Part shown: positions 1 to 55,105 of the stretch, in pieces | Layout of the letters: every line of letters starts with the position of its first letter | Position numbering within the stretch: position 1 is the stretch's first letter | Translations under genes and position numbers: made by a program | Virus genome (UHGV): UHGV-0308106 | Direction: 5' to 3' (one strand) | Length of the DNA stretch: 55,105 nt | Origin: a virus | Notes under the pieces: generated by a model | Seen by the model: only the letters and a program-made list of their open reading frames with translations | What the model was told of the DNA's origin: nothing | The model's database searches: none

Positions 1-448
1 TGATACCTCTGTAACCACAATTTTGTTTAATTATCTCAACGTGCACATTTTCTGAACATACATGCGGCACGTGAATGTGTTAAACAATAGTAGATGACTT
101 TATCCGCAGTAATCAAAGGTTTTGAGTGAGCAACTCTGCGTCAGGAAAGGGCATTTTTCCTGAATATGCTCACATCATATAAAGAAATACAGATAAAGTT
201 ATTATCTGCTTGTGGGGGTGAATGCACTGACCGACCTATAAGGAAAGGCCAAACAAGAACACGGTTGCAAAAACCGTGCCCTTAAATATTGAATCTCTAT
301 TCAGAACACTTTCTTAAATTGTCATTTGGCATATTACGAACAATTCCGCGTAAAAACGTTCTGTTACGCTAAACCCTTATCCAGCAGGCTTTCAAGGATG
401 TAAACCATAACACTCTGCGAACTAGTGTTACATTGCGTGTAGCTTTGA

Positions 449-1699
449 GTGGGCAACTTTGTGTACACTTTTGTGTACCCAAAAACAAAAATGTGTACCC
501 ATTCAATGATCACCGACACAAAGCTCAGGAAGGCGCTCGGCAAGAAAAGAGATGATATCGAGATTATTTCTGATTCGCACGGGCTCAACGCCAGAATCAG
601 CCAGGCCGGAAAAATATCATTTTTCTATCGGTATCGCTGGGCCGGTAAAGCGGTAAAACTCAATGTTGGTGATTATCCTGCAATGAGTATCACCCAGGCA
701 AGAGAGCGTCGCCAACAATTCAGAAACTGGTTAACTGAGGGACTGGATCCGCGAGAGCAGGTGAAGCTGGATAAGCAGACCCGACAGGAAGCGATGTCCG
801 TTGCCGAAGCGTTCAATTACTGGATTGAAAGGCACTGTATCGCTAACGGGCTAGTTAAAGTCGATTACTATCGCCAGGTGTTTGAGAAACATATCGCCGA
901 ACCGATGAAGAATGTCAAAGTCGATAACACAGCGAAAATGCACTGGATCAACGTCTTCGATTCTATAGAAAGCAGGGTGATGGCTCATTACATGCTTTCG
1001 CTGTGCAAACGGGCGTTTAGGTTCTGCGTTAACAGAAGTGTGATCGCCTCAAACCCACTCGAGGGATTACTGCCATCTGATGTCGGGCAAAAGCCTAAAA
1101 AGAGAACTCGCAGGATGGACGATGACGATCTGCGCAAAATCTATCAGTGGTTGAAAAGCCATATGTCGATAGAGTCCGTTTTCCTGGTGAAATTTATTAT
1201 GCTTACCGGATGCCGTACGGCTGAGATTCGACTTAGTGAGAGATCATGGTTTCGATTGGATGATAATGAGTGGGTCGTGCCTGCGGGCAGTTATAAAACT
1301 CGGGTACATATTAGAAGGGGACTCTCAGACGCCGCCGTTAACCTGGTCAGAAATCACCTCAAGAAAATAAACACCAATCACCTGGTGACTTCACAACGTA
1401 AAATTGATGGCGGGATCAAAGATTCGCCCGTTCATTCACCTGTGGCATCCAATTACGCCCGTTCTATTTGGAATGGAACAGGTATGGCAGAGTGGTCGCT
1501 TCATGATATGAGGCGGACGATAGCCACAAATCTCTCTGAGTTAGGTTGCCCGCCGCACGTAATTGAAAAGCTGCTCGGGCATCAGATGGTGGGGGTTATG
1601 GCGCATTACAACCTTCATGACTATATCGATGATCAGAAACACTGGCTCCGCGTTTGGCAGAGCCATCTTGAAGAGATCATCGGAGAGCCCTTCAGTTAA
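449..1699 (+). CDS. int: tyrosine integrase (P4/Rac-type)
   Basis: 416-aa ORF; N-terminal [10 protein letters not shown] arm-binding-like segment; C-terminal RRTIATNL and LGHQ..MAHYNLH catalytic-type motifs; true start may be an internal ATG at 491 or 506. Confidence 0.85.
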
Positions 1700-1938
1700 T
1701 TTATCTTCTTTTTATCCTCCCACTCTTTGATTGACTCAGAGCGCCAGCGGTTAGGGTTGCCGGGCCAGTCAGGGGGTGGGAACGGGCATACGAAGCCCCG
1801 AGGCATTGTGTCTGCACTTTGCCATGACCAAAGGGTTTTGCGTGAAATTTTGTAGCGACTGGTCAGGTCTGACGTTACCAAAATATCATCCATAGCTCTC
1901 TCCAGTTGCCCGTTCGGGCCATTCAAAATCTTTTTCAA
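1696..1938 (-). CDS. small DNA-binding protein, excisionase/AlpA-like
   Basis: 80-aa ORF convergent on integrase stop (4-bp overlap); HTH-like [10 protein letters not shown] segment; position typical of xis. Confidence 0.45.
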
Positions 1939-2177
1939 CCAACCTGCCCGGGCAGGGAGCGGAGACGGCGCATGCCGGTCATCGCTGTGGCCACGTAGCT
2001 CGCCTTTCGGTTCACCACCTCCACCCAGACTTTCACGCCTTCAACCTTCACCGTATAAGTCTCTTTCATCTTGCTTCGCCCATAGTCGCCATATGTTTGC
2101 AAGTGAGCTGCCAGCGCGATGTCGCATGCTTGGCGAGCTAAAGGTGATTGCTTACTTCCTCGATTGATCAGTCGCAT
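1935..2177 (-). CDS. hypothetical small phage protein
   Basis: 80-aa ORF, 4-bp overlap with downstream gene, same leftward operon as recombination genes. Confidence 0.35.
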   Translation of the reverse strand: MRLINRGSKQSPLARQACDIALAAHLQTYGDYGRSKMKETYTVKVEGVKVWVEVVNRKASYVATAMTGMRRLRSLPGQVG

Positions 2178-2215
2178 ATAATCTCCTTGAGGGAGGGTTA
2201 CCCCTCCCGGTTTCG

Positions 2216-3334
2216 TCAGGCCACGTATTCCGGTTTCATATCCGCCAGGGTGATGCTGAATTGATCGTGCAGTTCATCGCCTAAGTGACGCTTTGAAGAT
2301 GCAAGCATGCGCTCGGCTTCAGCGAACCGTTCGGCTGCATGCGGCTCGTCGGGCTGGGGCAGGGATTTAATAGCCTCCTCAACCTTGTTGCGTGCATCCA
2401 CTAGGTAATAACGCTTTACGGCTTTGTTTTTCAGCTCGGTGAATAGTGCGGATCCCAGCGTAGCTTTCGCCGTTTCAATGTCGGCACGCAGCGATTTGGC
2501 GCTATCCACGTCCTGAGCAGATTCGATGCGTTCGCGGAAATCATCGGCAAGAGAGTCGACATTTACCGACGATTCCTGTGCGCTTTGCGTGGTTGTGACG
2601 GTGTCACCTGAGATATCAGCCAGGCTAACGCGTTGCGGCGTTGGGTTGATCTCTTTTTCTGTGCGCTGTTCAATCTCATCAGGGGTGTACACACCAAGAA
2701 CAACTGCAGGGCAATACAGGCGCGCCCAGTATTTGAGTGCCAGATAAGCGATCTGCTGTTTCGGGTTTGATACCCAAAGTGGAGAATTACGTGTGATTAC
2801 GCTGGAGAGGAAAACAGGCTCTCCCCAGGTGATATCACTTTCACCGCGAATAACGGCACCTACCCGTACCGACAGTCCTTGTTCATCAGCACTTTCCCAA
2901 CCGCGTACCATTTCTTTCTTGTCGTACGTCCCGCCACCTTTCGCAGGCTTTTTAACGGTTATCTCGCGGCTGCTGGCACATTTCGACCAGTCGCCCTCGT
3001 ACTCATAGTGAAAGCGGCCAACGATGGCGTTTGAGCTGGAGATCACCGCATTAACCAGTTGCGCTTCGTATCCCAGGACACCGTTAACCAGGTGCGTCTT
3101 TTGCGCCACGGCGTAAGGGTTCATACCCCACTGCATCGCCTGCATGATGATGGCCATGCAGTCTGCCGGATTGCCGCGGAGGTGCTCAGGCACCGTTACG
3201 GCTGCCTGTGCCATCAACCCGGCGACAGACTGAAGCTGGGTTAAAGCCTGCACGTTGAAAATGGCATTGCTGGCTGAGATCGTGTTTGGAGTCTGCTGTT
3301 CAGCGGTTACGATATTCGTGTTTTCCATCATCAT
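2216..3334 (-). CDS. single-strand annealing protein (Bet/RecT superfamily)
   Basis: 372-aa ORF immediately downstream of RecE-like gene; segment ADCMAIIMQAMQWGMNPY resembles the lambda Bet region DAQFIALLIVANQYGLNPW as recalled from memory. Confidence 0.65.
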   Translation of the reverse strand: MMMENTNIVTAEQQTPNTISASNAIFNVQALTQLQSVAGLMAQAAVTVPEHLRGNPADCMAIIMQAMQWGMNPYAVAQKTHLVNGVLGYEAQLVNAVISSSNAIVGRFHYEYEGDWSKCASSREITVKKPAKGGGTYDKKEMVRGWESADEQGLSVRVGAVIRGESDITWGEPVFLSSVITRNSPLWVSNPKQQIAYLALKYWARLYCPAVVLGVYTPDEIEQRTEKEINPTPQRVSLADISGDTVTTTQSAQESSVNVDSLADDFRERIESAQDVDSAKSLRADIETAKATLGSALFTELKNKAVKRYYLVDARNKVEEAIKSLPQPDEPHAAERFAEAERMLASSKRHLGDELHDQFSITLADMKPEYVA

Positions 3335-3339
3335 TCCCC

Positions 3340-6300
3340 TTATGCCTGAGTACGCAGCGCTTCAAGGCGGCGCAGGTCGAAGTCGTTCAGTTCGTCGGTG
3401 TAGTCAGCAGTGATTGGCGCTGGCCATTCACCTGTGTCGAATCCGGTTGCGATATTGCGCATCGCTTTGCGGTACTCGAGCATACCCAGCTCCAGTAGTT
3501 CAGCGGATGCCTCGATGATGGCGATCCAGTGGTAGTTCTCGTCTTTGTTGACGAAAATCCAGAAGAACTGATCCAGCGCTGCGGTTTCGCAGTACATAGC
3601 CGCGCTCAGGTGATAATCACGTTCAATAATTTCCCGGTGTAGCCTGGCGCGCAGGCTTTCCTGCTTAACATTCCACATGCTGATGGTTTTCAGGTCAGCA
3701 CCGATACGCACGCCGTCTAGGTCGATCTCAAGATCAGGGCGCACACGAACTTCCAGTCCCGTCTCCTCGTCAAAGCCAAAGTAGCTCACCTCAACGGCGC
3801 GGCTCGGGTGGGTTAGCAGCATGCCTGCGGTCGGGTGTGCCAGAAGCGCTTTTTGAATATTCAGCGCGGTGCTCAGCTGCTGGCGGGTGACCAGCACTTT
3901 TCCTTCCGGGTTATCGCGCCAGGCATCCAGCAGTTCGTCGGCAAATACGGCATCTGGTTTGACTGCCTTCACGGCCTGGATCATGTCTGCTTTGGTACCG
4001 GACACTTTCAGTGGTGCCGGTTTCTGTGCTTCCTGAGCCACAAGGTCAGGGTTGATGATTGCCAACTGCTCCAGCAGCGCGTCACGGCTGCCGCTGGTTT
4101 TAACCGGCGGCGGCAGGGTGGCGTTGTACTCTTTAATGCATGCCTTCATTGCCGTCGCCGTCTGCTTCTGGTCACCATCAATACGCTGGAAGTCAGCTGG
4201 CAGCGCCATATAGTTCTGTGCCGTTTCTTCCAGGTTAGCGCCAAGCGGAACCTGCGGCGGCAGGGTGGCGTTGTACTCTTCCAGTAACACCTTGATGTCG
4301 TCGGCAGACAGCAGCGCCGGCAGGCTGGCATTGTGCTCATCGATAAAGGCGCGCAGGGTCGCGGCCGTTGTGAATGCGCCTTCAGGGATCACCGGTTCAA
4401 CGCTGAATTCTGCGTCCAGTAGTTCAGGCTGCAACGCCAGCGCATGCACCAAGTTGCCCATGTCCAGCACCGCTGAGCGCTCTTTGACGATGGTTTTCTC
4501 TACGTGGCGCGCATTGAAGTACATCAGCGAAACGCGCGCATCTTTCACCTGGGTTGAGCTGATGCCGTTGGCGGCGTGGTAAACCTCGTTTGGCAGCCCT
4601 TCATAGCGGCCTGGCTCGAAATAAGCGGGATAAACAACAGCTGGTTCGTCAGATTGCGCTTCTGGCTCGGTTTGTGCTGCAACTGGTTCGGTTTGGCTTA
4701 CAGAATCGCTATTTTTGGCGACAGAATCCGTATTCTGGTTTACATCGTCCTTCTGGCTGGTATCTGACTCTTCACCAGACTCCAGACTGCTTTCGCCTGG
4801 CTGTACTTCATCACCAACATTTTTTTCATCACTGACAGTTTCTTGAACCTGCACATTGCTGGTGGTTTCCGTAGCCTGTTTCGTGCCATGAGTTGCTGAG
4901 TTCTGCAGTAAAGCCGTAACATCGAATATTCCGTTGCCGACATTTTTAACCAGTTCTTGTTCGGCTTTATGTGGTTGTGCTGTCGCTTCCTCTGCGCGGC
5001 GGCGTGCTTCTTCTTCACGTACGCGTTGCAGGTTCTCTTCGTGAGTGCAGAAGGATTTGCGCGGAGACTCCTTACCTTCAGGTTGGGGAATTTCCTGTGC
5101 TGCGGGTTCAGCCTCATGCAACGGCAATAACTCGACCGCGGAATTGAACGCGGCTGTCATGGTCTGGTTAACAAATTCCAGGTGAGCGACAGGAGTTAAA
5201 TGAATATTTTCCGGTGCGATACGTACCAGGTTAAAAATAGCCGTGCGGTTAACACCCAGAACGCCTGGCTGATTGCGCAGGATGTTGCTCCATGATTTCC
5301 ATGGTTCTTCTTTTTTGGTCACGATTTCTTTAGCGCGACGAAGAATGCTGCCCGGGATCTCGAAGTGGTTGAAGTCCATAGGCAGAAGGGCACATGCAAT
5401 CTCTAAATCGAGAGTGTCAAGGGTATGGTATGTATCAGGTCCACGGTCAGTGACGTAACCGCCGTTGGCATTGGTTCCGGAATCAGTACGCTGCACACTA
5501 CTGATGCGATTACCGGCGGCCCATTCGCGAACAAGGATACCGCGGTCGATGTGATCTGTAGCGAACCACAATTTCAAAAACTGGATTAAGGTTGCGAGTT
5601 CAGGGATTTTTCCATCGACAGGGAAGACTTTCTTAACGGCATTCACGACTTTATGAATATCGTGCTCAATGGCTTTTTTGAATGCTTCCACATTCTCAGC
5701 TGCCAGCAGCAGGTTCTGGACGTACGCGTCATCGGTGTCCATCTCAAGGCGGACAATCTCATTTTTCTGCCCTGCGTCGATGTGATAGAGATATTCACCA
5801 TCACCGATGAACTGAGCCAGTACGCGCTGGCGGAATGGCAGGGTGGCAACAACGATCAGGTTCGGTTGCTGTGTCTGCTGGGATTGCTCTTCGGTATCGA
5901 CTTCACCATCAACGACGCCACCTTCTGCCCGGCCGTTCTCGTCGGTCTGGATACCGTCCTCAACAGTGAGATCTTGACCAGTTGTAACGTCAGCAGCGTT
6001 GCTGGTTTCAGTTTTGAGCAACTGCAACTTACCACTGCGCCAGTCTTCTACCAGTTGATTGCGGTCACCGGCATCGGTGTTCACCCAGTCAGACATGAAT
6101 GCAGCGATCAATCTTGGTTCGTGCTCTTCGTCTGGTGTGAAAATGTCCTTAACCGCCCGAATCATTTTCCACTCAGCATTCAGGCTGAGTTTGGCGGTCG
6201 CGGGCACATCGTTCCTTGCCACAAGCAGGCTATGGAGATATGTATTGCCTTCATCCAGTGACATTTCGCTGGCAGCCAACTGCTGCTCTTTAGTGACGTG

Positions 6301-6729
6301 GGTTTGGTATTTATCGTTCATCAGATGGACGGCAAAGCGGACCGCTGGAGTACGGTTTTCAACCGGGACAATTTCGGACGCAGTCGCATCTTCAACGATT
6401 ACGGTCGGAGTAGGTGTGTAGGGGGCGTCAACGGAACCAGTAGACACACCAGCGGCTTTTGGCAGCCAGGTGCGCCCATCGTCCTGAAGCTCGTAGCGAT
6501 CACACCAGGTAAAATCAACTTCACCTTCTTTCGGCAGACCGTCGACAACTGGGAAATCAGTGCGAATCGGTTTGGCGTAGTCCTTACCCCGACCTGTTTC
6601 GATACCTGCATCTTCCAGCGCAACATCCAGCATCAGATTGGCGCGAGCCTCGGTTTTAGCAGTGAACCAGACCACTGCATCTTGCTTTCCGGATTTCTGA
6701 GTGGCTTTAACCACATTAAAGAATTCCAT
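3340..6729 (-). CDS. recE: RecE-like exodeoxyribonuclease VIII
   Basis: 1129-aa ORF; N-terminal TDFPVVDGLPKEGEVDFTW and GNRISSVQRTDSGTNANGG match my memory of E. coli RecE; long acidic low-complexity middle; C-terminal nuclease-like region; paired with annealing protein. Confidence 0.8.
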   Translation of the reverse strand: MEFFNVVKATQKSGKQDAVVWFTAKTEARANLMLDVALEDAGIETGRGKDYAKPIRTDFPVVDGLPKEGEVDFTWCDRYELQDDGRTWLPKAAGVSTGSVDAPYTPTPTVIVEDATASEIVPVENRTPAVRFAVHLMNDKYQTHVTKEQQLAASEMSLDEGNTYLHSLLVARNDVPATAKLSLNAEWKMIRAVKDIFTPDEEHEPRLIAAFMSDWVNTDAGDRNQLVEDWRSGKLQLLKTETSNAADVTTGQDLTVEDGIQTDENGRAEGGVVDGEVDTEEQSQQTQQPNLIVVATLPFRQRVLAQFIGDGEYLYHIDAGQKNEIVRLEMDTDDAYVQNLLLAAENVEAFKKAIEHDIHKVVNAVKKVFPVDGKIPELATLIQFLKLWFATDHIDRGILVREWAAGNRISSVQRTDSGTNANGGYVTDRGPDTYHTLDTLDLEIACALLPMDFNHFEIPGSILRRAKEIVTKKEEPWKSWSNILRNQPGVLGVNRTAIFNLVRIAPENIHLTPVAHLEFVNQTMTAAFNSAVELLPLHEAEPAAQEIPQPEGKESPRKSFCTHEENLQRVREEEARRRAEEATAQPHKAEQELVKNVGNGIFDVTALLQNSATHGTKQATETTSNVQVQETVSDEKNVGDEVQPGESSLESGEESDTSQKDDVNQNTDSVAKNSDSVSQTEPVAAQTEPEAQSDEPAVVYPAYFEPGRYEGLPNEVYHAANGISSTQVKDARVSLMYFNARHVEKTIVKERSAVLDMGNLVHALALQPELLDAEFSVEPVIPEGAFTTAATLRAFIDEHNASLPALLSADDIKVLLEEYNATLPPQVPLGANLEETAQNYMALPADFQRIDGDQKQTATAMKACIKEYNATLPPPVKTSGSRDALLEQLAIINPDLVAQEAQKPAPLKVSGTKADMIQAVKAVKPDAVFADELLDAWRDNPEGKVLVTRQQLSTALNIQKALLAHPTAGMLLTHPSRAVEVSYFGFDEETGLEVRVRPDLEIDLDGVRIGADLKTISMWNVKQESLRARLHREIIERDYHLSAAMYCETAALDQFFWIFVNKDENYHWIAIIEASAELLELGMLEYRKAMRNIATGFDTGEWPAPITADYTDELNDFDLRRLEALRTQA

Positions 6730-6868
6730 GTGAGATCCTCATTTTTGGGTGTTAGAATCCCCGGACCATTGATAGCGCCCATTGGGTTAACTTTGGTTTT
6801 AATGTTGTTTCCGGTGTAACTTTGGTCGGTACCACCGGACGTAGATCCCGCCTTGCGCGGGTTTTACG

Positions 6869-7030
6869 TTAGCCTTCGTGAGCCATCTGGTCGTGCGAAG
6901 CGCAACGTTTGGAGCAATACTCTTTTTCTTTGCGCGCCAGCTGTGAGCCGTTGCGATAGAGAAGGGTGCTCTTGATTACTTCCTCCGTTTTAACCGGCTT
7001 GCCGCAATATCCGCATTTCTTGTCTAACAT
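6869..7030 (-). CDS. small zinc-ribbon protein (YdaE-like by size and position)
   Basis: 53-aa ORF not in supplied track: MLDKKCGYCGKPV...YCSKRCASHDQMAHEG; CxxC plus CxxxC; GGAGG 5 nt upstream of ATG. Confidence 0.45.
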   Translation of the reverse strand: MLDKKCGYCGKPVKTEEVIKSTLLYRNGSQLARKEKEYCSKRCASHDQMAHEG

Positions 7031-7041
7031 GACATCCTCCG

Positions 7042-7248
7042 CTAGTGGCTGAGTCCATGCCCCAGACCGTTCAGATAAACTTCAACCAGCAAATCCTTGG
7101 TGTAAGTCATTTCTACGCCGCGATGCAGATACAAACGTCCGCGAGCGTTAGCTGATGCCGTCCAGGTTGAGTCTTTGTGTTTGACGAGCATCCCCGGCTG
7201 AACTGCGCCGCGGTTTACTGTCTGTGTACCGTAGTGCTGATGAACCAT
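7042..7248 (-). CDS. small protein at Kil position (function unknown)
   Basis: 68-aa product from internal ATG with GGAGA Shine-Dalgarno; the longer 116-aa track ORF (7042-7392) probably over-extends. Confidence 0.35.
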   Translation of the reverse strand: MVHQHYGTQTVNRGAVQPGMLVKHKDSTWTASANARGRLYLHRGVEMTYTKDLLVEVYLNGLGHGLSH

Positions 7249-7632
7249 GATGTTCTCCAGTTTTTCTGAGTGAACTTCGCTGGTGGTGCCGCGGCGCTGA
7301 TCTTCACGGTTGAGCGTTTTAACTCTGCAATTCACCACCGCGAAGCTCACTCTGTGCTTTGCCCTTGTCGCCAGGCTGGCGGAACGTTTCAAACCTACTG
7401 CGCGTTAATCTCACCACCTCATTCCGGTCTTCGTATGCCCCGGACGGCTTCTTCGTGGGCGTCCTGCTTTGGTGGTTGTGTTGATGGAGTAATTAAACAC
7501 AATGTTTATTTGCGTGTCAACATAATGAGTGTTTTTATATAAACAAAAAGTTTAGTTGGTTGCGCTCGTTGGCACGAGTAGTATGTTTTATGGTCTATTT
7601 TGTGGTTATAAAAAAATCGATGAGGGTGAGTT

Positions 7633-7839
7633 ATGGATCGTGACGAACTGGAAGAAGACCGCGCAGCGTTTATTGCGGGGGAGATTGGTGGCGCAGTTGT
7701 CAGTCTGATAGCTAACGGGATTGTGATCAGCCGCGATGCGATTGTGGATAGTCTAGAGGCTAAGCGCAGGGTAGTGGGAAACGTCATTCACAAGTGGGTA
7801 TTGCGGGATGCGGTTGCTATGGTGAGAAAAGGGCAATAA
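7633..7839 (+). CDS. hypothetical protein
   Basis: 68-aa ORF followed directly by a hairpin terminator. Confidence 0.35.
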   Translation: MDRDELEEDRAAFIAGEIGGAVVSLIANGIVISRDAIVDSLEAKRRVVGNVIHKWVLRDAVAMVRKGQ

Positions 7840-7874
7840 AAAACCCAGTTCGGTAACTGGGTTATTGCTTTATT
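7838..7874. terminator. bidirectional intrinsic terminator
   Basis: 9-bp stem aacccagtt/aactgggtt with 4-nt loop, A-run on one side and T-rich tract on the other, between convergent genes. Confidence 0.5.
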
Positions 7875-8328
7875 CAACAGATGATGGGGGGGTCGGTGCT
7901 TTCTTAAAGATCGACCACTGAGAAATGTAGGTCAGCAACCTTGAGCTTAACTCGAGTTCTTTTCGTAATATTTCGTCATAACGTTTTTTTGCTGCTTGCA
8001 TGGTCGCATCACTAGCGTGATTGTCATCCATAATGATCTTTAGCCTTTTCTTTTCTCGGCTTGAGCATATTGTAAATAACAGACCTGTAAATGACATTCC
8101 ACCAAAATCCTTTAACGTTTTGATTACAAAAAGAAGAATCAAAGACAGAAAAGGAACAGATCTGTAGGCCCAATCACGAAACTCACCGTCAGGAAAGAAG
8201 ATAGGAATAGCATCTGTAGCATAACCACATATGAGGGAGACAATTAGAAAAGGTAGTCCATTTTTAGCTACATTTTTAACGTTATCGTTAGCCATGATTT
8301 TTTCCCGAGAACGATTTCGAGTCAACAT
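7870..8328 (-). CDS. membrane protein, possible superinfection-exclusion component
   Basis: 152-aa ORF with hydrophobic helices, AT-rich; in operon downstream of repressor; start may be ATG at 8295. Confidence 0.45.
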   Translation of the reverse strand: MLTRNRSREKIMANDNVKNVAKNGLPFLIVSLICGYATDAIPIFFPDGEFRDWAYRSVPFLSLILLFVIKTLKDFGGMSFTGLLFTICSSREKKRLKIIMDDNHASDATMQAAKKRYDEILRKELELSSRLLTYISQWSIFKKAPTPPSSVE

Positions 8329-8671
8329 GTAACTTTTGTGTTTTGACTACATAATACGCAAATCCAATCTTAACTAACCAATAAGCTACTGGTATGAGTG
8401 CTGCGTAAAGAGGGATATAGTACATAACCTTACCTCCTGTTAACCACACTATAACACCTAGCATCACTATTAGCGCGACAGAAAATGCTTTCAGCCCAAC
8501 ACAGCTATCAGGATGTGAAACACTGTTCCTTAGCAACAATATCCTGGATTCATCAAGTGTGTAAGGAATATCGCCAACATGATTTTCGATTTTTGGGAAG
8601 GTCTCAAATACTTCAACCCGATCAATCGAAATAATTGAGCTTGATTGATGATCTAAGCAAACTGCAGCCAC
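8288..8671 (-). CDS. membrane protein, possible superinfection-exclusion component
   Basis: 127-aa ORF with two hydrophobic helices; AT-rich; immediately upstream of 7870-8328 gene. Confidence 0.45.
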   Translation of the reverse strand: MAAVCLDHQSSSIISIDRVEVFETFPKIENHVGDIPYTLDESRILLLRNSVSHPDSCVGLKAFSVALIVMLGVIVWLTGGKVMYYIPLYAALIPVAYWLVKIGFAYYVVKTQKLHVDSKSFSGKNHG

Positions 8672-8673
8672 TG

Positions 8674-9009
8674 TTATCCCTCTCGAACCTTTAGTGATAC
8701 TCGGTTAGCAGCAAATGTGGCAATGAAACCACATTCTACACATATAACAGGGAATGCCCATATACCTCGGCCAGCTGAATGAGGTAGAGGAAGGGTAATT
8801 ATTGCAGGATAGTCTTGACTATCTTCTCGTGGAGGAACTCCCCAAAGCGTATGCTTACAAAGCGGACAGGCCATCTCGCCATGTTTTTCTTCGAGGCGTT
8901 GAAAATAATCTCGAAATTCTTGTCTTGATATTGATAGCGTCAATGCTGTTGTATTGACACTTTCCTGACTTTTTTCTTCTTCAACCTGTTCGCCCATCTC
9001 AGCTCTCAA
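8674..9009 (-). CDS. hypothetical Cys-pair protein
   Basis: 111-aa ORF with CPLCKH and CVECG pairs; first gene after repressor on the same strand. Confidence 0.4.
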   Translation of the reverse strand: MRAEMGEQVEEEKSQESVNTTALTLSISRQEFRDYFQRLEEKHGEMACPLCKHTLWGVPPREDSQDYPAIITLPLPHSAGRGIWAFPVICVECGFIATFAANRVSLKVREG

Positions 9010-9108
9010 TATAATGATAATTAACTGGTAAGTGAATTTTGCATATCGTTAAGATGTATCCCATTGGTACAGAAACATCTGAGGGGTAAGTAGCTTTTAA
9101 CTACCGTG

Positions 9109-9504
9109 CTACTCACCATCCCCCTTAATCCGCCGTCCCATGTACTTGGCGTACAGTTCATCGAGTTCTTTCAACCGTAGAGATACGATCCGCAACATGT
9201 TCTGTTGTTCTTCTTCGTTTGGGAGTTGATTATAGAGTTCCAACAGTCTCCGTTCGTCGTGTCTCAAACCGTCCTTAGCATCCACGTCCTGACCTAGAAC
9301 CCACTCAAGACTTACGCCTAGCGCATCGGCAAGTTTTATTGCTGAGCTTTTTCCTATCGCTCCTCTGACAAACCAGTTGTTGACTGATTGTGCGCTCACA
9401 CCACAGATTCTCGCTATATCCGCTTTGGATATGCGCTTCTTCTCGATGATTTCATTTAACCGCCGAACCTGCGGGTTATCTGTTTGGTGTGTGTTTTTTC
9501 TCAT
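9109..9504 (-). CDS. prophage repressor (HTH, CI/RacR-like role)
   Basis: 131-aa ORF; N-terminal HTH ISKADIARICGVSAQSVNNW; divergent from Cro-like gene across operator palindromes. Confidence 0.65.
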   Translation of the reverse strand: MRKNTHQTDNPQVRRLNEIIEKKRISKADIARICGVSAQSVNNWFVRGAIGKSSAIKLADALGVSLEWVLGQDVDAKDGLRHDERRLLELYNQLPNEEEQQNMLRIVSLRLKELDELYAKYMGRRIKGDGE

Positions 9505-9518
9505 ATATCAAGATTCTA

Positions 9519-9580
9519 AACTAAAAGTTTATCGCCTCAACATTCATAATGTTGACTTGAACATAAACATAATGTTTAAT
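9519..9580. promoter_or_regulatory. operator/promoter region between repressor and cro-like gene
   Basis: Three palindromes: aaact-aaa-agttt (9519-9531), aacatt-cat-aatgtt (9539-9553), aaacat-a-atgttt (9565-9577); TTGACT -35 at 9552-9557 and TTTAAT -10 at 9575-9580 with 17-bp spacing. Confidence 0.55.
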
Positions 9581-9607
9581 TTGGTTCGTTATTACTTGGA
9601 GCCAAAT

Positions 9608-9841
9608 ATGAAAGCACTTGATAAAGCAATATGCATCGTAGGGGGTGCAACCCGTTTAGCAGAAAAGCTCAATGTATCCCCAATGACGGTCAGTCACTGG
9701 CGTCACCGTGACAATGGATTCGTACCGGCTAACCGTGTCATTCCTATTTTCAATGCTACAGGTGTAACTCCACATGAGTTACGCCCTGATTTGTACCTCA
9801 ACCCTACGGATGGATTACCGGCTCAGGAAGCGAGGGCATAA
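9608..9841 (+). CDS. Cro/YdaS-like HTH regulator
   Basis: 77-aa product MKALDKAICIVGGATRLAEKLNVSPMTVSHW; GGAG SD; track ORF 9377 start is over-extended. Confidence 0.7.
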   Translation: MKALDKAICIVGGATRLAEKLNVSPMTVSHWRHRDNGFVPANRVIPIFNATGVTPHELRPDLYLNPTDGLPAQEARA

Positions 9842-9843
9842 CC

Positions 9844-10383
9844 ATGCAGTCACTATCACTTCATCAAAATAGCGGATATCAAACGGCTGCGATGATAAAT
9901 CGCAATCAACCTGTCTCGGTAGATAAACATGACCAGATCCGCGATGCCGTTCGTGCGTGGGCGGGTGTAGATGGTCAGGATGTCGTTTCTGCTCTGATCA
10001 TCGAAGAGTACCAGGCTCAAGGGGGAGACGAGATCACTTTCCCTGATGACCTCAGCCGACAGCGTCAGAAGCTTTTCCGCTTTCTGGATAACCATTTCAA
10101 CAGCGAACGGTACCGCGAAAACGTTCGCCAGCTGACTCCGGCAATCCTCGCTGTCCTGCCGATTGAATACCGCAATCGTCTGCTACCAGAAGACAACGTA
10201 ATGGCTCGTCTGGCAAGGCTGGAGAAGGAAACCAGCGAAGCGAAGATTGCTGTCGCAATGGATGCGCCACGTCATCAGAAGCTGAAAGAGTTGAGCGAGG
10301 GGATCGTGGAGATGTATCGCGTTGACCCTGGGTTAACCGGTCCGTTGATGGAAATGGTGCAGATTATGCTGGGGGCTATATGA
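9844..10383 (+). CDS. YdaT-like regulatory protein
   Basis: 179-aa ORF; IIEEYQAQGG and LTPAILAVLPIEYRNRL resemble my memory of Rac YdaT; sits at CII position. Confidence 0.6.
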   Translation: MQSLSLHQNSGYQTAAMINRNQPVSVDKHDQIRDAVRAWAGVDGQDVVSALIIEEYQAQGGDEITFPDDLSRQRQKLFRFLDNHFNSERYRENVRQLTPAILAVLPIEYRNRLLPEDNVMARLARLEKETSEAKIAVAMDAPRHQKLKELSEGIVEMYRVDPGLTGPLMEMVQIMLGAI

Positions 10384-10467
10384 CCGGTTCAAAAATGGCG
10401 AAAGCCGCGGTGCTCGAACACCAACGGCTTTCAGGTGCAAAAACAGTGCGTAATTGCGGAGAACAGT

Positions 10468-11376
10468 ATGTCAAACACCGCTGAAATAATCAATTTCCCA
10501 AATAAAACCGAACAACCGGGAGGTCGTATGGCCGACCTGTCGAACGGGTATACCAAGGTCGCTAACGAGATCCAACAGCTTAAGCCTCGCCTGAGACTGT
10601 CAGGCCGGGAATGGCAATGTTTTGAGGCGGTGATCTGGCTTACCTACGGCTGGAACAAGAAACAGGACCGCGTGACAAATACGGTTATTGCCGAGCTTAC
10701 GGGCCTGAGCGATACGCATGTATCGGACGCGCTTAAGTCTCTCGCAGAACGCAAAATCATCTTTTCACAGAAGCAGGGCATGATGAAAATCGTCGGTGTA
10801 AACACTGACCTTTCAGCATGGATTTTAGACAAACCGGAAACGGGAAGAAAATTCCCGAAAACGGGAAAATCCTTCCCGAAATCAGGAATAACCTTCCCGA
10901 AAACGGTAGACACCCAATACAAGAACAAGAACAGTATTAAAAGATCTTCGTCCGAGAATTCTGACGAATCCTCTGACGCACGTCTGAAGAAATTTTTATC
11001 AACTCATCCTGAAGCTGCGGTCTACACACCATCCGGTGCGAAGTGGGGCTCTGCTGAAGACCTCGAGACAGCTAAGTGGATTTCCTCCAGGGTGAAGCTG
11101 ATTAACCCAACCTGCAAAGCCCCGGACATGACCTCCTGGTCTAACACTGTTCGCCTGATGCGCCAGATAGACGACCGGTCGCACCAGGACATCTGCGCGC
11201 TGTATGACTGGGCTAGCAAACACCACTTCTGGCAGACCAACATCCTGAGTCCCGAAAGCCTGCGTAAGCAGTGGGACAAGCTGACAATGCAGCGTAACGC
11301 CGGAGGTGAGCAGCGCGCTGTCAAGCCAGATCTGGACTTCAACAACACTGACTGGGCCTATGGGGTGATCCGATGA
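10468..11376 (+). CDS. replication initiation protein (lambda O-like)
   Basis: About 302-aa from ATG with GGAG SD; N-terminal O-like domain (REWQCFEAVIWLTYGW); iterons embedded mid-gene; 4-bp overlap with P-like gene. Confidence 0.8.
   Translation: MSNTAEIINFPNKTEQPGGRMADLSNGYTKVANEIQQLKPRLRLSGREWQCFEAVIWLTYGWNKKQDRVTNTVIAELTGLSDTHVSDALKSLAERKIIFSQKQGMMKIVGVNTDLSAWILDKPETGRKFPKTGKSFPKSGITFPKTVDTQYKNKNSIKRSSSENSDESSDARLKKFLSTHPEAAVYTPSGAKWGSAEDLETAKWISSRVKLINPTCKAPDMTSWSNTVRLMRQIDDRSHQDICALYDWASKHHFWQTNILSPESLRKQWDKLTMQRNAGGEQRAVKPDLDFNNTDWAYGVIR
10831..10910 (+). repeat. origin iterons inside O-like gene
   Basis: About four direct repeats of roughly 20 bp with core TCCCGAAAACGGGAA (units starting near 10834, 10852, 10873, 10893), encoding the repeated KFPKTGKSFPKSGITFPKT peptide. 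Confidence 0.6.
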
Positions 11377-12062
11377 AATCTCTTGCAGAGCAGATGCGTA
11401 ACCACGACCGCGAGCAGATGAGCCGCATGGCCCATAACCTGCCAGAGCAGTACCAGGAGTGCGCGCCGGTCGAGCAGGTGGCGCAGGTATTCAACAAGCT
11501 GTTCAACGAGCTGCGCGCCGCGTTCCCGGCCAGCATGGCGAACTTCCGCACCCAGGAAGACCTGAACGAATTCCGCCGTCAGTGGCTGCTGGCGTTTCAG
11601 GAGAACGGGATCCACACCATGGCTCAGGTCGATGCCGGCATGCGCATTGCCCGCCGCCAGGAGCGCCCATTCCTGCCGTCGCCGGGCCAGTTCGTCGCCT
11701 GGTGCAAGCAGAGCGGCGGCGCGCTGGGCGTCAACGTTGACCAGGTGATCGCCGAATACTGGGACTGGCGTAACCGCTCGTTCGAATTCATCTCCAGCGA
11801 GCAATTTCCATGGTCGCAGCCGGTCATGTACCACATTTGCGTAGAATTGCGCCACCGCAGCACCGAGCGCCAGTTAACGCATGGTGAACTGGCACGCGAG
11901 GCAGGCGATCTGCTGGACATGTGGGAAAGGCGCGTCACCGAGGGTAAGCCAGTGCCGCCGGTACGCCGGGCTATTGCCGCACCAGCTGCCGAGCAAGGGC
12001 CGACGCCGATCCAGCTGCTGCTGGCCAAGTACAACCGCAACAAGTCGAACGGGATGGTGTGA
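11373..12062 (+). CDS. P: replication protein P-like helicase loader
   Basis: 229-aa ORF; near-collinear similarity to lambda P as recalled (REQMSRMAHNLPEQY, RPFLPSPGQFVAWC). Confidence 0.85.
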   Translation: MKSLAEQMRNHDREQMSRMAHNLPEQYQECAPVEQVAQVFNKLFNELRAAFPASMANFRTQEDLNEFRRQWLLAFQENGIHTMAQVDAGMRIARRQERPFLPSPGQFVAWCKQSGGALGVNVDQVIAEYWDWRNRSFEFISSEQFPWSQPVMYHICVELRHRSTERQLTHGELAREAGDLLDMWERRVTEGKPVPPVRRAIAAPAAEQGPTPIQLLLAKYNRNKSNGMV

Positions 12063-12063
12063 C

Positions 12064-12303
12064 ATGAACATAACAATCCGTGAGCAGGTGCTGGCAGCCC
12101 TGCGCAACAACCCAGGGTTGAACAACGCCAAACTGGCAGGGCTTCCCGGAGTGGTACATCATCGATCAGGACTATCGGGGGCAGAAGTACGCGAAGGACA
12201 AGCAGGTTGCGCGTTGTGGCAACGCAGTTCCGCCGCCATTCGCCGAGGCACTGGTGAGGGCTAATTTACCGGAGCTTTGTCAGCAGAAAGAGATCGCAGC
12301 TTA
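12064..12303 (+). pseudogene. DNA methyltransferase remnant (frame-disrupted)
   Basis: ATG at 12064 opens frame MNITIREQVLAAL; a different frame carries the C-terminal tail ARCGNAVPPPFAEALVRANLPELCQQKEIAA ending at 12303; no intact long ORF. Confidence 0.3.
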
Positions 12304-12403
12304 ATGTCCGAGTTTCAGAACATGGTGTAACAAATCCTGCTACTTCAATGACGTAGATTCAAACCTGATATAATTAGGCTCTTCACAACACGAGGAGCCT
12401 AAA

Positions 12404-12640
12404 ATGCACCATTACATGATCCCTATCAACGGAACTGTTCACCTGATCAAGACTGACTCTCTAATCCCTGAAGGGACTGAGTATAGCTTTGAAGGAGAAA
12501 GTCTAATCTGCGCTCATGCCACTTTTAAATCTGGGACGTATGGCTTCCTGATACCAAAGGGAAATCAGTTGAATAGAGAGCATGCGTTCTGGCATGTAAG
12601 TGGAATTCACCCTAATCCCCTGGGAATGGATAAATCGTAA
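12404..12640 (+). CDS. hypothetical protein (moron)
   Basis: 78-aa ORF in AT-rich insert; AGGAGCC SD and TATAAT-like element upstream; flanked by duplicated methyltransferase 3-prime ends. Confidence 0.4.
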   Translation: MHHYMIPINGTVHLIKTDSLIPEGTEYSFEGESLICAHATFKSGTYGFLIPKGNQLNREHAFWHVSGIHPNPLGMDKS

Positions 12641-12910
12641 TCCATAATATGCATGCCATCGTCCTGAACATACGGTGGCATGCATCCGGCACTACAACAG
12701 AAACGTTAAAGTGCAAACAATACAATTCGAGCAATATTCAACCTGTCACAGATGGCGAATACCACCGCCATTTCGTGCATTCTGTGGTTTCTATTACCCA
12801 TTGCGTTAATGCTGTCCAATCATCAGCTCGCTGAGGCGCTGGTTAGGGCTAACCTACAGGAGCTTTGTCAGCAGAAACAAATAGCGGCGTAATAAAACAT
12901 CGCTAATTCA

Positions 12911-12938
12911 ACCCGCTACGGCGGGTTTTCTTTTTTTA
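12911..12938 (+). terminator. intrinsic terminator
   Basis: acccgc-tacg-gcgggt hairpin followed by ttttcttttttt. Confidence 0.6.
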
Positions 12939-12996
12939 CTACTGACAGAAAATTAACAATTTGTGCTCTTAAAGCGTTGATCATTTCCGCGCATAG

Positions 12997-13019
12997 GTAT
13001 ACTGTATAAAAACACAGTA
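12997..13019 (+). promoter_or_regulatory. LexA box overlapping -10 of dinI promoter
   Basis: TACTGTATAAAAACACAGTA (13000-13019) fits CTGT-N8-ACAG; TATACT -10 at 12997-13002. Confidence 0.7.
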
Positions 13020-13037
13020 AATGCAATGGGGGCCATT

Positions 13038-13271
13038 ATGAAAGTTGAATTAACCATTGATCGCATGAAAGAACTTCCTAAAGGCGCAGTACCAGCACTG
13101 GAGAAAGAACTGCTTAAGCGCCTGAATGATCACTATGACAATTGCAGGCTCACAATCCGCCGTGCCGGGGCCGATGGGTTAAGTGTTTTTGGTGGTGACA
13201 AGGACGATAAAAAGAAAATTGAATCAATCCTCCAGGATACCTGGGAAAGCGCTGACGACTGGTTTTATTAG
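13038..13271 (+). CDS. dinI: DinI-family damage-inducible protein
   Basis: MKVELTIDRMKELPKGAV...ILQDTWESADDWFY, DinI-like throughout; alternative start 13026. Confidence 0.85.
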   Translation: MKVELTIDRMKELPKGAVPALEKELLKRLNDHYDNCRLTIRRAGADGLSVFGGDKDDKKKIESILQDTWESADDWFY

Positions 13272-13388
13272 AATTGCGCTTAAGGCTGGCGCGCATTTTT
13301 CAGAATACCGCAATTTGCGTAACCCTCTGATGCTGCTGCCGACAATCTTTAATCGCGTCTGTTAGTCGCTCGAAGGGAGAACATAAAT

Positions 13389-13637
13389 GTGAGTGATTCA
13401 GCTTTGCAAACGTCAGAAGACAACTGGTATGACATTGTAAGAAGGTCTGACGGCTGCGTGGTGTTTAGCTTTCCTTCATCGGGCAGGCATCTAATTTATC
13501 GCGTCAATGGCATGGTTTCTATGCGGCCTTTGCTGGATGATGAAGAGGTCTTTACTCCTAATGGTTTTATGCAGTTTATTCACCGTCTCGGCTACCGGGT
13601 AACCCCACCTTCTGATAATATGAAATCAACGGTCTGA
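13389..13637 (+). CDS. hypothetical protein
   Basis: 82-aa ORF, GTG start. Confidence 0.35.
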   Translation: MSDSALQTSEDNWYDIVRRSDGCVVFSFPSSGRHLIYRVNGMVSMRPLLDDEEVFTPNGFMQFIHRLGYRVTPPSDNMKSTV

Positions 13638-13671
13638 ACAACCGTAACCTACTGCGCCACGGAGAGAAACC

Positions 13672-14271
13672 ATGGCGCACGAACTACAACTCATCAAGCA
13701 TTCCTCAGGAATCCTGATCCCCGCTACGCCGGAGACCAGTGATTTACTGCAATCAAAAATCAAACTCGGCTCCGTACTGGTGGCTGAGTTCCGGCAGGTA
13801 CGCAACCCGGCCTTTCACCGTCGTTTCTTCGCGTTACTCAATCTCGGTTTCGAATACTGGGAACCCACCGGCGGGGCAATCTCCTCCAACGAACGCAAGC
13901 TGGTAACCGGCTATGCCAAGTTCCTTGCCTCATTCGCGGGAAGTGAAGCAGCACTCCTGGATGCTGCTGAGCAATATCTGGACCGCATCGCCGATAAGCG
14001 TACTGGTAGCATCTGCGCCTGTAAGTCATTCGATGCATATCGTGCATGGGTCACTATTGAGTCCGGCCATTACGACGCCATTCAGCTGCCTGACGGCACC
14101 CTCCGCAAACATCCCCGCAGTATCTCATTCGCAAATATGGATGAAACTGAGTTCCAGCAGCTGTACAAAGCCGCGCTCGATGTTCTGTGGCGATGGATAC
14201 TCTCCCGATCATTTCGCAGTTGTGAAGAGGCAGAAAACGCCGCCGCCCAGCTGATGAGCTTTGCGGGGTGA
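13672..14271 (+). CDS. nin-region protein (DUF1367/YbcN-like)
   Basis: 199-aa ORF; motif RNPAFHRRFFALLNLGFEYWEP; position upstream of ybcO-like and rusA. Confidence 0.45.
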   Translation: MAHELQLIKHSSGILIPATPETSDLLQSKIKLGSVLVAEFRQVRNPAFHRRFFALLNLGFEYWEPTGGAISSNERKLVTGYAKFLASFAGSEAALLDAAEQYLDRIADKRTGSICACKSFDAYRAWVTIESGHYDAIQLPDGTLRKHPRSISFANMDETEFQQLYKAALDVLWRWILSRSFRSCEEAENAAAQLMSFAG

Positions 14272-14477
14272 TGGCGATGAAATTTTCCTGGTTCCACCAT
14301 CACGAATGCACCACCGAACAGGCCGACGAGCTGGTGGAGAAATACCGGGCGCGCGGTGTAAAGACAGAGCGCAGCCTGAATCGCGACAACATCACCTGGA
14401 CCGTCAGCGCGCAATTGCCGGAAGGCGATAACGCGCCTCGCCCGAGCCGGGTATGGCAAAGCAAGGCGTGGGGGTGA
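14268..14477 (+). CDS. hypothetical nin-region protein
   Basis: 69-aa ORF, ATGA overlap with upstream gene. Confidence 0.35.
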   Translation: MMAMKFSWFHHHECTTEQADELVEKYRARGVKTERSLNRDNITWTVSAQLPEGDNAPRPSRVWQSKAWG

Positions 14478-14479
14478 GC

Positions 14480-14770
14480 ATGGCAAATTTACGCAAAGAG
14501 GCTCGTGGTCGTGATTGTCAGGTTCGAATTCCCGGCGTCTGCAACGGTAACCCGGAAACGTCTGTACTGGCGCACATTCGCCTGGCCGGGTTATGTGGCA
14601 CCGGAATCAAACCGCCTGATCTGATTGCCACCATTGCATGCTCTGCCTGTCACGACGAGATCGACCGCCGTACACATTTTGTCGATGCTGAGTATGCTAA
14701 AGAATGCGCGCTGGAAGGTATGGCGAGAACGCAGGTTATCTGGCTGAAAGAGGGGGTAATCAAGGCGTGA
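14480..14770 (+). CDS. YbcO-like Cys-rich putative nuclease (DUF1364)
   Basis: [32 protein letters not shown]...CSACHDEID; overlaps rusA GTG start. Confidence 0.55.
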
Positions 14771-15129
14771 ATACTTACAACATCACATTGCCCTGGCCGC
14801 CGAGCAATAACCGCTACTACCGCCATAATCGCGGGCGCACGCACATCAGCGCAGAAGGGCAGGCATACCGCGATAACGTCGCCCGAATCATTAAAAACGC
14901 AATGCTGGATATCGGTCTGGCTATGCCTGTGAAAATCCGCATTGAGTGCCACATGCCGGATCGCCGTCGCCGTGACCTGGATAATCTGCAAAAGGCCGCT
15001 TTTGACGCACTCACCAAAGCAGGTTTCTGGCTGGACGATGCTCAGGTCGTTGATTATCGCGTTGTGAAGATGCCCGTTACCAAAGGTGGAAAGCTGGAAC
15101 TGACAATCACCGGGCTGGAGGCCGTATGA
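14767..15129 (+). CDS. rusA: Holliday junction resolvase RusA
   Basis: [24 protein letters not shown]...[18 protein letters not shown] near-identical to E. coli RusA as recalled; GTG start. Confidence 0.9.
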
Positions 15130-15262
15130 CATTTGAATCCTGTTTTTCCGATCACCTCCGCGTTCGCTGGCAGCGGCTTCGCTTATACCACTTTCCCGGC
15201 TCTGTGCTAACGGACTACCGGATACTGAAGAATTACGTGAAAACTTATGCTGGAGAAGCGCT

Positions 15263-16045
15263 ATGAACCTTGAAAACACAGTGAAATACCACTTCGCTAA
15301 ATCCACACTGATTAGCGATTCTCCGCGCGCTACCGCCTCCGATTCACTGACCGGTACCGACATAATGGCTGCCATGGGCATGACGCAGGAACGCGCCGCA
15401 ATGGGTTACAGCGCCTTCCTCGGCAAGATGGGCATAAGCAATAACGACCGGGATCGGGCGATCGGTCTGCTGGCTGAGTACGCGATGACAAAATGCGACA
15501 AGGTTGCCGCACTGCGTAAGCTCGGTGCCGCGGTTAAACCTCAGGTGATGCACCAGTTGGCCACCTTCGCTTTTGAGGACTATTCCCGCAGCGCTGCCAG
15601 CGTGAAGCAGTGCGATTGTTGTGACGGTCAGGGCTTCATTGAGGCTGACGTGTTTACCAATAAATTCCGTAAGCCAGAAGGGAAAATGACCGTGTCCGGG
15701 ATGGTGAAGGTCAAAGAATCCATCAAAGTGCTATGCAAAAAGTGTAATGGCTCTGGTGTGGTTAGTGCTTCTTGCAGTGATTGCCATGGGCGCGGCAAGG
15801 CAGTGAACCAGGCTCTTACTGAGAAACAGGGCGTTCCTGTTCTGGCTGACTGTAAGCGCTGCGGAGGGCGTGGGTATGAACGACTTCCGTCGACTGAAGC
15901 CTATGCTGCTGTATGCCAGATTACTGACGCCATTAGCCTGGACACCTGGAAAAAGTCTGTTAAGCCATTCTACGACCTGCTGATCACGAAATTTGATATC
16001 GAAGAGTCCTGGGCCGAAAAACAGCTTAAGCAGATAACGCGGTAA
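15263..16045 (+). CDS. late-gene antitermination protein Q-like
   Basis: 260-aa ORF after rusA and before lysis genes; multiple CxxC pairs (CDCCDGQG, CKKCNGSG, CSDCHGRG, CKRCGGRG). Confidence 0.6.
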   Translation: MNLENTVKYHFAKSTLISDSPRATASDSLTGTDIMAAMGMTQERAAMGYSAFLGKMGISNNDRDRAIGLLAEYAMTKCDKVAALRKLGAAVKPQVMHQLATFAFEDYSRSAASVKQCDCCDGQGFIEADVFTNKFRKPEGKMTVSGMVKVKESIKVLCKKCNGSGVVSASCSDCHGRGKAVNQALTEKQGVPVLADCKRCGGRGYERLPSTEAYAAVCQITDAISLDTWKKSVKPFYDLLITKFDIEESWAEKQLKQITR

Positions 16046-16143
16046 CGCCTATAGCGATAGCCTATGATTTTGTCTTGGGCTATTTACTTTTCCCGAATCT
16101 GTGTTAATTTTGTCCCAACGATGGGTTAATGCCTTCGTTTCAA

Positions 16144-16176
16144 GCCCTGCGGATAACACCGTGGGGTTTTTTGCGT
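16144..16176 (+). terminator. intrinsic terminator (tR-prime-like)
   Basis: ccctgcgg-ataaca-ccgtgggg stem with G-U pairs followed by tttttt, about 100 bp after Q stop. Confidence 0.45.
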
Positions 16177-16249
16177 TTCTGGAGACAGCAATACCAAGGT
16201 TCGAGACATTCAGGTAAAATTGATGCATTACAGGATGTGAGGTTGGGGA

Positions 16250-16819
16250 ATGAATAATCTACCCGATGATTACTTTTTGGATGCGGACGACGAACTCGTT
16301 GCTTTTCTGGAGAAGCAGGGCGAGGATTGTATACGCGAAATTCACCAGTCCAACGCACTAAACAAAGAAAATGGCCAGAAGTTATTGAGTATACTCATTG
16401 CTGGCGTGGGCTCGTCATTTTTGTTATTAACGCAACGTACAGGTTTTGATTACCTCACCGCTGGAATGTCTGTTTTTTTAGTCTACTGGGCAATGTGTGC
16501 GGCTTATCTTGTTCGCTGCGTCCTCGTTGTAAGGTCACGAGCTCTCGTGTCATCGACACCCTATGCGCTTTACCATGATGGCTATAAAGGGTTTACTGAA
16601 GATGATTACACTGGTTTTGAGTCGAAAGGATTTTCAGGAAAGCGTTCAACATTGAACGTCTTGCGGCGCTACCGGCTTGCGGATTTAACCAGAATGGCTG
16701 AAATGAGTAAAAAAGAGAATGCCAGAATAGGCCGAGAACTAGAAAGGGTAAGGATCGCTACAATCCTCACCCCTGTTTGTGCACTTGTAATCTCAGTACT
16801 TACTTACCTTTTTTTCTGA
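16250..16819 (+). CDS. membrane protein (moron between Q and lysis)
   Basis: 189-aa ORF with three hydrophobic segments; AT-rich; bracketed by two terminators. Confidence 0.45.
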   Translation: MNNLPDDYFLDADDELVAFLEKQGEDCIREIHQSNALNKENGQKLLSILIAGVGSSFLLLTQRTGFDYLTAGMSVFLVYWAMCAAYLVRCVLVVRSRALVSSTPYALYHDGYKGFTEDDYTGFESKGFSGKRSTLNVLRRYRLADLTRMAEMSKKENARIGRELERVRIATILTPVCALVISVLTYLFF

Positions 16820-17041
16820 TGTTTTCAGCAGAATCGGCAACAAAGGTATAACCTGTCCTCAGATTTCTTTCGGCTGGCTGTGGAGCCGGTTTAGGCTGTG
16901 GTGCGGGTTGAGGCTTATTTTCTCCAGATGGTTTGTTTGATTCACTCATATAATTCTCCATGTTTGATAGGGTTATTTTTGGCGATTTAACGATATCAAA
17001 TACAGTGATTTGCTGCTAGAGCATGCACTTATCTATAACTC

Positions 17042-17069
17042 GCCCCGGCACCCGCTGGGGCTTTTTTAT
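17042..17069 (+). terminator. intrinsic terminator
   Basis: gccccggcacccgctggggc hairpin followed by ttttttatttcc. Confidence 0.6.
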
Positions 17070-17183
17070 TTCCGGCTCACGGTAATCATCCGCTACGTGC
17101 TTTGTTGATAAATCCAACCCGTGAAGCCTGAGCCTATTTCCCCTCATACCTGAGAGGACTCACAGCAATTAAGAGGGGGCTAA

Positions 17184-17570
17184 ATGTCCGATCCAATTTC
17201 CGGTACTGGGCTGGCTGGTGGTGCCCTGACGGGTGCCAGTGTTTATGGACTGCTGACCGGAACTGATTACGGCGTTGTATTTGGCGCATTTGCAGGGGCT
17301 GTATTCTACATAGCAACAGCAGCGGATCTGAGCGCATCGCGCCGACTGGCATATTTTATCGTGTCGTATATTGCCGGGATCCTTTGCTCTGGGTTGGTTG
17401 GCTCCAAGCTGGCAAGCTTGACCGGATACAGTGATAAACCTCTGGATGCCATTGGTGCCGTAATCGTATCTGCTTTAGCCGTTAAGATCCTGACGTTCCT
17501 GAATAATCAGGATATCGGGTCGCTGGTGGCGCTCATAACGCGCCGGGGAGGTTCAGGTGGAGCTAAATGA
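17184..17570 (+). CDS. putative holin
   Basis: 128-aa Gly/Ala-rich multi-TM protein, first gene of lysis cassette. Confidence 0.45.
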   Translation: MSDPISGTGLAGGALTGASVYGLLTGTDYGVVFGAFAGAVFYIATAADLSASRRLAYFIVSYIAGILCSGLVGSKLASLTGYSDKPLDAIGAVIVSALAVKILTFLNNQDIGSLVALITRRGGSGGAK

Positions 17571-17838
17571 CCCGACAGCAACTATAAACGCGCTGTTATG
17601 TGCTTGTGTTGTTATTACTCTGATGTTTTATCGTCGTGGTGATTCGCGGCATCGTCCTTGGGTTTCACGTTTAGCCTGGCTGATTACTGTTACATACAGT
17701 GCTGTTCCGTTGGCCTATCTCTGTGGGATTTATCCCCATTCCTCATGGCCCATTATCGTGGCGAATACTATTTTTCTTTCCGTGCTGGTGGCCGTCAGAG
17801 GCAACGTTGCACGCCTGGTTGATCATCTGAGGCACTAA
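17557..17838 (+). CDS. membrane protein (holin/antiholin-like)
   Basis: 93-aa ORF with two or three TM helices, overlaps neighbours, directly upstream of endolysin. Confidence 0.4.
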   Translation: MELNDPTATINALLCACVVITLMFYRRGDSRHRPWVSRLAWLITVTYSAVPLAYLCGIYPHSSWPIIVANTIFLSVLVAVRGNVARLVDHLRH

Positions 17839-18452
17839 TGAACCAACAATTATTTCAAAAGGCGGCTGGTATCAGCGCCGGACTGGCTGTGCGCTGGTTT
17901 CAACCAGTAGATGCAGCGATGAAAGAATTCGGCATTACAGCACCCGCGGATCAGGCCATGTTCATCGCTCAGGTAGGTCATGAGTCTGGTGGCTTTAGCG
18001 CTGTAGTTGAAAATTTGAACTACACACCATCTGCGCTGGTGGCGACGTTCGGAAAGAGGATCACACAGCAGCAGGCTGATGCCCTTGGCAGAACATCCGG
18101 ACATGCAGCTCGTCAGGATGCTATTGCCAATCTGGTGTATAGCAACCGCCTGGGTAACAAAGCGCCCGGCGACGGCTGGAAATATCGCGGCAGAGGGTTA
18201 ATTCAAATCACTGGCCTCGACAATTATCGCACCTGCGGGGCTGCTCTGAAGTTAGATTTGGTGACTTCACCTGAACAACTGGAACAGGAACTACAGGCTG
18301 CGCGCTCAGCTGCATGGTTCTACACCTCTAAAGGCTGCATGATCTACGGTGCCGATATTAATCGTGTTACTCGCATCATTAACGGCGGTCTGAACGGTAT
18401 TGAGGATCGTAAGGTCCGATACAACAAGGCGCGGGCGGCGCTGCTGGTATGA
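17838..18452 (+). CDS. endolysin, glycoside hydrolase family 19 (chitinase-like)
   Basis: MFIAQVGHESGGF...YRGRGLIQITGLDNYR...INGGLNG motifs typical of GH19 phage lysozymes. Confidence 0.85.
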   Translation: MNQQLFQKAAGISAGLAVRWFQPVDAAMKEFGITAPADQAMFIAQVGHESGGFSAVVENLNYTPSALVATFGKRITQQQADALGRTSGHAARQDAIANLVYSNRLGNKAPGDGWKYRGRGLIQITGLDNYRTCGAALKLDLVTSPEQLEQELQAARSAAWFYTSKGCMIYGADINRVTRIINGGLNGIEDRKVRYNKARAALLV

Positions 18453-18841
18453 AGATGAGTTATTGGGCGCTTATTTTAACGTTTATTGCTTGTATTGCTG
18501 GTGGTCTTGTCTGGTCAGCGAATCATTACCATGGAAAGTTTCTGGAGGAACAGCGGCGCGCTGACGATGCAGAACAGCGCGCTGATTCCTTTGAGACCAT
18601 CACCGCGAATGTCCTGCGCACCGTAGCAATAACGAACATCATTCTGGAGACAAATCAATATGCCAGGCAGCAGATCGCACTGGAGTCACAGAGAACCGAG
18701 AACGATATCAAGGCTGCTGTTGCGGATGATGATTGTGCTGTTCGTTTTGTGCCTTCTGGCGCAGTTAAGCGGCTGCACGACTACGCGAACGGTCTACGTT
18801 CCAGTTCCGGTGGTTCCGTTACCAGCCAACCTGACGGCTGA
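18449..18841 (+). CDS. Rz-like inner-membrane spanin
   Basis: 130-aa; N-terminal TM then coiled-coil-like region; ATGA overlap with endolysin. Confidence 0.65.
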   Translation: MKMSYWALILTFIACIAGGLVWSANHYHGKFLEEQRRADDAEQRADSFETITANVLRTVAITNIILETNQYARQQIALESQRTENDIKAAVADDDCAVRFVPSGAVKRLHDYANGLRSSSGGSVTSQPDG

Positions 18842-19004
18842 AACACCCCAGCCAGATTTACCCGATCCGTTTACGTGGGGAGCAAGCCTTAACCTGAATG
18901 TTGCGTTGTTGTCAGCGTTAGCACAGTGCAACAGGGATAAGGCTGATATCAGGACTTTCGAGAACAACAGGGCAGGACAAACAGATGGCACGATTAAACG
19001 TTGA
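18726..19004 (+). CDS. Rz1-like outer-membrane lipoprotein spanin
   Basis: Starts inside Rz in another frame; MMIVLFVLCLLAQLSGC lipobox; Pro-rich. Confidence 0.6.
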   Translation: MMIVLFVLCLLAQLSGCTTTRTVYVPVPVVPLPANLTAETPQPDLPDPFTWGASLNLNVALLSALAQCNRDKADIRTFENNRAGQTDGTIKR

Positions 19005-19224
19005 AGTTATCCCACCAGACAGCGAGGTGCTGAACGGGATTTTTGCAGAGATTGAGCGCAAATATGCGCGTCAGCCGCTGACGCCAAAAGTAATTGATGA
19101 AATGCAACGCGAAGCGACGCGCCTTGTACGGCGAATGATAACCACAAAGGTTACGTTCGTCCGGGACTGACATTACAGAAGCCCTTCACTGAGGGGCTTC
19201 GATAATGGAGCACTGGGATTATTC

Positions 19225-19845
19225 ATGAACAGACCACACCCACCAGCGCATTTTACGATGCCACCTGACCCGAAGCCTTACATCAGCATAATGCCCGCCA
19301 TTGACGTTGGCGAGTGGCTGAATCAGCACATCCTGAGCGATGAGGGTGACCTCTACAACCCTGACCACCAGCATTTGCTTGAAGCGGATCTGTGCTTTCT
19401 CTGGGCGTCGAACACTTTCGAGAAGAAAGGGCGGTCCGTGCTGGGGCAGGCGGAAGAAGTGGCAATGCGGGCTGGAGGCTGGCAGAAAGCGCGGATGGAG
19501 CAGCAGATGTATGAATGGTTCGGCAGGGTGCCGCAGTTCATCATCACGCTGGCCGCCGATTACTGCTCGCAATGTTCCGATCTGGAATTCTGCGCGCTGA
19601 TAGAGCACGAGCTTTATCACATCTGCCAAGCGACAGATGAATTTGGTGTGCCGAAGTTCACGCAGGAAGGGCAGCCAAAGCTGAAGCTGCGCGGCCATGA
19701 CGTGGAAGAGTTTGTGGGCGTGGTTCGCCGTTACGGTGCGAGCCGTGATGTGCAGGAAATGATTGATGCGGCGAATCAGCCAGCGGAGGTTGCTCATCTC
19801 GATATTGCCAGAGCTTGCGGGACGTGCATGCTGCGACTGGCTTAA
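19225..19845 (+). CDS. HExxH motif protein (putative metallopeptidase)
   Basis: 206-aa ORF; CSQCSDLEFCALIEHELYHIC contains HELYH plus flanking Cys. Confidence 0.45.
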   Translation: MNRPHPPAHFTMPPDPKPYISIMPAIDVGEWLNQHILSDEGDLYNPDHQHLLEADLCFLWASNTFEKKGRSVLGQAEEVAMRAGGWQKARMEQQMYEWFGRVPQFIITLAADYCSQCSDLEFCALIEHELYHICQATDEFGVPKFTQEGQPKLKLRGHDVEEFVGVVRRYGASRDVQEMIDAANQPAEVAHLDIARACGTCMLRLA

Positions 19846-19875
19846 AACTGGACTGAATAAGACGAATGGTGATTT

Positions 19876-20349
19876 ATGGCTGCATTAAAACCTGATGTGA
19901 AAGCCTTCATCATTCAGTCGCTTGCGTGCTATGACACGCCGACGCAGGTGGTTGAGGCTGTCCAAAAAGAATTCGGGATCAAGATCACCCGCCAGCAGGC
20001 TGAATCTCACGACCCCACGAAGGCCAGCGGTAAGACGCTCGCCAAAAAGTGGATCGAGATGTTCCACGCTACGCGCGAACGGTTCCTGACCGAAACCAGC
20101 GACATTCCGATCGCGAACAAATCCTATCGCCTCCGCGTGCTTGACCGCATGGCAACCAAAACCGAGGGGATGAAAAACTTCTCCCTGACGGCGCAGCTGA
20201 TTGAACAGGCCGCGAAAGAGGTTGGCGACGCTTACACCAATAAGCTGAAGGTTGAAAGCACTGGCAAGGATGGCGGCCCGATCAAGACCGAGACGACCAA
20301 CCTCACCGCAGATCAGGCCGCAGAGATTTACCGCAAGATGATGGGGTGA
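19876..20349 (+). CDS. putative terminase small subunit
   Basis: 157-aa ORF upstream of large terminase; paralog at 37662-38135. Confidence 0.5.
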   Translation: MAALKPDVKAFIIQSLACYDTPTQVVEAVQKEFGIKITRQQAESHDPTKASGKTLAKKWIEMFHATRERFLTETSDIPIANKSYRLRVLDRMATKTEGMKNFSLTAQLIEQAAKEVGDAYTNKLKVESTGKDGGPIKTETTNLTADQAAEIYRKMMG

Positions 20350-20374
20350 TAGCCGCATGTTGCGGCTATGGATT

Positions 20375-20587
20375 CTAGGCTTGTTTTGGTCGAGTAATAC
20401 GGCCAAGAGCTTTAATTGCAGCGACTTTGACGTTGTGATTTAGATCCGAAGATAAATCAAGTAAGCGATTTACATGAGCTGGCGTTGCTGAAGCACTCTC
20501 GCCGAGAGCATAAATTGCAGACAATTTTACTTCGTTGTTAAGGTCGTTGGTTAATTCCAACAACTTAGCGCTAACTGCTGGTGTCAT
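20375..20587 (-). CDS. HEAT-repeat-like small protein (antisense moron)
   Basis: Two repeats DLNNEVKLSAIYALGE and DLNHNVKVAAIKALGR; GGAGG SD before ATG at 20587; AT-rich; track ORF extends to 20635 via TTG. Confidence 0.45.
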   Translation of the reverse strand: MTPAVSAKLLELTNDLNNEVKLSAIYALGESASATPAHVNRLLDLSSDLNHNVKVAAIKALGRITRPKQA

Positions 20588-20658
20588 AAAACCTCCTGTA
20601 ATTGGTACATAAACAATATCAACTTTGTTACGCAAAAACTCAATGCCTGGAATTGTTT

Positions 20659-22281
20659 ATGCCTCTGCCGTTTGAATTCGATTTCAGAAACCCTGATTAC
20701 CAGATGGTTTTTGAATGGCGGATGGAGCGCTTACAGCGCATTCGCCAGAACCCTGAAATGCTGCCAGCACTAAAGCAGTTTTACCGCACCAACCCGGCAC
20801 AGTTCATCATCGACTGGGGTATGACTACTGACCCGCGTAACATCGATTATGGCCTGCCGGTCACAATCCCTTTTCTGCTGTTCCCGAAACAGGAAGAGTG
20901 GATTCACTGGATCATTGAGCGGCGCGAACGACTGGAGAACGGCATCACCGAAAAGAGCCGCGAAATGGGGCTCAGTTGGACCGCGATCGGGCTGGCCTGC
21001 TCGCTTTGTCTCTTCAACAAAGAAATGGTTATCGGTTTCGGCTCCCGTAAAGAGGAATACGTCGACAGCACCGGTGACCCGAAGGCGCTGTTCTGGAAGG
21101 CGCGAAAGTTCGTGGAAACACTGCCCATCGAGTTTCGTGGTTCGTGGGACGAGAAGAAGCATGCGCCGTATATGCGCGTTGAGTTTCCAGATACTGGCGC
21201 GGTTATCAAAGGCGAGGCTGGCGACAATATCGGACGTGGTGACCGTACCACGCTCTACCTGGTGGATGAAGCTGCATTCCTCCAGCGTCCTCTGTTGATT
21301 GATGCGGCGCTGTCGCAAACCACCCGTTGCCGTATTGACCTGAGCTCGGTTAATGGCATGGCGAACCCGTTCGCGCAGAAGCGCCACGGCGGAAAAATAC
21401 CAGTATTCACGTTCCACTGGCGAGATGACCCGCGCAAGGATGAAGAGTGGTATCGCAGGGAGTGCGAGAAAATCGACAATCCGGTGGTGGTGGCGCAGGA
21501 ACTTGACCTGAACTACAGCGCATCTGCGGAAGGCGTCCTGATCCCGTCCGACTGGGTACAGGCTGCCGTCGACGCGCATATCAAACTTGGTATTCAGCCA
21601 ACGGGCAAGCGACTGGGCGCGATGGACGTCGCCGACGAAGGCCGGGACAAAAATGCCTTTTCGACCCGTCACGGCTTCCTTCTGGAGAACGTGCGTGAAT
21701 GGTCCGGCGTTGGCAGCGACATTTACCAGTCTGTTGAGAAGGTCTTCGGCTTTTGCGAACAGGACAACCTCGAAGAGTTTCGCTTCGACGAGGACGGCCT
21801 GGGTGCTGGCGTTCGCGGCGATGCGCGCGCCATCAACGAACTGCGTTACGCAGCGCGCCGACCGTCAATACTCGCCACACCGTTTCGTGGTAGCGGCGCG
21901 GTATTTGATCCGGACGATGAAGCGGTGCGCGGGGACAACGGACAGGCCGCACGCCTGAACAAGGACTTCTTCGCCAACGCCAAGGCCCAGAGCTGGTGGT
22001 GGCTACGCAAGCTTTTCCAGAACACCTATCGCGCCGTGGTTGAGGGCATGGCCTACAACCCGGACGAAATCATCTCAATCAGCAGCGCCATGGCGAGCAA
22101 AGACAAACTCATCATTGAGCTGTCGCAGCCGACCTACTCCATTAATGGCGTGGGGAAAATCGTTGTTGATAAACAGCCTGATGGCACCAAGTCGCCGAAC
22201 CTCGCCGACTCGGTGATGATCAGCTACGCGCCAATGAATTCAGCCCTGAACATCTGGGAGCTGCTAGGGAGACAGGCCTGA
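20659..22281 (+). CDS. terminase large subunit
   Basis: About 540-aa from ATG 20659; ATPase and nuclease-type motifs ([18 protein letters not shown]); followed by portal. Confidence 0.85.
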
Positions 22282-23750
22282 TGGCACGAAACAAACAAGC
22301 CCTGCGGCGAACGGCACAGGCCACCGCTGACGGCTACGAGAACTTCGTCGCCCGCGTTGGGATGCAGACGCCTAACCAGCATTCAGCATCGACCTACCGG
22401 GCGAACTTCACCAGCCGCAACCGCATGCTGGTGGAATGGTCATATCGCGGTTCGTGGGTTATCGGTGAAGCGGTCGACGCTATCCCGGACGATATGACCC
22501 GAAAGGGCATTCGCATCACTTCGGAGATTGACGCCAAAGACCGTGGCACCCTCGAAGCGCAACTGGATGAGTTGCAGATCTGGGATGCGCTGAACGACGT
22601 GCTGAAATGGTCGCGCCTCTACGGCGGCGCGGTCGGCTTCATCATGATCGAGGGGCAAGCACCAATGACCCCGCTGCGACTCGAAACCATTGGCGAGGGC
22701 AAGTTTAAGGGCATTCTCCCGCTCGACCGCTGGATGATTAACCCGGTGCTGACACGCCGCATTAAAGAGATGGGGCCGGACCTCGGCAAGCCTGAGTTTT
22801 ACGACGTGGTGACCACCGCAACGGGCATTCCGGCCTGGCGCATCCATCACAGCCGCCTGATCCGCTTTGATGGCGTCACGCTGCCATTCCAGCAGAAGAT
22901 GACCGAAAACGAATGGGGAATGTCGGTTGTAGAGCGTATCTGGGATCGGCTTACTGCGTTCGATAGCGCTACTGTCGGCGCGGCGCAGCTGGTCTATAAA
23001 GCGCATCTGCGTACCTATAGCGTGGAGAAGTTGCGCGAGCTTATCGCGCTTGGAGGCCCGGCGTTCGAAGCGTTGCTGAAGAACATCGACCTGATCCGCC
23101 AGTTCCAGAGCAATGAAGGTATGACGCTCATGGACTCGCGGGATAAGTTCGAAACCCACCAGTACAGCTTTAGTGGTCTGGATGACATTCTTTCGCAGTT
23201 TGCTGAGCAGATCAGCGGTGCCGTTGGTATCCCGCTGGTACGCCTGTTCGGTCAATCCCCGAAAGGCTTCTCTACTGGTGATGCAGACCTCGCCAACTAT
23301 TACGACCGGGTGAGCTCATTGCAGGAGCGCCGCTTACGACTGCCGATGCGCCGGATACTGGACATTATGCACCGCTCGGAACTCGGAAAGCCGCTGCCGG
23401 ACGATTTCACGTTTGAGTTTAACCCGCTATGGCAAATGTCAGACGTTGACCGATCAACGGTGGCCGTAAACACCACCAACGCGATCAGTACCGCGCTGGG
23501 CGACGGATTGATGACGCGTAAGGCGGCGATGACCGACCTGCGCGAAAACTCTGACGTCACCGGCATCGGGGCATCCATTACCGACGAGGATATCGAGAAT
23601 GCCGAAGACGAAGCGCCGCCAGGCATCGGCGAACTTGGCGACAAACCGCCAGAGCCGCCAGGCGGAGATCCGATATCGAACGAGCCTACGGCAGATAGCG
23701 CGGGCGGTCGGGGATATCGTAAATGGGCGCTACGATGGTTCAAACGATAG
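22281..23750 (+). CDS. portal protein
   Basis: 489-aa ORF immediately after large terminase (ATGA overlap); acidic C-terminus. Confidence 0.8.
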   Translation: MARNKQALRRTAQATADGYENFVARVGMQTPNQHSASTYRANFTSRNRMLVEWSYRGSWVIGEAVDAIPDDMTRKGIRITSEIDAKDRGTLEAQLDELQIWDALNDVLKWSRLYGGAVGFIMIEGQAPMTPLRLETIGEGKFKGILPLDRWMINPVLTRRIKEMGPDLGKPEFYDVVTTATGIPAWRIHHSRLIRFDGVTLPFQQKMTENEWGMSVVERIWDRLTAFDSATVGAAQLVYKAHLRTYSVEKLRELIALGGPAFEALLKNIDLIRQFQSNEGMTLMDSRDKFETHQYSFSGLDDILSQFAEQISGAVGIPLVRLFGQSPKGFSTGDADLANYYDRVSSLQERRLRLPMRRILDIMHRSELGKPLPDDFTFEFNPLWQMSDVDRSTVAVNTTNAISTALGDGLMTRKAAMTDLRENSDVTGIGASITDEDIENAEDEAPPGIGELGDKPPEPPGGDPISNEPTADSAGGRGYRKWALRWFKR

Positions 23751-24372
23751 CGTCACCGAAATAATGGATGCGCTGGAGCGCTACAGCGAAATCATCACCC
23801 CCTGGGCGACTAAGGTTGCTGAGAGCTTCACCGCCGACATTGCGCGCCAGAATGAAAAGCAGTGGCGTCAGCACAGCCGGAACATCAGCGCAGAGCTGCG
23901 CAACATGGTTGACCGCGCCCCGGTAGGCCAGGTGATGAAATCCATCGTTGCCGAGCAAATTAAGTACATTAAATCGCTGCCTCTTGAGGCCGCCGATCGG
24001 GTGTATGACATTCAGAACAAAGCCATCGAGGCTGTTGTGACTGGTGGCCGCGCTGAGCCATTCGCGAAAGAGATAGCTGCGTCCGGTGACGTGTCACGCT
24101 CGCGAGCGAACCTTATCGCCCGTACCGAGCTTGGACGCGCAACCGGCGCGCTCGATCAGGCGCGTGCGCTGTCAATCGGCTCGAATGGTTATATCTGGCG
24201 TACAGCCGAAGATGGCGACGTCCGGCATTCTCATCGGGAGATGGAAGGTAAGTTTGTCGAATGGGGCCGACCTCCAACGCTTGACGGTATGACCGGTCAC
24301 GCTGGTGAGCTGCCGAACTGCCGCTGTTACAAAGAAATCGTCTTCCCCAACCCTCATTCTTATCTCGCCTGA
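23599..24372 (+). CDS. head morphogenesis protein (Mu F-like)
   Basis: C-terminal region with RTELGRA and GELPNCRCY; start ambiguous (23599 overlaps portal; alternative ATG 23764). Confidence 0.65.
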   Translation: MPKTKRRQASANLATNRQSRQAEIRYRTSLRQIARAVGDIVNGRYDGSNDSVTEIMDALERYSEIITPWATKVAESFTADIARQNEKQWRQHSRNISAELRNMVDRAPVGQVMKSIVAEQIKYIKSLPLEAADRVYDIQNKAIEAVVTGGRAEPFAKEIAASGDVSRSRANLIARTELGRATGALDQARALSIGSNGYIWRTAEDGDVRHSHREMEGKFVEWGRPPTLDGMTGHAGELPNCRCYKEIVFPNPHSYLA

Positions 24373-24386
24373 ATCGCAGGTAAACC

Positions 24387-25619
24387 ATGAAATATTTTTT
24401 CAATACCCGGCTGGGGGAAACCCGCTATCAGCTGGCTGACGGCTCGCTGTTGTGTAAAGACGTGCCGATAGGTCGAACGGGTAAGCAGCTCTACGGCGCT
24501 GCCGATCTGCCAAACCTCAAACCCGACAAGCTCGGTGAGATAGTCGTAACGCGTTCTCCTGAGCAGGTATTCCATCCGGCCACGCTCGCCTCATTCGAAG
24601 GGATGAGCATCACGATCCTGCATCCTGAAGATGAAAACGGGAATGTGCGGCTGGTAAATCCCGAGAACTGGAAAGAGCTTGCGGTCGGGCATTTTCAGAA
24701 CGTTCGGCGCGGGACTGGTGACCAGTCTGATTTGATGCTGGCAGACCTTATCGTCAAAGACGAAAGCGCCATTCAGCTTATCGAAGATGGTCTGCGCGAA
24801 GTGTCGTGCGGCTATGACGCGGAGTACGAGCAGACCGAGCCAGGTAAAGCCGAGCAGGTCGATATTACCGGAAACCATGTGGCTCTTGTCCCTAAAGGCA
24901 GAGCCGGAAATCGTTGTGCAATTGGAGACAGAGACACAATGGCAAATCAAAAGAAAAGCTGGTGGACCCGCATGCGCACGGCCATCAAAACGGGTGACGC
25001 TGACACCATGAACGAACTGCTGGACTCTGCGCCAGCGGCGGTAACGGGTGACGAAGGGGATCTGCCGAGCGGCGTTAACCTCAACATTAACCTTTCACCG
25101 CAGCAACCATTGCCGGACAAAAAGCCGGAAATGGGCGGAGATCCAACCGGCGACGGCGAGGACGATATCAAAACCTTGCTCAAAGCCCTGCTGGCTAAGC
25201 TCGAAGGAACTGCGACGGGCGATAACGACAATAAGCCTGACGAAAAAGACAAAAAAGATCCGACCGGCGACGGCGAGGACGACGAAGAGGAAACCACGAT
25301 TACCGGTGACTCTGCCTATCGTGCCGAGGTTATCGTCCCGGGTATCGATCTGAGCCGTAAGGTGAAACCGACCGCGTTCAAACGTGATGTGCTGGCTGCC
25401 GCTGACAAAACACTGGTTCGCCAGGTTGTCGGTGATGCGGATATCCGCAAATTGCCCAAGCAATCGGTAGATATGGCGTTTAACGCCGTGTCAGAGATTG
25501 CCAAAGGGCGAAACACCCGCAGCACCACGGGCGATGCACAACGTCCAAATATGGGCATGACCAGCATCGCTTCCCTGAACAAACAAAACGCCGACTTCTG
25601 GTCTAACCGCAAAGGATAA
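24387..25619 (+). CDS. scaffold/protease-like head protein (DUF2213-like)
   Basis: 410-aa ORF; acidic repeats DPTGDGEDD x2; C-terminus TTGDA...NADFWSNRKG. Confidence 0.5.
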   Translation: MKYFFNTRLGETRYQLADGSLLCKDVPIGRTGKQLYGAADLPNLKPDKLGEIVVTRSPEQVFHPATLASFEGMSITILHPEDENGNVRLVNPENWKELAVGHFQNVRRGTGDQSDLMLADLIVKDESAIQLIEDGLREVSCGYDAEYEQTEPGKAEQVDITGNHVALVPKGRAGNRCAIGDRDTMANQKKSWWTRMRTAIKTGDADTMNELLDSAPAAVTGDEGDLPSGVNLNINLSPQQPLPDKKPEMGGDPTGDGEDDIKTLLKALLAKLEGTATGDNDNKPDEKDKKDPTGDGEDDEEETTITGDSAYRAEVIVPGIDLSRKVKPTAFKRDVLAAADKTLVRQVVGDADIRKLPKQSVDMAFNAVSEIAKGRNTRSTTGDAQRPNMGMTSIASLNKQNADFWSNRKG

Positions 25620-25833
25620 TCCAATGACTGCATATCTGTACCTTATGCAACTAATATCTATTAATCAGTGCGTTATCGTTCGGAATCATACTGCGTTACT
25701 GGCCTGAACCATAAAAATGACACTCCGAACATGTGCGGATTTATTCGCCGGATTTCGCTTTGATTCGGTACGTGAGGGACTAGAGCGAGAATCATGCGCC
25801 GTTTGCATTACATGGTAGCCAGAGAGGTGTTGA

Positions 25834-27063
25834 ATGATTGTTAGGCCACTAACTAACGTCGAAGTGAAAAGCGCGAAGGCACAGGGCAAGGATTTCAGTT
25901 TGCACGATGGTTTCGGTTTGTTGCTTTACATCACAAGCCGGGGCGGTAAGTCATGGCGTTTTCGGTATGTACACCCGGTAACGAAGAAGAGACAAACCTA
26001 TACCATTGGAAGATACCCGGAGTTTACTTTGTCCGAAGCGAGGGAGGAACGTTCGAAACTGCGCCGTATGGTAGCGCGGGGGATAGATCCGAACGAAGTC
26101 AAAAAAGATACCAGGAATGAACAGCGTAAAATGTACGCGCAGTCATTTCAGGCCGTTGCCGATGAATGGCTAAAAATCAAGATTAAAGAAGGTGCGAGAA
26201 GCAACACGCTTGAATCGCACAATGTGACGTTGAAGCATCTTTCCACGATTTTTAGGCATACCACAGTACATAAAATAAACGCAGCCGATACTATTCAGGC
26301 TTTTAAACCTTTCAGGGAAAGGCCATCAACGCTTACGAAAATGGTTATTACCATCAACGCCATAATGGATTATGCGGTAAATATTGGGGTTATTGAGCAC
26401 AACCCACTATCGAAAATTGGTAAAGCATTCCCGGCTGAAAAAAACGAACCAAGAGCGACTTTACAGAAAGAGCGGTTGCCAGAATTTTTAAGCGCATGGA
26501 ACGAGTTGAGCTTATGGGAGCCATCAAAGCTGGCATTATTATTTCAGATCATTACGATGGTCCGACCTTCGGAAGCTGGCGGCGCTCTCTGGAATGAGAT
26601 TGATTTTGATAATTCAATCTGGCAAATCCCTGCAAGCCGGATGAAAGGAAAGCGCCCCCACGTAGTCCCATTATCGAGCCAGGCTATAAACGTGCTTAAA
26701 GAGGCCGAAAAGTGGAAGCGCTGCGATTATGTTTTCCCCTCATGGCGAAAAGAAAATAAGCCGATCTCACGATGTGCGACTCAGGCCGGAATACACAAAA
26801 CGTCGTTTAAAGGAATGATTGTTCCTCATGGGTTCAGGGCGTTGGCATCTACAGTTTTAAATGACGAGGGGTTCAACCCTGATGTGATTGAGGCTGCACT
26901 CGCTCACAAAAGCGCCGATGCGATTCGAAATGTTTATAACCGTAGCGACTATCTGGAAAAACGCCGGGTTTTAATGCAATGGTGGGGGGACTTTATCGAG
27001 GCCGCAGAGCGTGGAGAGATACTGGAGACCAGCGGCGATAAGGGCTTAAGGCTGGTTGTGTAG
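25834..27063 (+). CDS. int: tyrosine integrase (P4-type) of nested element
   Basis: 409-aa ORF; N-terminal arm-binding-like GKSWRFRYV; catalytic domain (HGFRALAST, AALAHKSADAIRNVYNR). Confidence 0.85.
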   Translation: MIVRPLTNVEVKSAKAQGKDFSLHDGFGLLLYITSRGGKSWRFRYVHPVTKKRQTYTIGRYPEFTLSEAREERSKLRRMVARGIDPNEVKKDTRNEQRKMYAQSFQAVADEWLKIKIKEGARSNTLESHNVTLKHLSTIFRHTTVHKINAADTIQAFKPFRERPSTLTKMVITINAIMDYAVNIGVIEHNPLSKIGKAFPAEKNEPRATLQKERLPEFLSAWNELSLWEPSKLALLFQIITMVRPSEAGGALWNEIDFDNSIWQIPASRMKGKRPHVVPLSSQAINVLKEAEKWKRCDYVFPSWRKENKPISRCATQAGIHKTSFKGMIVPHGFRALASTVLNDEGFNPDVIEAALAHKSADAIRNVYNRSDYLEKRRVLMQWWGDFIEAAERGEILETSGDKGLRLVV

Positions 27064-27104
27064 GGCATATCCATTTTTGGATAATTATGATTTCAAACGG
27101 GAAT

Positions 27105-27129
27105 AGCTGGCTTTAAGCCAGCTTTTTTT
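27105..27129 (+). terminator. intrinsic terminator after integrase
   Basis: agctggc-tttaa-gccagct hairpin followed by tttttt. Confidence 0.55.
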
Positions 27130-27206
27130 ATGCCCAAAGCTAACCGGAATGCGTTTTTTTTTATTCAAATCATATATAATCATATCGAATATATACGGAG
27201 GTTTTT

Positions 27207-27419
27207 ATGTCTATAAGTGGCGGTGATATTCTGCTAAAAGGTGAAGTGAAAGCGCGTTTACGTTATCGCTCAGACTCGTCATTCTACGAGTTTCTAAAAG
27301 ACGAGAAAAACGGCTTTCCAATGCCTTTTAAAGTCGGTGGGCGTAACTGCTGGTATGAAGATGAAGTAGATGCCTGGATAAGTAAACAAAGCGAGAAGCG
27401 CGGGATCTGCACATCATGA
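27207..27419 (+). CDS. AlpA-family transcriptional regulator
   Basis: 70-aa ORF; GGAGG SD; short HTH protein (FPMPFKVGGRNCWYEDEVDAWI) adjacent to integrase. Confidence 0.65.
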   Translation: MSISGGDILLKGEVKARLRYRSDSSFYEFLKDEKNGFPMPFKVGGRNCWYEDEVDAWISKQSEKRGICTS

Positions 27420-27558
27420 ATGTTTGCAGATTTGGGAAAGAGGGCTTGCTAACGGCTATCCGGGCAAGCCCTTTTTATTGTCAGTGGTGGGGATCTGTAA
27501 CTTACGGCCACCAGCGCCGGTAATCACCTTCTGGCTGGTGGCTTCACTGGCATGGCTA

Positions 27559-27918
27559 TTACGCTGCCGCATCATCTGAATTGAATTCAATGTGAATTCG
27601 GTCATAAGGCAGCACGATTTTTTCGCCGTCTTTGTCCAGAACGCCGCCGTTAAGCAGTGACTGAACATCGTTATAAACACCGCGAAAATCACGGTTAACA
27701 ATGCGTGATAGTTCGCGGATTGATACGGCTTGCGCTCCCTCCATCGCTTTGATGATCTGCCAGCGGTTAGGGGCAAGCATAGTTTTAGCCAGTTGTTCTA
27801 CAGTGGGAAAAATCAGTTCGGAACCGATGAAATCCCCGTTCATTGCGCGGGAGGCGTCGGACATTGCCACCCGGAAAGCATCATCAACGGTCATTACTCT
27901 GACGGTCAGCACTCGCAT
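27559..27918 (-). CDS. winged-HTH protein (antitoxin/regulator-like)
   Basis: 119-aa ORF, GGAGG SD, 4-bp gap after upstream 93-aa gene; HTH-like AVSIRELSRIVNRDFRGVYNDV. Confidence 0.5.
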   Translation of the reverse strand: MRVLTVRVMTVDDAFRVAMSDASRAMNGDFIGSELIFPTVEQLAKTMLAPNRWQIIKAMEGAQAVSIRELSRIVNRDFRGVYNDVQSLLNGGVLDKDGEKIVLPYDRIHIEFNSDDAAA

Positions 27919-27922
27919 GGTA

Positions 27923-28204
27923 TTACCTCCTCAACAGGTTTATGTCAGCCTGAAAGCTGGCGATCAGGTTCTCAATGGTGGTGAATGTCACCGGATATTC
28001 CCGATCATGGATGTGTTTGTGGTCGCCTTTGCCACGTTCGTTGTCGTAACGCATGACGCACTCGCCATCTACGATGTAGGCCAGACTGTACTTGTATTGG
28101 TGCTGGCTACCTAAAATTGCCGGGTCTACTTCCAGAATGCGGATCGAGGCGAAAGCGTTATCAGCTATCTGGATACGGCGGTTCATCAACTCAACAGCGG
28201 GCAT
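27923..28204 (-). CDS. small protein (toxin-like partner, family not recognised)
   Basis: 93-aa ORF, AAGGAG SD, operator palindromes immediately upstream. Confidence 0.45.
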   Translation of the reverse strand: MPAVELMNRRIQIADNAFASIRILEVDPAILGSQHQYKYSLAYIVDGECVMRYDNERGKGDHKHIHDREYPVTFTTIENLIASFQADINLLRR

Positions 28205-28220
28205 TGGCTTATCTCCTTGT

Positions 28221-28270
28221 TGATGTAAATAATAACATCACAAACGAATGATGTAAATGATTACATCATT
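28221..28270. promoter_or_regulatory. inverted-repeat operators upstream of two-gene cassette
   Basis: tgatgt-aaataata-acatca (28221-28240) and aatgatgtaa-atga-ttacatcatt (28247-28270). Confidence 0.45.
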
Positions 28271-28412
28271 GCGGGTAAGTTACCGATGGCATGAACGGTT
28301 CGCTGCTGGTGGCTCTCGATCTCCTGAAAGCTCAGGATATTGCCGGGCATGATTTTAATCGGCGGACTTTTCGGCCGATTGAATACGGGCAGTTCGCTCC
28401 CTGTGTATCGGC

Positions 28413-28552
28413 TTCGTTTCTGGATGATTCGCGTTTCGTTTCTGGTGAATTCGCATTCGCAATTTGTCCGCGAAGCCTTATCAGGCCTGATTTGAGCGGT
28501 GCTCTCTCTTTGCGAATTCGCAGTTCCATTTCGCACTTTGATTCGCAGTTTT
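28413..28552. repeat. cluster of palindromic GAATTCGC/GATTCGC motifs
   Basis: Tandem 20-mers ttcgtttctggatgattcgc (28413-28432) and ttcgtttctggtgaattcgc (28435-28454); further gcgaattcgca and gattcgca copies to 28552; overlapping ORFs look non-coding. Confidence 0.4.
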
Positions 28553-28713
28553 CAAATGTTCCCATTCCGGGGACACGGACGATTAGACAGGTGTTACAAA
28601 CGTTGGTGGTGAAATATCTTCTTGCGCTGGCGGGCACGGTGTGGTTATGATTATTTCGCACCTCACAAAACGGGTGCCGGGCGTGAGAACCCGGATAAGG
28701 TCAAAGGCGACAA

Positions 28714-28737
28714 CAGACGCCTATCGCGTCTTTTTTT
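28714..28737 (+). terminator. intrinsic terminator in leader upstream of icd-like gene
   Basis: agacgc-ctatc-gcgtct stem followed by tttttttt. Confidence 0.4.
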
Positions 28738-28931
28738 TGTCGCAATGTCAGTACCCCCATATGTAGCGGCGCAGATCCGCGCACAGAATCAATGGTGGCT
28801 CTGGCAGGGCAGCTTTCGGGCTGGCCGGTTCCCTTTGACGCCGGTATTCTCACCCCTGTCAGTGTCACCACCCTTTAGAGCGTGAGAACTCAGGTGGTGG
28901 CTCCTTAAATTAGTCAAAGGAGATCATCATC

Positions 28932-29129
28932 ATGATGACTATCCCTACCCTCGCTCAAACAAAATTCACCTGGCGCTTTCTCGCGCTGAATCGCCACGAT
29001 AAAAAAGCCAAACCTTGCCGTCTGTCCGTTGAGGCTGCGACCGAACGCGAAGCCCGCCGCATCCTTGCGCCGCACTTTATTTTGTCTCTGGCCGCACGTC
29101 TGCCAGTGCCGGAGGTGCGTCATGTTTAA
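28932..29129 (+). CDS. Icd-like small protein (P4 family)
   Basis: 65-aa; KFTWRFLALNRHD...RLSVEAATEREARRILAPHFILSLAARLP resembles Icd/Ash proteins as recalled. Confidence 0.45.
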   Translation: MMTIPTLAQTKFTWRFLALNRHDKKAKPCRLSVEAATEREARRILAPHFILSLAARLPVPEVRHV

Positions 29130-30000
29130 CCTCCAGACACTGACAGCTAAAGCCCGTGAGCTGCGCGGCAACGTCGTTAAAGCGGCGAGCACAAAGGGAA
29201 GTCGCACCATGACTCCTGTCTATGACCGTGACGAGCAGCGCAAGCTACGCGAGCGCATCCAGCAGACACAGCCCGATTGGGTGTTGCTCTGGTGGGATAT
29301 TGCGACCGTAACCGGCTGGCGTACCAGCGACGTTTGCAACCTGCGCTATTCCTGCGTCAATTGGGAAACGGGGCAGGCGACAATTATCGTTGCCAAGCAG
29401 ACCAAAGCCGCCGAAGCGCGGGCAACCCGCAAAGGTATTGAAATTGTGCGCCAGCAGCGCAAGGACGCCGCGCGGCTCGCCGCTGACCATATCGCCTACA
29501 TGAAGTGGGATAGTATCGGTTGTGACGAACTGGCCGCCGATATGAACGACGAGGAACAGGCGATTGTGTTCGGGCTGGTGGCAAAGGCTGACGTCAAGCA
29601 CGACACCAAACAGTTACCGCCCGGCATTATCAAGCGGCTGCGTGACCGTCAGGATCGGAATCTGGTGGAGGACGACCTGGTATTTTCACGCTCTCAAATC
29701 GAAAGTAACCGTTGTCAACGTCTGGAAGGTAGCGTTACTCGCCAAACCATCTGGCGCAAACTTCATGGCGTCATGGCGTGGTTTACCCGTTTCATTAACG
29801 CTAAATTGCGCCTGAGCGCGTACTCAAGCCGAAAAATAGCAGCCTTTAATCTTATGTCCGCAGGTGGCGAACAGGGATTATTGGTGGCTTCTGAAATGCT
29901 GGGGCATAGCAACCCGGCGATAACTCGCACTTACCTTCAATTAGGCAGCAAAGCCGCCGCTATCCAGTCCCGTTTAGCAATGGAGGTGTGCCATGCGTAA
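29122..30000 (+). CDS. tyrosine recombinase-like protein (catalytic domain only)
   Basis: 292-aa from ATG 29122 (GGAGG SD); WDIATVTGWRTSDVCNL and C-terminal LGHSNPAITRTYLQ; no N-terminal core-binding domain. Confidence 0.55.
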   Translation: MFNLQTLTAKARELRGNVVKAASTKGSRTMTPVYDRDEQRKLRERIQQTQPDWVLLWWDIATVTGWRTSDVCNLRYSCVNWETGQATIIVAKQTKAAEARATRKGIEIVRQQRKDAARLAADHIAYMKWDSIGCDELAADMNDEEQAIVFGLVAKADVKHDTKQLPPGIIKRLRDRQDRNLVEDDLVFSRSQIESNRCQRLEGSVTRQTIWRKLHGVMAWFTRFINAKLRLSAYSSRKIAAFNLMSAGGEQGLLVASEMLGHSNPAITRTYLQLGSKAAAIQSRLAMEVCHA

Positions 30001-30172
30001 TCTCTTTCATATCACTGGCTACGCCGTCAATAAACGCGGCCTGACAGTCGGTTTTAGCTATCTCATCGACGCCGAGGACGCCATGCAGGCAAAAGTTAAT
30101 GCCATTGCTGAGGCGAAAGACGATGAACTCACCCACGTATCTATTGCCCGTATTCTGGAGGTGGCAGCATGA
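29993..30172 (+). CDS. hypothetical small protein
   Basis: 59-aa ORF not in track; GGAGG SD; coupled to neighbours. Confidence 0.35.
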   Translation: MRNLFHITGYAVNKRGLTVGFSYLIDAEDAMQAKVNAIAEAKDDELTHVSIARILEVAA

Positions 30173-30381
30173 GCAAAGTATCCCTGGCCGATTCAACCTG
30201 CCGTATCCAACAGGCGCAGGAAGTCCTGTCTCTCTGGCTTGAGGCGACGAATAAAAACGATAGCGGCACGGCTAAATTAATCGGCGCAATCATTTCCCTT
30301 CTGGATGGTATCCCCGAATTGATGGATTCAGTAGAGGATGAATTGGCTGGCATGGACTTAAAAGCGATGGATAAAGCATGA
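30169..30381 (+). CDS. hypothetical protein
   Basis: 70-aa ORF, ATGA coupling on both sides. Confidence 0.4.
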   Translation: MSKVSLADSTCRIQQAQEVLSLWLEATNKNDSGTAKLIGAIISLLDGIPELMDSVEDELAGMDLKAMDKA

Positions 30382-31004
30382 GCAACGTAGAGAAATTCAC
30401 ACCGGGAAATGCCGACTTATTACACGCCGAAGCCACACCGCACGGCGTAAACATCATGACCCGCAATGATGCCGGGATGTATGAGCATGTAGCCATTATC
30501 ACCTATGAGAGCGCTGTAAGCCGTCTGGATGCGGGAGAGTACGACGATACGCCAGATATCGGCTACGCCATTCATTTTGCCGTTGCTGATGGCGGGGCGC
30601 GTGGCTGGTTCGACTTTACCGCGCAGCATGAAGTAACCATGTGGCGCTGGCTGATTGCTGCGACGTTCGTTTCTGAGATGAAGCGCGAAAACGGCACAAC
30701 CTCCGTCACGGAGGCTGACGGCACAACATCGCAGGTGGCGATTTACTCCAATGGTAATGCGGGCATGGTGATTTACCCGTTTGCTGAACGGCTGGCGATG
30801 GCGAACAACATCGAGGGCGCAATGATTGAGCGATACGGCGTCGAACAGGGTACGGAAAAAGCCATTGTGTTTTATCAGGCCATGCTGGATACGGAGCGCG
30901 GCGAGCTTACCCCGTTCGGACGTGAAACGCTGGCAGAGCTACACGATCACTTCATTGCTGATCTGGATGAAAACGGCTGGCCTGAAATGCCAGCGGCGCA
31001 CTGA
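30378..31004 (+). CDS. hypothetical protein
   Basis: 208-aa ORF upstream of primase in same operon. Confidence 0.45.
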   Translation: MSNVEKFTPGNADLLHAEATPHGVNIMTRNDAGMYEHVAIITYESAVSRLDAGEYDDTPDIGYAIHFAVADGGARGWFDFTAQHEVTMWRWLIAATFVSEMKRENGTTSVTEADGTTSQVAIYSNGNAGMVIYPFAERLAMANNIEGAMIERYGVEQGTEKAIVFYQAMLDTERGELTPFGRETLAELHDHFIADLDENGWPEMPAAH

Positions 31005-31016
31005 GGGAGCGACACA

Positions 31017-33797
31017 ATGCGTAATATCGACCTTATCCGCGAAGTGACCAGCGCCGCAGCAGGGCGCTGGCCTTATGTGCTGGCTGGGTTGTCTATCGAC
31101 GTGCCTGATTCATCGCGCCGCCATTCTCCATGCCCTGCATGTGGTGGAAAAGACCGTTTCAGATTCGACGACAACGGGCGCGGTAGCTTTATCTGCAACC
31201 AGTGTGGCGCTGGTGACGGGCTGGATTTAATCAAGCGGGTTAACAACTGCGACACTACGGAGGCGGCACAGCTTGCCGCTGACGTGCTGGGTATTGATTA
31301 CCGGGCAGCGCAATCCGACCCGGTGGCAGCGAGCCATATAAGGGAGCAACTGGAAGCTGACCGCCAGCAGCGTGAGCAGGAGCGCCAGAAACAGGCAGCA
31401 GGGGACGCAGAGCAGCGAAGGGCTACGTTTGCCCGTCTGTATGCCGGAATGCGCCAGAGTGCCACACAGGGCGAATCTGATTACCTGCAATCAAAAGGGC
31501 TGACCGGGTTTAACTATCCGGTTATGCCTGATGGTTCGTTATTGCTGGAGCTGGTGGACGAATCCGGCGCAGTGGCAGCAGCGCAAACCATTACACCGCA
31601 GGGAGAGAAGCGACTCCTGACAGGTTCAGCAAAGCGCGGGGCATATCACGCCGTAAACGCGCCAGAATCGCCGCAGAGCGTTTTAATTGCCGAGGGGCTG
31701 GCGACGGCCCTTTCAGTTCACCTGATGCGCCCGGACGCGCTGGCAGTGGCAGCAATTGACGCGGGCAACCTGCTACCCGTTGCCGAAGTGATGCGCCGGA
31801 AGTACCCACAGGCACAAATCATCATTGCCGCAGATAACGACCAGATGGGCGAAAGTGACGGAATTAAAGGAGTGAAAGTTAACACTGGCAAGGAGGCCGC
31901 AGAGAAAGCCGCGAAAGCCGTTTCTGGCTGGGTTTCCATGCCACCAGTGGACTATAAAGCGGACTGGAACGACTACCACCAGCAATACGGCCTCGAAGCG
32001 GCCACAGCAGCATTTAACGACTCAATGTATCAACCGGAGGGTAAGAAAGTGGGTGCGACACTGACAGCTATCGACGGCGGCAAGAAAAAACTTGGTATCG
32101 ACGACGATCTGAAACCGCGAGTAGAGAGCCGTGCGGATGGCATTCACTGGATCACCCCGAAAGTGGACAAAGACACAGGAGAAATTATCAATACCGAGGC
32201 GTGGCTATGCTCTCCGCTGGAGATTGCTGGTGCGGGGAGTGATAACGCCAGACAGCGCTTTCTGATCCTGCGTTGGGACGTCCCCGGCAACCGGGGGCAA
32301 GTTACCCGTGCGCTTCCATGGGAGGACATTGGCGACCGTGAGGGATGGCGCACGCTGAAAAACGGCGGTGTCAGTGTGACAACCAAACCATCGTTGCGGG
32401 CAATTCTGGCCGACTGGCTGCAGCGAACTGGTAGCGGCAAGGAATGGCAGATCAGCCACACCACAGGCTGGCACAACGGGGCGTACATCATGCCGGATGG
32501 TGATGTTATTGGTGAGCCAGAGATACCGCTGTTATTCAGTGGTCGGAGTGCGGCGGCTGGTGGCTATACCGTCAGTGGAACGCCGGAAAGCTGGCGTGAT
32601 TCGGTGGCGCGTCTTGCGCTGGGAAACCCGTCAATGATGCTGGGCGTTGCTGCTGCGCTTTCTGCGCCGCTGATCGGGCTTGTTGGCGCTGACGGGTTCG
32701 GCGTGCATCTTTTCGAGCAGTCCAGCGCAGGGAAGACAACCACCGCCAACATTGCCAGCAGTTTATACGGTGAACCGGATGCCTTGCGCCTTACCTGGTA
32801 CGGTACAGCGCTGGGTATCGCCAACGAAGCGGAAGCGCATAACGACAGCCTGTTACCGCTGGATGAAGTGGGGCAGGGCAGTAGCGCCAAAGACGTTGCT
32901 ACGTCTGCTTACACGCTGTTTAACGGTGCCGGAAAGCTACAGGGGGCCAAGGAGGGCGGCAACCGTGAGTTAAAGCGCTGGCGCACCGTGGCGATCAGTA
33001 CCGGGGAAATGGACATTGAGACGTTTCTTTCTGCTGGTGGGCTGAAAGTTAAGGCCGGGCAACTGGTGCGATTGCTTAATTTACCGATGGAGAAATCAGT
33101 AACGCACCATGAGTACCAGAACGGGAAGCAACACGCCGACGCACTCAAAGAGGCTTACCAGACGAACCACGGAGCCGCAGGCCGTGAATGGATTAAATGG
33201 CTTGCAGGCCACCAGCAGGAGGCAAAACAAGCTGTCAGGGCGGCGCAAGAGCGCTGGCGCAGTCTTATCCCCGCTGATTATGGCGAACAGGTTCATCGTG
33301 TCGGTGAGCGGTTCGCCATTCTGGAGGCGGCGCTGGTGCTGGGGATGCCTGTCACTGGTTGGGGGGAGCAGGAAAGTCGGGACGCTATCCAGCATGGCTT
33401 TAATGCTTGGGTAAAAGAGTTTGGCACGGGGAACCGTGAGCATAAGCAGATCATCGAGCAGGCAGAGGCGTTTCTTAATGCCTACGGCATGAGCCGTTTC
33501 GCGCCGTTCCCGTATAGCCCGGCTGACATGCCGATCCGGGATTTAGCCGGATACCGTCAGAAAGGTGAGCATGACGAAAGCCCCGTAGTGTTCTACACCT
33601 TTCCGGCTGCGTTCGAAAAGGAGATAGCGCAGGGCTTTAATGCGAAACAGTTTGCCCGTGTGCTGGCCGGGGCTGGGGTACTGAAACCGCCAGCCAGCGG
33701 AAGGGGATATCAGCGTAAATCCCCGCGAATTGATGGACGCCAGATAAACGTTTATGTGCTCCAGCTACGACCCGACGAGATAGAGGGCGAAGAATAA
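31017..33797 (+). CDS. primase-helicase (P4 alpha-like)
   Basis: 926-aa; zinc ribbon CPACGG...CNQCG; TOPRIM-like AEGLATALSVH and IIAADNDQ; P-loop-like SSAGKTT. Confidence 0.9.
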   Translation: MRNIDLIREVTSAAAGRWPYVLAGLSIDVPDSSRRHSPCPACGGKDRFRFDDNGRGSFICNQCGAGDGLDLIKRVNNCDTTEAAQLAADVLGIDYRAAQSDPVAASHIREQLEADRQQREQERQKQAAGDAEQRRATFARLYAGMRQSATQGESDYLQSKGLTGFNYPVMPDGSLLLELVDESGAVAAAQTITPQGEKRLLTGSAKRGAYHAVNAPESPQSVLIAEGLATALSVHLMRPDALAVAAIDAGNLLPVAEVMRRKYPQAQIIIAADNDQMGESDGIKGVKVNTGKEAAEKAAKAVSGWVSMPPVDYKADWNDYHQQYGLEAATAAFNDSMYQPEGKKVGATLTAIDGGKKKLGIDDDLKPRVESRADGIHWITPKVDKDTGEIINTEAWLCSPLEIAGAGSDNARQRFLILRWDVPGNRGQVTRALPWEDIGDREGWRTLKNGGVSVTTKPSLRAILADWLQRTGSGKEWQISHTTGWHNGAYIMPDGDVIGEPEIPLLFSGRSAAAGGYTVSGTPESWRDSVARLALGNPSMMLGVAAALSAPLIGLVGADGFGVHLFEQSSAGKTTTANIASSLYGEPDALRLTWYGTALGIANEAEAHNDSLLPLDEVGQGSSAKDVATSAYTLFNGAGKLQGAKEGGNRELKRWRTVAISTGEMDIETFLSAGGLKVKAGQLVRLLNLPMEKSVTHHEYQNGKQHADALKEAYQTNHGAAGREWIKWLAGHQQEAKQAVRAAQERWRSLIPADYGEQVHRVGERFAILEAALVLGMPVTGWGEQESRDAIQHGFNAWVKEFGTGNREHKQIIEQAEAFLNAYGMSRFAPFPYSPADMPIRDLAGYRQKGEHDESPVVFYTFPAAFEKEIAQGFNAKQFARVLAGAGVLKPPASGRGYQRKSPRIDGRQINVYVLQLRPDEIEGEE

Positions 33798-33811
33798 AAC
33801 ACACATACGAG

Positions 33812-34104
33812 ATGTTTTTTTGTTGGTTCAGTTGGTTCAGTAACTATTTAATTAAGATAAGTATATGTATTTAATATATTTCTATACCCATAAGTGAACC
33901 AACACTGAACCAACAAATACCCATTTTGAACCAACAAATGCCGCTATTGAACCAACGCCCTTTTCTGGCTGGCCTGTAAATCTTTCCCACTGAACCAACA
34001 CGAAAATAGCGTTTGTTGGTTCAAAACAAGGCTTTGTTGGTTCACTCCTCAAGAAATAATCCTTACAAAACAACAATCTTTACAAATTGAACCAACTGAA
34101 CCAA
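33812..34104. repeat. iteron array / candidate origin of replication
   Basis: 12 copies of GAACCAAC in both orientations (e.g. 33812, 33821, 33886, 33897, 33918, 33939, 33982, 34005, 34026, 34079, 34088, 34097) flanking an AT-rich tract 33830-33880. Confidence 0.65.
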
Positions 34105-34397
34105 CTGAACCAACATGTTTTTGTTTATCTATAGAGTTTTTTCGGAGAGTAATTACGAATTTGGAGGGGCATCGCCTAAGCGACAGTATGCGGAAACGGC
34201 AACTTTGCGGAGCGGAAAAGAAAAAGCCCGCGCTGGAGAGGCGAGGGCTTTTGTTAACCATGTTTATGCAATCACACAATGGTGGATCACCGTCATAGTA
34301 CCACGTCGATTTATCATTTCAATGTACGCAATGATGTTTACTAATATTGCAATTTATGCAATGATCAGAATTTAAACAACGCAAAAGGTTATGAACA

Positions 34398-34961
34398 ATG
34401 AAACAGATAACCAATGTTAATCTGGAAAGTGATAACGCTGGTGGTACAGTCGAGGTGACTTACTCCGATGATACGTTCGAAAGGCTGACCTGTTCGCTGC
34501 CTGTGGCTCTCGTCATTGCGAACCTTGCAACGACGCTTAAGCAGGAACGTGCAACACGCATTGCAACCGGCGACCGCCTGCGCCGGATGTATACCCGCGA
34601 TAGTGACATGATTACCCGCAGCGGCAGCGGCGCTTCTACGACCTCCACCGCGCCAACGTCAATGGACGCTGAATTTATGCGCCTGGTACGCGCTGTAGCA
34701 CCAAAGTATGACAACGCCCTTCCTGATACCGATCCTCGCCTTGTTGCGCTTGATGTGCTGCGTTACGCACCCGCTGAGGCATTCAGTGCGGTACACCCGA
34801 CCCCGCTATCAGAGATTCAGCTTGATCAGGCTATCGACGTTCTGGAACAGGTTGGCGACTACATGCGAGTTAACAACGTTTCACCGAAGATTCTCACCAC
34901 AGGCGACGCCATTCGCAGCATTAACACCGACAACGCCAGTTTCTGGCATCGCACGAAGTAA
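34398..34961 (+). CDS. hypothetical protein with scaffold-like C-terminal motif
   Basis: 187-aa; C-terminus TTGDAIRSINTDNASFWHRTK resembles helper 24387-25619 C-terminus. Confidence 0.5.
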   Translation: MKQITNVNLESDNAGGTVEVTYSDDTFERLTCSLPVALVIANLATTLKQERATRIATGDRLRRMYTRDSDMITRSGSGASTTSTAPTSMDAEFMRLVRAVAPKYDNALPDTDPRLVALDVLRYAPAEAFSAVHPTPLSEIQLDQAIDVLEQVGDYMRVNNVSPKILTTGDAIRSINTDNASFWHRTK

Positions 34962-34967
34962 GGAGCA

Positions 34968-35162
34968 ATGAGCATGGCTATTTATGACCCGAAATTAGCA
35001 GCAGGAAACCCGCAAAGCGCCGGGCGTAAACTCTTTGGCCGTGAACAGGCCGAGCAATTGCGGATGCGTAACAACTTCAACAACGAATGCCGCAATCTGG
35101 AAAAAGTCAACGAAGCGAATGCAAAGTTCTGGAGTGAACAGGATGAAAAAGCCAAACGTTAA
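34968..35162 (+). CDS. hypothetical small protein
   Basis: 64-aa; contains NAKFW near C-terminus. Confidence 0.4.
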   Translation: MSMAIYDPKLAAGNPQSAGRKLFGREQAEQLRMRNNFNNECRNLEKVNEANAKFWSEQDEKAKR

Positions 35163-35310
35163 GCCGGTATTACTCTCTGGCGACCAGTTCGCCGCAATCT
35201 GCAAGATCCAGGAGCGCGAACGCCAGCGCTCCGATATTGGCGTAGCGCCGTCTGTCCATCAAATTGCCCGTGGGCTGGTGGCGAAAGCGCTGGCATCAAT
35301 TCAGGAATAA
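35143..35310 (+). CDS. hypothetical small protein
   Basis: 55-aa from ATG 35143 with GGAG SD. Confidence 0.3.
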   Translation: MKKPNVKPVLLSGDQFAAICKIQERERQRSDIGVAPSVHQIARGLVAKALASIQE

Positions 35311-35315
35311 CGACT

Positions 35316-36383
35316 ATGTCATATAACTGGATGCGCCATTTCGAGCTACAGCTCATCGATGAGAATGGCAAAGGAATTAGCCTTAGTGATTTCAAAGTTA
35401 CCTTTGATATAGAGCGTAACGATAACAAATGGCCAGCTGTTGCGACGGTCAAGATCTACAACCTTTCACCAACTACTCAGAACCGTATTATGCAACGTGA
35501 GTTTGCCAAAATTGTGTTGATAGCGGGGTATGATGGTCGTGCGCAGGATGTAAGGGCAAGTGATGTGGGGATTGCACGTGAAATATCAGCAAGCGAAGTG
35601 GGCCAGGCTAACGGCGCAAACTACGGAGTCATTTTCAGCGGTGATATCCGCTTCACTGTGACCGGAAAAGATAACCCTGTCGATTCATGGGTACAGGTGC
35701 AGGCTTGTGACTCTGTGGAGGCGTTTACCAGCGCATTTATCAACACCACTATCAGCAAAGGCTACACCACAGAAGATATTTATGTTGAGCTTATGAAAAG
35801 GCTGGAACCTTACGGCATTTCTCGCGGTATTGTTCCTGAATTCCCGGCAACGGTATTTCCTCGCGGTCGAGCCCTCTTTGGCTATGTCCATAACTATCTC
35901 GATGAAGTGGCCGCGCAGTGCAAAGCCACTTGGCAATTCAACTATGGAAAAGTCGATATTGTTCCCAGAGACAAGGCCACTCATGAAGCTGTGGTTCTCA
36001 ACGCTAATACCGGGCTTATCGGTATGCCTCAGCAGACCATCGGTGCGGGTGTGAATGTCAAATGCCTGATTAACTCACGGATTCACCTGAACGGGCTTAT
36101 CCAACTGGATCAGGCTTCGGTATATCGTAGCGCCTTATCTGCGGATCAAATTGCCCAAGCTGGTGGGCCAATTTCGGTGGAAAGCCAAAACGGAAACCTT
36201 GTCACTACTGGATTAACGCAGAGTCCGGCGAGCATTGCTACCGATGGTATCTATAAGGTTCGGTATATCAGTTACACGGGCGACACGCGCGGTCAAGCGT
36301 GGTATATGGATCTGGCGTGTGAGGCTCGCGGGAATTCTGATTTATTTTCAAGTTCATTTATGAATAAGCAGAGTGAAGAATGA
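35316..36383 (+). CDS. baseplate hub-like protein (paralog of 47472-48536)
   Basis: 355-aa; about 70 percent identical by eye to helper hub-like protein (MSYNWMRHFELQLID vs MSLNWMRHFELQLLD). Confidence 0.5.
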   Translation: MSYNWMRHFELQLIDENGKGISLSDFKVTFDIERNDNKWPAVATVKIYNLSPTTQNRIMQREFAKIVLIAGYDGRAQDVRASDVGIAREISASEVGQANGANYGVIFSGDIRFTVTGKDNPVDSWVQVQACDSVEAFTSAFINTTISKGYTTEDIYVELMKRLEPYGISRGIVPEFPATVFPRGRALFGYVHNYLDEVAAQCKATWQFNYGKVDIVPRDKATHEAVVLNANTGLIGMPQQTIGAGVNVKCLINSRIHLNGLIQLDQASVYRSALSADQIAQAGGPISVESQNGNLVTTGLTQSPASIATDGIYKVRYISYTGDTRGQAWYMDLACEARGNSDLFSSSFMNKQSEE

Positions 36384-36724
36384 AGAAGATTATTTTACTG
36401 ATTGGTTTATTGGGCGCATCTGGAAGTCATGCTGCGCAGGTTATTACCATGCAGTGCGGAAACTTTCGCTTTGAGATGATAGAAAACTCGATGGCGAGAA
36501 TTAATGGTGAGTATGTAACATCTCAGAAAATTACAGAGTTCGGACAGAACGGGGCAAAAGTAGAAATGACGCTTATGCCTGCCAGCGATGGGAATCTGTA
36601 TGGGTTTGAATACATCCATCCTGACGGTAGCAAAAAGCGCTGGCTGAATGTTGAGCTTATCCGCACCAATATGAATCAGGCGCGGATCATTGGCTCGTTT
36701 GATTGTAAGCGCGTGAAGGGGTAA
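36380..36724 (+). CDS. secreted small protein (paralog of 48549-48893)
   Basis: 114-aa; signal peptide MKKIILLIGLLGASGSHA; two Cys; shared C-terminal DCRKVK. Confidence 0.5.
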   Translation: MKKIILLIGLLGASGSHAAQVITMQCGNFRFEMIENSMARINGEYVTSQKITEFGQNGAKVEMTLMPASDGNLYGFEYIHPDGSKKRWLNVELIRTNMNQARIIGSFDCKRVKG

Positions 36725-36732
36725 GGGGAATC

Positions 36733-37395
36733 ATGCCATTCATTCGACCCGCAAATGAGCAGGATGTAACACAGCTTGTTCAGGACAATGCTAAAGCATC
36801 TGTAACCAATGCGTTACCTGGCATTATTCGTTCGTTCGATCCCGAAACTGTCACCTGCGATGTTGATATAGCCATTACGGCAAGAATGACGAAGGCTGGC
36901 ACAATGGGTGAAGATTTCCAGTATGAGTCCGTCCGCTATCCGATTCTTAACGATTTGCCTGTGGTTTTTCCGCGCGGGGGCGGAGTTACGCTTACTTTCC
37001 CGGTTAAAGATGGTGATGAATGCCTCATCGTATTCTCTTCGCGTTCGATTGATTTCTGGTGGCAGAACGGCGGTGTGCAGGAGCGAGCTGATGGGCGTAT
37101 TTTAGATCTGTCTGATGCGTTCGTTATTCCTGGCCCCCAATCACAGGTAAAGAAGATATCCAATATCAGTACCAACGCTGCGCAGCTGCGTACAGATGAT
37201 GGAGCGGCATTTGTAGAGGTGTCCGCTGGTGGAGCCATTACTATTACCAGCTCTCAAATCACCCTTAACGGGCCCGTGCAGGTAAACGGAACGATCACTT
37301 CCACTGGCGACCAAACGGCCAACGGTATCAGCCAGATTAACCATACCCACGGCGGCGTACAATCAGGCGGCAGCAACACAGGAAAACCACAATGA
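36733..37395 (+). CDS. baseplate spike protein gpV-like (paralog of 49430-50170)
   Basis: 220-aa; PGIIRSFDPETVTC, FPRGGG, C-terminal HTHGGVQSGG; about 65 percent identical to helper gpV. Confidence 0.7.
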   Translation: MPFIRPANEQDVTQLVQDNAKASVTNALPGIIRSFDPETVTCDVDIAITARMTKAGTMGEDFQYESVRYPILNDLPVVFPRGGGVTLTFPVKDGDECLIVFSSRSIDFWWQNGGVQERADGRILDLSDAFVIPGPQSQVKKISNISTNAAQLRTDDGAAFVEVSAGGAITITSSQITLNGPVQVNGTITSTGDQTANGISQINHTHGGVQSGGSNTGKPQ

Positions 37396-37571
37396 GCAAT
37401 ATTGAAAAACTGAAACCAGAAGAAAGCGGATCCAGCCAGAATGGTAAGGTTCGTACCTGGCTGGATGATATCAACGGGCAGCCGGAACCAGATGGTATTG
37501 GCAGCTTCGGTGAGAGTGCGATCTGCGAAGAATCACGCACAGCGGAAACCATGCGAAATAACGTAGGGTGA
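37392..37571 (+). CDS. hypothetical small protein
   Basis: 59-aa ORF, ATGA overlap with gpV-like stop. Confidence 0.3.
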   Translation: MSNIEKLKPEESGSSQNGKVRTWLDDINGQPEPDGIGSFGESAICEESRTAETMRNNVG

Positions 37572-37599
37572 CGGTCAGATGACGTGATCTGTAACTTTA

Positions 37600-37647
37600 A
37601 GTAGCGGTGCAGGGGCAGAACTCAGCACGCTACTTTTATTTTCTTTG
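37600..37647 (+). terminator. intrinsic terminator upstream of orphan small-terminase paralog
   Basis: agtagcggtgc...gcacgctact stem with one bulge, followed by tttattttctttg. Confidence 0.5.
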
Positions 37648-37661
37648 TCAAAAGGTGAACA

Positions 37662-38135
37662 ATGGCGGCATTACCAACAATGGCTAAGGTTATGATTATT
37701 CAATCATTAGCTTGCTACGAACCCCCTTCCAGAATCGTTGAGCTTGTAAAACAAGATTTTGGCATCGTCGTTACCCGGCAGCAGATATCGGCCTACAACC
37801 CTGAAAATACAATGGCAAAAAATCTTAGCCAAAAATGGGTAGAACTCTTTAATCACACTCGCGCCCGCTTCCAGAGTGAAATATCCGAGATCCCTATCGC
37901 TAACAAAGCGTACCGGCTGCGTATGCTCGATCGCATGGCTAACCGTGCAGAGGCAATCAAGAATTACGCATTAACAGCGCAGCTTATTGAACAGGCCGCG
38001 AAAGAGTGCGGGGACGCTTACACCAACAAATTAAAGGTTGAAACAACGGGTAAAGATGGTGGTCCGATCAGAACGGAAACAACGAACTTAACCGCCGAAG
38101 AAGCCGGGGAGGCATACCGCAAATTTATGGGATAA
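37662..38135 (+). CDS. small terminase paralog (orphan)
   Basis: 157-aa; same length as 19876-20349 product, C-terminal half nearly identical; no large terminase or portal follows. Confidence 0.5.
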   Translation: MAALPTMAKVMIIQSLACYEPPSRIVELVKQDFGIVVTRQQISAYNPENTMAKNLSQKWVELFNHTRARFQSEISEIPIANKAYRLRMLDRMANRAEAIKNYALTAQLIEQAAKECGDAYTNKLKVETTGKDGGPIRTETTNLTAEEAGEAYRKFMG

Positions 38136-38366
38136 CCACCAGCGCCGTGACACGTCACACGCAAAAATAGCACCGCCCATTAATGGGCTGGTGGCACAGC
38201 TTGCATATTGAAATTCCCTGTAAATCTTACAGATCTGGTATTGAGTAACTTACCCCATTCAGCGCCATACATCACAGAGCAGCCTATGGACTACACACAA
38301 AATCAGGCTGCAAATAAATCCTTATATTTCAGTTGATTAAATAATAGCCTTGCATTCCTGTACCGG

Positions 38367-38849
38367 ATGCCTGTTGGCATTGCCGGGGCTATCTCTCGCC
38401 CGCAGGACTTAACCGTCGAACCGGTGATCCTTAAATCCGCTAACGCCTTCGCTGCCTATGGTCTGGCTGGCAAATATGACGCTGACGGCTTTTTCGTGCC
38501 GCTGGCGGACGGTGACACCGCCGACAAGGTGAAGGGGATCTACGTTCGTCCGTATCCGACCACATCGCAGCCAGACATGGTTCGCCAGGTGGGGACGGAT
38601 AAGAACTTCCCGGGTGACGCCATGAAGCGTGGCTACATGACCGTTAATCTCGGTTCTGATTTTGATGCCAGCACCATCAAAAAAGGCGACCCGGTATACG
38701 TTGTCGTCTCCACTGATGAATCCATAAAAGTGCCGCTGGGCGGCTTCATGTCCACGTCCGTCAGTGGCAAAAACGTGGCGCTGACCAACGCCGAATTCAC
38801 AGGGGCCGGTGACGCTAACGGCAATGTAGAAATCTCCTGGAAGATTTAA
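38367..38849 (+). CDS. head protein (decoration or scaffold-like), hypothetical
   Basis: 160-aa ORF directly upstream of major capsid gene. Confidence 0.4.
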   Translation: MPVGIAGAISRPQDLTVEPVILKSANAFAAYGLAGKYDADGFFVPLADGDTADKVKGIYVRPYPTTSQPDMVRQVGTDKNFPGDAMKRGYMTVNLGSDFDASTIKKGDPVYVVVSTDESIKVPLGGFMSTSVSGKNVALTNAEFTGAGDANGNVEISWKI

Positions 38850-38860
38850 GGAACAGACAA

Positions 38861-39802
38861 ATGATTACTTTTGATCAGGCAACCGTAGATAGCTCCGGTG
38901 CCTTTCTCATCGGGGAGCTGGAGCGACTCGACCAGACGCTGAACCTGCCTCTGGTGGGGTACACCTGGACCCGAGATATTCAACTGCGTGAAGACGTGTC
39001 TATCGCAGATGACATTTCCAGCTGGACGAATACCAGCTTCGCCGCTGCGGGTACTGGTGCAAATCCGAATGGTAAAAACTGGGTAGGCAAAGACTCCACC
39101 GCTATTGCTGGCGTGAACGTGGATATCAGCAAAGACGGCAATCCACTGAACCTCTGGGGTATGGAACTGGGCTGGACCGTTGTAGAGCTGGCAGCTGCTC
39201 AGCAGGTAGGCCGCCCGATTGATACCCAGAAGTACGACGGGATGCAGCTCAAATGGCAGATGGACAACGACGAGCAGGTTTACATCGGTGATGACGCACT
39301 CGGCCTGAAAGGTCTGGCAAACCTCGTCGGTGTGACGCTGAACAACGCGCCGAAGACCTGGGCGAACTCAACCAACGACGAGATCCTCGATAGCGTGAAC
39401 AGCATTCTGTCTAATGCCTGGGCAGCATCCGGTTATTCCATCGTGCCTTCTGATCTGCGCATTCCGCCAGAGCAGTATTCACTGCTGGCGAGCCGTAAGG
39501 TTTCCGAAGCGGGTAACCAGTCACTGCTGACCTATCTGGCTGTGAACACTATCGCTTTCCACCAGAACGGCGTTCCGCTTGAAATCAAAGCGGTCAAATG
39601 GCTGAAAGGGCGTGGGGTTGGCGGTAAAGACCGTATGATCGCCTACACCAACGACAAGAAATACGTGCGCTATCCGCTGGTGCCGTTGCAGAGCGTTCCT
39701 GTCCAGTATCGCGGTCTGTATCAGATTGCGACCTACTACGGCAAGCTCGGTGCGGTTGAGCCAGTGTACAAAGAAACCCTGTCCTACGTGGACGGTATCT
39801 GA
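38861..39802 (+). CDS. major capsid protein
   Basis: 313-aa ORF in head module; size, position and composition typical of coat proteins. Confidence 0.55.
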   Translation: MITFDQATVDSSGAFLIGELERLDQTLNLPLVGYTWTRDIQLREDVSIADDISSWTNTSFAAAGTGANPNGKNWVGKDSTAIAGVNVDISKDGNPLNLWGMELGWTVVELAAAQQVGRPIDTQKYDGMQLKWQMDNDEQVYIGDDALGLKGLANLVGVTLNNAPKTWANSTNDEILDSVNSILSNAWAASGYSIVPSDLRIPPEQYSLLASRKVSEAGNQSLLTYLAVNTIAFHQNGVPLEIKAVKWLKGRGVGGKDRMIAYTNDKKYVRYPLVPLQSVPVQYRGLYQIATYYGKLGAVEPVYKETLSYVDGI

Positions 39803-39843
39803 TAACCAGAACGGCCCCGAAAGGGGCCAGAAGGGAACTGAAA

Positions 39844-40233
39844 ATGGCGAAAGAAAAGCTGGTTACCATCCATGTTCACACCCCGTTTACGCTGACGCTC
39901 GGCGATCAGTCAAAAAGGGAGTTTGGCCGGGGACGGCATAACGTACCGGAAGAGGTCGCGTCGCACTGGTTCACCCAGGCGCACTCCGAGCTTTCCGAAA
40001 GCGTGATTAGCGACACCGATGATCTGCAACCCATTATCGACAGCCTGCAAGCTCAGATTGCCGACAAAGATAAGCAGATTATCGATAAAGATCAGTTGAT
40101 TGCCGATCTGCGAGAAGCGCTGCTCAAGCTGCAAGAGCAGAACGACAGCCTGCAAGCGCAGATTGCTGCCGCCCAGACTGGCGGTAATGGGGCGAAAGAT
40201 GCCAAAGAATCAAAGCCTGCCAACAGTAAGTGA
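39844..40233 (+). CDS. hypothetical head-associated coiled-coil protein
   Basis: 129-aa; heptad-like [44 protein letters not shown]. Confidence 0.4.
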
Positions 40234-40606
40234 TTTTCGGCGCGACTTTCCACAGTTTGCTGACCCTGCCAAATATCCCGAAGCACAAATCCAGTTTCGT
40301 CTGAATCTGGCTGATGTGCTGCTGAGCGAAAACGTCACCGGCAAAGAGTTGTTTCCGTACTTTGTCGAGTTGTTCGTGGCTCACTACATGACGCTCTGGG
40401 CGGCAGATAGCCGGGCAATGCTCGTCGGCGGCCCGGGTGGCTCAACCAATGGTGTTCAGTCCTCCAAGTCCGTTGACAAGGTAAGCGTCAGCTATGACAC
40501 CAGCGCGACGCTAAACCCTGACGCAGGCTTCTGGAATAACACCCGATATGGCGCTGAATTTTATCAGCTGATCACGATGTTCGGTGCGGGCGGTCGCCAG
40601 CTATGA
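40199..40606 (+). CDS. head-tail connector/completion-like protein
   Basis: About 135-aa from ATG 40199 overlapping upstream gene end. Confidence 0.4.
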
Positions 40607-41157
40607 GTTTCAAAAGTGGTGTAACAACGAGGGTTGATAACGCTCAGGCCATTCTGGATGCGCTCCGGTCGCTAACCAAAAAGGATGTGCTGGTGGGCAT
40701 CCCGGAAGAAGACAGCGAGCGTGAGGATGTTCCGTTTGGTAATGCCGGGATCGGTTACGTCAACGAATACGGCTCACCAGCGCAAAACATACCCCCACGC
40801 CCGCACCTGATCCCCGGCGTTAAATCCGTAGAGGAACAGACGGTGCCGCAGCTCAAAGCAGCGGCGCAGGCTGCGCTTGATGGAAATGCGGCGGGTGCGG
40901 AAAGAGCGCTTAACCGCGCCGGAACGCTGGCCGCGAATGGTGTCAGGCGTTACATGACCATTACCGGCTTTACACCGCTTGCTGATAGCACCGTTGAAGC
41001 ACGCGCACGCCGTGGGCGCAAAGGGGCAAAAGAGGAACTTGCGCGGCGCGCTGCTGGTGAGTCTCCTGGAACCGATCTGGTGAAACCGCTAATCGACACC
41101 GGGCAATATCGCAGAGCTATTACCCATATTGTGAGGGATAAAGATGCCGACTCTTGA
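40603..41157 (+). CDS. virion morphogenesis protein, hypothetical
   Basis: 184-aa, ATGA-coupled. Confidence 0.4.
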
Positions 41158-41533
41158 TGTAACAGACGTGCTTTTTGACCCCGATTTTTGCGACTTCAAC
41201 CTGTGGGTAACGCGTCGCGCGCAAACGGTGGACGATGACGGGATCGGCAGCGACAGCGAAGTTAAAACGCAGTTTGCCGGGGTTGTTACTGTTGACCGCT
41301 CCCTGGAAAACCGCCGCATGCAGGCCGGGCAGGTTATCAGCGGCGCGATTCTCATCGTGACAACTGAGCGGCTGACGCAGGGGCAGACTGGCCGTGATGC
41401 CGATATCGTGACGTATCAGAACCGTGATTATCGCGTGACATTCGTCGACCCGTATACGGCTTACGGTGCTGGCTTCGTCCAGGCTCATTGTGAATTACTG
41501 CCGTTTGATGGGGGAACTCCCATTGAGCAATAA
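41144..41533 (+). CDS. head-tail joining protein, hypothetical
   Basis: 129-aa, overlaps upstream gene. Confidence 0.4.
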   Translation: MPTLDVTDVLFDPDFCDFNLWVTRRAQTVDDDGIGSDSEVKTQFAGVVTVDRSLENRRMQAGQVISGAILIVTTERLTQGQTGRDADIVTYQNRDYRVTFVDPYTAYGAGFVQAHCELLPFDGGTPIEQ

Positions 41534-42071
41534 CACCAGCACAGAGCGCGGCTGGCTGATACCAACCAGTGGCGATCCGGATTATGACGAAGCGCTCGAC
41601 AGGCTGCTAAGCCAGTGGATGCGCAATGTTTCCGGCTTGCCGTCTGGAATGGTTCGTCCGCGCTGGCAGAAAAATCAGCCGCCACAGCCACCCGTTGAAA
41701 CGAACTGGTGCGCGTTTGGCGTTACCGGGTTGCTCATTGATAACAACCCTGCATTCACCAATCAGACCGACGAGGGCGCTCAGCTCTGGCGGCATGAAAC
41801 GTTCGAGTGCATGGCGTCGTTCTATGGCCCGGCTGGTATGTCTTATGCGTCCCGTTTTCGCGATGGCATATCTGTCCCGCAAAACAATGCTGAGCTGAAC
41901 GCGCTTGGTTTGTCTCTGGGCGACTATACCGGTCTGACCCCTTTCCCCGAACTTATCAACCAGCAATGGGTTCGCCGCTACGACATGACGGTGCGCCTGC
42001 GCCGGAAGGTCGTGCGCGAGTACGGCATTAAATCGCTGGTGGAAGCGCCAGTCACCTTTTTTGGAGAATAA
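41508..42071 (+). CDS. tail completion protein, hypothetical
   Basis: About 187-aa from ATG 41508; immediately upstream of sheath gene. Confidence 0.4.
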   Translation: MGELPLSNNTSTERGWLIPTSGDPDYDEALDRLLSQWMRNVSGLPSGMVRPRWQKNQPPQPPVETNWCAFGVTGLLIDNNPAFTNQTDEGAQLWRHETFECMASFYGPAGMSYASRFRDGISVPQNNAELNALGLSLGDYTGLTPFPELINQQWVRRYDMTVRLRRKVVREYGIKSLVEAPVTFFGE

Positions 42072-42074
42072 ACT

Positions 42075-43235
42075 ATGACGCAGGGCTTACCTGTATCCAA
42101 CGTTGTAAACGTTGATGTGATCATCTCGCCGAAAGCGGCTACTGGTCGTAACTTCGGCGCGCTGCTGATCCTCGGTTCTTCCACTGTCATTCCGGTGCAG
42201 GAGCGCGTTCGCCTTTATGCGTCTGTTGAGGACATTGGCGAGGACTTCGGAGTCGACAGCCCGGAATATGAAGCGGCGCAGGTTTTCTTCAGCCAGTCGC
42301 CGAAGCCGACGCAGGTTTATGTTGGCCGCTGGGCGAAGACGCTGACCTCTTCCGAAGGTGGAAGCGTGGAAACCATCGTGCAAGCTGTTAATGCCTGCCT
42401 GCAGTATACCAACTGGTATGGGCTGGTTGTCGCTGATGATGTTGCTGATGGCGATGATGTGCTTGATGCTGACGACGTGATTGAGGTTGCTAAACTCATC
42501 GAAGCGTCCAGCCTGAGCCGCATTTTCGGGGTAACGTCAGCCGACGCTGAGATCATCAGCACGACTTCGACGACCGATGTTGCGTCTAAATTAAAGGCCG
42601 GTAAGTATACCCGTACCTTTATTCAATATTCCACCAGCAGCCCTTATGCGGCGGTTTCAGCTTTCGGTCGCGCGTTTACTGTCAATTTCAACGGCAGCAA
42701 TACTACCATTACCCTGAAATTCAAACAGGAACCGAGCGTAACCTACGAAACGCTGACGGTAGGACAGGCGGCGGCTGTGGATGCGAAGAATGCGAACGTG
42801 TTCGTGTACTACGCCAACGACACGGCGATCCTGCAACAGGGTGTCATGGCGAACGGTGACTTCTTCGACGAGCGCCACGGGCTCGACTGGTTGCAGAACT
42901 ACGTTCAGACCAACCTCTATAACCTGCTTTACACCAGCACCACCAAAATTCCGCAGACTGATGCCGGTGTGACCCGTCTGCTTTCCAACGTTGAACAGTC
43001 CATGGATCAGTCCGTCACGAATGGTCTGGTAGCGGCTGGCGTGTGGAATGGTGGCCCTATCGGACAGCTGAATTCCGGCGATACGCTGACCAAAGGCTAT
43101 TACGTGTATGCGCAACCGCTGTCCGAACAGGCGCAGGCCGACCGCGAAGCGCGCAAAGCACCGTTAATCCAGGTGGCCTGTAAGCTGGCTGGCGCAGTTC
43201 ATTATGCCGATGTGCAGATCAACGTGGTTCGCTAA
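42075..43235 (+). CDS. tail sheath protein
   Basis: 386-aa ORF preceding tube and chaperone genes. Confidence 0.65.
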
Positions 43236-43245
43236 GGAGCGATAA

Positions 43246-43686
43246 ATGGCAACTTATTCTTTTCTCGATGTAACCGCGTCGCTCACCGGGCCGACCGGAG
43301 TTATCGATCTTGGTCAGGGTTCTGCGAACTCTGAGGAAGGTATCACCCAGACTATGGGCGGCAACAAGAACACCATGACCATCGGTGCCGATGGCGAAGT
43401 GATGCACAGCCTGCACGCCGATAAGTCAGGCACCATTACGGTGACGCTGCTGAAAACCTCCCCGGTGAACAAGAAGCTGTCTCTGGCGTATAACGCGCAA
43501 AGCCAGTCCTCTGCCACCTGGGGAAATAACGTGATCGTCATTCGCAACACGGCATCGGGTGATATTTCTACTGCGCGTTCGTGTGCATTCCAGAAACAGC
43601 CTGATTTCAATAACGCCAAAGAGGGCGGAACCGTAGCCTGGGTATTCGATTGCGGCAAGATTGACCAGCTGCTCGGGGAGTTTTAA
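43246..43686 (+). CDS. tail tube protein
   Basis: 146-aa ORF between sheath and chaperone. Confidence 0.6.
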   Translation: MATYSFLDVTASLTGPTGVIDLGQGSANSEEGITQTMGGNKNTMTIGADGEVMHSLHADKSGTITVTLLKTSPVNKKLSLAYNAQSQSSATWGNNVIVIRNTASGDISTARSCAFQKQPDFNNAKEGGTVAWVFDCGKIDQLLGEF

Positions 43687-43689
43687 CGC

Positions 43690-44115
43690 ATGGAATTCGA
43701 AATTAAAGGCGTGAAATATCGCACCGCAAAGCTCAGCGTTTTCGAACAGCTGAAGGTGTCCCGAAAGCTGTTGCCGGTGCTGGCCGGGATGGTTTCTGAC
43801 TTCCGGAGCGTTCAGGAGAAGATCAGCAGCAAAGACACCGAAGGCGCGATGGCTACCATCCTGCCAAAGATTGCCAATGCTGTGTCCGATCTGAGCGATG
43901 GCGACGTTGACGCTATCCTGTTCCCCTGCCTTTCCGTTGTTTCACGCGAGCACATGAAAGGCTGGGTGCCGGTCTGCCAGCATGGCGAAATGGCGTTTGA
44001 CGATATCGACCTGCTGACCATGCTGCAACTGGTGGCGCGGGTGGTCGCCGACTCGCTGGGAAATTTTTTGCAAGGACTCCCTACCAGCGAGACGCCCACC
44101 CCGCCAGCGGAATAA
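43690..44115 (+). CDS. tail assembly chaperone (with probable -1 frameshift extension to about 44298)
   Basis: 141-aa ORF before tape measure; slippery-type aaattttttg at 44061-44070; -1 frame stays open to TAA at 44296-44298. Confidence 0.5.
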   Translation: MEFEIKGVKYRTAKLSVFEQLKVSRKLLPVLAGMVSDFRSVQEKISSKDTEGAMATILPKIANAVSDLSDGDVDAILFPCLSVVSREHMKGWVPVCQHGEMAFDDIDLLTMLQLVARVVADSLGNFLQGLPTSETPTPPAE

Positions 44116-44292
44116 CCTTCAACAGCCTGCCGGGCGGTGAAGACTTTATTCTTCGTCCGGCGCTTGCCTTCCATATTGACCAGAAAGACCTTAACAGCGG
44201 TGCGGTAGACCTCTGCCGTATCGCGCTTCTCAATGACTACCTCGACATGCGCGAGGATAACGACGCCCGGGTAGATAAATGGAGAGCGGCCA

Positions 44293-46560
44293 ATGAGCGG
44301 TAACGCAGATACGATTAAAGACTTCCTTGTTTCGCTGGGATTCGATATCGATCAGGCTGGCGCTAATAAGTTTGAAGCCGTGCTGAAAGGCGTTACCGCA
44401 AACGTTCTGAAGGTCGGCGCGGTGGTGGAAGGCGCAGCGCTGAGCATTGTCGGATTTACCACCCAGATCGCGAATGGTCTGGATAAAATTTACTGGGCAT
44501 CCCAACGGACGGGGGCCAGCGTCCAGGGCATCAAAGCGCTGGGCTATGCCGCGTCGCAAACCGGTGCCAGCGCCGAGTCGGCCATGTCCTCCCTCGAAGG
44601 GCTGGCCGGTTTCATGCGTAGCAATCCGGGGGCGGAAGGCTTCCTGAACCGTCTTGGTGTCCAGACCCGAGATGCCAGCGGAAAGATGCGTGATACTGCG
44701 GCCATCTTTACTGGCGTTGGGCAAAAGCTCAACAACATGCCGTATTACCGCGCGAAGCAATACGCGCAGATGCTTGGCATCGATGAAAACACGCTGATGG
44801 CGATGCGGCGCGGCATGAATGGCTTTACCGCCGATTACCAGTCTATGCTGCAAAAGACTGGGTTCAACGCTGATAAGGCGGCTGTGCAGTCCAATAAATT
44901 CATGACGTCCATGCGCGGGCTTACGTCGCTGTTCGGCATTATGCGGGACAAGATCGGCTCAAACCTCGCTGGTGGTCTTGCTGGTTCGCTGGACAGCCTG
45001 CGGCGGCGCATCCTCGACAACTTCCCGAAGATTGAAGAGACGCTGACCAGAGTTATTAAAGGCGTGATCTGGCTTGCGAACGCCTTCACGCGAATGGCGT
45101 GGCGGCTCATACAGGGCGCTGGCTCTGTCATTGACTGGTGGAAGCGTCTTGACGATGGCAGTAAAAATCTGCTGAAAATATTCGGTGCTCTACTTGTCGC
45201 ATGGCGTCTGCTTAATTCTGCGTTCCTGAAATCCCCGATTGGAATTATCACCACGCTGATTCTGGCGATCGGATTACTCTATGACGATTATCAGACGTGG
45301 AAAGAAGGCGGTAAAAGCCTGATTGACTGGTCCAAGTGGGAGCCTGCAATAGAAAAGGCGAAAAAGGCAATTCTCTGGCTGCGCGATAAGCTTCTGGGGC
45401 TGAAAGATTCTGTTGGTGGATGGCAGAACTCGCTGGAAATTTTGGCTACTTTCATCGCTGGGGTATGGGTAACAAAAGTATTGGGAGCATTCGCAAAAAT
45501 ATCCGGTCTTCCGATACCTCCATGGCTTAAATTATGGGGAGCGTATGCTGGTTACCTGGTTTCAGATCGTGAAAACATAAAAGCCAGTGCTAAATCATCT
45601 TTGGACTATACCAAAAGGAACATTGGTGATGCTCTTGCTACGGTTGGCATCAAAACCGACCTTGGGCGAAAAGATGTTAGCGAGGTAAGAGAATGGCCCG
45701 CATGGATGGATTGGCTGCATGGTGGCCCAGGTAAGATTATTCGTCAGGCGCAAAGCAATGGCGTCGTTTATGGCGATAATGTTCAGCCTGACATTCCCGG
45801 GGCGGAACAGCATGTTCGTAGTAATGAAATTGCCCCGCATGAAAGAGATGAAATAAAAAACCGTCAGCAGGCTGCTAATGGTTATCTTGAAAAAATCTCA
45901 GACGGGATTGCCAAAATCGGTAATTTATTTTTCTCCCCGGCTGGAGCTGCTGAAATCTCTCCAAATATATCGGGTGACCCCTCCCAGTTTGCGCAATCAG
46001 TCAAACGTCCACAGGCCACAGCCCAGGGCAAAGTATTGCTCGACTGGATGGGGCCAATGTTCAATAAACTTGAGTCGCTTTATCAACTTCCAGCTGGTCT
46101 ATTGAAAAGTGTGGCGATAACCGAGTCAGGTGGTAACCAGTTCGCCATGTCCGGCGCGGGTGCAAAGGGGCTGTTCCAGTTCATGGATGGCACGGCGCGA
46201 GACATGGGCCTGCGTGGTAACGATGTGTTCGACCCGGAAAAGTCAGCTCAGGCAGCCGCTAAGTACCTTAGCCAGCTATTGCGGCAGAACGGCGGAGACC
46301 TTAGCAAAGCACTTGCATCATATAACTGGGGAATCGGGAACGTTCAACGTTATGGAATGGGGCTAATGCCGCAGGAAACGCGCAATTACATTCCGAAAGT
46401 AATGAGCAATATGCCCACCAGCGCCCCGGTGATTCAGCAGGAAACGAACATTAACATCCACGGCGTTTCCGATCCTCGCGAAGCTGCCCGTTTGACTGTT
46501 GACCGTCAAAAGGGTGTGAATTCACAGTTAACCCAGCAACTCCCCGCAGGACCGAGATAA
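44293..46560 (+). CDS. tail tape measure protein with C-terminal lytic transglycosylase domain
   Basis: 755-aa; hydrophobic central segments; SLT-like ITESGGNQFAMSGAGAKGLFQFMDGTARDMGL...ASYNWGIGN. Confidence 0.8.
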   Translation: MSGNADTIKDFLVSLGFDIDQAGANKFEAVLKGVTANVLKVGAVVEGAALSIVGFTTQIANGLDKIYWASQRTGASVQGIKALGYAASQTGASAESAMSSLEGLAGFMRSNPGAEGFLNRLGVQTRDASGKMRDTAAIFTGVGQKLNNMPYYRAKQYAQMLGIDENTLMAMRRGMNGFTADYQSMLQKTGFNADKAAVQSNKFMTSMRGLTSLFGIMRDKIGSNLAGGLAGSLDSLRRRILDNFPKIEETLTRVIKGVIWLANAFTRMAWRLIQGAGSVIDWWKRLDDGSKNLLKIFGALLVAWRLLNSAFLKSPIGIITTLILAIGLLYDDYQTWKEGGKSLIDWSKWEPAIEKAKKAILWLRDKLLGLKDSVGGWQNSLEILATFIAGVWVTKVLGAFAKISGLPIPPWLKLWGAYAGYLVSDRENIKASAKSSLDYTKRNIGDALATVGIKTDLGRKDVSEVREWPAWMDWLHGGPGKIIRQAQSNGVVYGDNVQPDIPGAEQHVRSNEIAPHERDEIKNRQQAANGYLEKISDGIAKIGNLFFSPAGAAEISPNISGDPSQFAQSVKRPQATAQGKVLLDWMGPMFNKLESLYQLPAGLLKSVAITESGGNQFAMSGAGAKGLFQFMDGTARDMGLRGNDVFDPEKSAQAAAKYLSQLLRQNGGDLSKALASYNWGIGNVQRYGMGLMPQETRNYIPKVMSNMPTSAPVIQQETNINIHGVSDPREAARLTVDRQKGVNSQLTQQLPAGPR

Positions 46561-47162
46561 TGGATATTTTATCAGCGATTTTTCGCCAGCAATCACGGCG
46601 AATTGGCCTGCTGATCCCCAGCGTGGTCGTTTCCGAAAAGCATTCTGATGCGCTCGAAATTACTGAGCACCCGGTGGAGAAGCCAACAACGAATAGCGCC
46701 TCGGGTTTCATCGCCGATCATGCGTATAAGCGCCCCAGCGAAGTCACAATGGAATGCGGCTTCGCTGGGGGCGGTTCGTTGCTGGACTTCATTGATACAT
46801 CTTCAATCGGCCTCAGCGCCGGACTGAGCCCGAAAGAGACCTATCAGCAACTGCTGGATCTCCAGTCCTCCCGGGTGCCGTTCGATGTGGTGACCGGGAA
46901 GCGGGTGTACAGCAATATGCTGGTGAGAGCCATCGAGGTGACAACGGACAAAACCAGCGAGAACGTGCTGAACTGCACGCTTACCCTGCGTGAAGTGATC
47001 ATGTCGCAAACGCAGAGCGTTAGCGTTGCTGATAAATCAGATATGCAGGATGGCGTCAGCACATCGGCGGTGCAAAATTCCGGGACGAAATCCACTACAC
47101 CGCCAAACGAATCTTTGCTGAGCCAGCTGGGCGGAAGCGTTACATCAGCATTCGGGGGATGA
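46560..47162 (+). CDS. tail/baseplate protein, hypothetical
   Basis: 200-aa, ATGA overlap with tape measure. Confidence 0.4.
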   Translation: MDILSAIFRQQSRRIGLLIPSVVVSEKHSDALEITEHPVEKPTTNSASGFIADHAYKRPSEVTMECGFAGGGSLLDFIDTSSIGLSAGLSPKETYQQLLDLQSSRVPFDVVTGKRVYSNMLVRAIEVTTDKTSENVLNCTLTLREVIMSQTQSVSVADKSDMQDGVSTSAVQNSGTKSTTPPNESLLSQLGGSVTSAFGG

Positions 47163-47163
47163 T

Positions 47164-47469
47164 ATGCAGTTTAACGAAATACCGCTTTCTCCTGACAATC
47201 AGCAGTTCCGCGTTTTGCTGGGCAATACTACGTATACGCTCAGGATCATCTGGCGCGATGCGGCTGGTTGGATTATGGACGTGATGGATAGCGGCGGTGC
47301 CGCGCTTCTCTCTGGCGTACCTCTACTGACCGGCGTGAACCTTTTACGACAATTTCCACAGCTTGGCATTGATGGTGCGCTGGTGGTGGCGACCGATAAG
47401 GGCGCACCAGACGAGCCCACCAAAACCAACCTCGGCACATACAGCCACCTCATTTTCGTGCAGGAGTAG
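47164..47469 (+). CDS. baseplate protein, hypothetical
   Basis: 101-aa ORF. Confidence 0.4.
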   Translation: MQFNEIPLSPDNQQFRVLLGNTTYTLRIIWRDAAGWIMDVMDSGGAALLSGVPLLTGVNLLRQFPQLGIDGALVVATDKGAPDEPTKTNLGTYSHLIFVQE

Positions 47470-47471
47470 AA

Positions 47472-48536
47472 ATGTCTCTTAACTGGATGCGCCATTTTGA
47501 GTTGCAGCTGTTGGACCAGAACGGGCAGGGTATTTCCCTGTCTGATTTTAAGGTCACGTTCCAGATCGAGTGGGCAGATACACGCTGGCCGCGCGTGGCA
47601 AACGTGAAAATTTACAACCTTTCGACCGATACCACGAACAAGATACTGGGGCAGGAGTTTGCAAAAATTCGCATCATTGCCGGGTATGACGGTATTGCGC
47701 CGGATGTTGATGCGAGCCAGGTTGGTGTCGCCCGGGAGATTTCACCAGACCAGGTAGGGCAGGTGAACGGTCAGAACTACGGCCTGATATTTGACGGTGA
47801 TATTCGCTTCACCGTCACCGGGAAGGACAACATCACCGATTCCTGGGTGCTGATTCAGGCCATCAGTAACCACGAAGCGTTCCTCTACGCGACTACCATC
47901 ACCACGCTTGCCGCTGGCTATACCGTTGCGGATCTGCACCGGGCGACGATGCAGGATTTCAACGCGTTCGGCGTGACACAGGGCATTACCGGCGATTTTC
48001 CTGATACCGTGTTTCCTCGTGGCCGCGCGATTTACTCATCCAGCCGCAACGTGATGGATAATATTGCTGCGCAGTGCAAAGCGACATGGCAACTGGTGGA
48101 TGGTCAGGTCCAGATGGTGCCGGAGGATAAATATATTCACGAAGCCATTGTGTTGAATGCCAATACTGGCCTGATCGGTATGCCGCAACAAACGATGGGC
48201 GGCGGAGTAAACGTGCGGTGCCTGATAAACCCAAACATCCGTATTAATGGTCTTATCCAGCTCGATCAGGCTTCGGTGTACCGCGCCACGCTCGGCAATA
48301 GCGAAATAGCACAGTCGCCCGGGCGTATCACCGAAACAGAAGAGAACGGCAACCGTGTGCTGACCGGCACGACGTCACAGGCTGCCAGCATTGCGACGGA
48401 TGGCGTTTATATCGTCAAAGCTATCGACTATACTGGCGACACCAGAGGTCAGGCGTGGTACATGGATTTGATGTGTTTTGCGCGTGGCGCTCGTGATCTT
48501 TATAGCCCGAAAGCAATGCAAGGGACGACGAATTAG
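47472..48536 (+). CDS. baseplate hub-like protein
   Basis: 354-aa; position before gpV-like spike, as Mu gp44; paralog in nested element. Confidence 0.5.
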   Translation: MSLNWMRHFELQLLDQNGQGISLSDFKVTFQIEWADTRWPRVANVKIYNLSTDTTNKILGQEFAKIRIIAGYDGIAPDVDASQVGVAREISPDQVGQVNGQNYGLIFDGDIRFTVTGKDNITDSWVLIQAISNHEAFLYATTITTLAAGYTVADLHRATMQDFNAFGVTQGITGDFPDTVFPRGRAIYSSSRNVMDNIAAQCKATWQLVDGQVQMVPEDKYIHEAIVLNANTGLIGMPQQTMGGGVNVRCLINPNIRINGLIQLDQASVYRATLGNSEIAQSPGRITETEENGNRVLTGTTSQAASIATDGVYIVKAIDYTGDTRGQAWYMDLMCFARGARDLYSPKAMQGTTN

Positions 48537-48548
48537 TGAGGTGGGGCC

Positions 48549-48893
48549 GTGAGACATTTACTTTGCACTGTTACCGTGTTCGCGGTGCTTATATCAGCAC
48601 CCGCTTTTGCGGATCAGCAATGTGGTGATTTTAAAATCCATTGGGCAGATGATGGCTTAGCCAGAATCAATGGCGCAAAGCCAGAAATGCAAAAAATCAC
48701 CTTCCTGAAAAACAAAGGCGATTATAACAATATCAAGATGGATTGGCGTATGGCTACCGATCAGCCTGGAAGATGGGTTGGTCTTGAGTACATCAATCGA
48801 AACGGCAAAGCCATTCTCAACGCACAGTGGTTGCAAGCCAGCATGGATTCGCCGCGTCAGTATGCAACATACGACTGCCGAAAAGTAAAATAG
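48549..48893 (+). CDS. secreted small protein
   Basis: 114-aa; signal peptide MRHLLCTVTVFAVLISAPAFA; two Cys; C-terminal DCRKVK. Confidence 0.5.
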   Translation: MRHLLCTVTVFAVLISAPAFADQQCGDFKIHWADDGLARINGAKPEMQKITFLKNKGDYNNIKMDWRMATDQPGRWVGLEYINRNGKAILNAQWLQASMDSPRQYATYDCRKVK

Positions 48894-48916
48894 CCCGCCA
48901 GATAGGCGGGCATGCG

Positions 48917-49207
48917 TCAAAAATATTGAGCTTTAATTATAATAAACACAATAATTACGAACAGGATGTTTCTAATTATTTTTTGCTTATGAGTAAGTTG
49001 TTTTTTTTCTGTCGATTTCCCGGGAGAGTAAAGGTTAGTGGTATGCGACAGCCCCGTGCCGGGAAGGCCATTTGTCATCTTTACGCCTTTTTTCCCGATG
49101 TTAATGGTGGAACCTTTACCACCAATTGAAGTGCTTACTCCGCTTTTACTAATGTTGATCGCGAGTCCGGGCGCAATCCGGATTCTTTTACGAAATCTAA
49201 ATCCCAT
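48917..49207 (-). CDS. DUF4236-like protein (antisense moron)
   Basis: 96-aa; RIAPGLAINISKSGVSTSIGGKGSTINIGKKG; C-terminal TM; AT-rich; hairpin terminator at 48895-48912. Confidence 0.45.
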   Translation of the reverse strand: MGFRFRKRIRIAPGLAINISKSGVSTSIGGKGSTINIGKKGVKMTNGLPGTGLSHTTNLYSPGKSTEKKQLTHKQKIIRNILFVIIVFIIIKAQYF

Positions 49208-49429
49208 TTGTTACTCCTGTAGTCAATAATGCGATGGTGCAGGTCCACTCTATGGCGGCTTCATGGCTGAAATTGATTTTCAATGCTTACTTGTTGCAAA
49301 CATATCCTAATACACCTTGTGAATGTGTGCCATTGCAGCGGAAAAGCCTTACTTCACACTGATGTAGCTTAGTTACTAAGAGATAATTGATACCAAACCA
49401 GCTTCGGCTGGTTTTTTTATGGGGGTTTT

Positions 49430-50170
49430 ATGCCAATTCCAACTCAATCACAGATCGGCGGTGAGCAGCAGACCGCGCAGGCCATTGCCGATTCGGTGTC
49501 GACCCAGATGCGCGTAGCGATGCCCGGCATCATTCAGTCGTTCGATCCTGAGACTGTTACCTGCACAGTAGAGGTGGCGCTACGCGGTATTGTTGGCGAT
49601 GGATCCACCGAATTAAAACCGCTGGTGGATGTGCCGGTCATCTTCCCGCGCGGCGGCGGTTGCACGCTGACCTTTCCGGTAAAAGAAGGCGACGAGTGCC
49701 TCCTGATTTTTGCTGACCGTTGCATCGATTTTTGGTGGCAGAGCGGCGGCGTTCAGGAGACCGTCGACCCGCGCCAGCATGACTTATCTGATGCGTTCGC
49801 CATCGTTGGCCCGCAGTCGCAAGCACGGAAAATCAGCGGTATCAGTACCAGCGCCGCGCAGCTGCGAACCGATGATGGTGCGGCGTTTGTAGAAGTCGCC
49901 GCAGGACATAACATCACCATTAAAACACCGGGCCAGCTTACAGCTACGGCTGAAGGTGGAACGACAATCACATCCCCGACTATCACGCTGAACGGCAACG
50001 TAACGATTAATGGCAACTTGTCTCAGGGAATGGGCGAAAGCGGCGGTACTGCGACGATGCTTGGGCCGGTGACGGTAACGAATGACGTAACAGCTTCTGG
50101 TATCAGTGTCGCCACGCATAAACATGGCGGAGTACAGACTGGCGGGGGAACTACCGGAGGGCCGCAATAA
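49430..50170 (+). CDS. baseplate spike protein gpV-like
   Basis: 246-aa; FPRGGG, C-terminal THKHGGVQTGG; followed by W/J/I-like genes. Confidence 0.75.
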   Translation: MPIPTQSQIGGEQQTAQAIADSVSTQMRVAMPGIIQSFDPETVTCTVEVALRGIVGDGSTELKPLVDVPVIFPRGGGCTLTFPVKEGDECLLIFADRCIDFWWQSGGVQETVDPRQHDLSDAFAIVGPQSQARKISGISTSAAQLRTDDGAAFVEVAAGHNITIKTPGQLTATAEGGTTITSPTITLNGNVTINGNLSQGMGESGGTATMLGPVTVTNDVTASGISVATHKHGGVQTGGGTTGGPQ

Positions 50171-50523
50171 TGCGATACCGTCGCGAAGATACTGAAGGCG
50201 ATTACACTTTCGGCCAGGGTGACGATACTTTCCTTATCGACAGTCCGGAATGTGTCGCCCAGGCCGTAAAAACCCGTTTCGAGCTGTGGCGCGGTCAGTG
50301 GTTTCTCGATCTGACGGAAGGCACGCCGTATGTTCAGTCAGTGCTTGGGAAGCAGCGATCAGATGTCTACATCCTGGCTATACGCGAACGCATACAGGAT
50401 ACACCGGGCGTTCTGTCGATTCTTTCCTTCGATACCAATTATGACGGCACCAGCCGTCGCGTCACCTTCACTTCCTCCATTGACACAATCTACGGCCAGA
50501 CGACTGTAACAAGCGAGGCATAA
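50170..50523 (+). CDS. baseplate protein (gpW/Mu gp46-like)
   Basis: 117-aa, ATGA-coupled between gpV-like and gpJ-like genes. Confidence 0.5.
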   Translation: MRYRREDTEGDYTFGQGDDTFLIDSPECVAQAVKTRFELWRGQWFLDLTEGTPYVQSVLGKQRSDVYILAIRERIQDTPGVLSILSFDTNYDGTSRRVTFTSSIDTIYGQTTVTSEA

Positions 50524-51723
50524 ATGGCTTTGAACCTCGACACGCTGGGGCTATCGGCAACGGTAACCGCCCAGGGGATTAGTGCGCCTGATTACCAGAC
50601 AATCCTAGATACACTGACCAGCTATTTCAGGCAGATTTACGGTAGTGATGCCTACCTCGAACCAGACAGCAAAGACGGGCAGATGGTCGCGCTGGTGGCT
50701 CTTGCCGTGCATGACGCTAACAACACCGCTATCGGGATCTACAACTCTTTTTCACCGACGACAGCGCAGGCCGCAGCGCTTAGCAGCAATGTGAAAATTA
50801 ACGGGATCACGCGAAAAGTAGCGACAAACTCTACTGCTGACCTTCTGTTAACCGGTACGGCAGGCACGACTATCACGAATGGCTCCGCACGGGATAAAAA
50901 CGGCATTATCTGGAATTTTCCCGCAAGTGTAGCGATCGGCGTTGATGGTACTGTGCTGGTGACGGCCACATGTGCGAATAGCGGTTCGGTTGCGGCGCTG
51001 GCCGGGACTATTACCACTATCAACACCCCGACCCGAGGTTGGGTGTCGGTAACCAATCCAGTTGCGGCTACTGTCGGTTCACCAGCCGAAACCGACGCAG
51101 AGCTGCGCATTCGGCAGGGGCAAAGCGTCGCGCTACCATCGATCACACCGTTTGAAGGTGTCGACGGTGCTATCGCTAATGTTGCTGGCGTGACACGTCA
51201 CAAACTATATGAGAACGACACTGGGGCAACCGACAGCAACGGGCTGCCGCCACACTCTATTTCCGCCATCGTCGATGGAGGGGATGTTACCGAGATAGCC
51301 CAAACAATCCGGGGGAGTAAAGGGCAGGGAACCGCAACTTACGGTACAACTTCTGTCACCGTGCCGGATACTTACGGTAATCCTCACGTCATCAGTTTTT
51401 CGCGTTCTACCGATGTGCCAATTTTTGTAGCCATTACCCTGAAAGTTTTTACCGGGTATACATCTCAAATCGGCGAGCAGATAAAACAGGCTGTTGCCGA
51501 TTATATAAATGGCCTGGCAATTGGCGATGACGTTCTGCTGAGTCGTATTTATTCCCCGGCAAACCTTGGCGTGGTAAGCGGAGGCAGTGCTCGCTATTAC
51601 GACATTCAGGAGCTGCTCATCGGCAAATCCTCTGACTCAGTCGCAAGCGGAAATATCGATATTGCTTATGACGAATCTGCGTCATGCGTTGCGAGTCACG
51701 TCACTATCACGGTGACCTCATGA
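50524..51723 (+). CDS. baseplate J-like protein
   Basis: 399-aa; ETDAELRIRQ motif; position typical of gpJ. Confidence 0.7.
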   Translation: MALNLDTLGLSATVTAQGISAPDYQTILDTLTSYFRQIYGSDAYLEPDSKDGQMVALVALAVHDANNTAIGIYNSFSPTTAQAAALSSNVKINGITRKVATNSTADLLLTGTAGTTITNGSARDKNGIIWNFPASVAIGVDGTVLVTATCANSGSVAALAGTITTINTPTRGWVSVTNPVAATVGSPAETDAELRIRQGQSVALPSITPFEGVDGAIANVAGVTRHKLYENDTGATDSNGLPPHSISAIVDGGDVTEIAQTIRGSKGQGTATYGTTSVTVPDTYGNPHVISFSRSTDVPIFVAITLKVFTGYTSQIGEQIKQAVADYINGLAIGDDVLLSRIYSPANLGVVSGGSARYYDIQELLIGKSSDSVASGNIDIAYDESASCVASHVTITVTS

Positions 51724-52400
51724 GCAAATACACCGAACTGATCACTAACTACCATGCTACCAAGCCACTCTTTTTTGACCATATAGATCTGAGCACCCGC
51801 CCGCTGATTGATGTGTCCAGCACTATGTCAGGGCTTGTAACAGCCTTCGATATCGATACGGCGGTTGGCGTGCAACTCGATATCCTCGGCCTGTGGATTG
51901 GGCGTAGTCGTATAGTCAGCCAGCCAATTAGCGGCGTTTATTTCAGCTGGGACACTGACGGGCTCGGATATGACCAGGGCATCTGGCAAGGGCCATATGA
52001 TCCTGATTCTGGCTATACGACGCTGAGTGATGAGACGTACCGCATCATTCTGAAAGCGAAAATCGCTATCAACAACTGGGATGGTCGGAACGACTCTCTG
52101 CCTCCCATCCTTGACGCTGCTACCGCAGGCTCTGGACTGAAGATGCAGATCGTCGATAACCAGGACATGACGATATCGGTCTGGGTTTTTCCCGAGACTG
52201 ATATTTCTGATGTGTCACTCGAACTGATAGCCGCTATCAAACAGGGTTATCTCACCGTTAAAGCTGCTGGTGTATGGGCTGGCGGCGTTGAAACACCCTC
52301 AGTCGAAACACCGTCCGAAGGAACAAAATTCTTTGGATTTGACATGGATAACGAATACATCGCCGGTTTTAATGACGGCGCATGGGGGAGATTACTTTAA
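51720..52400 (+). CDS. tail protein (gpI/YmfQ-like)
   Basis: About 226-aa from ATG 51720 (ATGA overlap with J-like gene). Confidence 0.5.
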   Translation: MSKYTELITNYHATKPLFFDHIDLSTRPLIDVSSTMSGLVTAFDIDTAVGVQLDILGLWIGRSRIVSQPISGVYFSWDTDGLGYDQGIWQGPYDPDSGYTTLSDETYRIILKAKIAINNWDGRNDSLPPILDAATAGSGLKMQIVDNQDMTISVWVFPETDISDVSLELIAAIKQGYLTVKAAGVWAGGVETPSVETPSEGTKFFGFDMDNEYIAGFNDGAWGRLL

Positions 52401-53026
52401 TGGCTGGAACTAATGATTTTAAAGCGTTTGCGACAGATGCTAATGCAAATGTTACCTCGCAGGAGGAATGGGAGACGCTAACCGCACTGAAGAAAGGATT
52501 CTCCTCGGGTAAAGCATCCAGCGCACAGGTCAGTAAAGCGCTGCGCCAACCGTCGACGATGGCGGCTGTACTGGGGCAGTTTATCGCGAACGCCGAACTG
52601 GACGCGCTCGATGATGGTGACGTTGATGGACTGGTGGCAAAGCTGGCGACAGCGATTACCACAAACCTTGGTTTAGGAGAAGCGGCGAAAAGGGATGTGG
52701 GCACAGGAGATAATCAGATACCGGATATGGGAGCATTCGCTTCTGGTTCGGGATGGTTCAGGCTACCAGGTGGATATATTGTTCAGTTTGGCACTTTTTC
52801 AGGAAACACGACCCGCTTTATCAGTGGACACTTCCCTATACCATTCCCTAATCAGCCGATGGTTTCAGTCAGTGTTATGTCTGATGCCGTTCAGTCAGAC
52901 CCGTCGAATCCTGCCCCGCAGGTTTTGTCTGTAAATTTTGAACATATCAGTAATTCAGCGTGGCGTGTGGCAACCAGTGATATCTCACAGCAATACAGAT
53001 TCAGTTATATTTCGATAGGACGGTAG
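52400..53026 (+). CDS. tail fiber protein (constant N-terminus plus variable C-terminus)
   Basis: About 208-aa; crossover-site peptide LGLGEAAK near residue 90 mirrors VGLGEGSA in the inverted alternative gene. Confidence 0.6.
   Translation: MAGTNDFKAFATDANANVTSQEEWETLTALKKGFSSGKASSAQVSKALRQPSTMAAVLGQFIANAELDALDDGDVDGLVAKLATAITTNLGLGEAAKRDVGTGDNQIPDMGAFASGSGWFRLPGGYIVQFGTFSGNTTRFISGHFPIPFPNQPMVSVSVMSDAVQSDPSNPAPQVLSVNFEHISNSAWRVATSDISQQYRFSYISIGR
52660..52681. repeat. candidate invertase crossover site (left)
   Basis: acaaaccttggtttaggagaa is near-inverse of the 54472-54497 site. Confidence 0.4.
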
Positions 53027-53028
53027 AA

Positions 53029-53469
53029 ATGCAGAAATATATTTTCAGTGCCGATAAAAATGCGTTTTTCCCTGTGGAGCTTAAAATCGCTTATCAGGAA
53101 TCCGGCGAATGGCCCGATGATGGAATCGAAATTGACGACACTGTTGCCGCCGAATTTATGAAGGAAGCACCAGAAGGAAAATACAGAGGTGTCATCGACG
53201 GAATGCCAGCATGGATTGATATTCCACCGCCAACTCATGAGGAACAAATTGCCGCAGCCGAACTGGAAAAGCAGCAATTGATTAATCAGGCCAACGATTA
53301 TATGAACAGTAAACAATGGCCTGGTAAAGCGGCTATTGGTCGTCTGAAAGGTGACGAGCTGGCGCAATATAATTTGTGGCTGGATTATCTGGACGCACTG
53401 GAGCTGGTCGATACTTCCGGTGCGCCAGATATTGAATGGCCTACACCTCCGGCAGTTCAGGCCAGATGA
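53029..53469 (+). CDS. tail fiber assembly protein
   Basis: 146-aa; C-terminal DIEWPTPP typical of Tfa chaperones. Confidence 0.7.
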   Translation: MQKYIFSADKNAFFPVELKIAYQESGEWPDDGIEIDDTVAAEFMKEAPEGKYRGVIDGMPAWIDIPPPTHEEQIAAAELEKQQLINQANDYMNSKQWPGKAAIGRLKGDELAQYNLWLDYLDALELVDTSGAPDIEWPTPPAVQAR

Positions 53470-54049
53470 CATCCGGCGCGGTGCTGGTATCTGTTGCCGT
53501 CACCGCGTCAATGTAATCCAGCACAGCGTTAAGGCGGGTTGTTTCTGCCTGCGTCAGTTTACGTCCGGCCTGCAATTTCAGTTGAATCAGACTGATGGAA
53601 GCCATAGCAGCATCAATCAGCGACTGGCGCTGTGCTTCTGCCGCGTCTACTGCGGCGCTATATTGTGCCTCGGTATCGGTCACCCATTTCTCTCCATCCC
53701 ATTTATCGTATGGCGTTAATGGGGCGATAGTGGTGGTTCCTTCCGGGTATTCTCCCAACTGTGAAATAGTCACAGGTTTGCCAGTAGCCGTGCTGTAAAC
53801 GGTTTCGCCGCGATGGTCTGCAACGTATTCCCAACCGGTCAAATCAGCCGTCCGGCAGACAGCAAAGCCGTCCTTTTTGCTGATTGGCGCATCCACGCAT
53901 GAATTGCCTGGAACGCCAACGCCAACGGGAAGATATTCTAACGATGCGGAAGTAAACTCCATCGTTTCTCCGTTGTAGTTGTAAACAGTGATAAAGCCAG
54001 CTTCCGTGGCGAACCCGTTTTCATCCAGGGTGATTTCTTTTGTGGTCAT
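53441..54049 (-). CDS. alternative tail fiber assembly protein
   Basis: 202-aa on opposite strand; C-terminal DVIWPELP; convergent with 53029-53469. Confidence 0.7.
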   Translation of the reverse strand: MTTKEITLDENGFATEAGFITVYNYNGETMEFTSASLEYLPVGVGVPGNSCVDAPISKKDGFAVCRTADLTGWEYVADHRGETVYSTATGKPVTISQLGEYPEGTTTIAPLTPYDKWDGEKWVTDTEAQYSAAVDAAEAQRQSLIDAAMASISLIQLKLQAGRKLTQAETTRLNAVLDYIDAVTATDTSTAPDVIWPELPEV

Positions 54050-54504
54050 TATACTGCCCTTACAATGTAGTTGAATGCAATGTTGCGCGGACGGGTTTCT
54101 GAACCACCTGGCGCGTTGGTCGCTATAGTTTTCAAGTTAATTCTCGCGCCAGTGGCATCAGCCCCCACGACGTATGGGCCGCCCGTTCCGTCTGGACCAG
54201 TCGCCCCCCATATTTCTTGGAAATAGTGGTCGTGGGCTTTAAACGTATCACTTTGTAACGAAAGGATTGTTCGCCCTGAATCCACACCACGCCCGTCATC
54301 CCAGCCACGAATGAATTCACCGCGTAAATCAGGCAATTTATTTGTCGGGTAAGCCTTTGCCAGTTCCGGGTATTCTTCAGCAGAAAAATCCGCACCATTG
54401 CATTTCAGCCAGCCTGTTGGCGGTGTGGCTGAAGGCCACGGAACAGGCACCCCAACAGGTAATGCTGAGCCTTCTCCCAAACCAACCTTTTTTATAACCA
54501 TCAA
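54049..54504 (-). CDS. alternative tail fiber variable C-terminal segment
   Basis: 151-aa on opposite strand; N-terminus spans the invertase crossover site. Confidence 0.55.
   Translation of the reverse strand: MMVIKKVGLGEGSALPVGVPVPWPSATPPTGWLKCNGADFSAEEYPELAKAYPTNKLPDLRGEFIRGWDDGRGVDSGRTILSLQSDTFKAHDHYFQEIWGATGPDGTGGPYVVGADATGARINLKTIATNAPGGSETRPRNIAFNYIVRAV
54472..54497. repeat. candidate invertase crossover site (right)
   Basis: TTCTCCCAAACCAACCTTTTTTATAA resembles hix/gix sites as recalled (TTCTTGAAAACCAAGGTTTTTGATAA). Confidence 0.4.
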
Positions 54505-54556
54505 AAATCTGGTGATGCTTCGCCGTTTCTCCTGTTTTCATAACAGGAGAAATCCC

Positions 54557-55105
54557 ATGATTTACGGTTATGCCCGAGTATCAACAAACCACCAGGACAC
54601 TGAATTGCAACTAACGGCGCTCAAGTCAGCGGGTTGTGAGAAAATTTTTGAAGAGCATGCCAGCGGGAGGAAATCGAATCGGCCGGTTCTAAAACGGCTG
54701 ATCGCCACTATGCAGCCGGGGGATGAACTGGTGGTCTGGAAGCTGGACAGGATAGGCCGCAACGTTCTGCATGCGCTGTTGATGTTCCAGCAGTTACAGG
54801 AAAAGGGTATCAACTTCCGCAGTATTACCGATGGCGTGGATCTCAAAACAGCCAGCGGCCGCTATAACTTTCGTAACATCCTTTCCGCAGCACAATATGA
54901 ATCTGATCTTAATAGCGAACGTACCTTAGCAGGGCTGGCCGTAGCCAGGGCAAAAGGGCGAGTTGGTGGTCGCAGGCCTAAGTTCACGGATGAGCAATGG
55001 TGGGAAATGGGGGAGCGGATGGCAACCGGTGAATCACGACAAAGCGTATCAAAAACATATGGAGTAGGGCTCTCAACTCTGTATAAAAAGTTTCCAGCTA
55101 GCTGA
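54557..55105 (+). CDS. serine DNA invertase (Gin/Hin/Pin family)
   Basis: MIYGYARVSTNHQD...QLTAL...VVWKLDRIGRN; AGGAG SD; ORF ends at last base of window. Confidence 0.9.
   Translation: MIYGYARVSTNHQDTELQLTALKSAGCEKIFEEHASGRKSNRPVLKRLIATMQPGDELVVWKLDRIGRNVLHALLMFQQLQEKGINFRSITDGVDLKTASGRYNFRNILSAAQYESDLNSERTLAGLAVARAKGRVGGRRPKFTDEQWWEMGERMATGESRQSVSKTYGVGLSTLYKKFPAS

Follow-up and report, generated by a model that had tools for sequence, protein, structure and literature searches.

Of all known sites of prophage exclusion systems, the interval between the repressor gene and the leftward promoter pL is the oldest; it houses the rexAB genes of phage lambda. These are arranged in the order cI-rexA-rexB-OL and encode a DNA-binding protein of 279 amino acids (RexA) and a protein of 144 amino acids with four transmembrane (TM) helices (RexB). 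The repressor-pL locus is now recognised as a variable defence slot, most occupants of which are uncharacterised. In published work, the sequence that follows cI is called a mosaic or variable defence locus, occupied by RexAB, BstA and HigBAC (PMC8585504; bioRxiv 10.1101/2024.02.24.581848). BstA is encoded by Salmonella BTP1 and HigBAC, a toxin-antitoxin-chaperone system, by a prophage of E. coli NT1F31; RexAB-like pairs are present in Pseudomonas putida P1 and in the mycobacteriophages Sbash, CarolAnn and Butters (PMC8585504; PMC12894663; bioRxiv 10.1101/2024.02.24.581848). Several systems of this group consist of a cytosolic trigger and a membrane effector.

The cassette described here, A-B-C, occupies the corresponding position in a Rac-like lambdoid prophage. 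It is a compact candidate (1.1 kb, three small proteins) that has no detectable relatives among known systems. Repressor-linked prophage exclusion cassettes as such are already known; what is new is the A-B-C composition. The cassette is a well-defined and cheaply testable candidate rather than a demonstrated mechanism, and a function deduced from a place in a defence hotspot is guilt by association, as such slots also carry genes of other roles.

Similar to rexAB, the A-B-C genes lie on the repressor strand, directly downstream of the repressor gene and before the leftward early promoter region, and they end at a terminator. Lysogenic co-transcription with the repressor is presumed for A-B-C as well, and both systems combine a cytosolic component with a small polytopic inner-membrane protein, C having 141 amino acids as compared to the 144 of RexB. 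Unlike the two-gene RexAB system, the cassette has three genes. Protein A is a zinc ribbon of 107 amino acids, whereas RexA is a much larger DNA-binding protein, and C has two or three TM helices followed by a soluble helical tail, whereas RexB has four TM helices. Sequence similarity to RexAB is not supported for A, B or C. Profile comparison of C with RexB gave an hhalign E-value of 0.056, yet 8.7% of locally shuffled RexB sequences scored as high, and homology was likewise not supported for B and RexB (E = 0.36) and for the A family and RexA (E = 0.17 over 15 columns); no Rex family of Pfam or PHROG matched A, B or C. With BstA, HigBAC and the RexAB-like pairs the cassette has in common that they are prophage-encoded, located behind a repressor, exchanged as cassettes and composed of several components. 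It shows no homology to these systems (PADLOC, Pfam, NCBIfam), and their anti-phage phenotypes have been demonstrated, whereas that of A-B-C is putative.

Gene content and boundaries of the locus

The window, i.e. the whole stretch of 55,105 nucleotides of viral DNA that was analysed, carries in its left part the Rac-like prophage, the host of which is E. coli. The features of the immunity region are collected in Table 1. The repressor is the first gene of the leftward lysogenic transcription unit. A domain search found no S24 peptidase domain in this protein of 131 amino acids, and at the DNA level its gene is 83% identical to one annotated as 'CI transcriptional regulator' in a Klebsiella phage. 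Rightward of cro follow ydaT and then the replication genes O and P.

Table 1. Features of the immunity region and adjoining early genes; positions are those of the window.
Feature	Position	Strand	Remarks
recE	3340-6729	minus	
YdaE-family gene (ydaE)	6869-7030	minus	
kil	inside 7042-7392	minus	Kil-type septation inhibitor
Palindrome copy, 3 mismatches	7518-7534		overlaps leftward TTGACA-17 nt-TTTAAT element (7520-7492); upstream of kil, ydaE and recE
Small gene, 68 aa	7633-7839	plus	convergent with A-B-C; phrog_3975
Bidirectional intrinsic terminator	7842-7863	both	9-bp stem AACCCAGTT-cggt-AACTGGGTT; T-rich tails on either strand
Gene C	7870-8295	minus	141 aa, membrane protein, ATG start
Gene B	8288-8671	minus	127 aa, membrane protein, GTG start
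Gene A	8674-8997	minus	107 aa, cytosolic, 4-Cys zinc ribbon
Repressor-A spacer	8998-9108	minus	111 nt, part of the swappable cassette
Prophage repressor	9109-9504	minus	131 aa, RacR-like, HTH_3 / Phage_CI_repr
17-bp perfect palindrome, CAACATTATGAATGTTG	9538-9554		repressor/cro spacer; candidate operator
cro	9605-9841	plus	YdaS-type, divergent from repressor

The cassette fills the whole interval from the repressor stop codon (9109) to the terminator. The original prediction, made from the letters of the window, had placed three leftward genes on the repressor strand at 7870-9009, and the ORF map agrees with these outer coordinates. Of the predicted gene lengths, the 127 amino acids of B stand; the values for A (111) and C (152) have to be replaced by 107 and 141, the calls made for all three genes in the RefSeq/PGAP annotation of an identical prophage and the lengths with which the homologues of A and C agree. 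Protein A most likely starts at ATG 8997, the alternative TTG 9009 giving the form of 111 amino acids, and for C the start is most likely ATG 8295 and not the in-frame ATG 8328, from which 152 amino acids would be translated. The three genes are tightly packed: the stop codon of A and the start of B are separated by 2 nt, with GAGGGA preceding the B start, and the ATG of C overlaps the stop codon of B (ATGGCTAA).

On the minus strand of the spacer between repressor and A, a terminator scan detected no terminator-like hairpin, and the spacer RNA is not unusually stable (fold z-score -0.46). One weak promoter-like match is present (9036-9008, 9 of 12 positions). The spacer is poorly conserved among relatives, in some of which it is as short as 31-44 nt, and gaps of this size imply co-transcription of A with the repressor. 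At the other end, the hairpin scored as terminator-like on both strands and closes the A-B-C operon, as had been proposed for it, as well as the convergent 68-aa gene. The predicted AT-richness of the block was also borne out, its GC content being 0.402 as compared to 0.519 in the window as a whole. For segments of this length the block marks the GC minimum of the 55 kb; a value as low occurs in only 0.5% of them, and every one of these overlaps the block.

The slot behind the repressor

Wherever a locus included upstream sequence, A-B-C was found to follow immediately after a phage repressor gene of the same orientation. The repressors in this position have at least 10 different sequences and comprise short RacR-like helix-turn-helix (HTH) proteins and S24/LexA-like CI proteins, and A-B-C is thus mobile between immunity regions. 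The limits of the exchanged segment are visible in comparison with sister E. coli prophages. The flanks are 97-99% identical; homology is lost within the terminator, at position 7846, and is regained one base beyond the stop codon of the repressor gene, at 9110. These breaks define a swappable slot, exactly this interval having been exchanged.

Other gene sets were found in the same slot. Locus L002 has a soluble protein of 149 amino acids together with a protein of 136 amino acids that has a coiled coil and a C-terminal TM helix. In L003 and L046 a protein of 101 amino acids is accompanied by one of about 215 amino acids with a coiled coil and a TM helix, and L045 carries YoaK, HicA, HicB and a protein of 141 amino acids, with HicA and HicB confirmed by Pfam. 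In strain WEM25, the identical slot holds a cassette of HicA/HicB and one further gene. The comparison with the position of rex, which had been drawn earlier, is therefore correct and stronger than could be seen from the window: the slot lies between the repressor and the leftward early operon (kil, ydaE, recE), it has sharp swap boundaries, and it corresponds to a published defence locus.

Two palindromic elements bear on the position of the operators. The perfect palindrome between the repressor gene and cro is a candidate operator, and an imperfect copy is located on the far side of the cassette (Table 1). The palindrome scan returned three matches vs 0.27 expected, two of the three being one palindrome read on both strands. 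The promoter-like element overlapping the imperfect copy was not listed by the promoter scan. The assignment of 7518-7534 as a candidate OL/pL, with which the cassette would be flanked by the repressor gene and OL, the arrangement known from lambda, is suggestive only.

Conservation of the cassette and the family of protein A

Word-seeded searches in 5.8 billion clusters gave 6 clusters for A, 13 for B and 17 for C; only Enterobacteriaceae were represented among them. Genomic contexts were obtained from public assemblies, the GenBank phage PHB10 and IMG/VR. The window and each of the 27 retrieved loci with B or C, which come from E. coli, Klebsiella, Cedecea and IMG/VR phages, have the order A-B-C, and the tight coupling is retained in the relatives, with a 2-nt gap between A and B and an overlap of B and C. 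Across genera the three proteins show 47-75% identity with invariant motifs. Pairwise dN/dS values are about 0.1-0.25 for all three genes, ratios that are rough because dS (>1.3) is near saturation. The genes are under purifying selection, and A-B-C is a genuine, conserved, rare and uncharacterised cassette. An interpretation of the ORFs as fortuitous, or as degenerating remnants in AT-rich spacer DNA, could point to the lack of an annotated family and to one rare frameshifted allele (P0013), but is refuted by the identity between genera, the dN/dS values and the order and coupling kept in 27 loci. The suggestion that the ORFs of 127 and 152 amino acids might be a single frameshifted gene did not hold either: in all relatives B and C are distinct genes that overlap briefly, the sole fused form being the rare allele P0013, in which two A-runs carry frameshifts through either decay or a homopolymer sequencing error.

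Among 5,426 complete E. coli genomes, 5 carry the cassette; it is absent from 72,556 plasmids, and no homologue of B was found in 185,579 GTDB species-representative genomes. Every homologue that was recovered lies in a prophage or phage and none on a plasmid or in the unrelated non-phage contexts that the original prediction had set against an exclusion role; nearly all are directly behind a repressor. Low GC content, rarity and absence from plasmids fit a horizontally exchanged phage accessory gene set (moron).

Searches in Pfam and NCBIfam gave no significant match for A, B or C and revealed no toxin, antitoxin, chaperone or HTH domain. PADLOC-DB v2.0.0 (library of 2023) contained no family matching A, B or C at E ≤ 1. 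In the PHROG scan C had no match and B matched only phrog_21392, a family of unknown function, with E = 0.04. That the three genes belong to no recognised family, as stated beforehand, agrees with these searches. The RefSeq entries for the three proteins are WP_124062403, WP_000741698 and WP_032169905. A literature search with the RefSeq/GenBank accessions of the proteins found no mention of them, and the main text of the DefensePredictor paper contains no recognisable match to the cassette.

The AlphaFold2 model of protein A (pLDDT 72) has an acidic N-terminus of low confidence, a helix at residues 25-39 and then a beta-sheet bearing the zinc ribbon. The two CxxC pairs are C44/C47 and C86/C89; all four cysteines are invariant in an alignment of 39 diverse relatives, and W80 and P70 are conserved in at least 90% of these. 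An exhaustive profile search in 1.84 billion representatives (E ≤ 1e-3) yielded an A family of 46 cluster representatives, nearly all of about 100 amino acids. The two long proteins among the 46 are P0051 (751 amino acids) and P0079 (1,980 amino acids), the former probably a spurious match since it is a plant-type multicystatin. Members of the family have a length of ca. 100 amino acids, the CxxC...CxxC arrangement and the conserved W and P, and they head cassettes of two to three genes. The last 25 residues of A match PHROG 4293 (E = 4e-7); it is the C-terminal end of this PHROG that aligns with the CxxC/beta-strand region of A and also with that of the distant A' proteins (E = 6e-5). The match covers ca. 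25-30 residues only and the PHROG is a family of unknown function, so no mechanism is gained from it. The alignment A14, representing one sub-branch of the A family, found no relative in the 185,579 GTDB species-representative genomes, and P0042 as query gave no match in viral contigs. Fold searches with A returned nothing above noise; weak generic structural matches were to TFIIS, InsA and MqsA.

Zinc-ribbon proteins often bind nucleic acid. This property, the weak structural matches just named and the invariable linkage of A-B-C to repressor genes of many types would suit a role in lysogenic conversion or prophage physiology, for example by modulation of induction or of the lysis-lysogeny switch, by an effect on envelope stress or host fitness, or by a membrane sensor connected to the repressor circuit. 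The cassette accompanies both cleavable S24-type and short non-cleavable repressors, however, and with such mechanistically different proteins upstream it is unlikely to have one specific regulatory partner. The cassette is moreover missing altogether from sister prophages that share the repressor, and it has no HTH or known regulatory domain. Even though RexA of lambda is reported to influence the switch (PMC12894663), we give such a physiological role a slim chance.

The proteins of the A family head three types of cassette, most of which are located directly after repressors. In type (i), A is followed by the two membrane proteins B and C. Type (ii) consists of A and one protein of 151-156 amino acids with an N-terminal domain containing the motif I(I/L)EN.DG, a single TM helix and a coiled coil. 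In loci L041, L042 and L049 such pairs lie directly behind S24-type cI genes, and a high-GC phage (L040) has a pair resembling type (ii) that has no adjoining repressor. The IEN.DG motif is collinear in the N-terminal domains of B and the type (ii) protein; the hhalign E-value of 0.13 is not significant, and homology of B to this single-pass partner is not claimed. In type (iii), found in Yersinia phage vB_YenM_30.14 and in IMG/VR contigs, A' is combined with two small soluble proteins, the second of which (C') has a WHYH...HY...HPPF motif and corresponds to phrog_5954. This type is located behind a repressor in L012, L017, L018 and L047, and not in L016. Identification of C' as a YafO-like toxin was rejected, BLASTP, hhalign and a PDB profile search all being negative. 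By eye, the gene after A usually opens with a short hydrophobic-acidic peptide (MAAVCLD, MIAIAVDF, MSIAIAAAD).

The modular zinc-ribbon first gene is the most original feature of the cassette, and defence systems are typically modular in this way. It is possible, if doubtful, that the A-family zinc ribbons represent an unrecognised modular class of repressor-linked prophage immunity systems. In such a class a small sensor or adaptor would be combined with interchangeable effector sets, i.e. two polytopic membrane proteins, a single-pass coiled-coil protein, or a soluble pair with a conserved His-rich motif, and the A-B-C version would cause abortive infection at the membrane in a Rex-like manner, through three components without sequence relationship to RexAB.

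The soluble A'-B'-C' cassettes resemble a regulator/antitoxin/toxin triplet, and this is one of the observations that would fit a tripartite toxin-antitoxin or addiction module. In a prophage-stabilising or selfish module of this kind, one of the membrane proteins would be the toxin, the other or A the antidote, and A a zinc-ribbon autoregulator, any anti-phage activity being absent or incidental. HicA/HicB with a third gene occupy the same slot in a sister prophage, and the small A-B-C genes are tightly coupled translationally. Similar to tripartite toxin-antitoxin systems (paaR2-paaA2-parE2, TAC, and HicAB with accessory genes), the cassette consists of three small, translationally coupled prophage genes; unlike these, it has no recognisable toxin, antitoxin or chaperone domain in Pfam or NCBIfam, and two of its three products are membrane proteins. 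A YafO-like identity of C' is not supported, as noted above. Although a tripartite module, HigBAC, is known at the locus (bioRxiv 10.1101/2024.02.24.581848), we regard a toxin-antitoxin role of A-B-C as unlikely. Since HigBAC at this locus does defend against phage (bioRxiv 10.1101/2024.02.24.581848), such a role would overlap with the exclusion or abortive-infection function discussed below and does not exclude it.

Possible function of the cassette

The effector part of the cassette would be formed by the membrane proteins. Protein B has an N-terminal region of about 55 residues with an invariant P..IEN..GD motif, followed by a TM hairpin. AlphaFold2 places the helical hairpin at residues 58-77 and 82-112 and models the N-terminal domain with low confidence. 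The second TM helix (GGKVMYYIPLY..L.P..YW..KI) is the best-conserved segment of the protein. Protein C has TM1 at about residues 14-34, TM2 at about 46-61 and a short hydrophobic segment at 66-77, and thus two or three TM segments; the C-terminal half downstream of these is basic and helical, and the tail is rich in Pro.

By analogy to the described systems, A-B-C may be a lysogen-expressed Rex-like exclusion or abortive-infection module of new composition, the reading that we favour and to which we assign a probability of roughly 45%. It starts from the position of the cassette, the co-inheritance of three genes, purifying selection, the restriction to prophages, the swap boundaries and the modular use of A. 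More specifically, it is suggested by a cytosolic protein A that is co-inherited with two membrane proteins, by translational coupling, by a position behind the most active lysogenic promoter region, by a slot that also houses exclusion and toxin-antitoxin systems, and by the reuse of A with other partners. A-B-C would then be a self-contained accessory operon in the 'rex slot' of the prophage. Its transcription in the lysogen would occur by read-through from the repressor promoter, possibly with a contribution of its own weak promoter, and stop at the bidirectional terminator. The zinc-ribbon protein A would act as the cytosolic sensing or regulatory subunit and may bind to B at its N-terminal domain in the cytoplasm, which bears the IEN motif. 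Proteins B and C together may form the inner-membrane effector, either as a pore or depolarising complex or as an effector with its gatekeeper. A superinfecting phage would trigger the system, upon which membrane energetics would collapse and the infection would be aborted. The logic is likened to that of RexA/RexB, in which a cytosolic protein is combined with a membrane protein (PMC12894663).

If exclusion is the true function, the cassette would bring a new family of sensors and new membrane effectors into the abortive-infection repertoire. Being small and tractable, it would also serve as a model for the way in which a cytosolic trigger causes a membrane effector to open, a question left by RexAB for decades. 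If A-B-C has no role in defence, it would be a counter-example to guilt-by-location reasoning at this hotspot.

The properties of B and C also bear on superinfection exclusion at the stage of DNA entry, as known for P22 SieA, T4 Imm and HK97 gp15. In that case B and C would block injection without killing the cell, and A would be an assembly factor or regulator. Two small inner-membrane proteins from a lysogenic operon that is prophage-restricted and repressor-adjacent are consistent with such a role, but known injection blockers are usually single membrane proteins. Protein A is cytosolic, and in the A'-B'-C' cassettes A' is accompanied by soluble proteins only, which argues for sensing or action in the cytoplasm. 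Neither B nor C has PHROG membership in the SieA/SieB, Imm, HK97 gp15 or Cor families, and we consider entry exclusion not very probable. An identity of the membrane proteins as holin and antiholin finds no holin match in Pfam or PHROG. The block is located in the immunity region and not in a lysis cassette; the related prophage has its genes for holin and lysozyme some 9 kb further right.

Variants of the A-B-C block and other cassettes in the slot

Sister Rac-like E. coli prophages carry other cassettes in the slot between the repressor stop codon and the bidirectional terminator. Two of these alternative types consist of a small soluble protein and a coiled-coil protein with a C-terminal TM segment, and such pairs give weak PHROG matches of the XhlA-, hemolysin- or holin-like kind. 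The third type combines YoaK, HicA, HicB and a soluble protein of 141 amino acids, and is possibly a tripartite HicAB system. In some prophages the YoaK-family gene, which encodes a small membrane protein of 32 amino acids, accompanies HicAB in E. coli and the A-B-C block (zinc-ribbon protein A, membrane proteins B and C) in Cedecea; its presence beside both suggests that it is a second, tiny exchangeable element within the slot.

Proteins of the A family also occur with other partners. In a two-gene variant, the single partner is composed of an N-domain bearing the motif I(I/L)EN.DG, one TM helix and a coiled coil. Three enterobacterial phage contigs have this variant immediately behind an S24-type cI gene, whereas a similar pair in a high-GC phage (L040) is preceded by two lipoprotein-like genes, not by a repressor. 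Zinc-ribbon proteins from a distant branch of this family (A') are encoded by the first gene of a cassette with two soluble proteins, the acidic B' (89-105 amino acids) and C' (124-135 amino acids), the latter matching phrog_5954 and containing the invariant motif WHYH..G...HY...DYHPPF. The A'-B'-C' arrangement looks like a regulator/antitoxin/toxin triplet. A suspected similarity of C' to YafO was without support.

Coordinates of the cassettes, genes and sequence elements discussed
Feature	Location	Strand	Remarks
Alternative slot cassettes	L002 3365-4227; L003 3358-4322; L046 3005-3951; L045 2565-3954		sister Rac-like E. coli prophages
YoaK-family gene	L007 5307-5405; L045 3856-3954		between repressor and cassette
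Two-gene A-family cassettes	L041 3465-4252; L042 3453-4273; L049 973-1748; L040 3501-4306		
A'-B'-C' cassettes	L012 3980-4979; L017 3998-4961; L016 2626-3589; L013 1-1024; L047 3001-3951		
68-aa gene	window 7633-7839	+	convergent on block; phrog_3975, E = 1e-33 (family of unknown function)
Homologue of 68-aa gene	L041 4275-4541	-	
A-run, B/C junction	window 8288-8300		GGGAAAAAATCATGG; hit in P0013
A-run (A7) inside C	window ~7985-7995		hit in P0013
17-bp palindrome, perfect	window 9538-9554		CAACATTATGAATGTTG; repressor/cro spacer
3-mismatch copy of CAACATTATGAATGTTG	window 7518-7534		upstream of kil-recE operon
Replication gene O	window 10468-11376		

The convergent gene and candidate operators

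The bidirectional terminator is common to the block and to a convergent gene encoding a protein of 68 amino acids with a hydrophobic centre. This gene lies roughly where sieB does in K-12 Rac; a homologue also adjoins the two-gene cassette of L041. GC skew is unusually strong (+0.4) across window 7450-7900. The two palindromes are candidate operators of the RacR-like repressor, the perfect one as OR and the mismatched copy as OL.

A frameshifted allele and prophage mosaicism

In the ENA allele P0013, represented by 6 member sequences, frameshifts in two A homopolymers join the C-terminus of B to C and shorten C. Gene decay, slippage resembling phase variation and sequencing error are all possible explanations.

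The match between the window and the EC17CM13 prophage, which is inserted between kch and yciI, is limited to the left 14.4 kb (1-14428, 99.2% identity) and does not extend into 14429-55105. The late region differs; by this sequence comparison the window prophage is a mosaic. Gene O is intact in the window, whereas in EC17CM13 an internal stop makes it a pseudogene.

Follow-up and report, generated by a model that had tools for sequence, protein, structure and literature searches.

Duplicated methyltransferase gene tails around a small gene: a probable mosaic joint between P and ninB of a phi80/mEp237-like Escherichia coli prophage

In the virus genome UHGV-0308106, two similar but non-identical copies of the 3' end of a C5-cytosine methyltransferase (MTase) gene lie on either side of a small open reading frame (ORF), which raises the question of how the gene tail was duplicated and whether the small gene was inserted between the copies. 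A first-pass annotation had interpreted the arrangement as a moron inserted into an MTase remnant, with duplication of the 3' end of the gene. Our comparison with related loci (numbered L below) indicates instead, with high probability, a mosaic joint in the non-essential P-ninB stretch of a phi80/mEp237-like prophage, which was built and then eroded stepwise.

The locus and its repeated gene tail

The window, that is, the whole stretch of 55,105 nucleotides that we analyzed, is filled almost entirely by one prophage, and the locus belongs to its early-right region. Judged by its sequence matches, this region corresponds to the P-to-nin region of a lambdoid E. coli prophage of the phi80/mEp237 type. 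Nucleotides 299-5556 (the attP region, integrase, excisionase, RecT, and part of RecE) matched phage mEp237 at 99%, and nucleotides 9757-15648 (cII, O, P, the nin region, and Q) matched it at 96-99%; the late genes (approximately 16-54 kb) were not mEp237-like, whereas the early region was. The integrase gene occupies 449-1699, and both att and the integrase are of the phi80/mEp237 type; the right end of the window (54471-55105) matches the mEp237 DNA invertase. The genes around the locus are arranged in the order O (10435-11376), P (11373-12062), the region in question, dinI, an 82-aa ORF, and ninB (13672-14271). The 82-aa ORF (13389-13637), which lies in the gap between dinI and ninB, matched phrog_340 and phrog_1813 (function unknown) and accompanies dinI in most of the related loci. 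The features of the region are as follows.

11373-12062, plus strand: ORF for replication protein P (phi80 gene 14-like), annotated thus in mEp237 and in RefSeq E. coli; left-hand context
12064-12264, plus strand: 66-aa fusion ORF; ren-like codons 1-27 (12064-12144), then out of frame through the MTase remnant
12136-12144, no strand: deletion junction with the 9-bp microhomology GCAGGGCTT, which is found at both deletion ends in undeleted relatives
12137-12304, plus strand: C5-cytosine MTase remnant; last 55 codons and stop, with only the motif X region (GNAVPPPF) and the tail
12240-12305, plus strand: repeat copy A; probable native 3' tail of the resident MTase gene, contiguous with an intact MTase gene in L025 and L036
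12348-12374, plus strand: putative sigma-70 promoter of orf78; -35 ATGACG (12348-12353), 15-nt spacer, extended -10 TGaTATAAT (12366-12374)
12404-12640, plus strand: orf78; 78 aa, phrog_30079 (phage family, function unknown), predicted five beta-strands and a C-terminal helix
12649-12685, plus strand: hairpin; 14-bp stem (12649-12662/12672-12685), 9-nt loop, -22.2 kcal/mol, z = -3.55
12686-12827, no strand: non-coding spacer that always travels with orf78; common to all loci of the window's type
12828-12893, plus strand: repeat copy B; probable orphan 3' tail of a second MTase allele, a recombination scar
12910-12937, plus strand: intrinsic terminator; 7-bp GC-rich stem followed by TTCTTTTTTT
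13000-13019, plus strand: LexA (SOS) box TACTGTATAAAAACACAGTA, read from the sequence, 5' of dinI
13038-13271, plus strand: dinI homologue (PF06183, E = 3.8e-26); right-hand module, which carries copy B along

The dinI neighbor belongs to the DinI family, with a score of 91.6 bits against PF06183, for which the gathering cut-off is 24.2. The box in front of it, 19 nt 5' of the start codon, is nearly perfect and fits what we take to be the LexA consensus, CTG-N10-CAG; the prophage dinI is therefore probably SOS-regulated, as the chromosomal gene is.

The two copies of the gene tail aligned without gaps over 66 nt at 83% identity, with 588 nt from start to start (local BLAST E-value, 1.6e-12). 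The coding tail of copy A, AEALVRANLPELCQQKEIAA, extends from 12242 to 12301 with its stop codon at 12302-12304, and that of copy B, AEALVRANLQELCQQKQIAA, from 12830 to 12889 with its stop codon at 12890-12892; both are stop-terminated and encode AEALVRANL(P/Q)ELCQQK(E/Q)IAA. The duplicated tail reported in the first-pass annotation at 12241-12303 and 12829-12891 was thus correct to within 1-2 nt, and the alignment identified the copies as homologous MTase 3' ends. By hand count from the aligned sequences, the copies differ at 11 positions, 9 of which are synonymous. Since the differences are mostly synonymous, the copies appear to have diverged inside working genes, as two different functional alleles.

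The segment between the copies had also been described as AT-rich. Its GC content is indeed low (0.41-0.46 from approximately nucleotide 12300, compared with 0.58-0.66 upstream), but it stays low through dinI and the 82-aa ORF to approximately nucleotide 13650, so AT-richness is not peculiar to the supposed insert.

Decay of the resident methyltransferase gene

Copy A is the end of an MTase remnant that corresponds to residues 608-662 of the 662-aa MTase of E. coli H6 (93% identity, tblastn); the stretch 12136-12237 matched MTase at E = 1.7e-33 (nhmmer). A complete C5-cytosine MTase core (PF00145), which we defined by AdoMet-binding motif I, the catalytic PC motif IV, a target-recognition domain, and motifs IX-X, is absent from the locus; the catalytic and AdoMet-binding motifs are gone, and the longer MTase fragment of mEp237 covers only positions 270-320 of the 324 in the PF00145 profile. 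The only upstream start codon is out of frame with the remnant, and the remnant is non-functional. Intact C5-MTases of the nin region are found in E. coli H6 (WP_073464677, 662 aa) and in Klebsiella phage 5 LV-2017 (ARB15725, 715 aa), in the same genomic position as in the window, before orf78 or dinI and ninB. The last 55 codons in the window are 81-85% identical to both in nucleotide sequence; in contrast to these genes, the window has nothing left beyond the motif X region and the tail.

The first-pass description of a frame-disrupted, MTase-like fragment upstream proved accurate: codons 1-27 of ren run, in a different frame, into the last 55 codons of the MTase gene. The N-terminus of the mEp237 Ren protein (winged-helix) reads MNITIREQVLAALRNNPGLNNAKLAGL... 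The resulting 66-aa fusion ORF, which PGAP labels as a hypothetical protein, matched no family in profile searches, whereas intact Ren matched phrog_142 and HTH_24; this ORF is a meaningless by-product of a deletion.

Apart from that one deletion, the locus is 99.8% identical to that of mEp237. The window is shorter by 718 bp than mEp237 and E. coli CUWW10 and by 3583 bp than L025 and L036. The 718 bp in mEp237 and CUWW10 hold a complete ren-like gene, a 65-aa ORF (gp45), and a 134-codon C-terminal MTase fragment. L025 and L036, which are IMG/VR prophages, are undamaged and carry P, ren, hyp45, five small ORFs, a full-length MTase gene, orf78 (100% identical), tail B, and dinI in that order. 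Measured against these two, 2865 bp are missing from mEp237, with a 13-nt microhomology at the deletion, and a total of 3583 bp from the window. On this comparison, both the window and mEp237 are deletion derivatives of the L025/L036 layout.

The closest known counterpart of the locus is already deposited and annotated, as gp43-gp48 of mEp237 (NC_019704 / JQ182730), although the duplication itself is unannotated there. Like the window, mEp237 has P, the C-terminal MTase fragment, an annotated promoter, both tails, and dinI, and its gp47, a 78-aa hypothetical protein, is the counterpart of orf78; unlike the window, it has kept the complete ren, gp45, and the 134-codon MTase fragment, and it does not share the late genes of the window.

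A full-length MTase gene is followed by orf78 and then by copy B in five relatives (L025, L036, L027, L028, and L034), indicating that the duplication is older than the decay of the MTase gene. Comparison with intact MTases thus confirmed that the copies are MTase 3' ends and spoke against an insertion into a remnant, since the MTase genes of these relatives are intact; the destruction of the resident MTase gene was a later, unrelated deletion. Such decay is not particular to this prophage. In many other prophages, remnants of approximately 20 to 110 MTase codons precede dinI, a range spanned by approximately 25 loci, and this range of lengths indicates that the MTase gene has been eroded repeatedly in prophages and that a tail remnant attached to dinI is commonplace. 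One further locus (L057, IMGVR_UViG_2912075814_000002) carries an independent wreck of the gene approximately 300 nt 5' of dinI, in which the first 31 codons are joined to the last 73. In a second prophage family (L007, E. coli MSB1_9D, and L010, E. coli KL53), the same 99-nt MTase remnant stands after a helix-turn-helix gene; it is followed by an orf78-like gene and the theta-subunit gene in one of the two and by dinI in the other, suggesting that these are alternative cassettes exchanged at the same tail.

orf78, its position and its putative transcript

The 78-aa ORF that had been noticed between the copies is real in its extent and has homologues. It matched phrog_30079 over residues 1-78 of 78 (E = 6.9e-49) and is a member of this family, as is a 40%-identical homologue in E. 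coli H6 (1.2e-49), which is annotated there (WP_016247098). The family is small: an exhaustive search of 1.84 billion representatives yielded approximately 4 real clusters at 50% identity, and a word-indexed homologue search yielded only 2 close relatives. Its members are 75-78 aa long, with 18 invariant residues among six aligned sequences. A scan of genome contigs found no relatives, and Pfam, NCBIfam, and PADLOC gave no match. The predicted model (pLDDT 80.5) consists of five strands and a helix, and a fold search returned no significant structural neighbor. Across loci, the nucleotide identity of orf78 is 97-100%, compared with 76-92% for the sequence around and after it; being better conserved than its flanks, orf78 behaves as a gene under constraint. 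It was present in 32 of 5426 complete E. coli genomes (RefSeq). PGAP annotates nothing over it in 31 of these 32, and in the remaining one (CUWW10) the match covers only the neighboring MTase pseudogene. One 142-aa protein, P0003, combines an unrelated 82-aa N-terminus with residues 19-78 of orf78 (97% identical); this could be an artefact of gene calling or mark a further recombination joint within orf78.

The place of orf78 in the genome bears directly on whether it is foreign. Either orf78 or its 40%-identical homologue lies directly 3' of an MTase gene or remnant in 27 of the 30 IMG/VR loci, the exceptions being L033, L037, and L042, and L037 keeps only a 64-nt tail before the gene. The order of MTase followed by the orf78 homologue also occurs in E. 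coli H6 and MSB1_9D. In H6, L038, L039, and L041, an intact MTase gene is followed by a homologue of the same length and then by the theta-subunit gene, with a single tail and no second one. Moreover, DNA homology between the window and H6 is unbroken from 12136 to 12417 (81%), across the MTase stop codon and into orf78, indicating that copy A, the intergenic region, and orf78 form one native block. As far as these alignments tell, the position after the MTase gene is native to orf78 rather than foreign.

Upstream of orf78, the putative promoter has a perfect -10 hexamer with an upstream TG and matches the -35 hexamer at 4 of 6 positions; it is annotated as a promoter in mEp237. It was missed by a consensus scan that demanded a spacer of 16-18 nt, the actual spacer being 15 nt. 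A Shine-Dalgarno sequence, GAGGAG (12392-12397), is located 6 nt 5' of the ATG. Downstream, the hairpin noted in the first-pass annotation at 12649-12686 is genuine, although its stem has 14 bp rather than 9 and it is stronger than was claimed. It is partly conserved among relatives. We rejected it as a canonical intrinsic terminator, since it has no T-tract; it could be a 3' stabilizer or a weak terminator. The first canonical terminator 3' of orf78 is the one at 12910-12937, beyond tail B, which is the original terminator of an MTase gene. The orf78 transcript would thus likely run from approximately 12380 to approximately 12937, with the orphan tail as its 3' untranslated region. A search for known RNA families at the locus gave only a chance-level Rfam match, over the terminator. 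Taken together, we regard orf78 as a real, conserved, and apparently dispensable small gene, and we read its product as a small cytoplasmic protein accessory to the MTase module, independently expressed and non-essential.

Origin of the second tail and fate of the cassette

If copy A and orf78 are one native block, it is copy B that has to be accounted for. A pattern search found full-length MTase genes with a B-type tail, identical to copy B at 53-56 of 66 nt. In four of these loci (L053, L082, L085, and L087), the B-type tail is followed by a nearly identical terminator region (66-68 of 68 bases) and then by dinI. L058 has the same join of MTase, tail, and terminator (68 of 68 bases), and its DNA ends before dinI; L055 has a B-type tail but diverges downstream of it (45 of 68) and lacks dinI. 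The MTase gene also stands directly before dinI in Klebsiella phage 5 LV-2017. In the MTase frame, the variable sites of tail B across loci are distributed 3/3/12 by codon position. These comparisons indicate that copy B is an orphan tail, left from a second MTase allele. The hairpin, spacer, and tail B are common to every window-type orf78 locus, even L031, L032, and L034, where a gene other than dinI comes next, which indicates that the joint was made once. The similarity of tail B to the window does not follow that of its left neighbor (98% vs 88% in L029, and 89% vs 97% in L028), which suggests repeated exchange at the tail B patch; copy B is also a homology patch for further exchange.

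These observations would fit a history of three steps. Two related phages would each have had a large C5-cytosine MTase gene at this place, followed by orf78 in one and by the terminator and dinI in the other. A single unequal, illegitimate crossover between a point downstream of orf78 in the first and a point near the 3' end of the MTase gene of the second would have given MTase (tail A), orf78, hairpin, spacer, tail B, terminator, and dinI in that order; orf78 is probably transcribed from its own extended -10 promoter, with termination at the old MTase terminator. Comparison with the relatives shows that microhomology-mediated deletion later destroyed the resident MTase gene, with separate extents in mEp237 and in the window, where codon 27 of ren became joined out of frame to what remained of the MTase gene. 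Comparison also shows that the diverged tails have remained recombinogenic, the orf78 cassette having been removed in at least two independent events. Because later homologous exchange shuffles the flanks, neither the first parents nor the sequence of certain steps can be proved. The first-pass view of a recombination scar that delivered a new gene therefore survives in part: the locus is a joint between the 78-aa gene and the dinI module, and from the standpoint of the MTase-dinI parent a gene did arrive, though through a single unequal crossover rather than an insertion between repeats.

In E. coli M172-1, WEM25, and GPEC60-12-649, the ren::MTase junction of the window is kept and exactly 588 bp are missing, and the single remaining tail is a chimera of A and B. 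The switch from A to B falls between repeat positions 5 and 11 in M172-1 and within a 19-nt identical run in WEM25 and GPEC60. These two classes of crossover indicate at least two independent recombinations of tail A with tail B that deleted orf78, and the chimeric tails indicate that the cassette-less form is derived and not ancestral. The loss of orf78 from sequenced genomes also indicates that it is dispensable. Exchange with a third allele is, in principle, another conceivable source of the chimeric tails in WEM25 and GPEC60; A and B markers are already mixed in some natural tail alleles, for example that of KL53.

A recombinase that might act on such tails is encoded by the prophage itself. 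The genes for RecT (2216-3334) and for a 1129-aa RecE-like exonuclease (3340-6729) are open and match those of mEp237 at 99%. The RecT proteins of phi80 and Rac recombine short diverged sequences, and Rac RecE/RecT does so down to 78% identity (De Paepe et al. 2014, PMC3945230). The locus resembles that system of phage Rad52-like recombination in having 66-nt tails of 83% identity, encoded RecT and RecE, and natural tail-by-tail crossovers, and differs from it in that the involvement of RecET here is inferred. The prophage RecE/RecT is a plausible catalyst of the recombination between tails; such products could also arise by RecA-dependent recombination or by replication slippage. A broader reading would make the MTase tail of approximately 66 nt a portable homology arm for RecET/Red-type swap or loss of cassettes (orf78, theta, and dinI) and orf78 an MTase companion of undescribed fold, with a role such as anti-defence or host takeover, that is useful after the MTase is lost; we consider this rather unlikely as a whole.

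Tandem duplication of the 3' region of the MTase gene in situ, with decay of the second copy and with orf78 arising or being captured between the copies, seems improbable. It would account for a weak in-register similarity to MTase in the spacer: over the last approximately 90 nt, 31-35 of 90 positions are identical to the MTase 3' body in register, compared with 12-28 in other registers, and C-x-NAV is kept, as if the second copy had once been longer and were old. However, nhmmer found no significant MTase DNA homology 5' of 12828, and the sequence immediately 5' of the 66-nt tail B is much less well preserved than the tail itself; the spacer has no codon-position bias and contains frameshifts between loci. 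The concentration of tail B variation at third codon positions and its match to the intact MTase-dinI tails, with their 66-68 of 68 identical downstream bases, indicate that another functional allele was the source of tail B or refreshed it. The approximately 90 nt before tail B may still be an older, decayed MTase remnant, in which case the boundary at 12827/12828 would have been set by a later conversion rather than by the original joint. A longer ORF that extends from 12649 and takes in tail B (80 aa in L027 and L028) was rejected as a gene because it is frameshifted or stopped in most loci.

The original proposal, a self-contained moron that entered a degraded MTase remnant and duplicated its 3' end like a target duplication, is still less probable. 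Juhala, Hendrix, and colleagues reportedly described novel joints and morons in the mosaic genomes of lambdoid phages, in comparisons of HK97 and HK022. Like such morons, orf78 is a small gene between conserved genes, with a possible promoter of its own, and it is present or absent among otherwise collinear relatives, being missing from M172-1, WEM25, and GPEC60-12-649 and from the MTase-dinI loci L053, L082, L085, and L087; direct repeats do bracket the cassette, which is AT-rich relative to the upstream genes. In contrast to lambdoid morons, orf78 is in its native place, no factor-independent terminator lies directly downstream of it, the adjacent hairpin not being canonical, and the apparent insertion is better described as an unequal crossover that left an orphan tail. 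The same duplication stands beside intact MTase genes in relatives, orf78 homologues follow intact MTase genes that lack a second tail, and the cassette-less genomes, with their chimeric tails, are derived. A duplication made at insertion would not be expected to show 17% divergence that is nearly all synonymous, or a copy B contiguous with intact MTase genes elsewhere. Identical repeats and a recombinase, as in an insertion with target-site duplication, were not found, and the region 12000-13700 contains no transposase or integrase ORF.

That copy B was kept because it is functional, as the C-terminus of a small hydrophobic protein (46-aa ORF, 12752-12892), as a regulatory RNA, or as a recombination site, is hardly credible, for although tail B occurs in every window-type orf78 locus and the N-terminus of the ORF is hydrophobic and transmembrane-like, the ORF lacks a Shine-Dalgarno sequence, L033 has a mutated start codon, the tail changes frame between loci owing to a 1-nt indel at 12825, an in-frame stop interrupts the tail in L031, L032, and L034, the codon-position counts of 7/3/8 give no coding signature, and Rfam gave no match above noise. 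The 46-aa ORF was rejected as a conserved small membrane gene on the grounds that its frame differs between loci and that it has no third-position bias, and it is probably not a gene.

The mosaic joint resembles the novel joints of lambdoid phages, which non-homologous recombination creates and homologous exchange in the flanks then spreads; the locus reveals no new mechanism and is a case of ordinary lambdoid mosaicism. It offers a natural example of how the mosaics of lambdoid prophages are built and taken apart: an orphan gene tail is left at a single illegitimate joint, a dispensable MTase gene is then worn down by microhomology deletions, and the cassette is later lost through the short diverged repeat, by two types of crossover that are recorded in sequenced E. 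coli genomes.

Follow-up and report, generated by a model that had tools for sequence, protein, structure and literature searches.

A LexA (SOS) box at positions 13000–13019 of the window (the whole 55,105-nucleotide stretch of DNA analyzed here) is probably the operator of a Gifsy-1-type SOS operon consisting of dinI, a gfoA-like antirepressor gene and irsA. We give this reading, which builds on the anatomy of the locus, a probability of roughly 0.8. The box would thus be the SOS input that induces a prophage with a non-cleavable repressor. An initial annotation had placed a consensus LexA box over the promoter of a DinI-like gene and had expected that gene to be SOS-induced from within the prophage. 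SOS induction of a prophage-borne dinI is supported here by homology and conservation, but the earlier reading understated the case: dinI is merely the first gene of a LexA-controlled operon, and the main function of the operon was missed. The mechanism itself was already worked out in 2011 (Lemire, Figueroa-Bossi & Bossi, PLoS Genet 2011, PMC3121763), and the window is a further member of this class that raises no new question. The elements of the proposed operon and its upstream region are as follows.

12910–12937, + strand: intrinsic terminator, an AACCCGC-TACG-GCGGGTT stem-loop (12910–12927) followed by a T-run (terminator scan and RNA fold)
12977–12982, + strand: candidate −35 element TTGATC, read from the sequence, with position and spacing as in Gifsy-1 and Gifsy-2 (TTGAAT in both) and in Citrobacter loci
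12998–13005, + strand: putative −10 region, either TATACT (12998–13003) or TACTGT (13000–13005)
13000–13019, no strand assigned: LexA (SOS) box TACTGTATAAAAACACAGTA, window-unique and conserved in position
13028–13032, + strand: dinI Shine-Dalgarno sequence GGGGG, read from the sequence and homologous to the chromosomal dinI 5'UTR (caacagggggctattATG vs caatgggggccattATG)
13038–13271, + strand: dinI homologue, 77 aa, first gene of the operon (Pfam PF06183, phrog_189, PDB 1GHH)
13272–13388, + strand: 117-nt leader from dinI to the antirepressor gene, with a weak hairpin and T-run (13275–13298) and a Shine-Dalgarno sequence AAGGGAG (13373–13379)
13389–13637, + strand: GTG-initiated 82-aa ORF, putative GfoA-type antirepressor homologue
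13672–14271, + strand: irsA homologue (DUF1367; PHROG NinB/Orf-like), third gene of the operon (Pfam E 9e-93, phrog_319)

The box is the sole exact CTGT-N8-ACAG across the 55-kb window, where TACTGTATAAAAACACAGTA occurs once against an expectation of 0.00 from 100 shuffles. It has the exact CTGT/ACAG arms and TA flanks of the Enterobacteriaceae LexA operator and matches the classical consensus TACTGTATATATATACAGTA at 17/20 positions, with perfect arms and all three mismatches confined to the spacer. Scored with a symmetric position weight matrix (PWM), an approximate matrix built from 26 E. coli boxes described in the literature, the site reached 25.3 bits, compared with 10.5 bits for the runner-up in the window and a top score of 18.0 bits among 200 dinucleotide-preserving shuffles. 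On this approximate scale it outscores the recA, sulA, lexA and chromosomal dinI boxes of that set and ranks fifth among 27 scored sites, with a heterology-index-like value of ~2 (relative to the same sites). The consensus LexA box proposed earlier is hence real, and the PWM scoring suggested alongside it clearly separates the site from shuffled sequence. The last base of the box lies 19 bp upstream of the ATG at 13038, so the distance to the gene of about 20 bp given in the initial annotation was also correct.

The promoter beneath the box is less canonical. From TTGATC, the spacer is 15 bp to TATACT and 17 bp to TACTGT, the latter matching the −10 consensus at just 3/6 positions, and a consensus promoter scan allowing 16–18 bp spacers detected no promoter in the region upstream of dinI. 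Both candidate −10 hexamers overlap the box, of which TATACT covers bases 1–4. The overlap between the box and TATACT reported previously therefore stands (12998–13003 vs 13000–13019), while TATACT as the −10 element itself remains a candidate, given its 15-bp spacer and the TACTGT alternative. In a group of related Enterobacter loci, by comparison, the promoter is canonical (TTGCAA-17-TATAAA) and abuts the box directly; in the window, Gifsy and Citrobacter group, the box lies 8 bp nearer the −35 element. Upstream, the terminator stem-loop (12910–12927) folds at −12.8 kcal/mol (z −4.4; 0/200 shuffles as good), and an equivalent terminator is present in Gifsy-2 (L002) and in a Gifsy-1-type Salmonella locus (L120). 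Judging from this anatomy, the terminator may insulate the LexA-controlled unit from upstream transcription. Terminator-like palindromes have been described as preceding the Gifsy LexA boxes "in all instances", and the equivalent terminator and operator elements were demonstrated to matter in Gifsy-2 (PMC3121763).

The gene behind the box encodes a genuine DinI homologue. The predicted protein matches the Pfam family profile PF06183 over its full length (E 3.8e-26; 91.6 bits vs a cut-off of 24.2) and aligns over residues 1–76 with the E. coli DinI structure 1GHH (E 9.5e-18). The C-terminal helix ILQxTWESADDWF, the acidic helix of the DinI family, is intact (ILQ(D/E)TWESADDWF in the 1GHH alignment), and the protein is ~66% identical to Gifsy-2 DinI. 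Translation likely starts at ATG 13038, which follows the GGGGG motif, rather than at ATG 13026 as called by the ORF finder. Together with these matches, the PWM score points to a high-affinity-type LexA operator over the candidate promoter of dinI in a lambdoid prophage. In Gifsy-1, -2 and -3, a single SOS box lies 19 bp from the ATG of each dinI gene, and nalidixic acid induces these genes 23.2-, 14.5- and 4.6-fold, respectively (PMC8072944). Moreover, mitomycin C leads to accumulation of the Gifsy-2 DinI, GfoA and GftA proteins (PMC3121763).

The layout is the same at the chromosomal dinI of E. coli K-12, where a LexA box lies 19–20 bp before the ATG and the 5'UTR, ribosome-binding site and protein are homologous. 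The prophage dinI thus appears to retain the ancestral operator, which the phage would use to drive an antirepressor. The two loci also differ. Chromosomal dinI is monocistronic with no downstream antirepressor, its −10 element TATAAA lies inside the box at a 17-bp spacer from TTGTCA, and its box ACCTGTATAAATAACCAGTA scores 23.0 bits vs 25.3 bits in the window with the approximate PWM.

The second gene of the unit carries most of the argument. The 82-aa ORF is 93% identical (76/82) to the corresponding ORF of L120, in which the published sequence of the gfoA cloning primer pp866 (GTAATTCAGCTTTGCAA) is found without mismatch. In the window ORF, the gfoA primers align at the two ends, pp866 with one mismatch and pp867 (as its reverse complement) with three. 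The ORF occupies the gftA/gfoA slot between dinI and irsA, and a non-ATG start (GTG here, TTG in Gifsy-1) with a strong Shine-Dalgarno sequence is conserved in the antirepressor gene. GfoA, GftA and GfhA bind repressors and release them from DNA; in the GfoA/GfoR and GftA/GftR pairs, antirepressor expression suffices for induction, and GfoA inactivates two heteroimmune repressors (PMC3121763). A gfoA::mCherry reporter was responsive to ciprofloxacin (PMC12626290).

Similarity of the 82-aa protein to other families was slight. BLASTP showed no similarity to Gifsy-2 GftA (E 0.98), and the two belong to different PHROG families (phrog_340 for the window ORF vs phrog_4847 for GftA). An hhalign comparison of the ORF family with GftA gave a weak colinear match (54% probability, E 1.3e-4), which fits the published distant relation of GfoA and GfhA to GftA (PMC3121763). 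Pfam searches of the ORF returned nothing, and PHROGs returned families of "unknown function" alone. Its AlphaFold2 model is mediocre (pLDDT 67, pTM 0.39; four strands and a helix) and Foldseek found nothing in the PDB (best E 2.0), so we draw no structural inference for this protein. Rem of the Qin prophage was considered as a relative of the ORF family and rejected (hhalign probability 0.2%). The public records examined list the antirepressor homologue as a "hypothetical protein". Downstream, the irsA homologue and Gifsy-2 STM1020 share phrog_319, and the mEp237 record flags the similarity of its DUF1367 gene to STM1020. An irsA homologue comes after the antirepressor gene in almost every related locus.

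We then compared 28 genome loci from other species (L004–L031), each encoding a relative of the 82-aa protein and including representatives of Citrobacter, Enterobacter, Raoultella, Atlantibacter and Siccibacter. An upstream dinI match was found at 21 of these, with a 22.6–27.7-bit box ending 17–21 bp ahead of where the match begins. Seven loci were without a dinI match by tblastn; six of them had a 19.6–29.0-bit box ~150–330 bp upstream of the gfoA-like gene, so LexA control appears independent of the presence of dinI. In one of the six (L031), the sequence after the box (agagggaataATGaaaaatgagttacctattgatc) resembles a diverged dinI start, and counting it brings the number with dinI to 22/28. 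The seventh is a 3.6-kb contig from which the box is absent too. The box was the top PWM site in each 12-kb locus with the exception of L022, which has a stronger second site further downstream, and its CTGT/ACAG arms were invariant across loci while the spacer and flanks varied. A 19.3–27.5-bit box was likewise present in all of the viral contigs analyzed (80/80), with its last base 19–20 bp before the dinI ATG in 79 and 36 bp before it in one.

It is unlikely that the box controls a monocistronic dinI "moron" enclosed by two terminators, with the 82-aa ORF expressed from early phage transcription and not by LexA. Such an arrangement is suggested by the terminator-like hairpin and T-run (13275–13298) after dinI and by the resemblance of dinI, box and 5'UTR to a captured chromosomal dinI unit. 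The hairpin, however, is no better than those of shuffled sequences (−8.6 kcal/mol, z −0.34), and in Gifsy-2 transcription passes through the identical sequence, induction there depending on the promoter before dinI (PMC3121763). A scan between dinI and the 82-aa ORF found no internal promoter that could serve the antirepressor gene, and the six loci with a box upstream of a gfoA-like gene but no dinI match also argue against a unit built around dinI. Furthermore, replacing the segment from the terminator to the dinI AUG with PBAD in Gifsy-2 made induction arabinose-dependent and abolished the response to mitomycin C (PMC3121763). Given the weak hairpin, the Gifsy-2 PBAD result and the lack of an intervening promoter, dinI and the antirepressor gene are likely co-transcribed, perhaps with some attenuation, as the hairpin and T-run could lower read-through into the antirepressor gene.

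The primary sequence of the leader is conserved across genera, and in Gifsy-2 despite gftA being unrelated to gfoA; it is missing from four loci (L021, L023, L028 and L029). A structured RNA was rejected as an explanation on the evidence at hand (no Rfam match at E ≤1, no covariation with a consensus of −5.8 kcal/mol, and a single-sequence fold z of 0.12 for the whole leader). A coding region was rejected as well: a 60-aa ORF (13183–13365) is open in Gifsy-2, but indels of 4 and 1 nt break the frame in the Enterobacter group. On the + strand, no intrinsic terminator was detected from 13293 to 16142, just past Q, and the genes between dinI and Q abut or overlap, so LexA-derepressed transcription might reach Q. 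The equivalent dinI-to-Q stretch of Gifsy-2 contained no intrinsic terminator except for one weak hairpin inside Q. A speculative and rather doubtful extension of the model is that the leader is an unrecognized control point, for example an attenuator or a site for Rho or another protein, and so determines the threshold for antirepressor synthesis, and that LexA derepression feeds Q directly. If so, transcription into Q would provide a repressor-independent SOS input for the late genes.

The proposed target of the antirepressor is encoded on the opposite strand.

9109–9504, − strand: prophage repressor, 131 aa, HTH-only (Pfam HTH_3 and Phage_CI_repr; similarity to GfoR)

This repressor and S. 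Typhimurium GfoR are 74% identical over 126 residues; we picked GfoR among the homologues of the window repressor by the N-terminus encoded in the gfoR primer (MKEKTHQIN). The C-terminus of GfoR expected from primer le145 fits no reading frame and was left unused. Identity to GftR and DicA is 26% and 30%, respectively. The cro (YdaS-type), cII (YdaT-type), O and P genes are divergently oriented from the repressor gene.

It is very unlikely that the prophage is induced in the manner of lambda, through RecA-stimulated self-cleavage of its repressor, with the operon merely tuning the host SOS response through DinI. DinI is a known modulator of the RecA filament (1GHH), and deletion of dinI left Gifsy induction unaffected (PMC3121763), so its role could be host-directed. 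Nonetheless, Peptidase_S24 is absent from the 131-aa repressor and from the other early-region ORFs tested (Pfam, E <0.01), and hence the system does not appear to be lambda-type. All 120 of the repressor relatives listed are HTH-only proteins of ~130 aa. We also found no S24 peptidase among the called genes of five Citrobacter, Klebsiella, Enterobacter and Lelliottia contexts, in which the repressor, where it lay inside the fetched stretch, was a short HTH protein. Gifsy repressors are short and uncleaved during induction, which was demonstrated for GfoR (PMC3121763). The remaining alternative is that the box is a relic without function or a palindrome formed by chance between genes in AT-rich DNA. 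The non-canonical promoter hexamers would fit this reading, but it is extremely unlikely, as 0/200 shuffles reach its score and invariant arms, variable spacers and a fixed distance to the ATG recur over >100 loci from many genera.

Additional clues to the pairing of antirepressor and repressor came from an alignment of four repressors that accompany GfoA-like genes (from the window, mEp237 and one locus each of Citrobacter and Klebsiella). Identity among them is 76–98% in the C-terminal half, compared with 48–65% in the HTH half, where a near-identical Citrobacter copy is the exception. GftR, the partner of the unrelated GftA, shows 26% and 31% identity in the two halves. A conserved C-terminal half with a variable HTH is the pattern expected if the antirepressor recognizes the C-terminal half, and it fits the action of GfoA on two heteroimmune repressors. 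The antirepressor may therefore contact this conserved half, although 74% repressor identity would not guarantee that a GfoA-type pairing has been retained. A window-type repressor was found within 6 kb of the gfoA-like gene at 4/28 loci (tblastn). Cargo genes in the 10-kb flanks often displace the immunity region farther off, and this count is thus not evidence against the pairing.

Under the preferred reading, the LexA-controlled Gifsy-type operon, induction would proceed as follows. In the lysogen, host LexA bound to the box would occlude the overlapping promoter, and the upstream terminator would exclude other transcription, both steps being suggested by the anatomy of the locus. Upon DNA damage, RecA would become active, LexA would cleave itself and the promoter would fire, so that DinI (a RecA-filament-binding modulator) and the 82-aa antirepressor would be made from one transcript. 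DinI might tune the activity of the RecA filament during induction. The antirepressor, given its 93% identity to the L120 protein and the 74% identity between the repressors, would bind the GfoR-type repressor (9109–9504) and strip it from its operators. Removal of the repressor would derepress the early operons and lead to prophage induction. As nothing would be destroyed, the switch should reverse once LexA is replenished, and the near-consensus box suggests tight repression and a high damage threshold.

Each structural element of this scheme has a counterpart in Salmonella. Gifsy induction requires a locus under LexA repression; its box adjoins a dinI homologue and follows the replication genes, and the operon runs from dinI through a small antirepressor gene that starts with a non-canonical codon to an irsA homologue (PMC3121763). 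The sequence features of this arrangement were all found in the window: a box and dinI after the replication genes, the terminator, a non-ATG antirepressor gene, irsA and a short repressor. The order of elements is shared with the dinI-gfoA(gfhA)-irsA operons of Gifsy-1 and Gifsy-3 in Salmonella Typhimurium ATCC14028, whose repressors are GfoR and GfhR (PMC3121763). L120 is a Salmonella chromosome locus encoding GfoR, with gfoR adjoining a parA homologue as in the construct names of the 2011 study (PMC3121763). Like the window, it has the terminator, dinI with the box ending 19 bp before its ATG, a leader (~116 vs 117 nt), the 82-aa ORF and a DUF1367 gene, and GfoR, like the window repressor, is a 131-aa, HTH-only protein. 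At L120 the promoter reads TTGAAT-15-TATACT, the box is TACTGTGTTTATATACAGTA and the 82-aa ORF is TTG-initiated. The window differs from Gifsy-1 and Gifsy-3 in its host (E. coli), its box spacer (ATAAAAAC vs GTTTATAT) and its GTG rather than TTG start; the cII analogue is YdaT-type in the window and Phage_CII-type in L120.

Similarity to the dinI-gftA-irsA operon of Gifsy-2 extends to the architecture, the TTGAxx-15-TATACT/box geometry and a near-identical leader. Unlike in the window, however, the Gifsy-2 antirepressor GftA belongs to another sequence family and GftR is only distantly similar (26%) to the window repressor. Hence, by sequence comparison, the window is the Gifsy-1 (GfoA/GfoR) subtype of the LexA/antirepressor module, with the functional steps carried over from the Salmonella homologues.

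More distant systems follow the same logic. In coliphage 186 (Tum) and phage N15 (AntC), a LexA-repressed antirepressor encoded outside the immunity region inactivates a non-cleavable repressor; the likeness is one of logic. Both 186 (P2-like) and N15 (a linear plasmid prophage) are phage types unrelated to that of the window. The C-terminal half of Tum is DinI-like (PMC3121763), but Tum is a fusion of an antirepressor part and a DinI-like part, arranged in the opposite order, an architecture that is not homologous to that of the window. In the cryptic Qin prophage of E. coli K-12, the small antirepressor Rem lifts repression by DicA, which is short and HTH-only (PMC10448788), as proposed for the pair in the window. 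DicA is a distant relative of the window repressor (30%), whereas Rem has no detectable relation to the window ORF. The signal inducing Rem was reported as unknown (PMC10448788), and CTGT-N8-ACAG was not seen in the ~200 bp upstream of rem that was read.

The surrounding genome is that of a lambdoid prophage or phage from E. coli related to phage mEp237.

449–1699: integrase

RecT and a 1,129-aa RecE-like exonuclease are encoded on the minus strand. The rightward genes after the repressor encode a YdaS-like cro, a YdaT-like cII, O and P, the last of which ends at 12062, upstream of the terminator and box. Downstream of the operon lie nin-type genes, Q, lysis genes and structural genes. A second integrase and a primase are located inside the structural-gene region; the prophage may thus be disrupted, and its derepression may fail to produce phage. 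The region from 12300 to 13700 is 99.5% identical to mEp237 and 100% identical to several E. coli chromosomes. It was matched in 60 of 5,426 complete E. coli genomes (32 with ≥80% of the region), with no plasmid matches among these genomes. The antirepressor family occurs more widely, in ~500 IMG/VR contigs and in many enterobacterial genera, and the dinI-irsA region is reported to be conserved in Escherichia, Citrobacter, Klebsiella and Enterobacter prophages (PMC3121763).

In the mEp237 and E. coli RefSeq records examined, the box is unannotated and the repressor is given simply as an "HTH protein". With the 82-aa gene, box and repressor unrecognized, the mode of induction is invisible in those records. 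The value of the finding is in annotation and prediction, and the site would matter more to the phage than was first realized. The module predicts induction by SOS-triggering antibiotics via LexA and not via repressor cleavage, in a manner that would be reversible and dependent on a damage threshold. Moreover, co-resident prophages whose repressors are of the GfoR/GfhR type may also respond to the antirepressor in trans, as was shown in Salmonella.

Sequence surrounding the LexA-controlled dinI-antirepressor operon includes the following features in the window:

12340-12937, moron-like cassette directly upstream of the antirepressor operon
12369-12374, perfect TATAAT, where the phage mEp237 record annotates a promoter
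12404-12640, 78-aa ORF (phrog_30079, function unknown)
12752-12892, 46-aa hydrophobic ORF
12963-12972, GTGCTCTTAA motif, 4-5 bp upstream of the -35 candidate
13183-13365, 60-aa ORF with a GTG start, overlapping the dinI 3' end and continuing through the leader
13272-13388, 117-nt leader from dinI to the antirepressor gene
15263-16045, Q antiterminator gene

The leader is conserved in primary sequence across genera, being kept in Citrobacter, Enterobacter, Raoultella, Siccibacter and Mangrovibacter as well as in the Gifsy phages, with the invariant blocks TCGC..TGCGT, CCCT, GCTG, GCGTC and GTCGCT. This conservation persists also between operons whose antirepressor genes belong to unrelated families; four loci (L021, L023, L028 and L029) are without the leader. 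We looked in the leader for an Rfam match, covariation, a stable fold and a conserved ORF, and found none of these. The frame of the 60-aa ORF is open in Gifsy-2 too (L002 4966-5202), but judging from the sequences the ORF is probably not a gene, because indels in the Enterobacter group disrupt its frame.

Upstream of the -35 candidate, the GTGCTCTTAA motif recurs as GTGC(t/c)nTTAA at many otherwise diverged loci (Gifsy-2 and the antirepressor-encoding loci L004-L009, L014, L016 and L020-L023), and the upstream region of chromosomal dinI is without it. The motif could be an UP-like element or a site for a second regulator, or it could merely reflect shared ancestry. Farther upstream, the moron-like cassette runs from its TATAAT through the 78-aa and 46-aa ORFs to a strong terminator, which shields the antirepressor operon. 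Related prophages have a cargo hot spot in the interval from the replication genes to the dinI/antirepressor module (L117 2129-9183, L118 2391-9451 and L119 5331-9632), with SIR2-like, deaminase, Ham1-like, GGDEF, GntR/AraC-type and metallo-beta-lactamase-fold genes.

A second integrase and a primase are also encoded in the window, placed between portal/head genes and the major head protein gene:

22281-25619, portal/head genes
25834-27063, second integrase
31017-33797, 926-aa P4-alpha-like primase
38861-39802, major head protein gene

Region 25834-33797 resembles a satellite or an integrative element, either inserted into the morphogenesis region of the prophage or lying next to it; another reading is that two elements lie side by side in the window.

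The mEp237 repressor (L001 1119-1586) is annotated as starting at an in-frame ATG farther upstream, which gives it an N-terminal extension of ~25 aa, an arrangement reminiscent of the Gifsy-3 GfhR/GfhR* pair described by Lemire et al. (PMC3121763). Over the C-terminal half, this protein shares 76% identity with the window repressor, despite which the two phages should be heteroimmune. The label "prophage anti-repressor" in the mEp237 record is on a cro-like gene, not on the GfoA homologue.

In some related prophages the antirepressor gene is followed, 2.5-4.5 kb farther downstream, by another strong LexA-like box (L022 8561, 27.3 bits; L009 9252, 20.4 bits; L027 10541, 20.4 bits). No second strong box was found in the window, where the next-best site scores 10.5 bits (53971). 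On the + strand from just past dinI to just past Q (13293-16142), we found no terminator-like sites, and the genes between dinI and Q abut or overlap. The dinI-to-Q stretch of Gifsy-2 (L002) is likewise terminator-free, except for one weak hairpin within Q. The LexA-controlled transcript might thus reach Q.

Follow-up and report, generated by a model that had tools for sequence, protein, structure and literature searches.

The segment at 16185-17061 of the virus genome UHGV-0308106, within the window that we analysed (the whole stretch of DNA, 55,105 nucleotides long), is best explained, judging from its sequence and from comparison with related phages, as a self-contained moron that carries a conserved two-gene module and that is placed in the late operon just 3' of the terminator tR'. 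The two genes of this module, one encoding a 189-aa inner-membrane protein and the other a 49-aa hydrophilic protein, converge from their own conserved (putative) promoter elements and overlap at their 3' ends. What is new here is the nature of the cargo, namely an uncharacterised convergent gene pair, conserved in numerous prophages of enterobacteria, for which a defence or toxin role is plausible. We are highly confident that the anatomy of the module is correct as described below. Our main reading of what it does is tentative (probability of about 0.4): it would be a conflict module of this E. coli prophage, in which a membrane effector is joined by a small protein whose expression is coupled to lysogeny.

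A replaceable slot between Q and the lysis genes

The earlier note had read positions 16144-17069 as a moron between Q and the lysis cassette, and comparison with related phages upholds this reading. When aligned with HK225, mEp237 and E. coli KL53, the sequences on both sides are conserved (left flank at 16079-16184; right flank at 17062-17145, + strand), while the cargo, which begins at about 16185, is swapped or absent. The same flanks enclose a gene of 136 aa on the opposite strand in HK225, a gene of 213 aa in mEp237 and, in KL53, approximately 440 bp without an annotated gene. The insert is a classical moron because sister phages with the same flanks hold other cargo or none. The genes on either side of it are direct neighbours in related phages. 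A search of 5426 complete E. coli genomes found the flanks in 81, with the present cargo allele in only 6, and a region identical to the window slot is found in E. coli AR_0119.

The moron concept is said to go back to Juhala and Hendrix, for the phages HK97 and HK022. Like the morons of that concept, the insert is an extra transcription unit between genes that adjoin in related phages, with its own terminator downstream (17042-17069) and a GC content below that of the flanks; its putative promoter elements would be a further point of likeness. The description of the segment as AT-rich is true though modest, as GC content is 43-46% throughout the insert compared with 50-55% in the flanks. It is unlike those morons in that it holds two convergent, overlapping genes and not one, and in that the right-hand recombination junction falls inside the terminator stem. 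Rfam and tRNA scans of 15900-17300 returned nothing credible.

Toxin or exclusion cargo, which the earlier note named as typical of this slot in lambdoid phages, is a reasonable candidate class for the insert. Labelling the slot a defence hotspot was considered and dropped, because the sister cargo proteins HK225 gp67 and mEp237 gp56 have no Pfam match and no meaningful PADLOC match.

The late-control unit on the left

The cargo is preceded by a late-control unit of the lambda type. Q (15263..16045, + strand) encodes a late antiterminator with DnaJ-like CxxCxGxG zinc fingers (Pfam PF03589, E = 2e-45) that is 37% identical to lambda Q (E = 1e-54). It is followed by a lambda-type late promoter pR' (16083..16122, +), which aligns with lambda pR' and is kept in HK225, mEp237 and KL53. 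On the same strand, this promoter comprises a -35 element TTTACT (16083-16088), an extended -10 element TGtTAATTT (16102-16110) and, as in lambda, a sigma-70 pause element AACGAT (16117-16122), the last of these within CAACGATGGGTTAAT, which is identical in the window and in its lambda pR' counterpart in the alignment. As judged from lambda, transcription from pR' would start at about 16117 and would give a leader of approximately 57 nt from start to hairpin, ending at tR', the intrinsic terminator of the pR' leader (16142..16176, +). Both a terminator scan (call at 16142-16169 with a T-run) and RNA folding (-23.9 kcal/mol, z = -3.5) detect the tR' hairpin, and tR' is the terminator that is read through by Q-modified polymerase.

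The cargo had been described as bracketed by two terminators. Both terminators are real, but the first of them (16142-16176) is tR' and belongs to the conserved Q unit outside the insert; it is not part of the moron because it lies within the conserved flank, with the cargo starting only near 16185. Compared with the pR'-qut-tR' region of lambda, the unit has the same promoter layout, the similar Q noted above and a matching pause region (AACGATGGGTTAAT), whereas its leader RNA is much shorter (approximately 57 nt vs. 194 nt for the lambda 6S RNA) and the cargo is inserted straight after tR'. In this short leader (16117-16176), the lambda pause region is exactly kept and the predicted fold consists of two adjacent hairpins. 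Upstream of Q, positions 13672-15266 hold a typical lambdoid nin-region set according to the annotation of the identical RefSeq region, with DUF1367, a small ORF, DUF1364 (YbcO-like), RusA and a YlcG-like 46-aa ORF.

The right-hand terminator and the lysis cassette

The second, stronger terminator that the earlier note placed at 17042-17069 is borne out on the + strand by the terminator scan (17042-17061) and by RNA folding (-17.5 kcal/mol, z = -3.3), with an 8-bp stem that includes 7 GC pairs and with a T6 run. The region contains 5 terminator-like sites, compared with 1.4 +/- 1.2 expected, and those at 16142 and 17042 are the two strongest. The terminator at 17042 separates the module from the holin gene, and transcripts from the putative moron promoters would end there without entering that gene. 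Its stem is specific to each cargo variant (compared in the window, L002, L003 and L004) while the T-run and the downstream flank are constant; the right-hand junction therefore lies inside the terminator, and cassette exchange seems to recombine within it.

Many related loci (L005-L009, L013 and L018, at about 4750-4790) additionally have a second hairpin, located between the promoter box of the small gene and the terminator, whose stems vary but stay self-complementary (GCCAGA...TCTGGC or GCCGCC...GGCGGC). Its counterpart in the window, at 17004-17029, is weak. The mRNA of the membrane protein would carry this hairpin in its 3' untranslated region.

The lysis cassette starts with a holin gene (17184..17570, +; Pfam Phage_holin_8, E = 1e-34), which overlaps a second holin-family gene (Phage_holin_3_7, 17557-17838). 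Next come genes for a GH19-type endolysin (17838-18452) and for an Rz-like spanin (18449-18841), with an overlapping ORF in another frame (18660-19004) that the annotation of the identical RefSeq region gives as Rz1-like LysC.

A conserved membrane protein of 189 residues

Between the two terminators, the 189-aa membrane-protein gene that the earlier note had picked out is indeed present in the ORF list (16250..16819, +; phrog_11870, E = 6e-84). Its product has hydrophobic segments. Enterobacterales contain 115 homologues of it, the majority with precisely the same length of 189 aa and none with a Pfam domain, and the window protein itself has no match in PADLOC, Pfam or NCBIfam models. Both phrog_11870 and phrog_14506, the family of the small protein, are listed as function unknown, and the RefSeq entries for the two ORFs in the identical AR_0119 region (WP_029403922.1 and WP_162842358.1) are hypothetical proteins; a literature search under the accession numbers and PHROG ids returned nothing.

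Hydropathy reveals two clear hydrophobic segments and a borderline one in the 189-aa protein, and the AlphaFold2 model (mean pLDDT 82.5) has helices at 14-62, 68-92 and 134-188, three long helices that are predicted to form a bundle, one half of which is embedded in the membrane while the other half projects into the cytoplasm. The N-terminal region has a net charge of -8 and the loop at 93-167 a net charge of +5; taken together, hydropathy and charge indicate a topology with the N-terminus in and the C-terminus out. The predicted layout begins with an acidic N-terminal helix in the cytoplasm and a TM1-TM2 hairpin, from which a basic cytoplasmic loop of 70 residues, with RRYRL, leads to a C-terminal TM3. 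Residues E21, G24, E25, N38, G52, R140, R142 and N157 are invariant in the family, and in the TM1 stretch G-x-G-S-S the invariant G52 is joined by G54, S55 and S56, each at least 90% conserved. Most of the invariant residues, and nearly all of the conserved polar ones, are predicted to face the cytoplasm, which fits an effector controlled from inside the cell. Structure searches gave generic long-helix matches only, and a PDB sequence search with the family profile gave nothing.

This predicted topology also bears on superinfection exclusion, in which the membrane protein would block the entry of other phages' DNA at the inner membrane and the small gene would regulate it. HK97 gp15, T4 Imm and P22 SieA are membrane-protein precedents for superinfection exclusion, and the present family occupies classical moron slots (between Q and S, and next to cI) with a probable lysogen promoter. 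However, the only parts predicted to be exposed to the periplasm are the TM1-TM2 loop of approximately 5 residues and the C-terminal end, almost all conserved residues are on the cytoplasmic side of the prediction, and there is no match to the SieB, RexB or Imm families (no Pfam match at E <= 0.1). We consider this explanation decidedly unlikely.

The membrane gene is disrupted in three of eight species-representative genomes (L010, L011 and L012). The Yersinia pekkanenii gene is truncated and the Leclercia gene has a frameshift, whereas the coding sequence of Symbiopectobacterium stops short at residue ~112 and gives way to another ORF. Such disruption may reflect a fitness cost.

An antisense gene of 49 codons completes the conserved pair

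The earlier note had also described a 48-aa antisense ORF (16801-16947) with a GGAG Shine-Dalgarno sequence and an overlap with the 3' end of the 189-aa gene. The ORF exists on the - strand, but its length is 49 aa and its span, including the stop codon, is 16800-16949. The GGAG is found at 16959-16956, 6 nt 5' of the ATG, and the overlap amounts to 20 nt. The encoded protein is hydrophilic and Pro/Gln-rich, with a (V/I)GDSA-type motif and a basic tail (phrog_14506, E = 5e-26), and it is probably disordered.

We took a census of the pair over approximately 90 loci, using both genomes and viral contigs as sources. Of the 86 loci with a full-length big gene, about 85 have an intact small ORF, invariably convergent with the big gene, and identity of the big protein among the paired loci ranges down to 48%. 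Most loci have an overlap of 20 nt at the 3' ends, the others one of 23-35 nt, and the median dN/dS of the small protein, calculated outside the overlap, is approximately 0.35. The small proteins share an MS..NKP start, a Pro/Gln/Lys-rich stretch and a C-terminal motif of the F..xR..VGDSA...RKKxK type. Because the ORF is so consistently intact beside the big gene, and because of its dN/dS, these comparisons identify it as a genuine gene, the second member of a conserved two-gene module and not an incidental reading frame.

Within the overlap, the Phe/Leu codons (TTT/TTC) of the last helix of the membrane protein complement the Lys codons (AAA/AAG) of the small-protein tail, and conservation there is therefore not creditable to either gene alone. 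By the same codon comparison, the basic tail of the small protein is partly forced by the overlap. A possible pairing between this tail and the acidic N-terminus of the membrane protein was downgraded to speculation, because the tail codons are forced in this way.

The terminator scan found no - strand terminator after the small gene, and the two transcripts therefore probably overlap extensively, so that the antisense RNA could reach into the other gene. One explanation would accordingly be that the small ORF is not functional as a protein and that the antisense RNA alone matters, as in type I toxin-antitoxin pairs such as txpA/RatA and bsrG/SR4, which are likewise convergent with a 3' overlap. 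Convergent 3' overlap is, however, the only feature in common with the type I systems; where these have a small hydrophobic toxin peptide and a non-coding antitoxin RNA, the present pair has a 189-aa membrane protein and an antisense gene that codes for protein and is under purifying selection. The intact ORF in the ~85 loci and also in distant families, its conserved start, Shine-Dalgarno sequence and GDSA-type motif, and its dN/dS all speak for a functional protein, and make an RNA-only role extremely improbable.

Putative promoters of the two genes

Promoters for both genes were proposed from conservation alone, a consensus promoter scan having called no promoter at either gene. For the 189-aa gene, the putative promoter has a -10 hexamer TAAAAT (16215..16220, +) located 29 nt before the ATG. 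A TAAAAT-like hexamer is found 28-34 nt 5' of the big-gene ATG in most of 59 distinct upstream sequences, with variable sequence around it and no conserved -35.

For the small gene, a box at 16962..17003 (-) is the most conserved non-coding stretch of the module and includes a putative promoter element, an extended -10 TGaTATCGT (16998-16990). The core of the box reads TGnTAT(C/T)GT, and we interpret it as an extended -10 because TG, TAT and GT are kept while n varies. The transcript would then start at about 16983, with a conserved 5' leader after it. The 18-nt box core occurs once in the window (0.05 expected), and a slightly shorter core is found in 47 fetched loci and is absent from HK225, mEp237 and KL53. 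The box was also compared by eye with LexA, CpxR, sigma-E and sigma-54 sites, which were rejected since the spacing or key bases misfit.

In the distant relative L104 (4722-4800, -), the promoter of the small gene comes close to the consensus (TTGTTA, 17 nt, TATAAT) and is flanked by two direct repeats, GT(T/A)ACCACAACTTATAA, with an operator-like look. The GTAACCAC core of these repeats also occurs in the 5' leader box of window-type modules.

Distant relatives lie in immunity and early regions

A profile search of 1.8 billion representative proteins yielded 104 relatives. We examined the contexts of five of these (L099, L100, L104, L108 and L111), each of which has a convergent small Pro/Gln/Lys-rich ORF, and all five contexts are prophage immunity or early regions and not the vicinity of lysis genes. 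Some distant relatives adjoin cI. In L100, the small gene starts 15 nt past the cI stop codon, a spacing at which it is most likely co-transcribed with the repressor. Relatives on the cI side argue for a function in the lysogen and against a function in lysis. As the module is furthermore found upstream of several unrelated ORF clusters, whose holins are not all of one type, and alongside at least two families of Q, we conclude from these varied surroundings that it is independent of the lysis cassette.

The main rival to a conflict module is a lysis accessory: transcribed together with the holins, the membrane protein would act late, as a depolariser or in the timing of lysis, and the small protein and its antisense transcript would serve only to silence it in the lysogen. 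In most of the ~86 close loci, the holin indeed directly follows the membrane gene, which is in the sense orientation, and the anatomy suggests that late transcription would increase the membrane protein while shutting down the small gene; both points would suit a lysis accessory. On the other hand, a partner of the lysis genes is hard to reconcile with the several unrelated holin types that accompany the module, with relatives located beside cI or in early regions far from lysis genes, or with the sister phages that have the same flanks and lack the module, which is therefore dispensable. Neither Pfam nor PHROG gives a match to a holin or antiholin family, and a conserved promoter of its own (putative) would be needless for a purely late gene. 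Overall, we regard a lysis accessory as unlikely.

The same contexts also bear on an addiction module, in which a membrane toxin and a labile small antitoxin would stabilise the prophage without any anti-phage role. Convergent, overlapping genes, a small protein that is probably disordered and hence possibly labile, and a membrane gene whose disruption in the three species-representative genomes hints at a cost would all suit such a module. Yet the prophage is chromosomally integrated, which makes segregational stabilisation needless, and with the small gene on the cI operon, as in L100, it is induction, and not prophage loss, that would shut the gene off. We consider an addiction module very unlikely.

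In filling the slot directly 3' of cI, and in involving a membrane protein, the distant relatives of the module are comparable to lambda rexA-rexB, but there is no sequence similarity between them, and the genes here converge and are not co-transcribed.

Resemblance to PycTM-type membrane effectors

P0155 is clearly in the same family as the window protein (hhalign probability 100%, E = 7e-50). In PADLOC it matches the model for PycTM with E = 1.5e-8 over residues 17-182, nearly the full length of P0155, and a CBASS 2TM effector with E = 4e-5, and it scores 16 bits against Pfam PF18967 (cut-off 27.2), with the caveat that membrane-protein matches of this sort can be composition-inflated. A convincing PycTM score was obtained for only 1 of the 84 family members scanned, and other members have scattered sub-threshold matches to PycTM, SLATT_1, YLATT and 8xMP.

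Beyond the match of this one member, the family is like PycTM, CBASS 2TM and SLATT effectors in size and in layout (an N-terminal helix is followed by a TM hairpin and one more TM helix). It is unlike them in that the window protein is without a match, in that its partner is a 49-aa protein, and in that no cyclase or nucleotide-signal gene lies beside any member examined: PycC was found in none of the contexts listed, and the neighbours in the window are Q and the holin. The family therefore looks like a PycTM-type membrane effector for which homology is only a candidate explanation, the membrane protein is probably a membrane-perturbing effector of the PycTM/SLATT/2TM kind, and the module is not a Pycsar system.

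Proposed working as a prophage conflict module

In our view, the strongest hint of a conflict module expressed in the lysogen is that two genomic contexts, unrelated to each other, both tie the small gene to lysogeny, and since this tie extends to the distant relatives we favour a prophage conflict system. Such a system would be of the abortive infection, exclusion or toxin-antitoxin type, with the membrane protein as effector and the small protein, made in the lysogen, acting either as a gate that restrains it or as its activator. During lysogeny, each gene would be transcribed from its own putative promoter, and the terminator at 17042 would keep the module transcript out of the holin gene. 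Upon induction, Q-modified polymerase from pR' would pass tR' and cross the module. This late read-through would raise expression of the membrane protein and would meet transcription of the small gene head-on, silencing it, and the lytic programme of the prophage itself would thereby shift the ratio of effector to partner.

A comparable layout has been described in two prophage defence systems that are organised as noncontiguous operons. The Tha system of S. aureus prophages is controlled by a small overlapping antisense gene, Ith (PMC11087260), and in the Tai/Ati system of phi80 the defence gene lies antisense inside the Q late operon, where expression of Q lowers TaiEcA protein (PMC11364771). 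Like these (PMC11087260, PMC11364771), the present module belongs to a prophage, has one gene antisense to the lytic operon and overlapping its partner (here the small gene, which lies between pR'/tR' and the holin with a 20-nt overlap), and is arranged such that, as we propose, the phage's own lytic transcription can re-balance the two products. The arrangement is mirrored, however, in that it is the small gene that opposes late transcription here and the large gene that is sense, and the module is not known to be related to these systems in sequence.

A more specific version of the conflict module would be a new, cyclase-independent defence system, in which control over a PycTM-like membrane effector is exerted by a disordered protein of 49 aa, itself tied to lysogeny by two unrelated routes (antisense to the Q late operon, and on or beside the cI operon), and in which lytic transcription resets the ratio of the two and so avoids autoimmunity in the manner of Tha/Ith and Tai/Ati. 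We regard this full version as fairly unlikely. A counterpoint also applies to the conflict module in general: should the small protein act as an inhibitor, this wiring would free the effector in the phage's own lytic cycle, and the role of a lysis helper fits just as well.

Implications

Function aside, our analysis corrects the annotation of this region, as the 49-aa ORF is a real gene that is missed by most gene callers, and the module to which it belongs is widespread in prophages of Enterobacterales and Pasteurellaceae. If the conflict-module reading is true, the pair would be a compact two-gene addition to the defence repertoire of prophages, membrane effectors of the PycTM type would be controllable by a small protein in place of a cyclic nucleotide, and the convergent arrangement would represent a second answer, by means of gene layout, to the problem of prophage self-killing by the prophage's own defence system.

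Follow-up and report, generated by a model that had tools for sequence, protein, structure and literature searches.

Gene arrangement at the lysis-packaging junction

The viral genome UHGV-0308106 was analysed as a stretch of 55,105 nucleotides, referred to below as the window, and includes a plus-strand ORF at positions 19225-19845 that runs from an ATG codon to a TAA stop codon (19843-19845). The encoded protein has 206 amino acids, a mass of 23.4 kDa and a pI of 5.1. A first-pass annotation had reported this ORF together with its HELYH sequence, and both are confirmed here: the motif spans residues 128-132 (19606-19620, plus strand) at the end of a helix formed by residues 119-131. Cysteines are located in a C114-x-x-C117 pair, at C123 and C134, and in a second C198-x-x-C201 pair. 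The choice of start codon is supported by the sequence R-P-x-P-P (residues 3-7), which is conserved among homologs. An overlapping minus-strand ORF of 192 amino acids (19219-19797) is without support and was set aside as a mechanical by-product.

The ORF does reside between lysis and packaging genes, as originally described. Upstream are two holin genes, a gene for a GH19 endolysin, an Rz gene with an embedded Rz1-like ORF, and an ORF of 61 amino acids, and downstream are genes for a DUF2280 protein, the large terminase subunit (TerL) and the portal. Given the presence of an antiterminator Q gene (15263-16045) and the uninterrupted run of plus-strand genes, we assign the ORF to the late transcription unit.

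The adjacent DUF2280 gene (19876-20349, plus strand) encodes a protein of 157 amino acids with a pI of 9.1 that matches PF10045 (E=9e-50) and that we infer to be the small terminase subunit (TerS). It corresponds to PHROG 546, which is labelled 'unknown', and a search for a relative in the PDB found none. The gene is constantly located directly before TerL, and its stop codon abuts the TerL start codon in close relatives. Moreover, the last 39 amino acids are a 64% match to the C-terminus of the Terminase_2 TerS of Escherichia coli phage 606R2 (L086, 2548-3120). On the basis of this shared C-terminus, the position before TerL and the basic pI, the DUF2280 protein appears to be a modular small terminase composed of an N-terminal DNA-binding domain and a C-terminal TerL-binding tail. 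The match to 606R2 indicates probable domain swapping among TerS proteins, wherein varied DNA-binding heads would be carried on one TerL-binding tail.

The TerL gene occupies positions 20659-22281 (plus strand). Its start is placed at the ATG at 20659 ('MPLPFEFDF...') rather than at the TTG at 20602 given in the ORF list, because relatives join the DUF2280 stop codon to this ATG and the gene call at locus L100 gives a protein of 540 amino acids.

The ORF belongs to the PF18894 family

The family of the protein was initially judged to be unplaceable, but an HMM search provides a clear assignment. The ORF matches Pfam PF18894 (PhageMetallopep, 'putative phage metallopeptidase') with an E-value of 5.9e-43 and a score of 146.6 bits against a cut-off of 23.7, such that residues 30-184 align with positions 2-134 of the 134-position profile. 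PHROG 513 matches the ORF from end to end (E=4.5e-96), while NCBIfam has no model that matches it. The window holds this single PF18894 ORF. The family is large: clustering at 90% identity gives 3246 clusters, and clustering at 50% identity gives 885 (E≤1e-3). In a phage collection it is present in 144 records, chiefly of phages of Acinetobacter, Pseudomonas, Klebsiella, Vibrio and Burkholderia, and the copy in Citrobacter phage Omnitron is 98% identical to the ORF examined here.

Conservation was assessed with 133 cluster representatives of at least 180 amino acids. Among these, the residues of the HExxH motif are nearly without exception (H128 and E129 at 100%, H132 at 99%), and the motif is invariant in two further alignments that give the same conservation picture. 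We therefore consider HExxH to be a true signature of the family that is under strong selection, and the earlier proposal of a candidate metalloprotein with this motif stands, as the absence of conservation that it named as a refutation is not observed. Two additional blocks are similarly well conserved, which are H158-D159-V-E161-E162 (H158 at 99%, D159 at 92% and E161 at 95%) and N45-P-D-H48-x-H50-L51 (H48 at 98%, H50 at 95% and L51 at 97%). The C-terminal CGxC sequence is also retained (C198 at 97%, G199 at 95% and C201 at least 86%), as is, to a lesser degree, C123 (76%).

The remaining cysteines are rarely shared, with C114 and C117 present as cysteine in about 20% of the same representatives and C134 in about 2%. 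Thus, the earlier observation that cysteine pairs flank HELYH holds for this protein but not for the family, and the term 'Cys-rich' does not describe a family trait, given that conservation is confined to C123 and the C-terminal CGxC. The cysteine feature found family-wide is CGxC, with the flanking pairs confined to this lineage. The ORF is an ordinary PF18894 member, set apart by its lineage-specific extra cysteines (C114, C117 and C134) alone.

A 'transposase' label is attached to PHROG 513 and also to the records of phages ZF40, phiPSA1, YMC11 and PHB04, and so a role as a transposase or other DNA-transposition protein must be considered. Some of the longer homologs offer an explanation for this label, because 33-37 of 150 listed PF18894 representatives carry an N-terminal extension of 45-117 amino acids (P0250, P0258, P0267, P0305 and P0346 are among them). 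Many extensions are HTH-like, with the pattern 'Y-[ST]-x-E-x-K-x-x-A-L ... G-D-x-x-K-A-A-K-x-x-x-V-P', and a match to HTH_Tnp_1 is observed below threshold (E=4.6e-4). This resemblance is the probable source of the PHROG label. However, it is the sole link to transposition, and the extension is absent from the ORF examined here, where PF18894 is the only match and no catalytic domain of the DDE, HUH or Ser/Tyr recombinase type is present. The zincin fold described below and the lack of terminal repeats or a mobile-element context also argue against this reading, which we regard as effectively refuted, and a propagated annotation can thereby be corrected. The possibility that the HTH extension is a copy of the DUF2280 domain was likewise rejected (hhalign probability 0.2).

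Literature searches turned up no work on the function of PF18894 or DUF2280, and published mentions list the PF18894 gene or its neighbour as having an unknown role. The word 'metallopeptidase' in the family name should thus be read as a prediction, as biochemical data were found for no member.

A predicted zincin with two candidate metal sites

Structure prediction, which had been proposed in the first-pass annotation as a check, yields a confident zincin model. An AlphaFold prediction made with an alignment of 28 sequences (pLDDT 50) was discarded and replaced by one made with 97 sequences, for which the pLDDT is 94.7 and the pTM is 0.88, with lower pLDDT values in the C-terminal tail. In this model the fold is that of a minimal zincin catalytic core. 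A Foldseek search of the PDB produced no match at E≤1e-3, sequence and profile searches of the PDB found no match to the ORF, and the matches in BFVD are other PF18894 proteins only. Thus, the protein is best described as a zincin without a close characterized relative. Family-specific parts, among them the N-terminal helix with H48-x-H50 and the C-terminal CGxC, make up about half of its length.

Based on the chemistry of known zincins, the presumed catalytic site is HELYH, wherein H128 and H132 would serve as zinc ligands and E129 as the catalytic glutamate. A third metal ligand might be provided by His158 or Glu161 of the H158-D159-V-E161-E162 block (19696-19710, plus strand), which is located just before a helix formed by residues 164-170. 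The conserved histidine pair of N45-P-D-H48-x-H50-L51 (19357-19377, plus strand; helix 46-51) is a candidate for one half of a second metal site. The other half could be formed by C198-G-T-C201 (19816-19827, plus strand), although this sequence might instead represent a tail that resembles a cysteine switch. The protein is small, acidic and cytoplasmic. On the whole, we are very confident that the ORF encodes a zincin of the PF18894 family whose active-site signature is intact.

Co-inheritance with the DUF2280 gene

The PF18894 gene is conspicuous for the constancy of its downstream neighbour. At 89 of the 95 loci with sufficient downstream sequence, it is followed on the same strand by a DUF2280 gene, and in nearly all such loci the distance from its last sense codon to that gene is 34-38 nt. 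Spacers, when reduced to unique sequences, measure 30-33 nt, and that of the window is 30 nt (19846-19875). In contrast to this fixed pair, TerL, portal and lysis genes and the upstream regulators are exchanged freely among loci. Of the first 83 loci, only some 10 have the TerL type of the window, and other loci carry a Terminase_6N TerL, an HK97-type portal and an S78 protease.

Close relatives with 72-100% identity account for 80 of these loci, and so nine divergent representatives with only 35-49% identity were also sampled. The DUF2280 gene is directly downstream in five of these and 600 nt downstream, past two small ORFs, in another. In two others, Terminase_6N is accompanied by a small TerS-like protein of another type, which in one case is an HTH protein. 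In the last, the PF18894 gene lies elsewhere, on a 139-kb contig next to genes for SSB and DUF5131. Counts by host taxon for PF18894/DUF2280 in the phage collection coincide, at 62/62 for Acinetobacter, 44/44 for Pseudomonas, 8/8 for Vibrio, 7/7 for Burkholderia and 8/9 for Klebsiella. E. coli phage 606R2 (vB_EcoM-606R2), which carries the same TerL as the window (88% nucleotide identity) with its Terminase_2 TerS, also lacks the metallopeptidase. An 'HNH/endonuclease' neighbour in Acinetobacter phage SA1 was dismissed, as this annotation has no Pfam support.

The pair is nonetheless separable. In Bordetella phage PHB04, a PF18894 gene occurs with no DUF2280 gene adjoining it, and the window has a second DUF2280 gene, described below, that is not accompanied by a metallopeptidase gene. 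Among Salinibacter phages, 181 records have DUF2280 directly before TerL. In phage 4_20 (L084, 3432-4480), the one Salinibacter record in which the arrangement upstream of DUF2280 was inspected, a multi-pass membrane protein of 172 amino acids replaces the metallopeptidase, and the three-site motif described below is absent.

The composition and boundaries of the ORF match those of the genes that follow it. Its GC content (0.56-0.58) is like that of the packaging and head genes and differs from that of the lysis cassette (0.49-0.54). A mosaic breakpoint relative to Omnitron-type phages is located at 19171, just 5′ of the ORF, whereas none is present between the ORF and DUF2280. This breakpoint directly follows the stop codon of the 61-amino-acid ORF (phrog_12811) and is adjoined by a GC-rich hairpin of 7 bp (about 19178-19200), which lacks a T-run and was not called a terminator. 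A search for promoter or terminator signals by which the ORF might qualify as an independent moron found none above chance.

Synteny, composition and mosaic boundaries all contradict the original view that the location is one that usually holds accessory genes: the gene travels with the DUF2280 TerS and not with the lysis cassette. For these reasons, and given the lack of its own promoter or terminator, we consider the ORF to be a core component of the DUF2280-type packaging module and not a moron. The packaging module of temperate phages of Proteobacteria begins with this gene, which is co-inherited with the DUF2280 TerS.

These same features bear on two alternative roles for a protease encoded at this site. 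The first is an anti-defence or host-takeover function, wherein the enzyme would cleave a nucleoid protein of the host or an immune sensor or effector that is triggered by late or packaging proteins, and would occupy the head of the late operon for reasons of timing only. Counter-defence genes, however, usually have a patchy distribution even among close relatives, whereas PF18894 is near-universal wherever a proteobacterial DUF2280 TerS occurs. The ORF also has the composition and mosaic boundaries of the packaging module and none of the hallmarks of a moron (its own promoter or terminator, deviant GC content), unlike the HEAT-repeat insertion located 500 nt away, and PADLOC gives one match only, which is at chance level (E=0.013). 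We consider an anti-defence role to be unlikely, albeit one that deserves to be kept in mind.

The second alternative, a prohead protease for capsid maturation, is brought to mind by the presence of a protease-like gene near head-assembly genes. Related loci, however, have a dedicated enzyme of this kind after the portal, such as the Peptidase_S78 protein of locus L087, and the ORF precedes TerS instead of occupying a place between the portal and capsid genes. Furthermore, its position remains constant while the families of head genes change, and it exhibits no similarity to known prohead protease families. This highly improbable reading was rejected.

A three-site motif at the ORF-DUF2280 junction

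The spacer between the two genes carries two direct copies, 10 nt apart, of a 5-8-mer whose sequence is specific to each lineage, and an inverted copy is located 84-100 nt inside the DUF2280 gene. When each spacer is matched to itself, the best offset is 10 for 18 of the 24 unique spacers. The window has copy 1 as TGGAC (19849-19853, plus strand), a degenerate copy 2 as AAGAC (19859-19863, plus strand) and the inverted copy as GTCCA (19960-19964, plus strand) within V-Q codons of the DUF2280 gene; in the window, therefore, the element has degenerated in part.

The three copies co-vary across lineages (loci L012-L083), as exemplified by the combinations TCAGGAC/GTCCTGA, CCTGGAC/GTCCAGG and TTTTGAC/GTCAAAA. 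Pairing is observed at 81.8% compared with 65.4% in controls (shuffle, slide), a value that is reached by none of 500 shuffles, and the number of double-change cells is 22 compared with 8.1 expected. For copy 2, pairing is 72% compared with 60.6%. Of six divergent loci outside the discovery set, three carry the motif as an exact 5-mer under a strict definition (combined P about 3e-6), and one more carries it approximately. The independent loci with the motif are L089, L094, L096 and L097.

Co-variation of this type could reflect RNA base pairing around the TerS start codon. However, RNAalifold found no consensus structure in the junction region (-0.64 kcal/mol), and the motif may therefore act as DNA to which a protein binds, and not as an RNA stem. 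We consider it at least as likely that these sequences are phased protein-binding sites, and thus a candidate pac or TerS-binding array, as that they represent RNA pairings.

Inserted elements in the window

Two insertions are present in the window. A low-GC segment (0.42-0.46) of 308 nt (20351-20658) is located exactly between the TerS and TerL genes and is absent in five close relatives. It contains an antisense ORF of 70-86 amino acids with HEAT repeats (20375-20635, minus strand), for which only seven clusters exist in a collection of 5.8 billion proteins. Homologs are found in antisense orientation at lysis/terminase junctions of other enterobacterial prophages, and the insertion appears to be a small moron.

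A far larger integrative element of 12.7 kb (about 25649-38350) separates the DUF2213 head gene from the cement and major-capsid genes, with the prophage resuming at 38351. Its junctions carry imperfect 20-nt repeats (25629-25648 and 38351-38370; 16 of 20 positions identical), and Omnitron is without the element. Encoded within it are an integrase (25834-27063), an integrase-like fragment (29029-30000), a DUF927 primase-helicase (31017-33797) and tail-tip-like proteins resembling a baseplate hub and a gpV spike. The element looks like a phage satellite inside its likely helper.

This element also carries a second DUF2280 gene (37662-38135, plus strand), whose 157-amino-acid product is 64% identical to the prophage TerS. 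The C-terminal, presumably TerL-binding part is the most conserved, whereas the putative N-terminal DNA-binding part has diverged. A terminator-like hairpin is present upstream of this gene, no metallopeptidase gene precedes it, and its 5′ region has a motif set that differs from that of the helper (CTTTTAT.. / GTAAAAC). This arrangement is consistent with a satellite TerS that may redirect the helper terminase without having a metallopeptidase gene of its own.

A possible role in DNA packaging

The reading that we prefer is that the ORF encodes a protease whose function is linked to packaging. This assignment is derived from the conserved motif and gene associations described above, and we regard it as plausible but tentative, and as falling somewhat short of probable. 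According to this proposal, the protein would be an active zinc hydrolase, most probably a protease, in which H128 and H132 together with H158 or E161 bind the catalytic zinc and E129 acts as the general base. H48 and H50 might join C198 and C201 to form a second, structural metal site, or might participate with them in a latency switch. The protease would be made along with TerS when late expression begins. Its target would be bound at or near the site where packaging starts and might be TerS or a different DNA-bound protein; trimming or removal of this target would allow terminase to assemble or turn over. Zincins of the SprT/Wss1 and ImmA/IrrE types, which act on DNA-bound partners, offer a possible parallel.

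A more elaborate version of this proposal would unite the zincin, the DUF2280 TerS and the three-site motif as an undescribed cassette for packaging initiation, in which the protease processes or recycles TerS or clears pac. The satellite would exploit this cassette by using the enzyme of the helper, and would itself carry no more than a TerS paralogue and the motif set that belongs to it. We view this combined version as speculative and rather improbable.

Considered alone, the ORF is one more copy in a family of thousands, and the useful part of the analysis is the picture that emerges for the family. PF18894 has an invariant motif, is core-like, and is tied to one type of TerS in prophages of Enterobacteriaceae, Pseudomonas, Acinetobacter, Vibrio and Burkholderia. 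No terminase system is known to need a protease. If the packaging-linked protease role is true, then packaging would include a proteolytic step that has gone unrecognized.

Comparison with known systems

The ORF most closely resembles other members of PF18894 and PHROG 513, with which it has both its motifs and its phage or prophage context in common. SprT-like proteins are the only other zincin family touched more than twice in profile comparisons, although these are sub-threshold hits for five of 97 relatives (best E=0.012), and the ORF itself matches neither the SprT-like (PF10263) nor the WLM profile. Several features set the ORF apart from SprT-like, Spartan and Wss1 proteins. The conserved histidine that follows the motif does so at a distance of 26 residues instead of almost directly, the pI is acidic (5.1), and about half of the protein, made up of the N-terminal 50 and C-terminal 45 residues with HxH and CGxC, has no counterpart.

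Minigluzincins (projannalysin, proabylysin and selecase) are also small zincins, but these archaeal proteins of about 100 residues lack a phage context. Their identity to the ORF is 10-14%, and they lack its additional N- and C-terminal elements. Latency of the type known from minigluzincins is, for the ORF, a conjecture.

YbeY provides a precedent for a zincin-like scaffold that serves a hydrolase other than a peptidase, and a metal-dependent nuclease or similar enzyme of this type could conceivably help to cut or process nucleic acid at packaging initiation, much as certain terminases are aided by HNH proteins. However, YbeY has an H-x3-H-x5-H motif without a catalytic glutamate, which the ORF does not fit, and the invariant glutamate of PF18894 disfavours such a role. 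We judge this alternative to be very unlikely.

With regard to gene arrangement, the ImmA/ImmR, IrrE/DdrO and CapP/CapH pairs likewise have a gene for a small HExxH protease beside one for an HTH DNA-binding partner, and in these pairs the HTH protein is the substrate of the protease. The neighbour of the ORF at 89 of 95 loci is a basic DUF2280 protein with a putative HTH-like DNA-binding domain. The ORF is without a Peptidase_M78 domain (ImmA/IrrE, COG2856) and, as noted above, without a SprT-like match, and the parallels with SprT/Wss1 proteins and with protease-HTH pairs are analogies of function only.

Finally, the terminase-adjacent HNH proteins of HK97-like phages are also products of a small metal-binding accessory gene that is inherited with the terminase. 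These proteins have a beta-beta-alpha-metal fold, whereas the ORF is a predicted zincin with a different motif, and some phages carry HNH and PF18894 genes side by side.

Follow-up and report, generated by a model that had tools for sequence, protein, structure and literature searches.

A rare cassette encoding a predicted two-HEAT-repeat protein lies antisense between the terminase genes of a lambdoid prophage

The closest described counterparts of the locus analyzed here are phage morons, in the sense that Juhala, Hendrix and colleagues are said to have given the term for HK97 and HK022. Lambda bor, which lies antisense between the lysis and terminase genes, occupies the same position as a sister subgroup of the gene family described below, whose members sit upstream of terS. 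A different kind of neighbor is provided by SaPI Ppi and PICI Rpp, small satellite proteins that bind the small terminase subunit (TerS) of a helper phage and are encoded next to packaging genes. Bacterial conflict also makes use of HEAT repeats, in the Imm-HEAT immunity proteins of polymorphic toxin systems, whose mode of inhibition is stoichiometric (Zhang et al. 2012, PMC3482391).

Here we analyze the 55,105-nucleotide virus genome UHGV-0308106, the whole of which is referred to as the window. A sequence-only reading of this DNA had noticed an antisense HEAT-repeat gene filling the space between the small and large terminase genes, and our analysis agrees with this description: a minus-strand open reading frame with a significant HEAT_2 match lies in the gap and is flanked on both sides by terminase genes (Table 1). 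Beyond that earlier observation, the gap itself is a precise 307-bp insertion that is absent from most relatives. The gene already carries a generic annotation, and we regard it as a rare, conserved accessory gene in an ordinary moron, not as a new kind of system.

Table 1. Features of the cassette and of its surroundings in the window (-, minus strand;., no strand assigned).
Feature	Position	Strand	Basis or remark
Putative metallopeptidase	19225-19845	+	Upstream of terS
Putative small terminase subunit, terS (DUF2280)	19876-20349	+	Pfam DUF2280, E=9e-50; directly before terL
Hairpin: 9-bp stem ATAGCCGCA (20349-20357), loop TGT, TGCGGCTAT (20361-20369)	20349-20369	.	Inverted repeat, 5 nt after the HEAT stop codon
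Inserted cassette (moron), 307 bp	20351-20657	.	Alignment, rarity, GC
Two-HEAT-repeat CDS, 70 aa	20375-20587	-	HEAT_2 score, fold, dN/dS; stop codon TAG (20377-20375) included
Shine-Dalgarno sequence AGGAGG	20592-20597	-	4 nt upstream of the ATG
Candidate -10 hexamer GATATT	20615-20620	-	ATATT invariant in four alleles
Candidate -35 hexamer TTGAGT	20638-20643	-	17 nt upstream of the -10 hexamer; TTGA invariant in four alleles
Large terminase subunit, terL, 540 aa	20659-22281	+	PHROG 2, E=3.4e-31; PGAP 'TerL protein'
Portal protein	22281-23750	+	After terL

A precise insertion between terS and terL

The cassette resides in a lambdoid prophage whose late region is of the myovirus type; a prophage of E. 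coli LR-33, integrated between kch and yciI, is 99.8% identical to it. The naming of the flanking genes as the small and large terminase is supported by the PHROG 2 match for TerL and, for the DUF2280 protein, by its C-terminal 39 residues, which share 64% identity with the tail of a TerS from the Terminase_2 family; in relatives this TerS takes up the same slot, and it pairs with the same TerL. Presumably this common tail docks TerL. By its place before terL and its shared C-terminal tail, the DUF2280 gene belongs with the small terminases. TerL in the window is intact and 99.8% identical to the TerL of an insert-free relative.

In insert-free prophages the terS stop codon and the terL start codon abut as TGATCATG. 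Alignment of the insert-free prophage of E. coli PEC422 with two insert-bearing prophages places the 307-bp insert exactly between the two genes, with the junctions in the window reading TGAT, insert, ATG, and the gap between terS and terL measures 309 nt. No direct repeats and no target-site duplication were seen at the ends of the cassette. When a 3.1-kb terS-terL query was searched against 5426 complete E. coli genomes, 387 of these gave a match and in 25 of the 387 at least 80% of the query was covered; most of those listed among the 25 aligned in two pieces with 90% coverage, and thus lack the insert. The cassette was present in five of the 5426 genomes, comprising two of the 25 high-coverage genomes and three prophages with a different terS. 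The deposited record of Citrobacter phage Omnitron (98% identity) also lacks the insert, which shows that the cassette is dispensable for the phage.

The cassette also differs from its surroundings in composition. Its GC content is 0.414, compared with 0.553 for terS and 0.567 for terL, which agrees with its earlier description as AT-rich and ranks it among the 4.5% of 307-nt stretches with the least GC; each of the 14 further alleles checked likewise has a HEAT gene with a GC content 4-14 points below that of its own locus. Both the clean presence or absence of the cassette between otherwise adjacent genes and its deviant base composition are properties of a moron; a candidate promoter and a possible terminator, also expected of one, are suggested by the comparisons between alleles given below.

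A second discontinuity was observed elsewhere in the window. The window ceases to match the LR-33 prophage at 25648 and matches it again from 38351, and the 12.7-kb block in between separates a DUF2213 gene from the cement and capsid genes, which are adjacent to it in LR-33. The block encodes a P4-type integrase, a second integrase fragment, a Toprim/DUF927 primase-helicase, a tail-spike-like gene and a second DUF2280 TerS-like protein (37662-38135), 64% identical to that of the prophage. In strain ET791, a prophage with a different terminase has a related block at the corresponding place, with an integrase, AlpA, an Icd-like protein, DUF927 and DUF2280. The ends of the 12.7-kb block showed no att-like direct repeats of at least 10 nt. 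It looks like a P4-like satellite that inserts inside the head operon of its helper prophage, and it may deserve a study of its own.

Coding sequence, candidate expression signals and predicted fold

The open reading frame listed at this position runs from 20635 to 20375 on the minus strand, encodes 86 residues from a TTG start and contains an internal ATG at 20587. RefSeq annotates the product as "HEAT repeat domain-containing protein", with 86 residues in AR_0118 and LR-33 and 70 residues in Z1322HEC0009. We rejected the TTG start and consider the 70-residue form from the ATG to be correct, because other alleles have a stop codon within the extension, only a few codons ahead of the ATG, and because all homologues are 63-72 residues long. 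The idea that the gene is a fragment of a longer HEAT gene was likewise rejected, as start, stop and length are conserved across the family. The start codon lies 71 nt from that of terL, in divergent orientation.

The sequence-only reading had staked the gene on its having conserved homologues at this position in related phages; these are found in related prophages and are under purifying selection. Nei-Gojobori counts give six synonymous changes and one non-synonymous change between the window and the Z1322 allele (L002; dN/dS 0.05), four and one between two Enterobacter alleles, and 24 and 14 between the more distant Enterobacter alleles L006 and L005 (dN/dS 0.145). Between allele classes the synonymous sites are saturated and the proteins are still 41-62% identical. 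The open reading frame is intact and of constant length in every allele recovered, including L024, a decayed prophage in which a deletion has fused terL to the portal gene. These data show that the open reading frame is a genuine protein-coding gene under purifying selection.

The region upstream of the gene was examined by alignment of four diverged alleles from the same slot (the window, L019, L023 and L024). Over the 78 nt before the start codon the only invariant blocks are TTGA, ATATT, AGGAG and the ATG itself, the third of which bears out the Shine-Dalgarno sequence GGAGG that had been pointed out before; a GGAGG or GGAG motif precedes the start in all nine same-slot alleles. The first two blocks correspond to the -35 and -10 hexamers of a candidate promoter located 27-29 nt before the ATG in the nine same-slot alleles. 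TTGnnn with a 17-nt spacer is present in 9/9, with spacers of unrelated sequence, and nATATT in 8/9, with CAAATT in the ninth, while the surrounding sequence has diverged. In the whole 55-kb window the pattern TTGA-N20-ATATT occurs a single time, at this site. The candidate promoter agrees with the consensus at 8/12 positions, which accounts for a generic promoter scan having called no site at the cassette; the proposal therefore rests on comparative footprinting. For the sister subgroup, which sits upstream of terS, a promoter of this kind could not be told apart from the coding constraint on terS. The footprint points to a sigma-70-type promoter of the cassette's own on the minus strand.

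The hairpin reported earlier downstream of the gene, with an 8-bp stem at 20350-20368, is real and extends by one base on each side, to a stem of 9 bp that begins with the final base of the terS stop codon. This hairpin and a weak second stem lie within the first 45 nt downstream of the HEAT gene, which fold with -16.0 kcal/mol on the gene strand (z = -4.5 relative to shuffled sequences). Each of the nine loci that were folded has such a hairpin after the stop codon, of -13 to -16 kcal/mol and with differing stem sequences (ATGCCGCTC/GAGCGGCAT in L019 and CAGGCGC/GCGCCTG in the Enterobacter alleles); the conservation of the structure while its sequence changes argues that it is functional. In the window no U-tract adjoins the hairpin on the gene strand, and it is thus not a canonical intrinsic terminator; in a generic terminator scan the only terminator-like site was at chance level. 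The hairpin probably ends or stabilizes the HEAT transcript, and in the window it may be a weak terminator or a 3'-end stabilizer. Some alleles have a hairpin that is terminator-like on the late-operon strand, as in L019, where the stem is followed by TTTTT. Polymerase modified by Q would be expected to read through a late-strand terminator of this kind.

The two HEAT-like repeats recognized by the sequence-only reading are supported by profile and structure comparisons. The protein scores 34.2 bits against Pfam HEAT_2 (PF13646; gathering score 27.7, E=3.3e-8), which makes it a member of this family, and 29.9 bits against HEAT (PF02985; gathering score 23.5); its scores against HEAT_EZ and HEAT_PBS are under the respective thresholds. 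An AlphaFold model from an alignment of six sequences has a mean pLDDT of 90.9 and contains four helices (residues 3-12, 18-29, 36-45 and 51-65) arranged as two helix-turn-helix repeats in a tandem solenoid. The best Foldseek matches are designed alphaRep HEAT-like binders (TM 0.78-0.84, rmsd 1.4-2.1 Å, 24-32% identity), with armadillo designs also matched at a TM of about 0.8; the structure searches yielded only designed repeat proteins of a generic kind, and among them no viral protein whose role is known. Consistent with this, a family profile run against PDB sequences matched alphaReps down to E=4e-16, and its matches at E<=0.01 consist of designed alphaRep and armadillo proteins, one natural HEAT-repeat chain of 196 residues and one eukaryotic protein, with no chain labelled as an immunity protein. 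PHROGs and NCBIfam gave no meaningful family for the protein, and it matched no anti-defense family. In PADLOC-DB it gave a single local match of 18 bits to the repeat region of a 1972-position HEAT-ARM model, and its homologues gave no match; with no full-length match in that database the protein is not classed as a defense protein. The protein is thus confidently predicted to be a pair of HEAT repeats of the PBS/alphaRep type. Beyond the general HEAT consensus, E30, R41, R63 and R66 do not vary, and Y26 hardly does.

A family of small HEAT proteins beside terminase genes

Word-indexed and exhaustive searches, together with scans of genome, viral and metagenome contig collections, recovered homologues of 63-72 residues with 36-100% identity in about 25 contexts in Escherichia, Enterobacter and related prophages. 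Members are recognized by A-I-[YHQ]-A-L-G-E in repeat one and A-L-G-R-[IML]-x-R in repeat two, and they usually end in a basic tail. The exhaustive profile search returned mostly multi-repeat HEAT proteins of 500-4000 residues, which score by summation over their repeats, and the informative matches were a handful of representatives of 68-72 residues. A tblastn search of 50,697 deposited phage genomes with the HEAT protein gave no match, and the family was found only in prophages and uncultivated viral contigs.

Each of the roughly 25 contexts shows the gene oriented against the late operon and beside the start of a terminase gene, at a distance of 19-71 nt or a few hundred nucleotides from the start of terS or terL. 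Two positions can be distinguished. In the first, the gene lies in the terS-terL gap, with its start about 70 nt from that of terL (the window, L019/L030, L023, L024, L031, L049, L051, L052 and L053). The TerL proteins of this group are 60-100% identical to that of the window and are accompanied by three TerS architectures. In the second, the gene lies directly upstream of a Terminase_2-type terS, with the start codons usually 19-35 nt apart (L005, L006, L025, L026, L033, L058 and L063, as well as L057 and L059, in which the 5' sequence of terS is visible upstream); L069 and L064 belong here with larger gaps. TerL in this second group is of the Terminase_3, the Terminase_6/6C or the window type. 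Across the family, the neighboring TerS is a DUF2280, a short Terminase_2 or a long Terminase_2 protein, and the neighbors in all contexts examined are terminase, lysis, KilA-N and portal genes.

In L004 the gene has carried a 5' remnant of terS into the late region of another phage, and the same HEAT allele (98.6-100% identity) is found behind two different TerS architectures. Conversely, L002 and L019 have terS and terL flanks that are 95-99% identical and HEAT alleles that are only 62% identical. These exchanges of alleles against TerS types and flanks argue for the behavior of a cassette and against co-adaptation with a particular terminase. Other small antisense open reading frames are also found in the lysis-terS and terS-terL slots, for example in L026.

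Proposed role and comparison with known systems

Consideration of the anatomy of the cassette and of the fold of its product gives insight into what it may do for its host. We are highly confident of the anatomy: in a lambdoid E. coli prophage with a myovirus tail, an autonomous accessory cassette has been inserted between terS and terL, two genes that normally abut, with, in order along its minus strand, a putative sigma-70-type promoter, a strong ribosome-binding site, a 70-codon gene and a GC-rich hairpin. Transcription would start at the cassette's own promoter, independently of the Q-antiterminated late operon and against it, which would place expression mainly in the lysogen or early after induction; because it opposes the late genes, the gene would lend itself to expression while these are silent. 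The protein shows no catalytic motif and is built as the smallest version of a scaffold that, among natural and designed proteins alike, is known for binding other proteins, and for this reason it probably acts stoichiometrically, by binding another protein. Its purpose is most likely to serve in a phage-phage or phage-host conflict, to the benefit of the lysogen. Our confidence in this function, which is deduced entirely from the predicted fold, is much lower than in the anatomy. As a whole, a moron whose product is a lysogen- or early-expressed stoichiometric binder in such conflicts is the explanation we favor, by a judgment somewhat better than even. The constant adjacency to terminase genes is left unexplained by a generic model of benefit to the lysogen.

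This adjacency is the starting point of the strongest rival, which we nevertheless consider unlikely: the HEAT protein could be a packaging-linked conflict factor that binds TerS or TerL, either its own or that of a competing phage or satellite, much as Ppi and Rpp bind the TerS of a helper, or that masks the terminase from host sensors such as Avs proteins. Such a role would explain why the gene lies near a terminase start in about 25 contexts spanning 36-100% identity, three TerS architectures and several TerL families, and it would fit the terS 5' fragment that has moved along with the gene in L004. The invariant residues E30, R41, R63 and R66 and the nearly invariant Y26 suggest one conserved partner, and the window also holds the satellite with a DUF2280 TerS of its own. 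The antisense orientation, however, uncouples the gene from late expression at the time of the terminase, and since the same terS and terL alleles accompany HEAT alleles that are only 62% identical, the protein does not co-vary with its supposed terminase partner. The junctions may simply be permissive slots, as the other small antisense open reading frames (L026) would indicate, and the linkage may reflect descent together with the flanks. Furthermore, carriers such as LR-33 have no satellite at that site, and the satellite-bearing ET791 has no HEAT gene in the stretch examined. In a broader form of the same idea, the entire family of 63-72-residue two-HEAT proteins would be dedicated packaging-conflict factors, binding either a subunit of the terminase or some protein with which a competing phage, a satellite or a host defense senses or hijacks it; selection would then keep the gene linked to the terS start and thereby produce the antisense terminase adjacency across several terminase families. 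We hold this generalization to be decidedly doubtful.

The remaining explanations account for less of the data. An orphan immunity protein resembling Imm-HEAT, which would shield the lysogen by neutralizing any Rhs, CDI or T6SS toxin that reaches it, is very unlikely in our view. HEAT-repeat proteins are documented as immunity proteins for Tox-REase-7 and Ntox34 toxins (PMC3482391), and a solitary, lysogen-type accessory gene of foreign composition would suit this role; but no toxin gene is adjacent in any context examined, so that the linkage typical of Imm-HEAT genes is missing, and the PDB chains matched by the family profile at E<=0.01 include none labelled as an immunity protein. Known Imm-HEAT proteins are also much larger than this two-repeat protein. 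To regulation at the level of RNA or DNA, in which convergent transcription or an antisense RNA would dampen or process the late terS-terL message and the peptide would be secondary, we attach a very small probability. The insertion puts new sequence upstream of terL in place of the TGATCATG junction and would break the translational coupling of terS and terL, the transcript would be complementary over its full length to the late mRNA between the two genes, and a perfect 10-nt inverted repeat (20608-20617 and 20652-20661) could mask the start codon of terL in that mRNA. This repeat, however, is imperfect in Z1322 and lacks conservation among other alleles, the Rfam matches were all below threshold and at chance level, and overall the mRNA shows no unusual degree of structure (z = -1.3). 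Strong purifying selection on the amino acids, with both length and fold kept despite synonymous saturation, contradicts a role at the RNA level alone. The same conservation bears on the possibility of a spurious or decaying open reading frame, a functionless leftover of an old recombination, to which its rarity (5/5426 genomes), its lack of a named function and its dispensability in insert-free relatives including Omnitron might point. With dN/dS values of 0.05-0.15, intact open reading frames of constant length in every allele recovered, a conserved candidate promoter, ribosome site and hairpin, and a HEAT_2 score over the curated threshold, we judge this last possibility to be excluded by the conservation data and give it next to no weight.

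The favored reading, a moron encoding a stoichiometric binder, would, if true, provide a clean and compact example of a moron in which all of the parts are readable, and would define a small uncharacterized family of minimal two-repeat HEAT proteins with constant terminase placement in prophages of the Enterobacteriaceae. This placement leads to a concrete hypothesis that is cheap to examine, namely that the protein touches the packaging machinery or the factors by which this is hijacked or sensed. Protein engineers, too, could take an interest in a natural binder of the alphaRep type with just two repeats. We regard the finding as useful and not as surprising, and its interest would rise if the link to the terminase proved functional.

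Full-text literature searching returned no paper on this gene or its family. With morons of the HK97/HK022 type the cassette shares an extra gene that is absent from close relatives, clean junctions between adjacent late genes, a promoter-like element, a downstream hairpin, a GC content below that of the flanks and an orientation against the late operon. It differs from them in that its product is a predicted cytoplasmic two-HEAT-repeat protein in place of a lipoprotein or other conversion factor of the known kinds, in its unusual slot at the normally tight or coupled terS-terL junction, and in a hairpin that lacks a U-tract. In comparison with Imm-HEAT proteins, the phage protein is much shorter and shows no specific sequence relationship that we could find, and its gene has no linked toxin gene and lies in a prophage late operon beside the terminase genes. 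Like Ppi and Rpp, it is a small protein encoded beside packaging genes and associated with terS; unlike them, it belongs to a phage and not to a satellite and is antisense to the packaging genes, and the likeness is one of genomic context. Finally, the protein has the same signature (..D.n..VR.aAi.ALG.ig) and the same predicted helix-turn-helix stacking as the PBS-lyase-type HEAT repeats (HEAT_2 / HEAT_PBS) and alphaReps. While natural HEAT proteins and alphaReps, the latter being pure protein-binding modules, have many repeats together with caps, the phage protein consists of two 33-residue repeats without caps and a short basic C-terminal tail.

The HEAT gene in other alleles and in a decayed prophage

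The start of the HEAT gene, the minus-strand ORF that lies between terS and terL, is called in two ways by the RefSeq PGAP annotation, with an 86-aa product from a TTG codon in the E. coli genomes AR_0118 and LR-33, and a 70-aa product from an ATG codon in the E. coli genome Z1322HEC0009 (Z1322). We rejected the 86-aa TTG-start form, which other alleles cannot encode, since a stop codon closes its N-terminal extension there. The extension would also run over the candidate -10 element. In the allele of the related locus L019 (6001-6204), HEAT repeats 1 and 2 are almost identical (TRLLELTRDLNNDIRIAAIYALGEG and NRLLELTRDSNNDIRIAATKALGRI); this near-identity points to a recent event, either duplication within the gene or gene conversion from one repeat to the other. 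The HEAT gene is still intact in the decayed prophage of locus L024 (4915-6207), where the candidate promoter and the hairpin are retained and a deletion has joined terL to the C-terminus of the portal gene, giving a 337-aa chimera; chromosomal barnase/barstar genes lie close to this prophage.

The terS-terL junction and the small terminase

A perfect 10-nt inverted repeat, CATAAACAAT / ATTGTTTATG, is found at 20608-20617 and 20652-20661 of the window. The terL start codon falls within the second arm, and the repeat could therefore sequester terL initiation in the late mRNA. It may be a chance occurrence, since it is imperfect in Z1322 and is not conserved in other cassette alleles. The junction itself is occupied differently in the prophage of locus L026, where the HEAT gene is upstream of terS and a different small antisense ORF sits in the terS-terL gap, which suggests that small antisense genes in general can be accommodated at this junction.

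The DUF2280 protein and the Terminase_2-family TerS of locus L002 have a C-terminal tail of 39 residues in common (window 20230-20346; L002 2886-3002; 64% identity); their N-terminal parts are unrelated, and both are partnered by the same TerL. The pair is a case of domain shuffling in TerS, built on a shared tail that presumably docks to TerL.

A satellite-like block within the head operon

The head operon of the prophage is split by a 12.7-kb block at window 25649-38350; comparison with LR-33 shows the genes on its two flanks directly neighbouring one another there.

Coordinates of features at the terS-terL junction and in the head operon
Feature	Position	Remarks
Small antisense ORF, L026	5259-5474	locus plus strand, antisense to late genes; 54-71 aa; no family
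N-terminal extension of 86-aa HEAT form	window 20588-20635	
DUF2213 gene	window 24387-25619	one flank of block
P4-type integrase	window 25834-27063	within block
Second integrase fragment	window 29029-30000	within block
Toprim/DUF927 primase-helicase	window 31017-33797	within block
Spike-like gene	window 36733-37395	within block
Second DUF2280 TerS-like gene	window 37662-38135	within block; 64% identical to prophage TerS
Cement and capsid genes	window 38367-39802	other flank of block

No att repeats of at least 10 nt were found at the ends of the block. A related block occupies the same DUF2213 / cement-capsid site in E. coli ET791, where the prophage terminase differs. Taken as a whole, the block looks like a P4-like satellite integrating within its own helper prophage.
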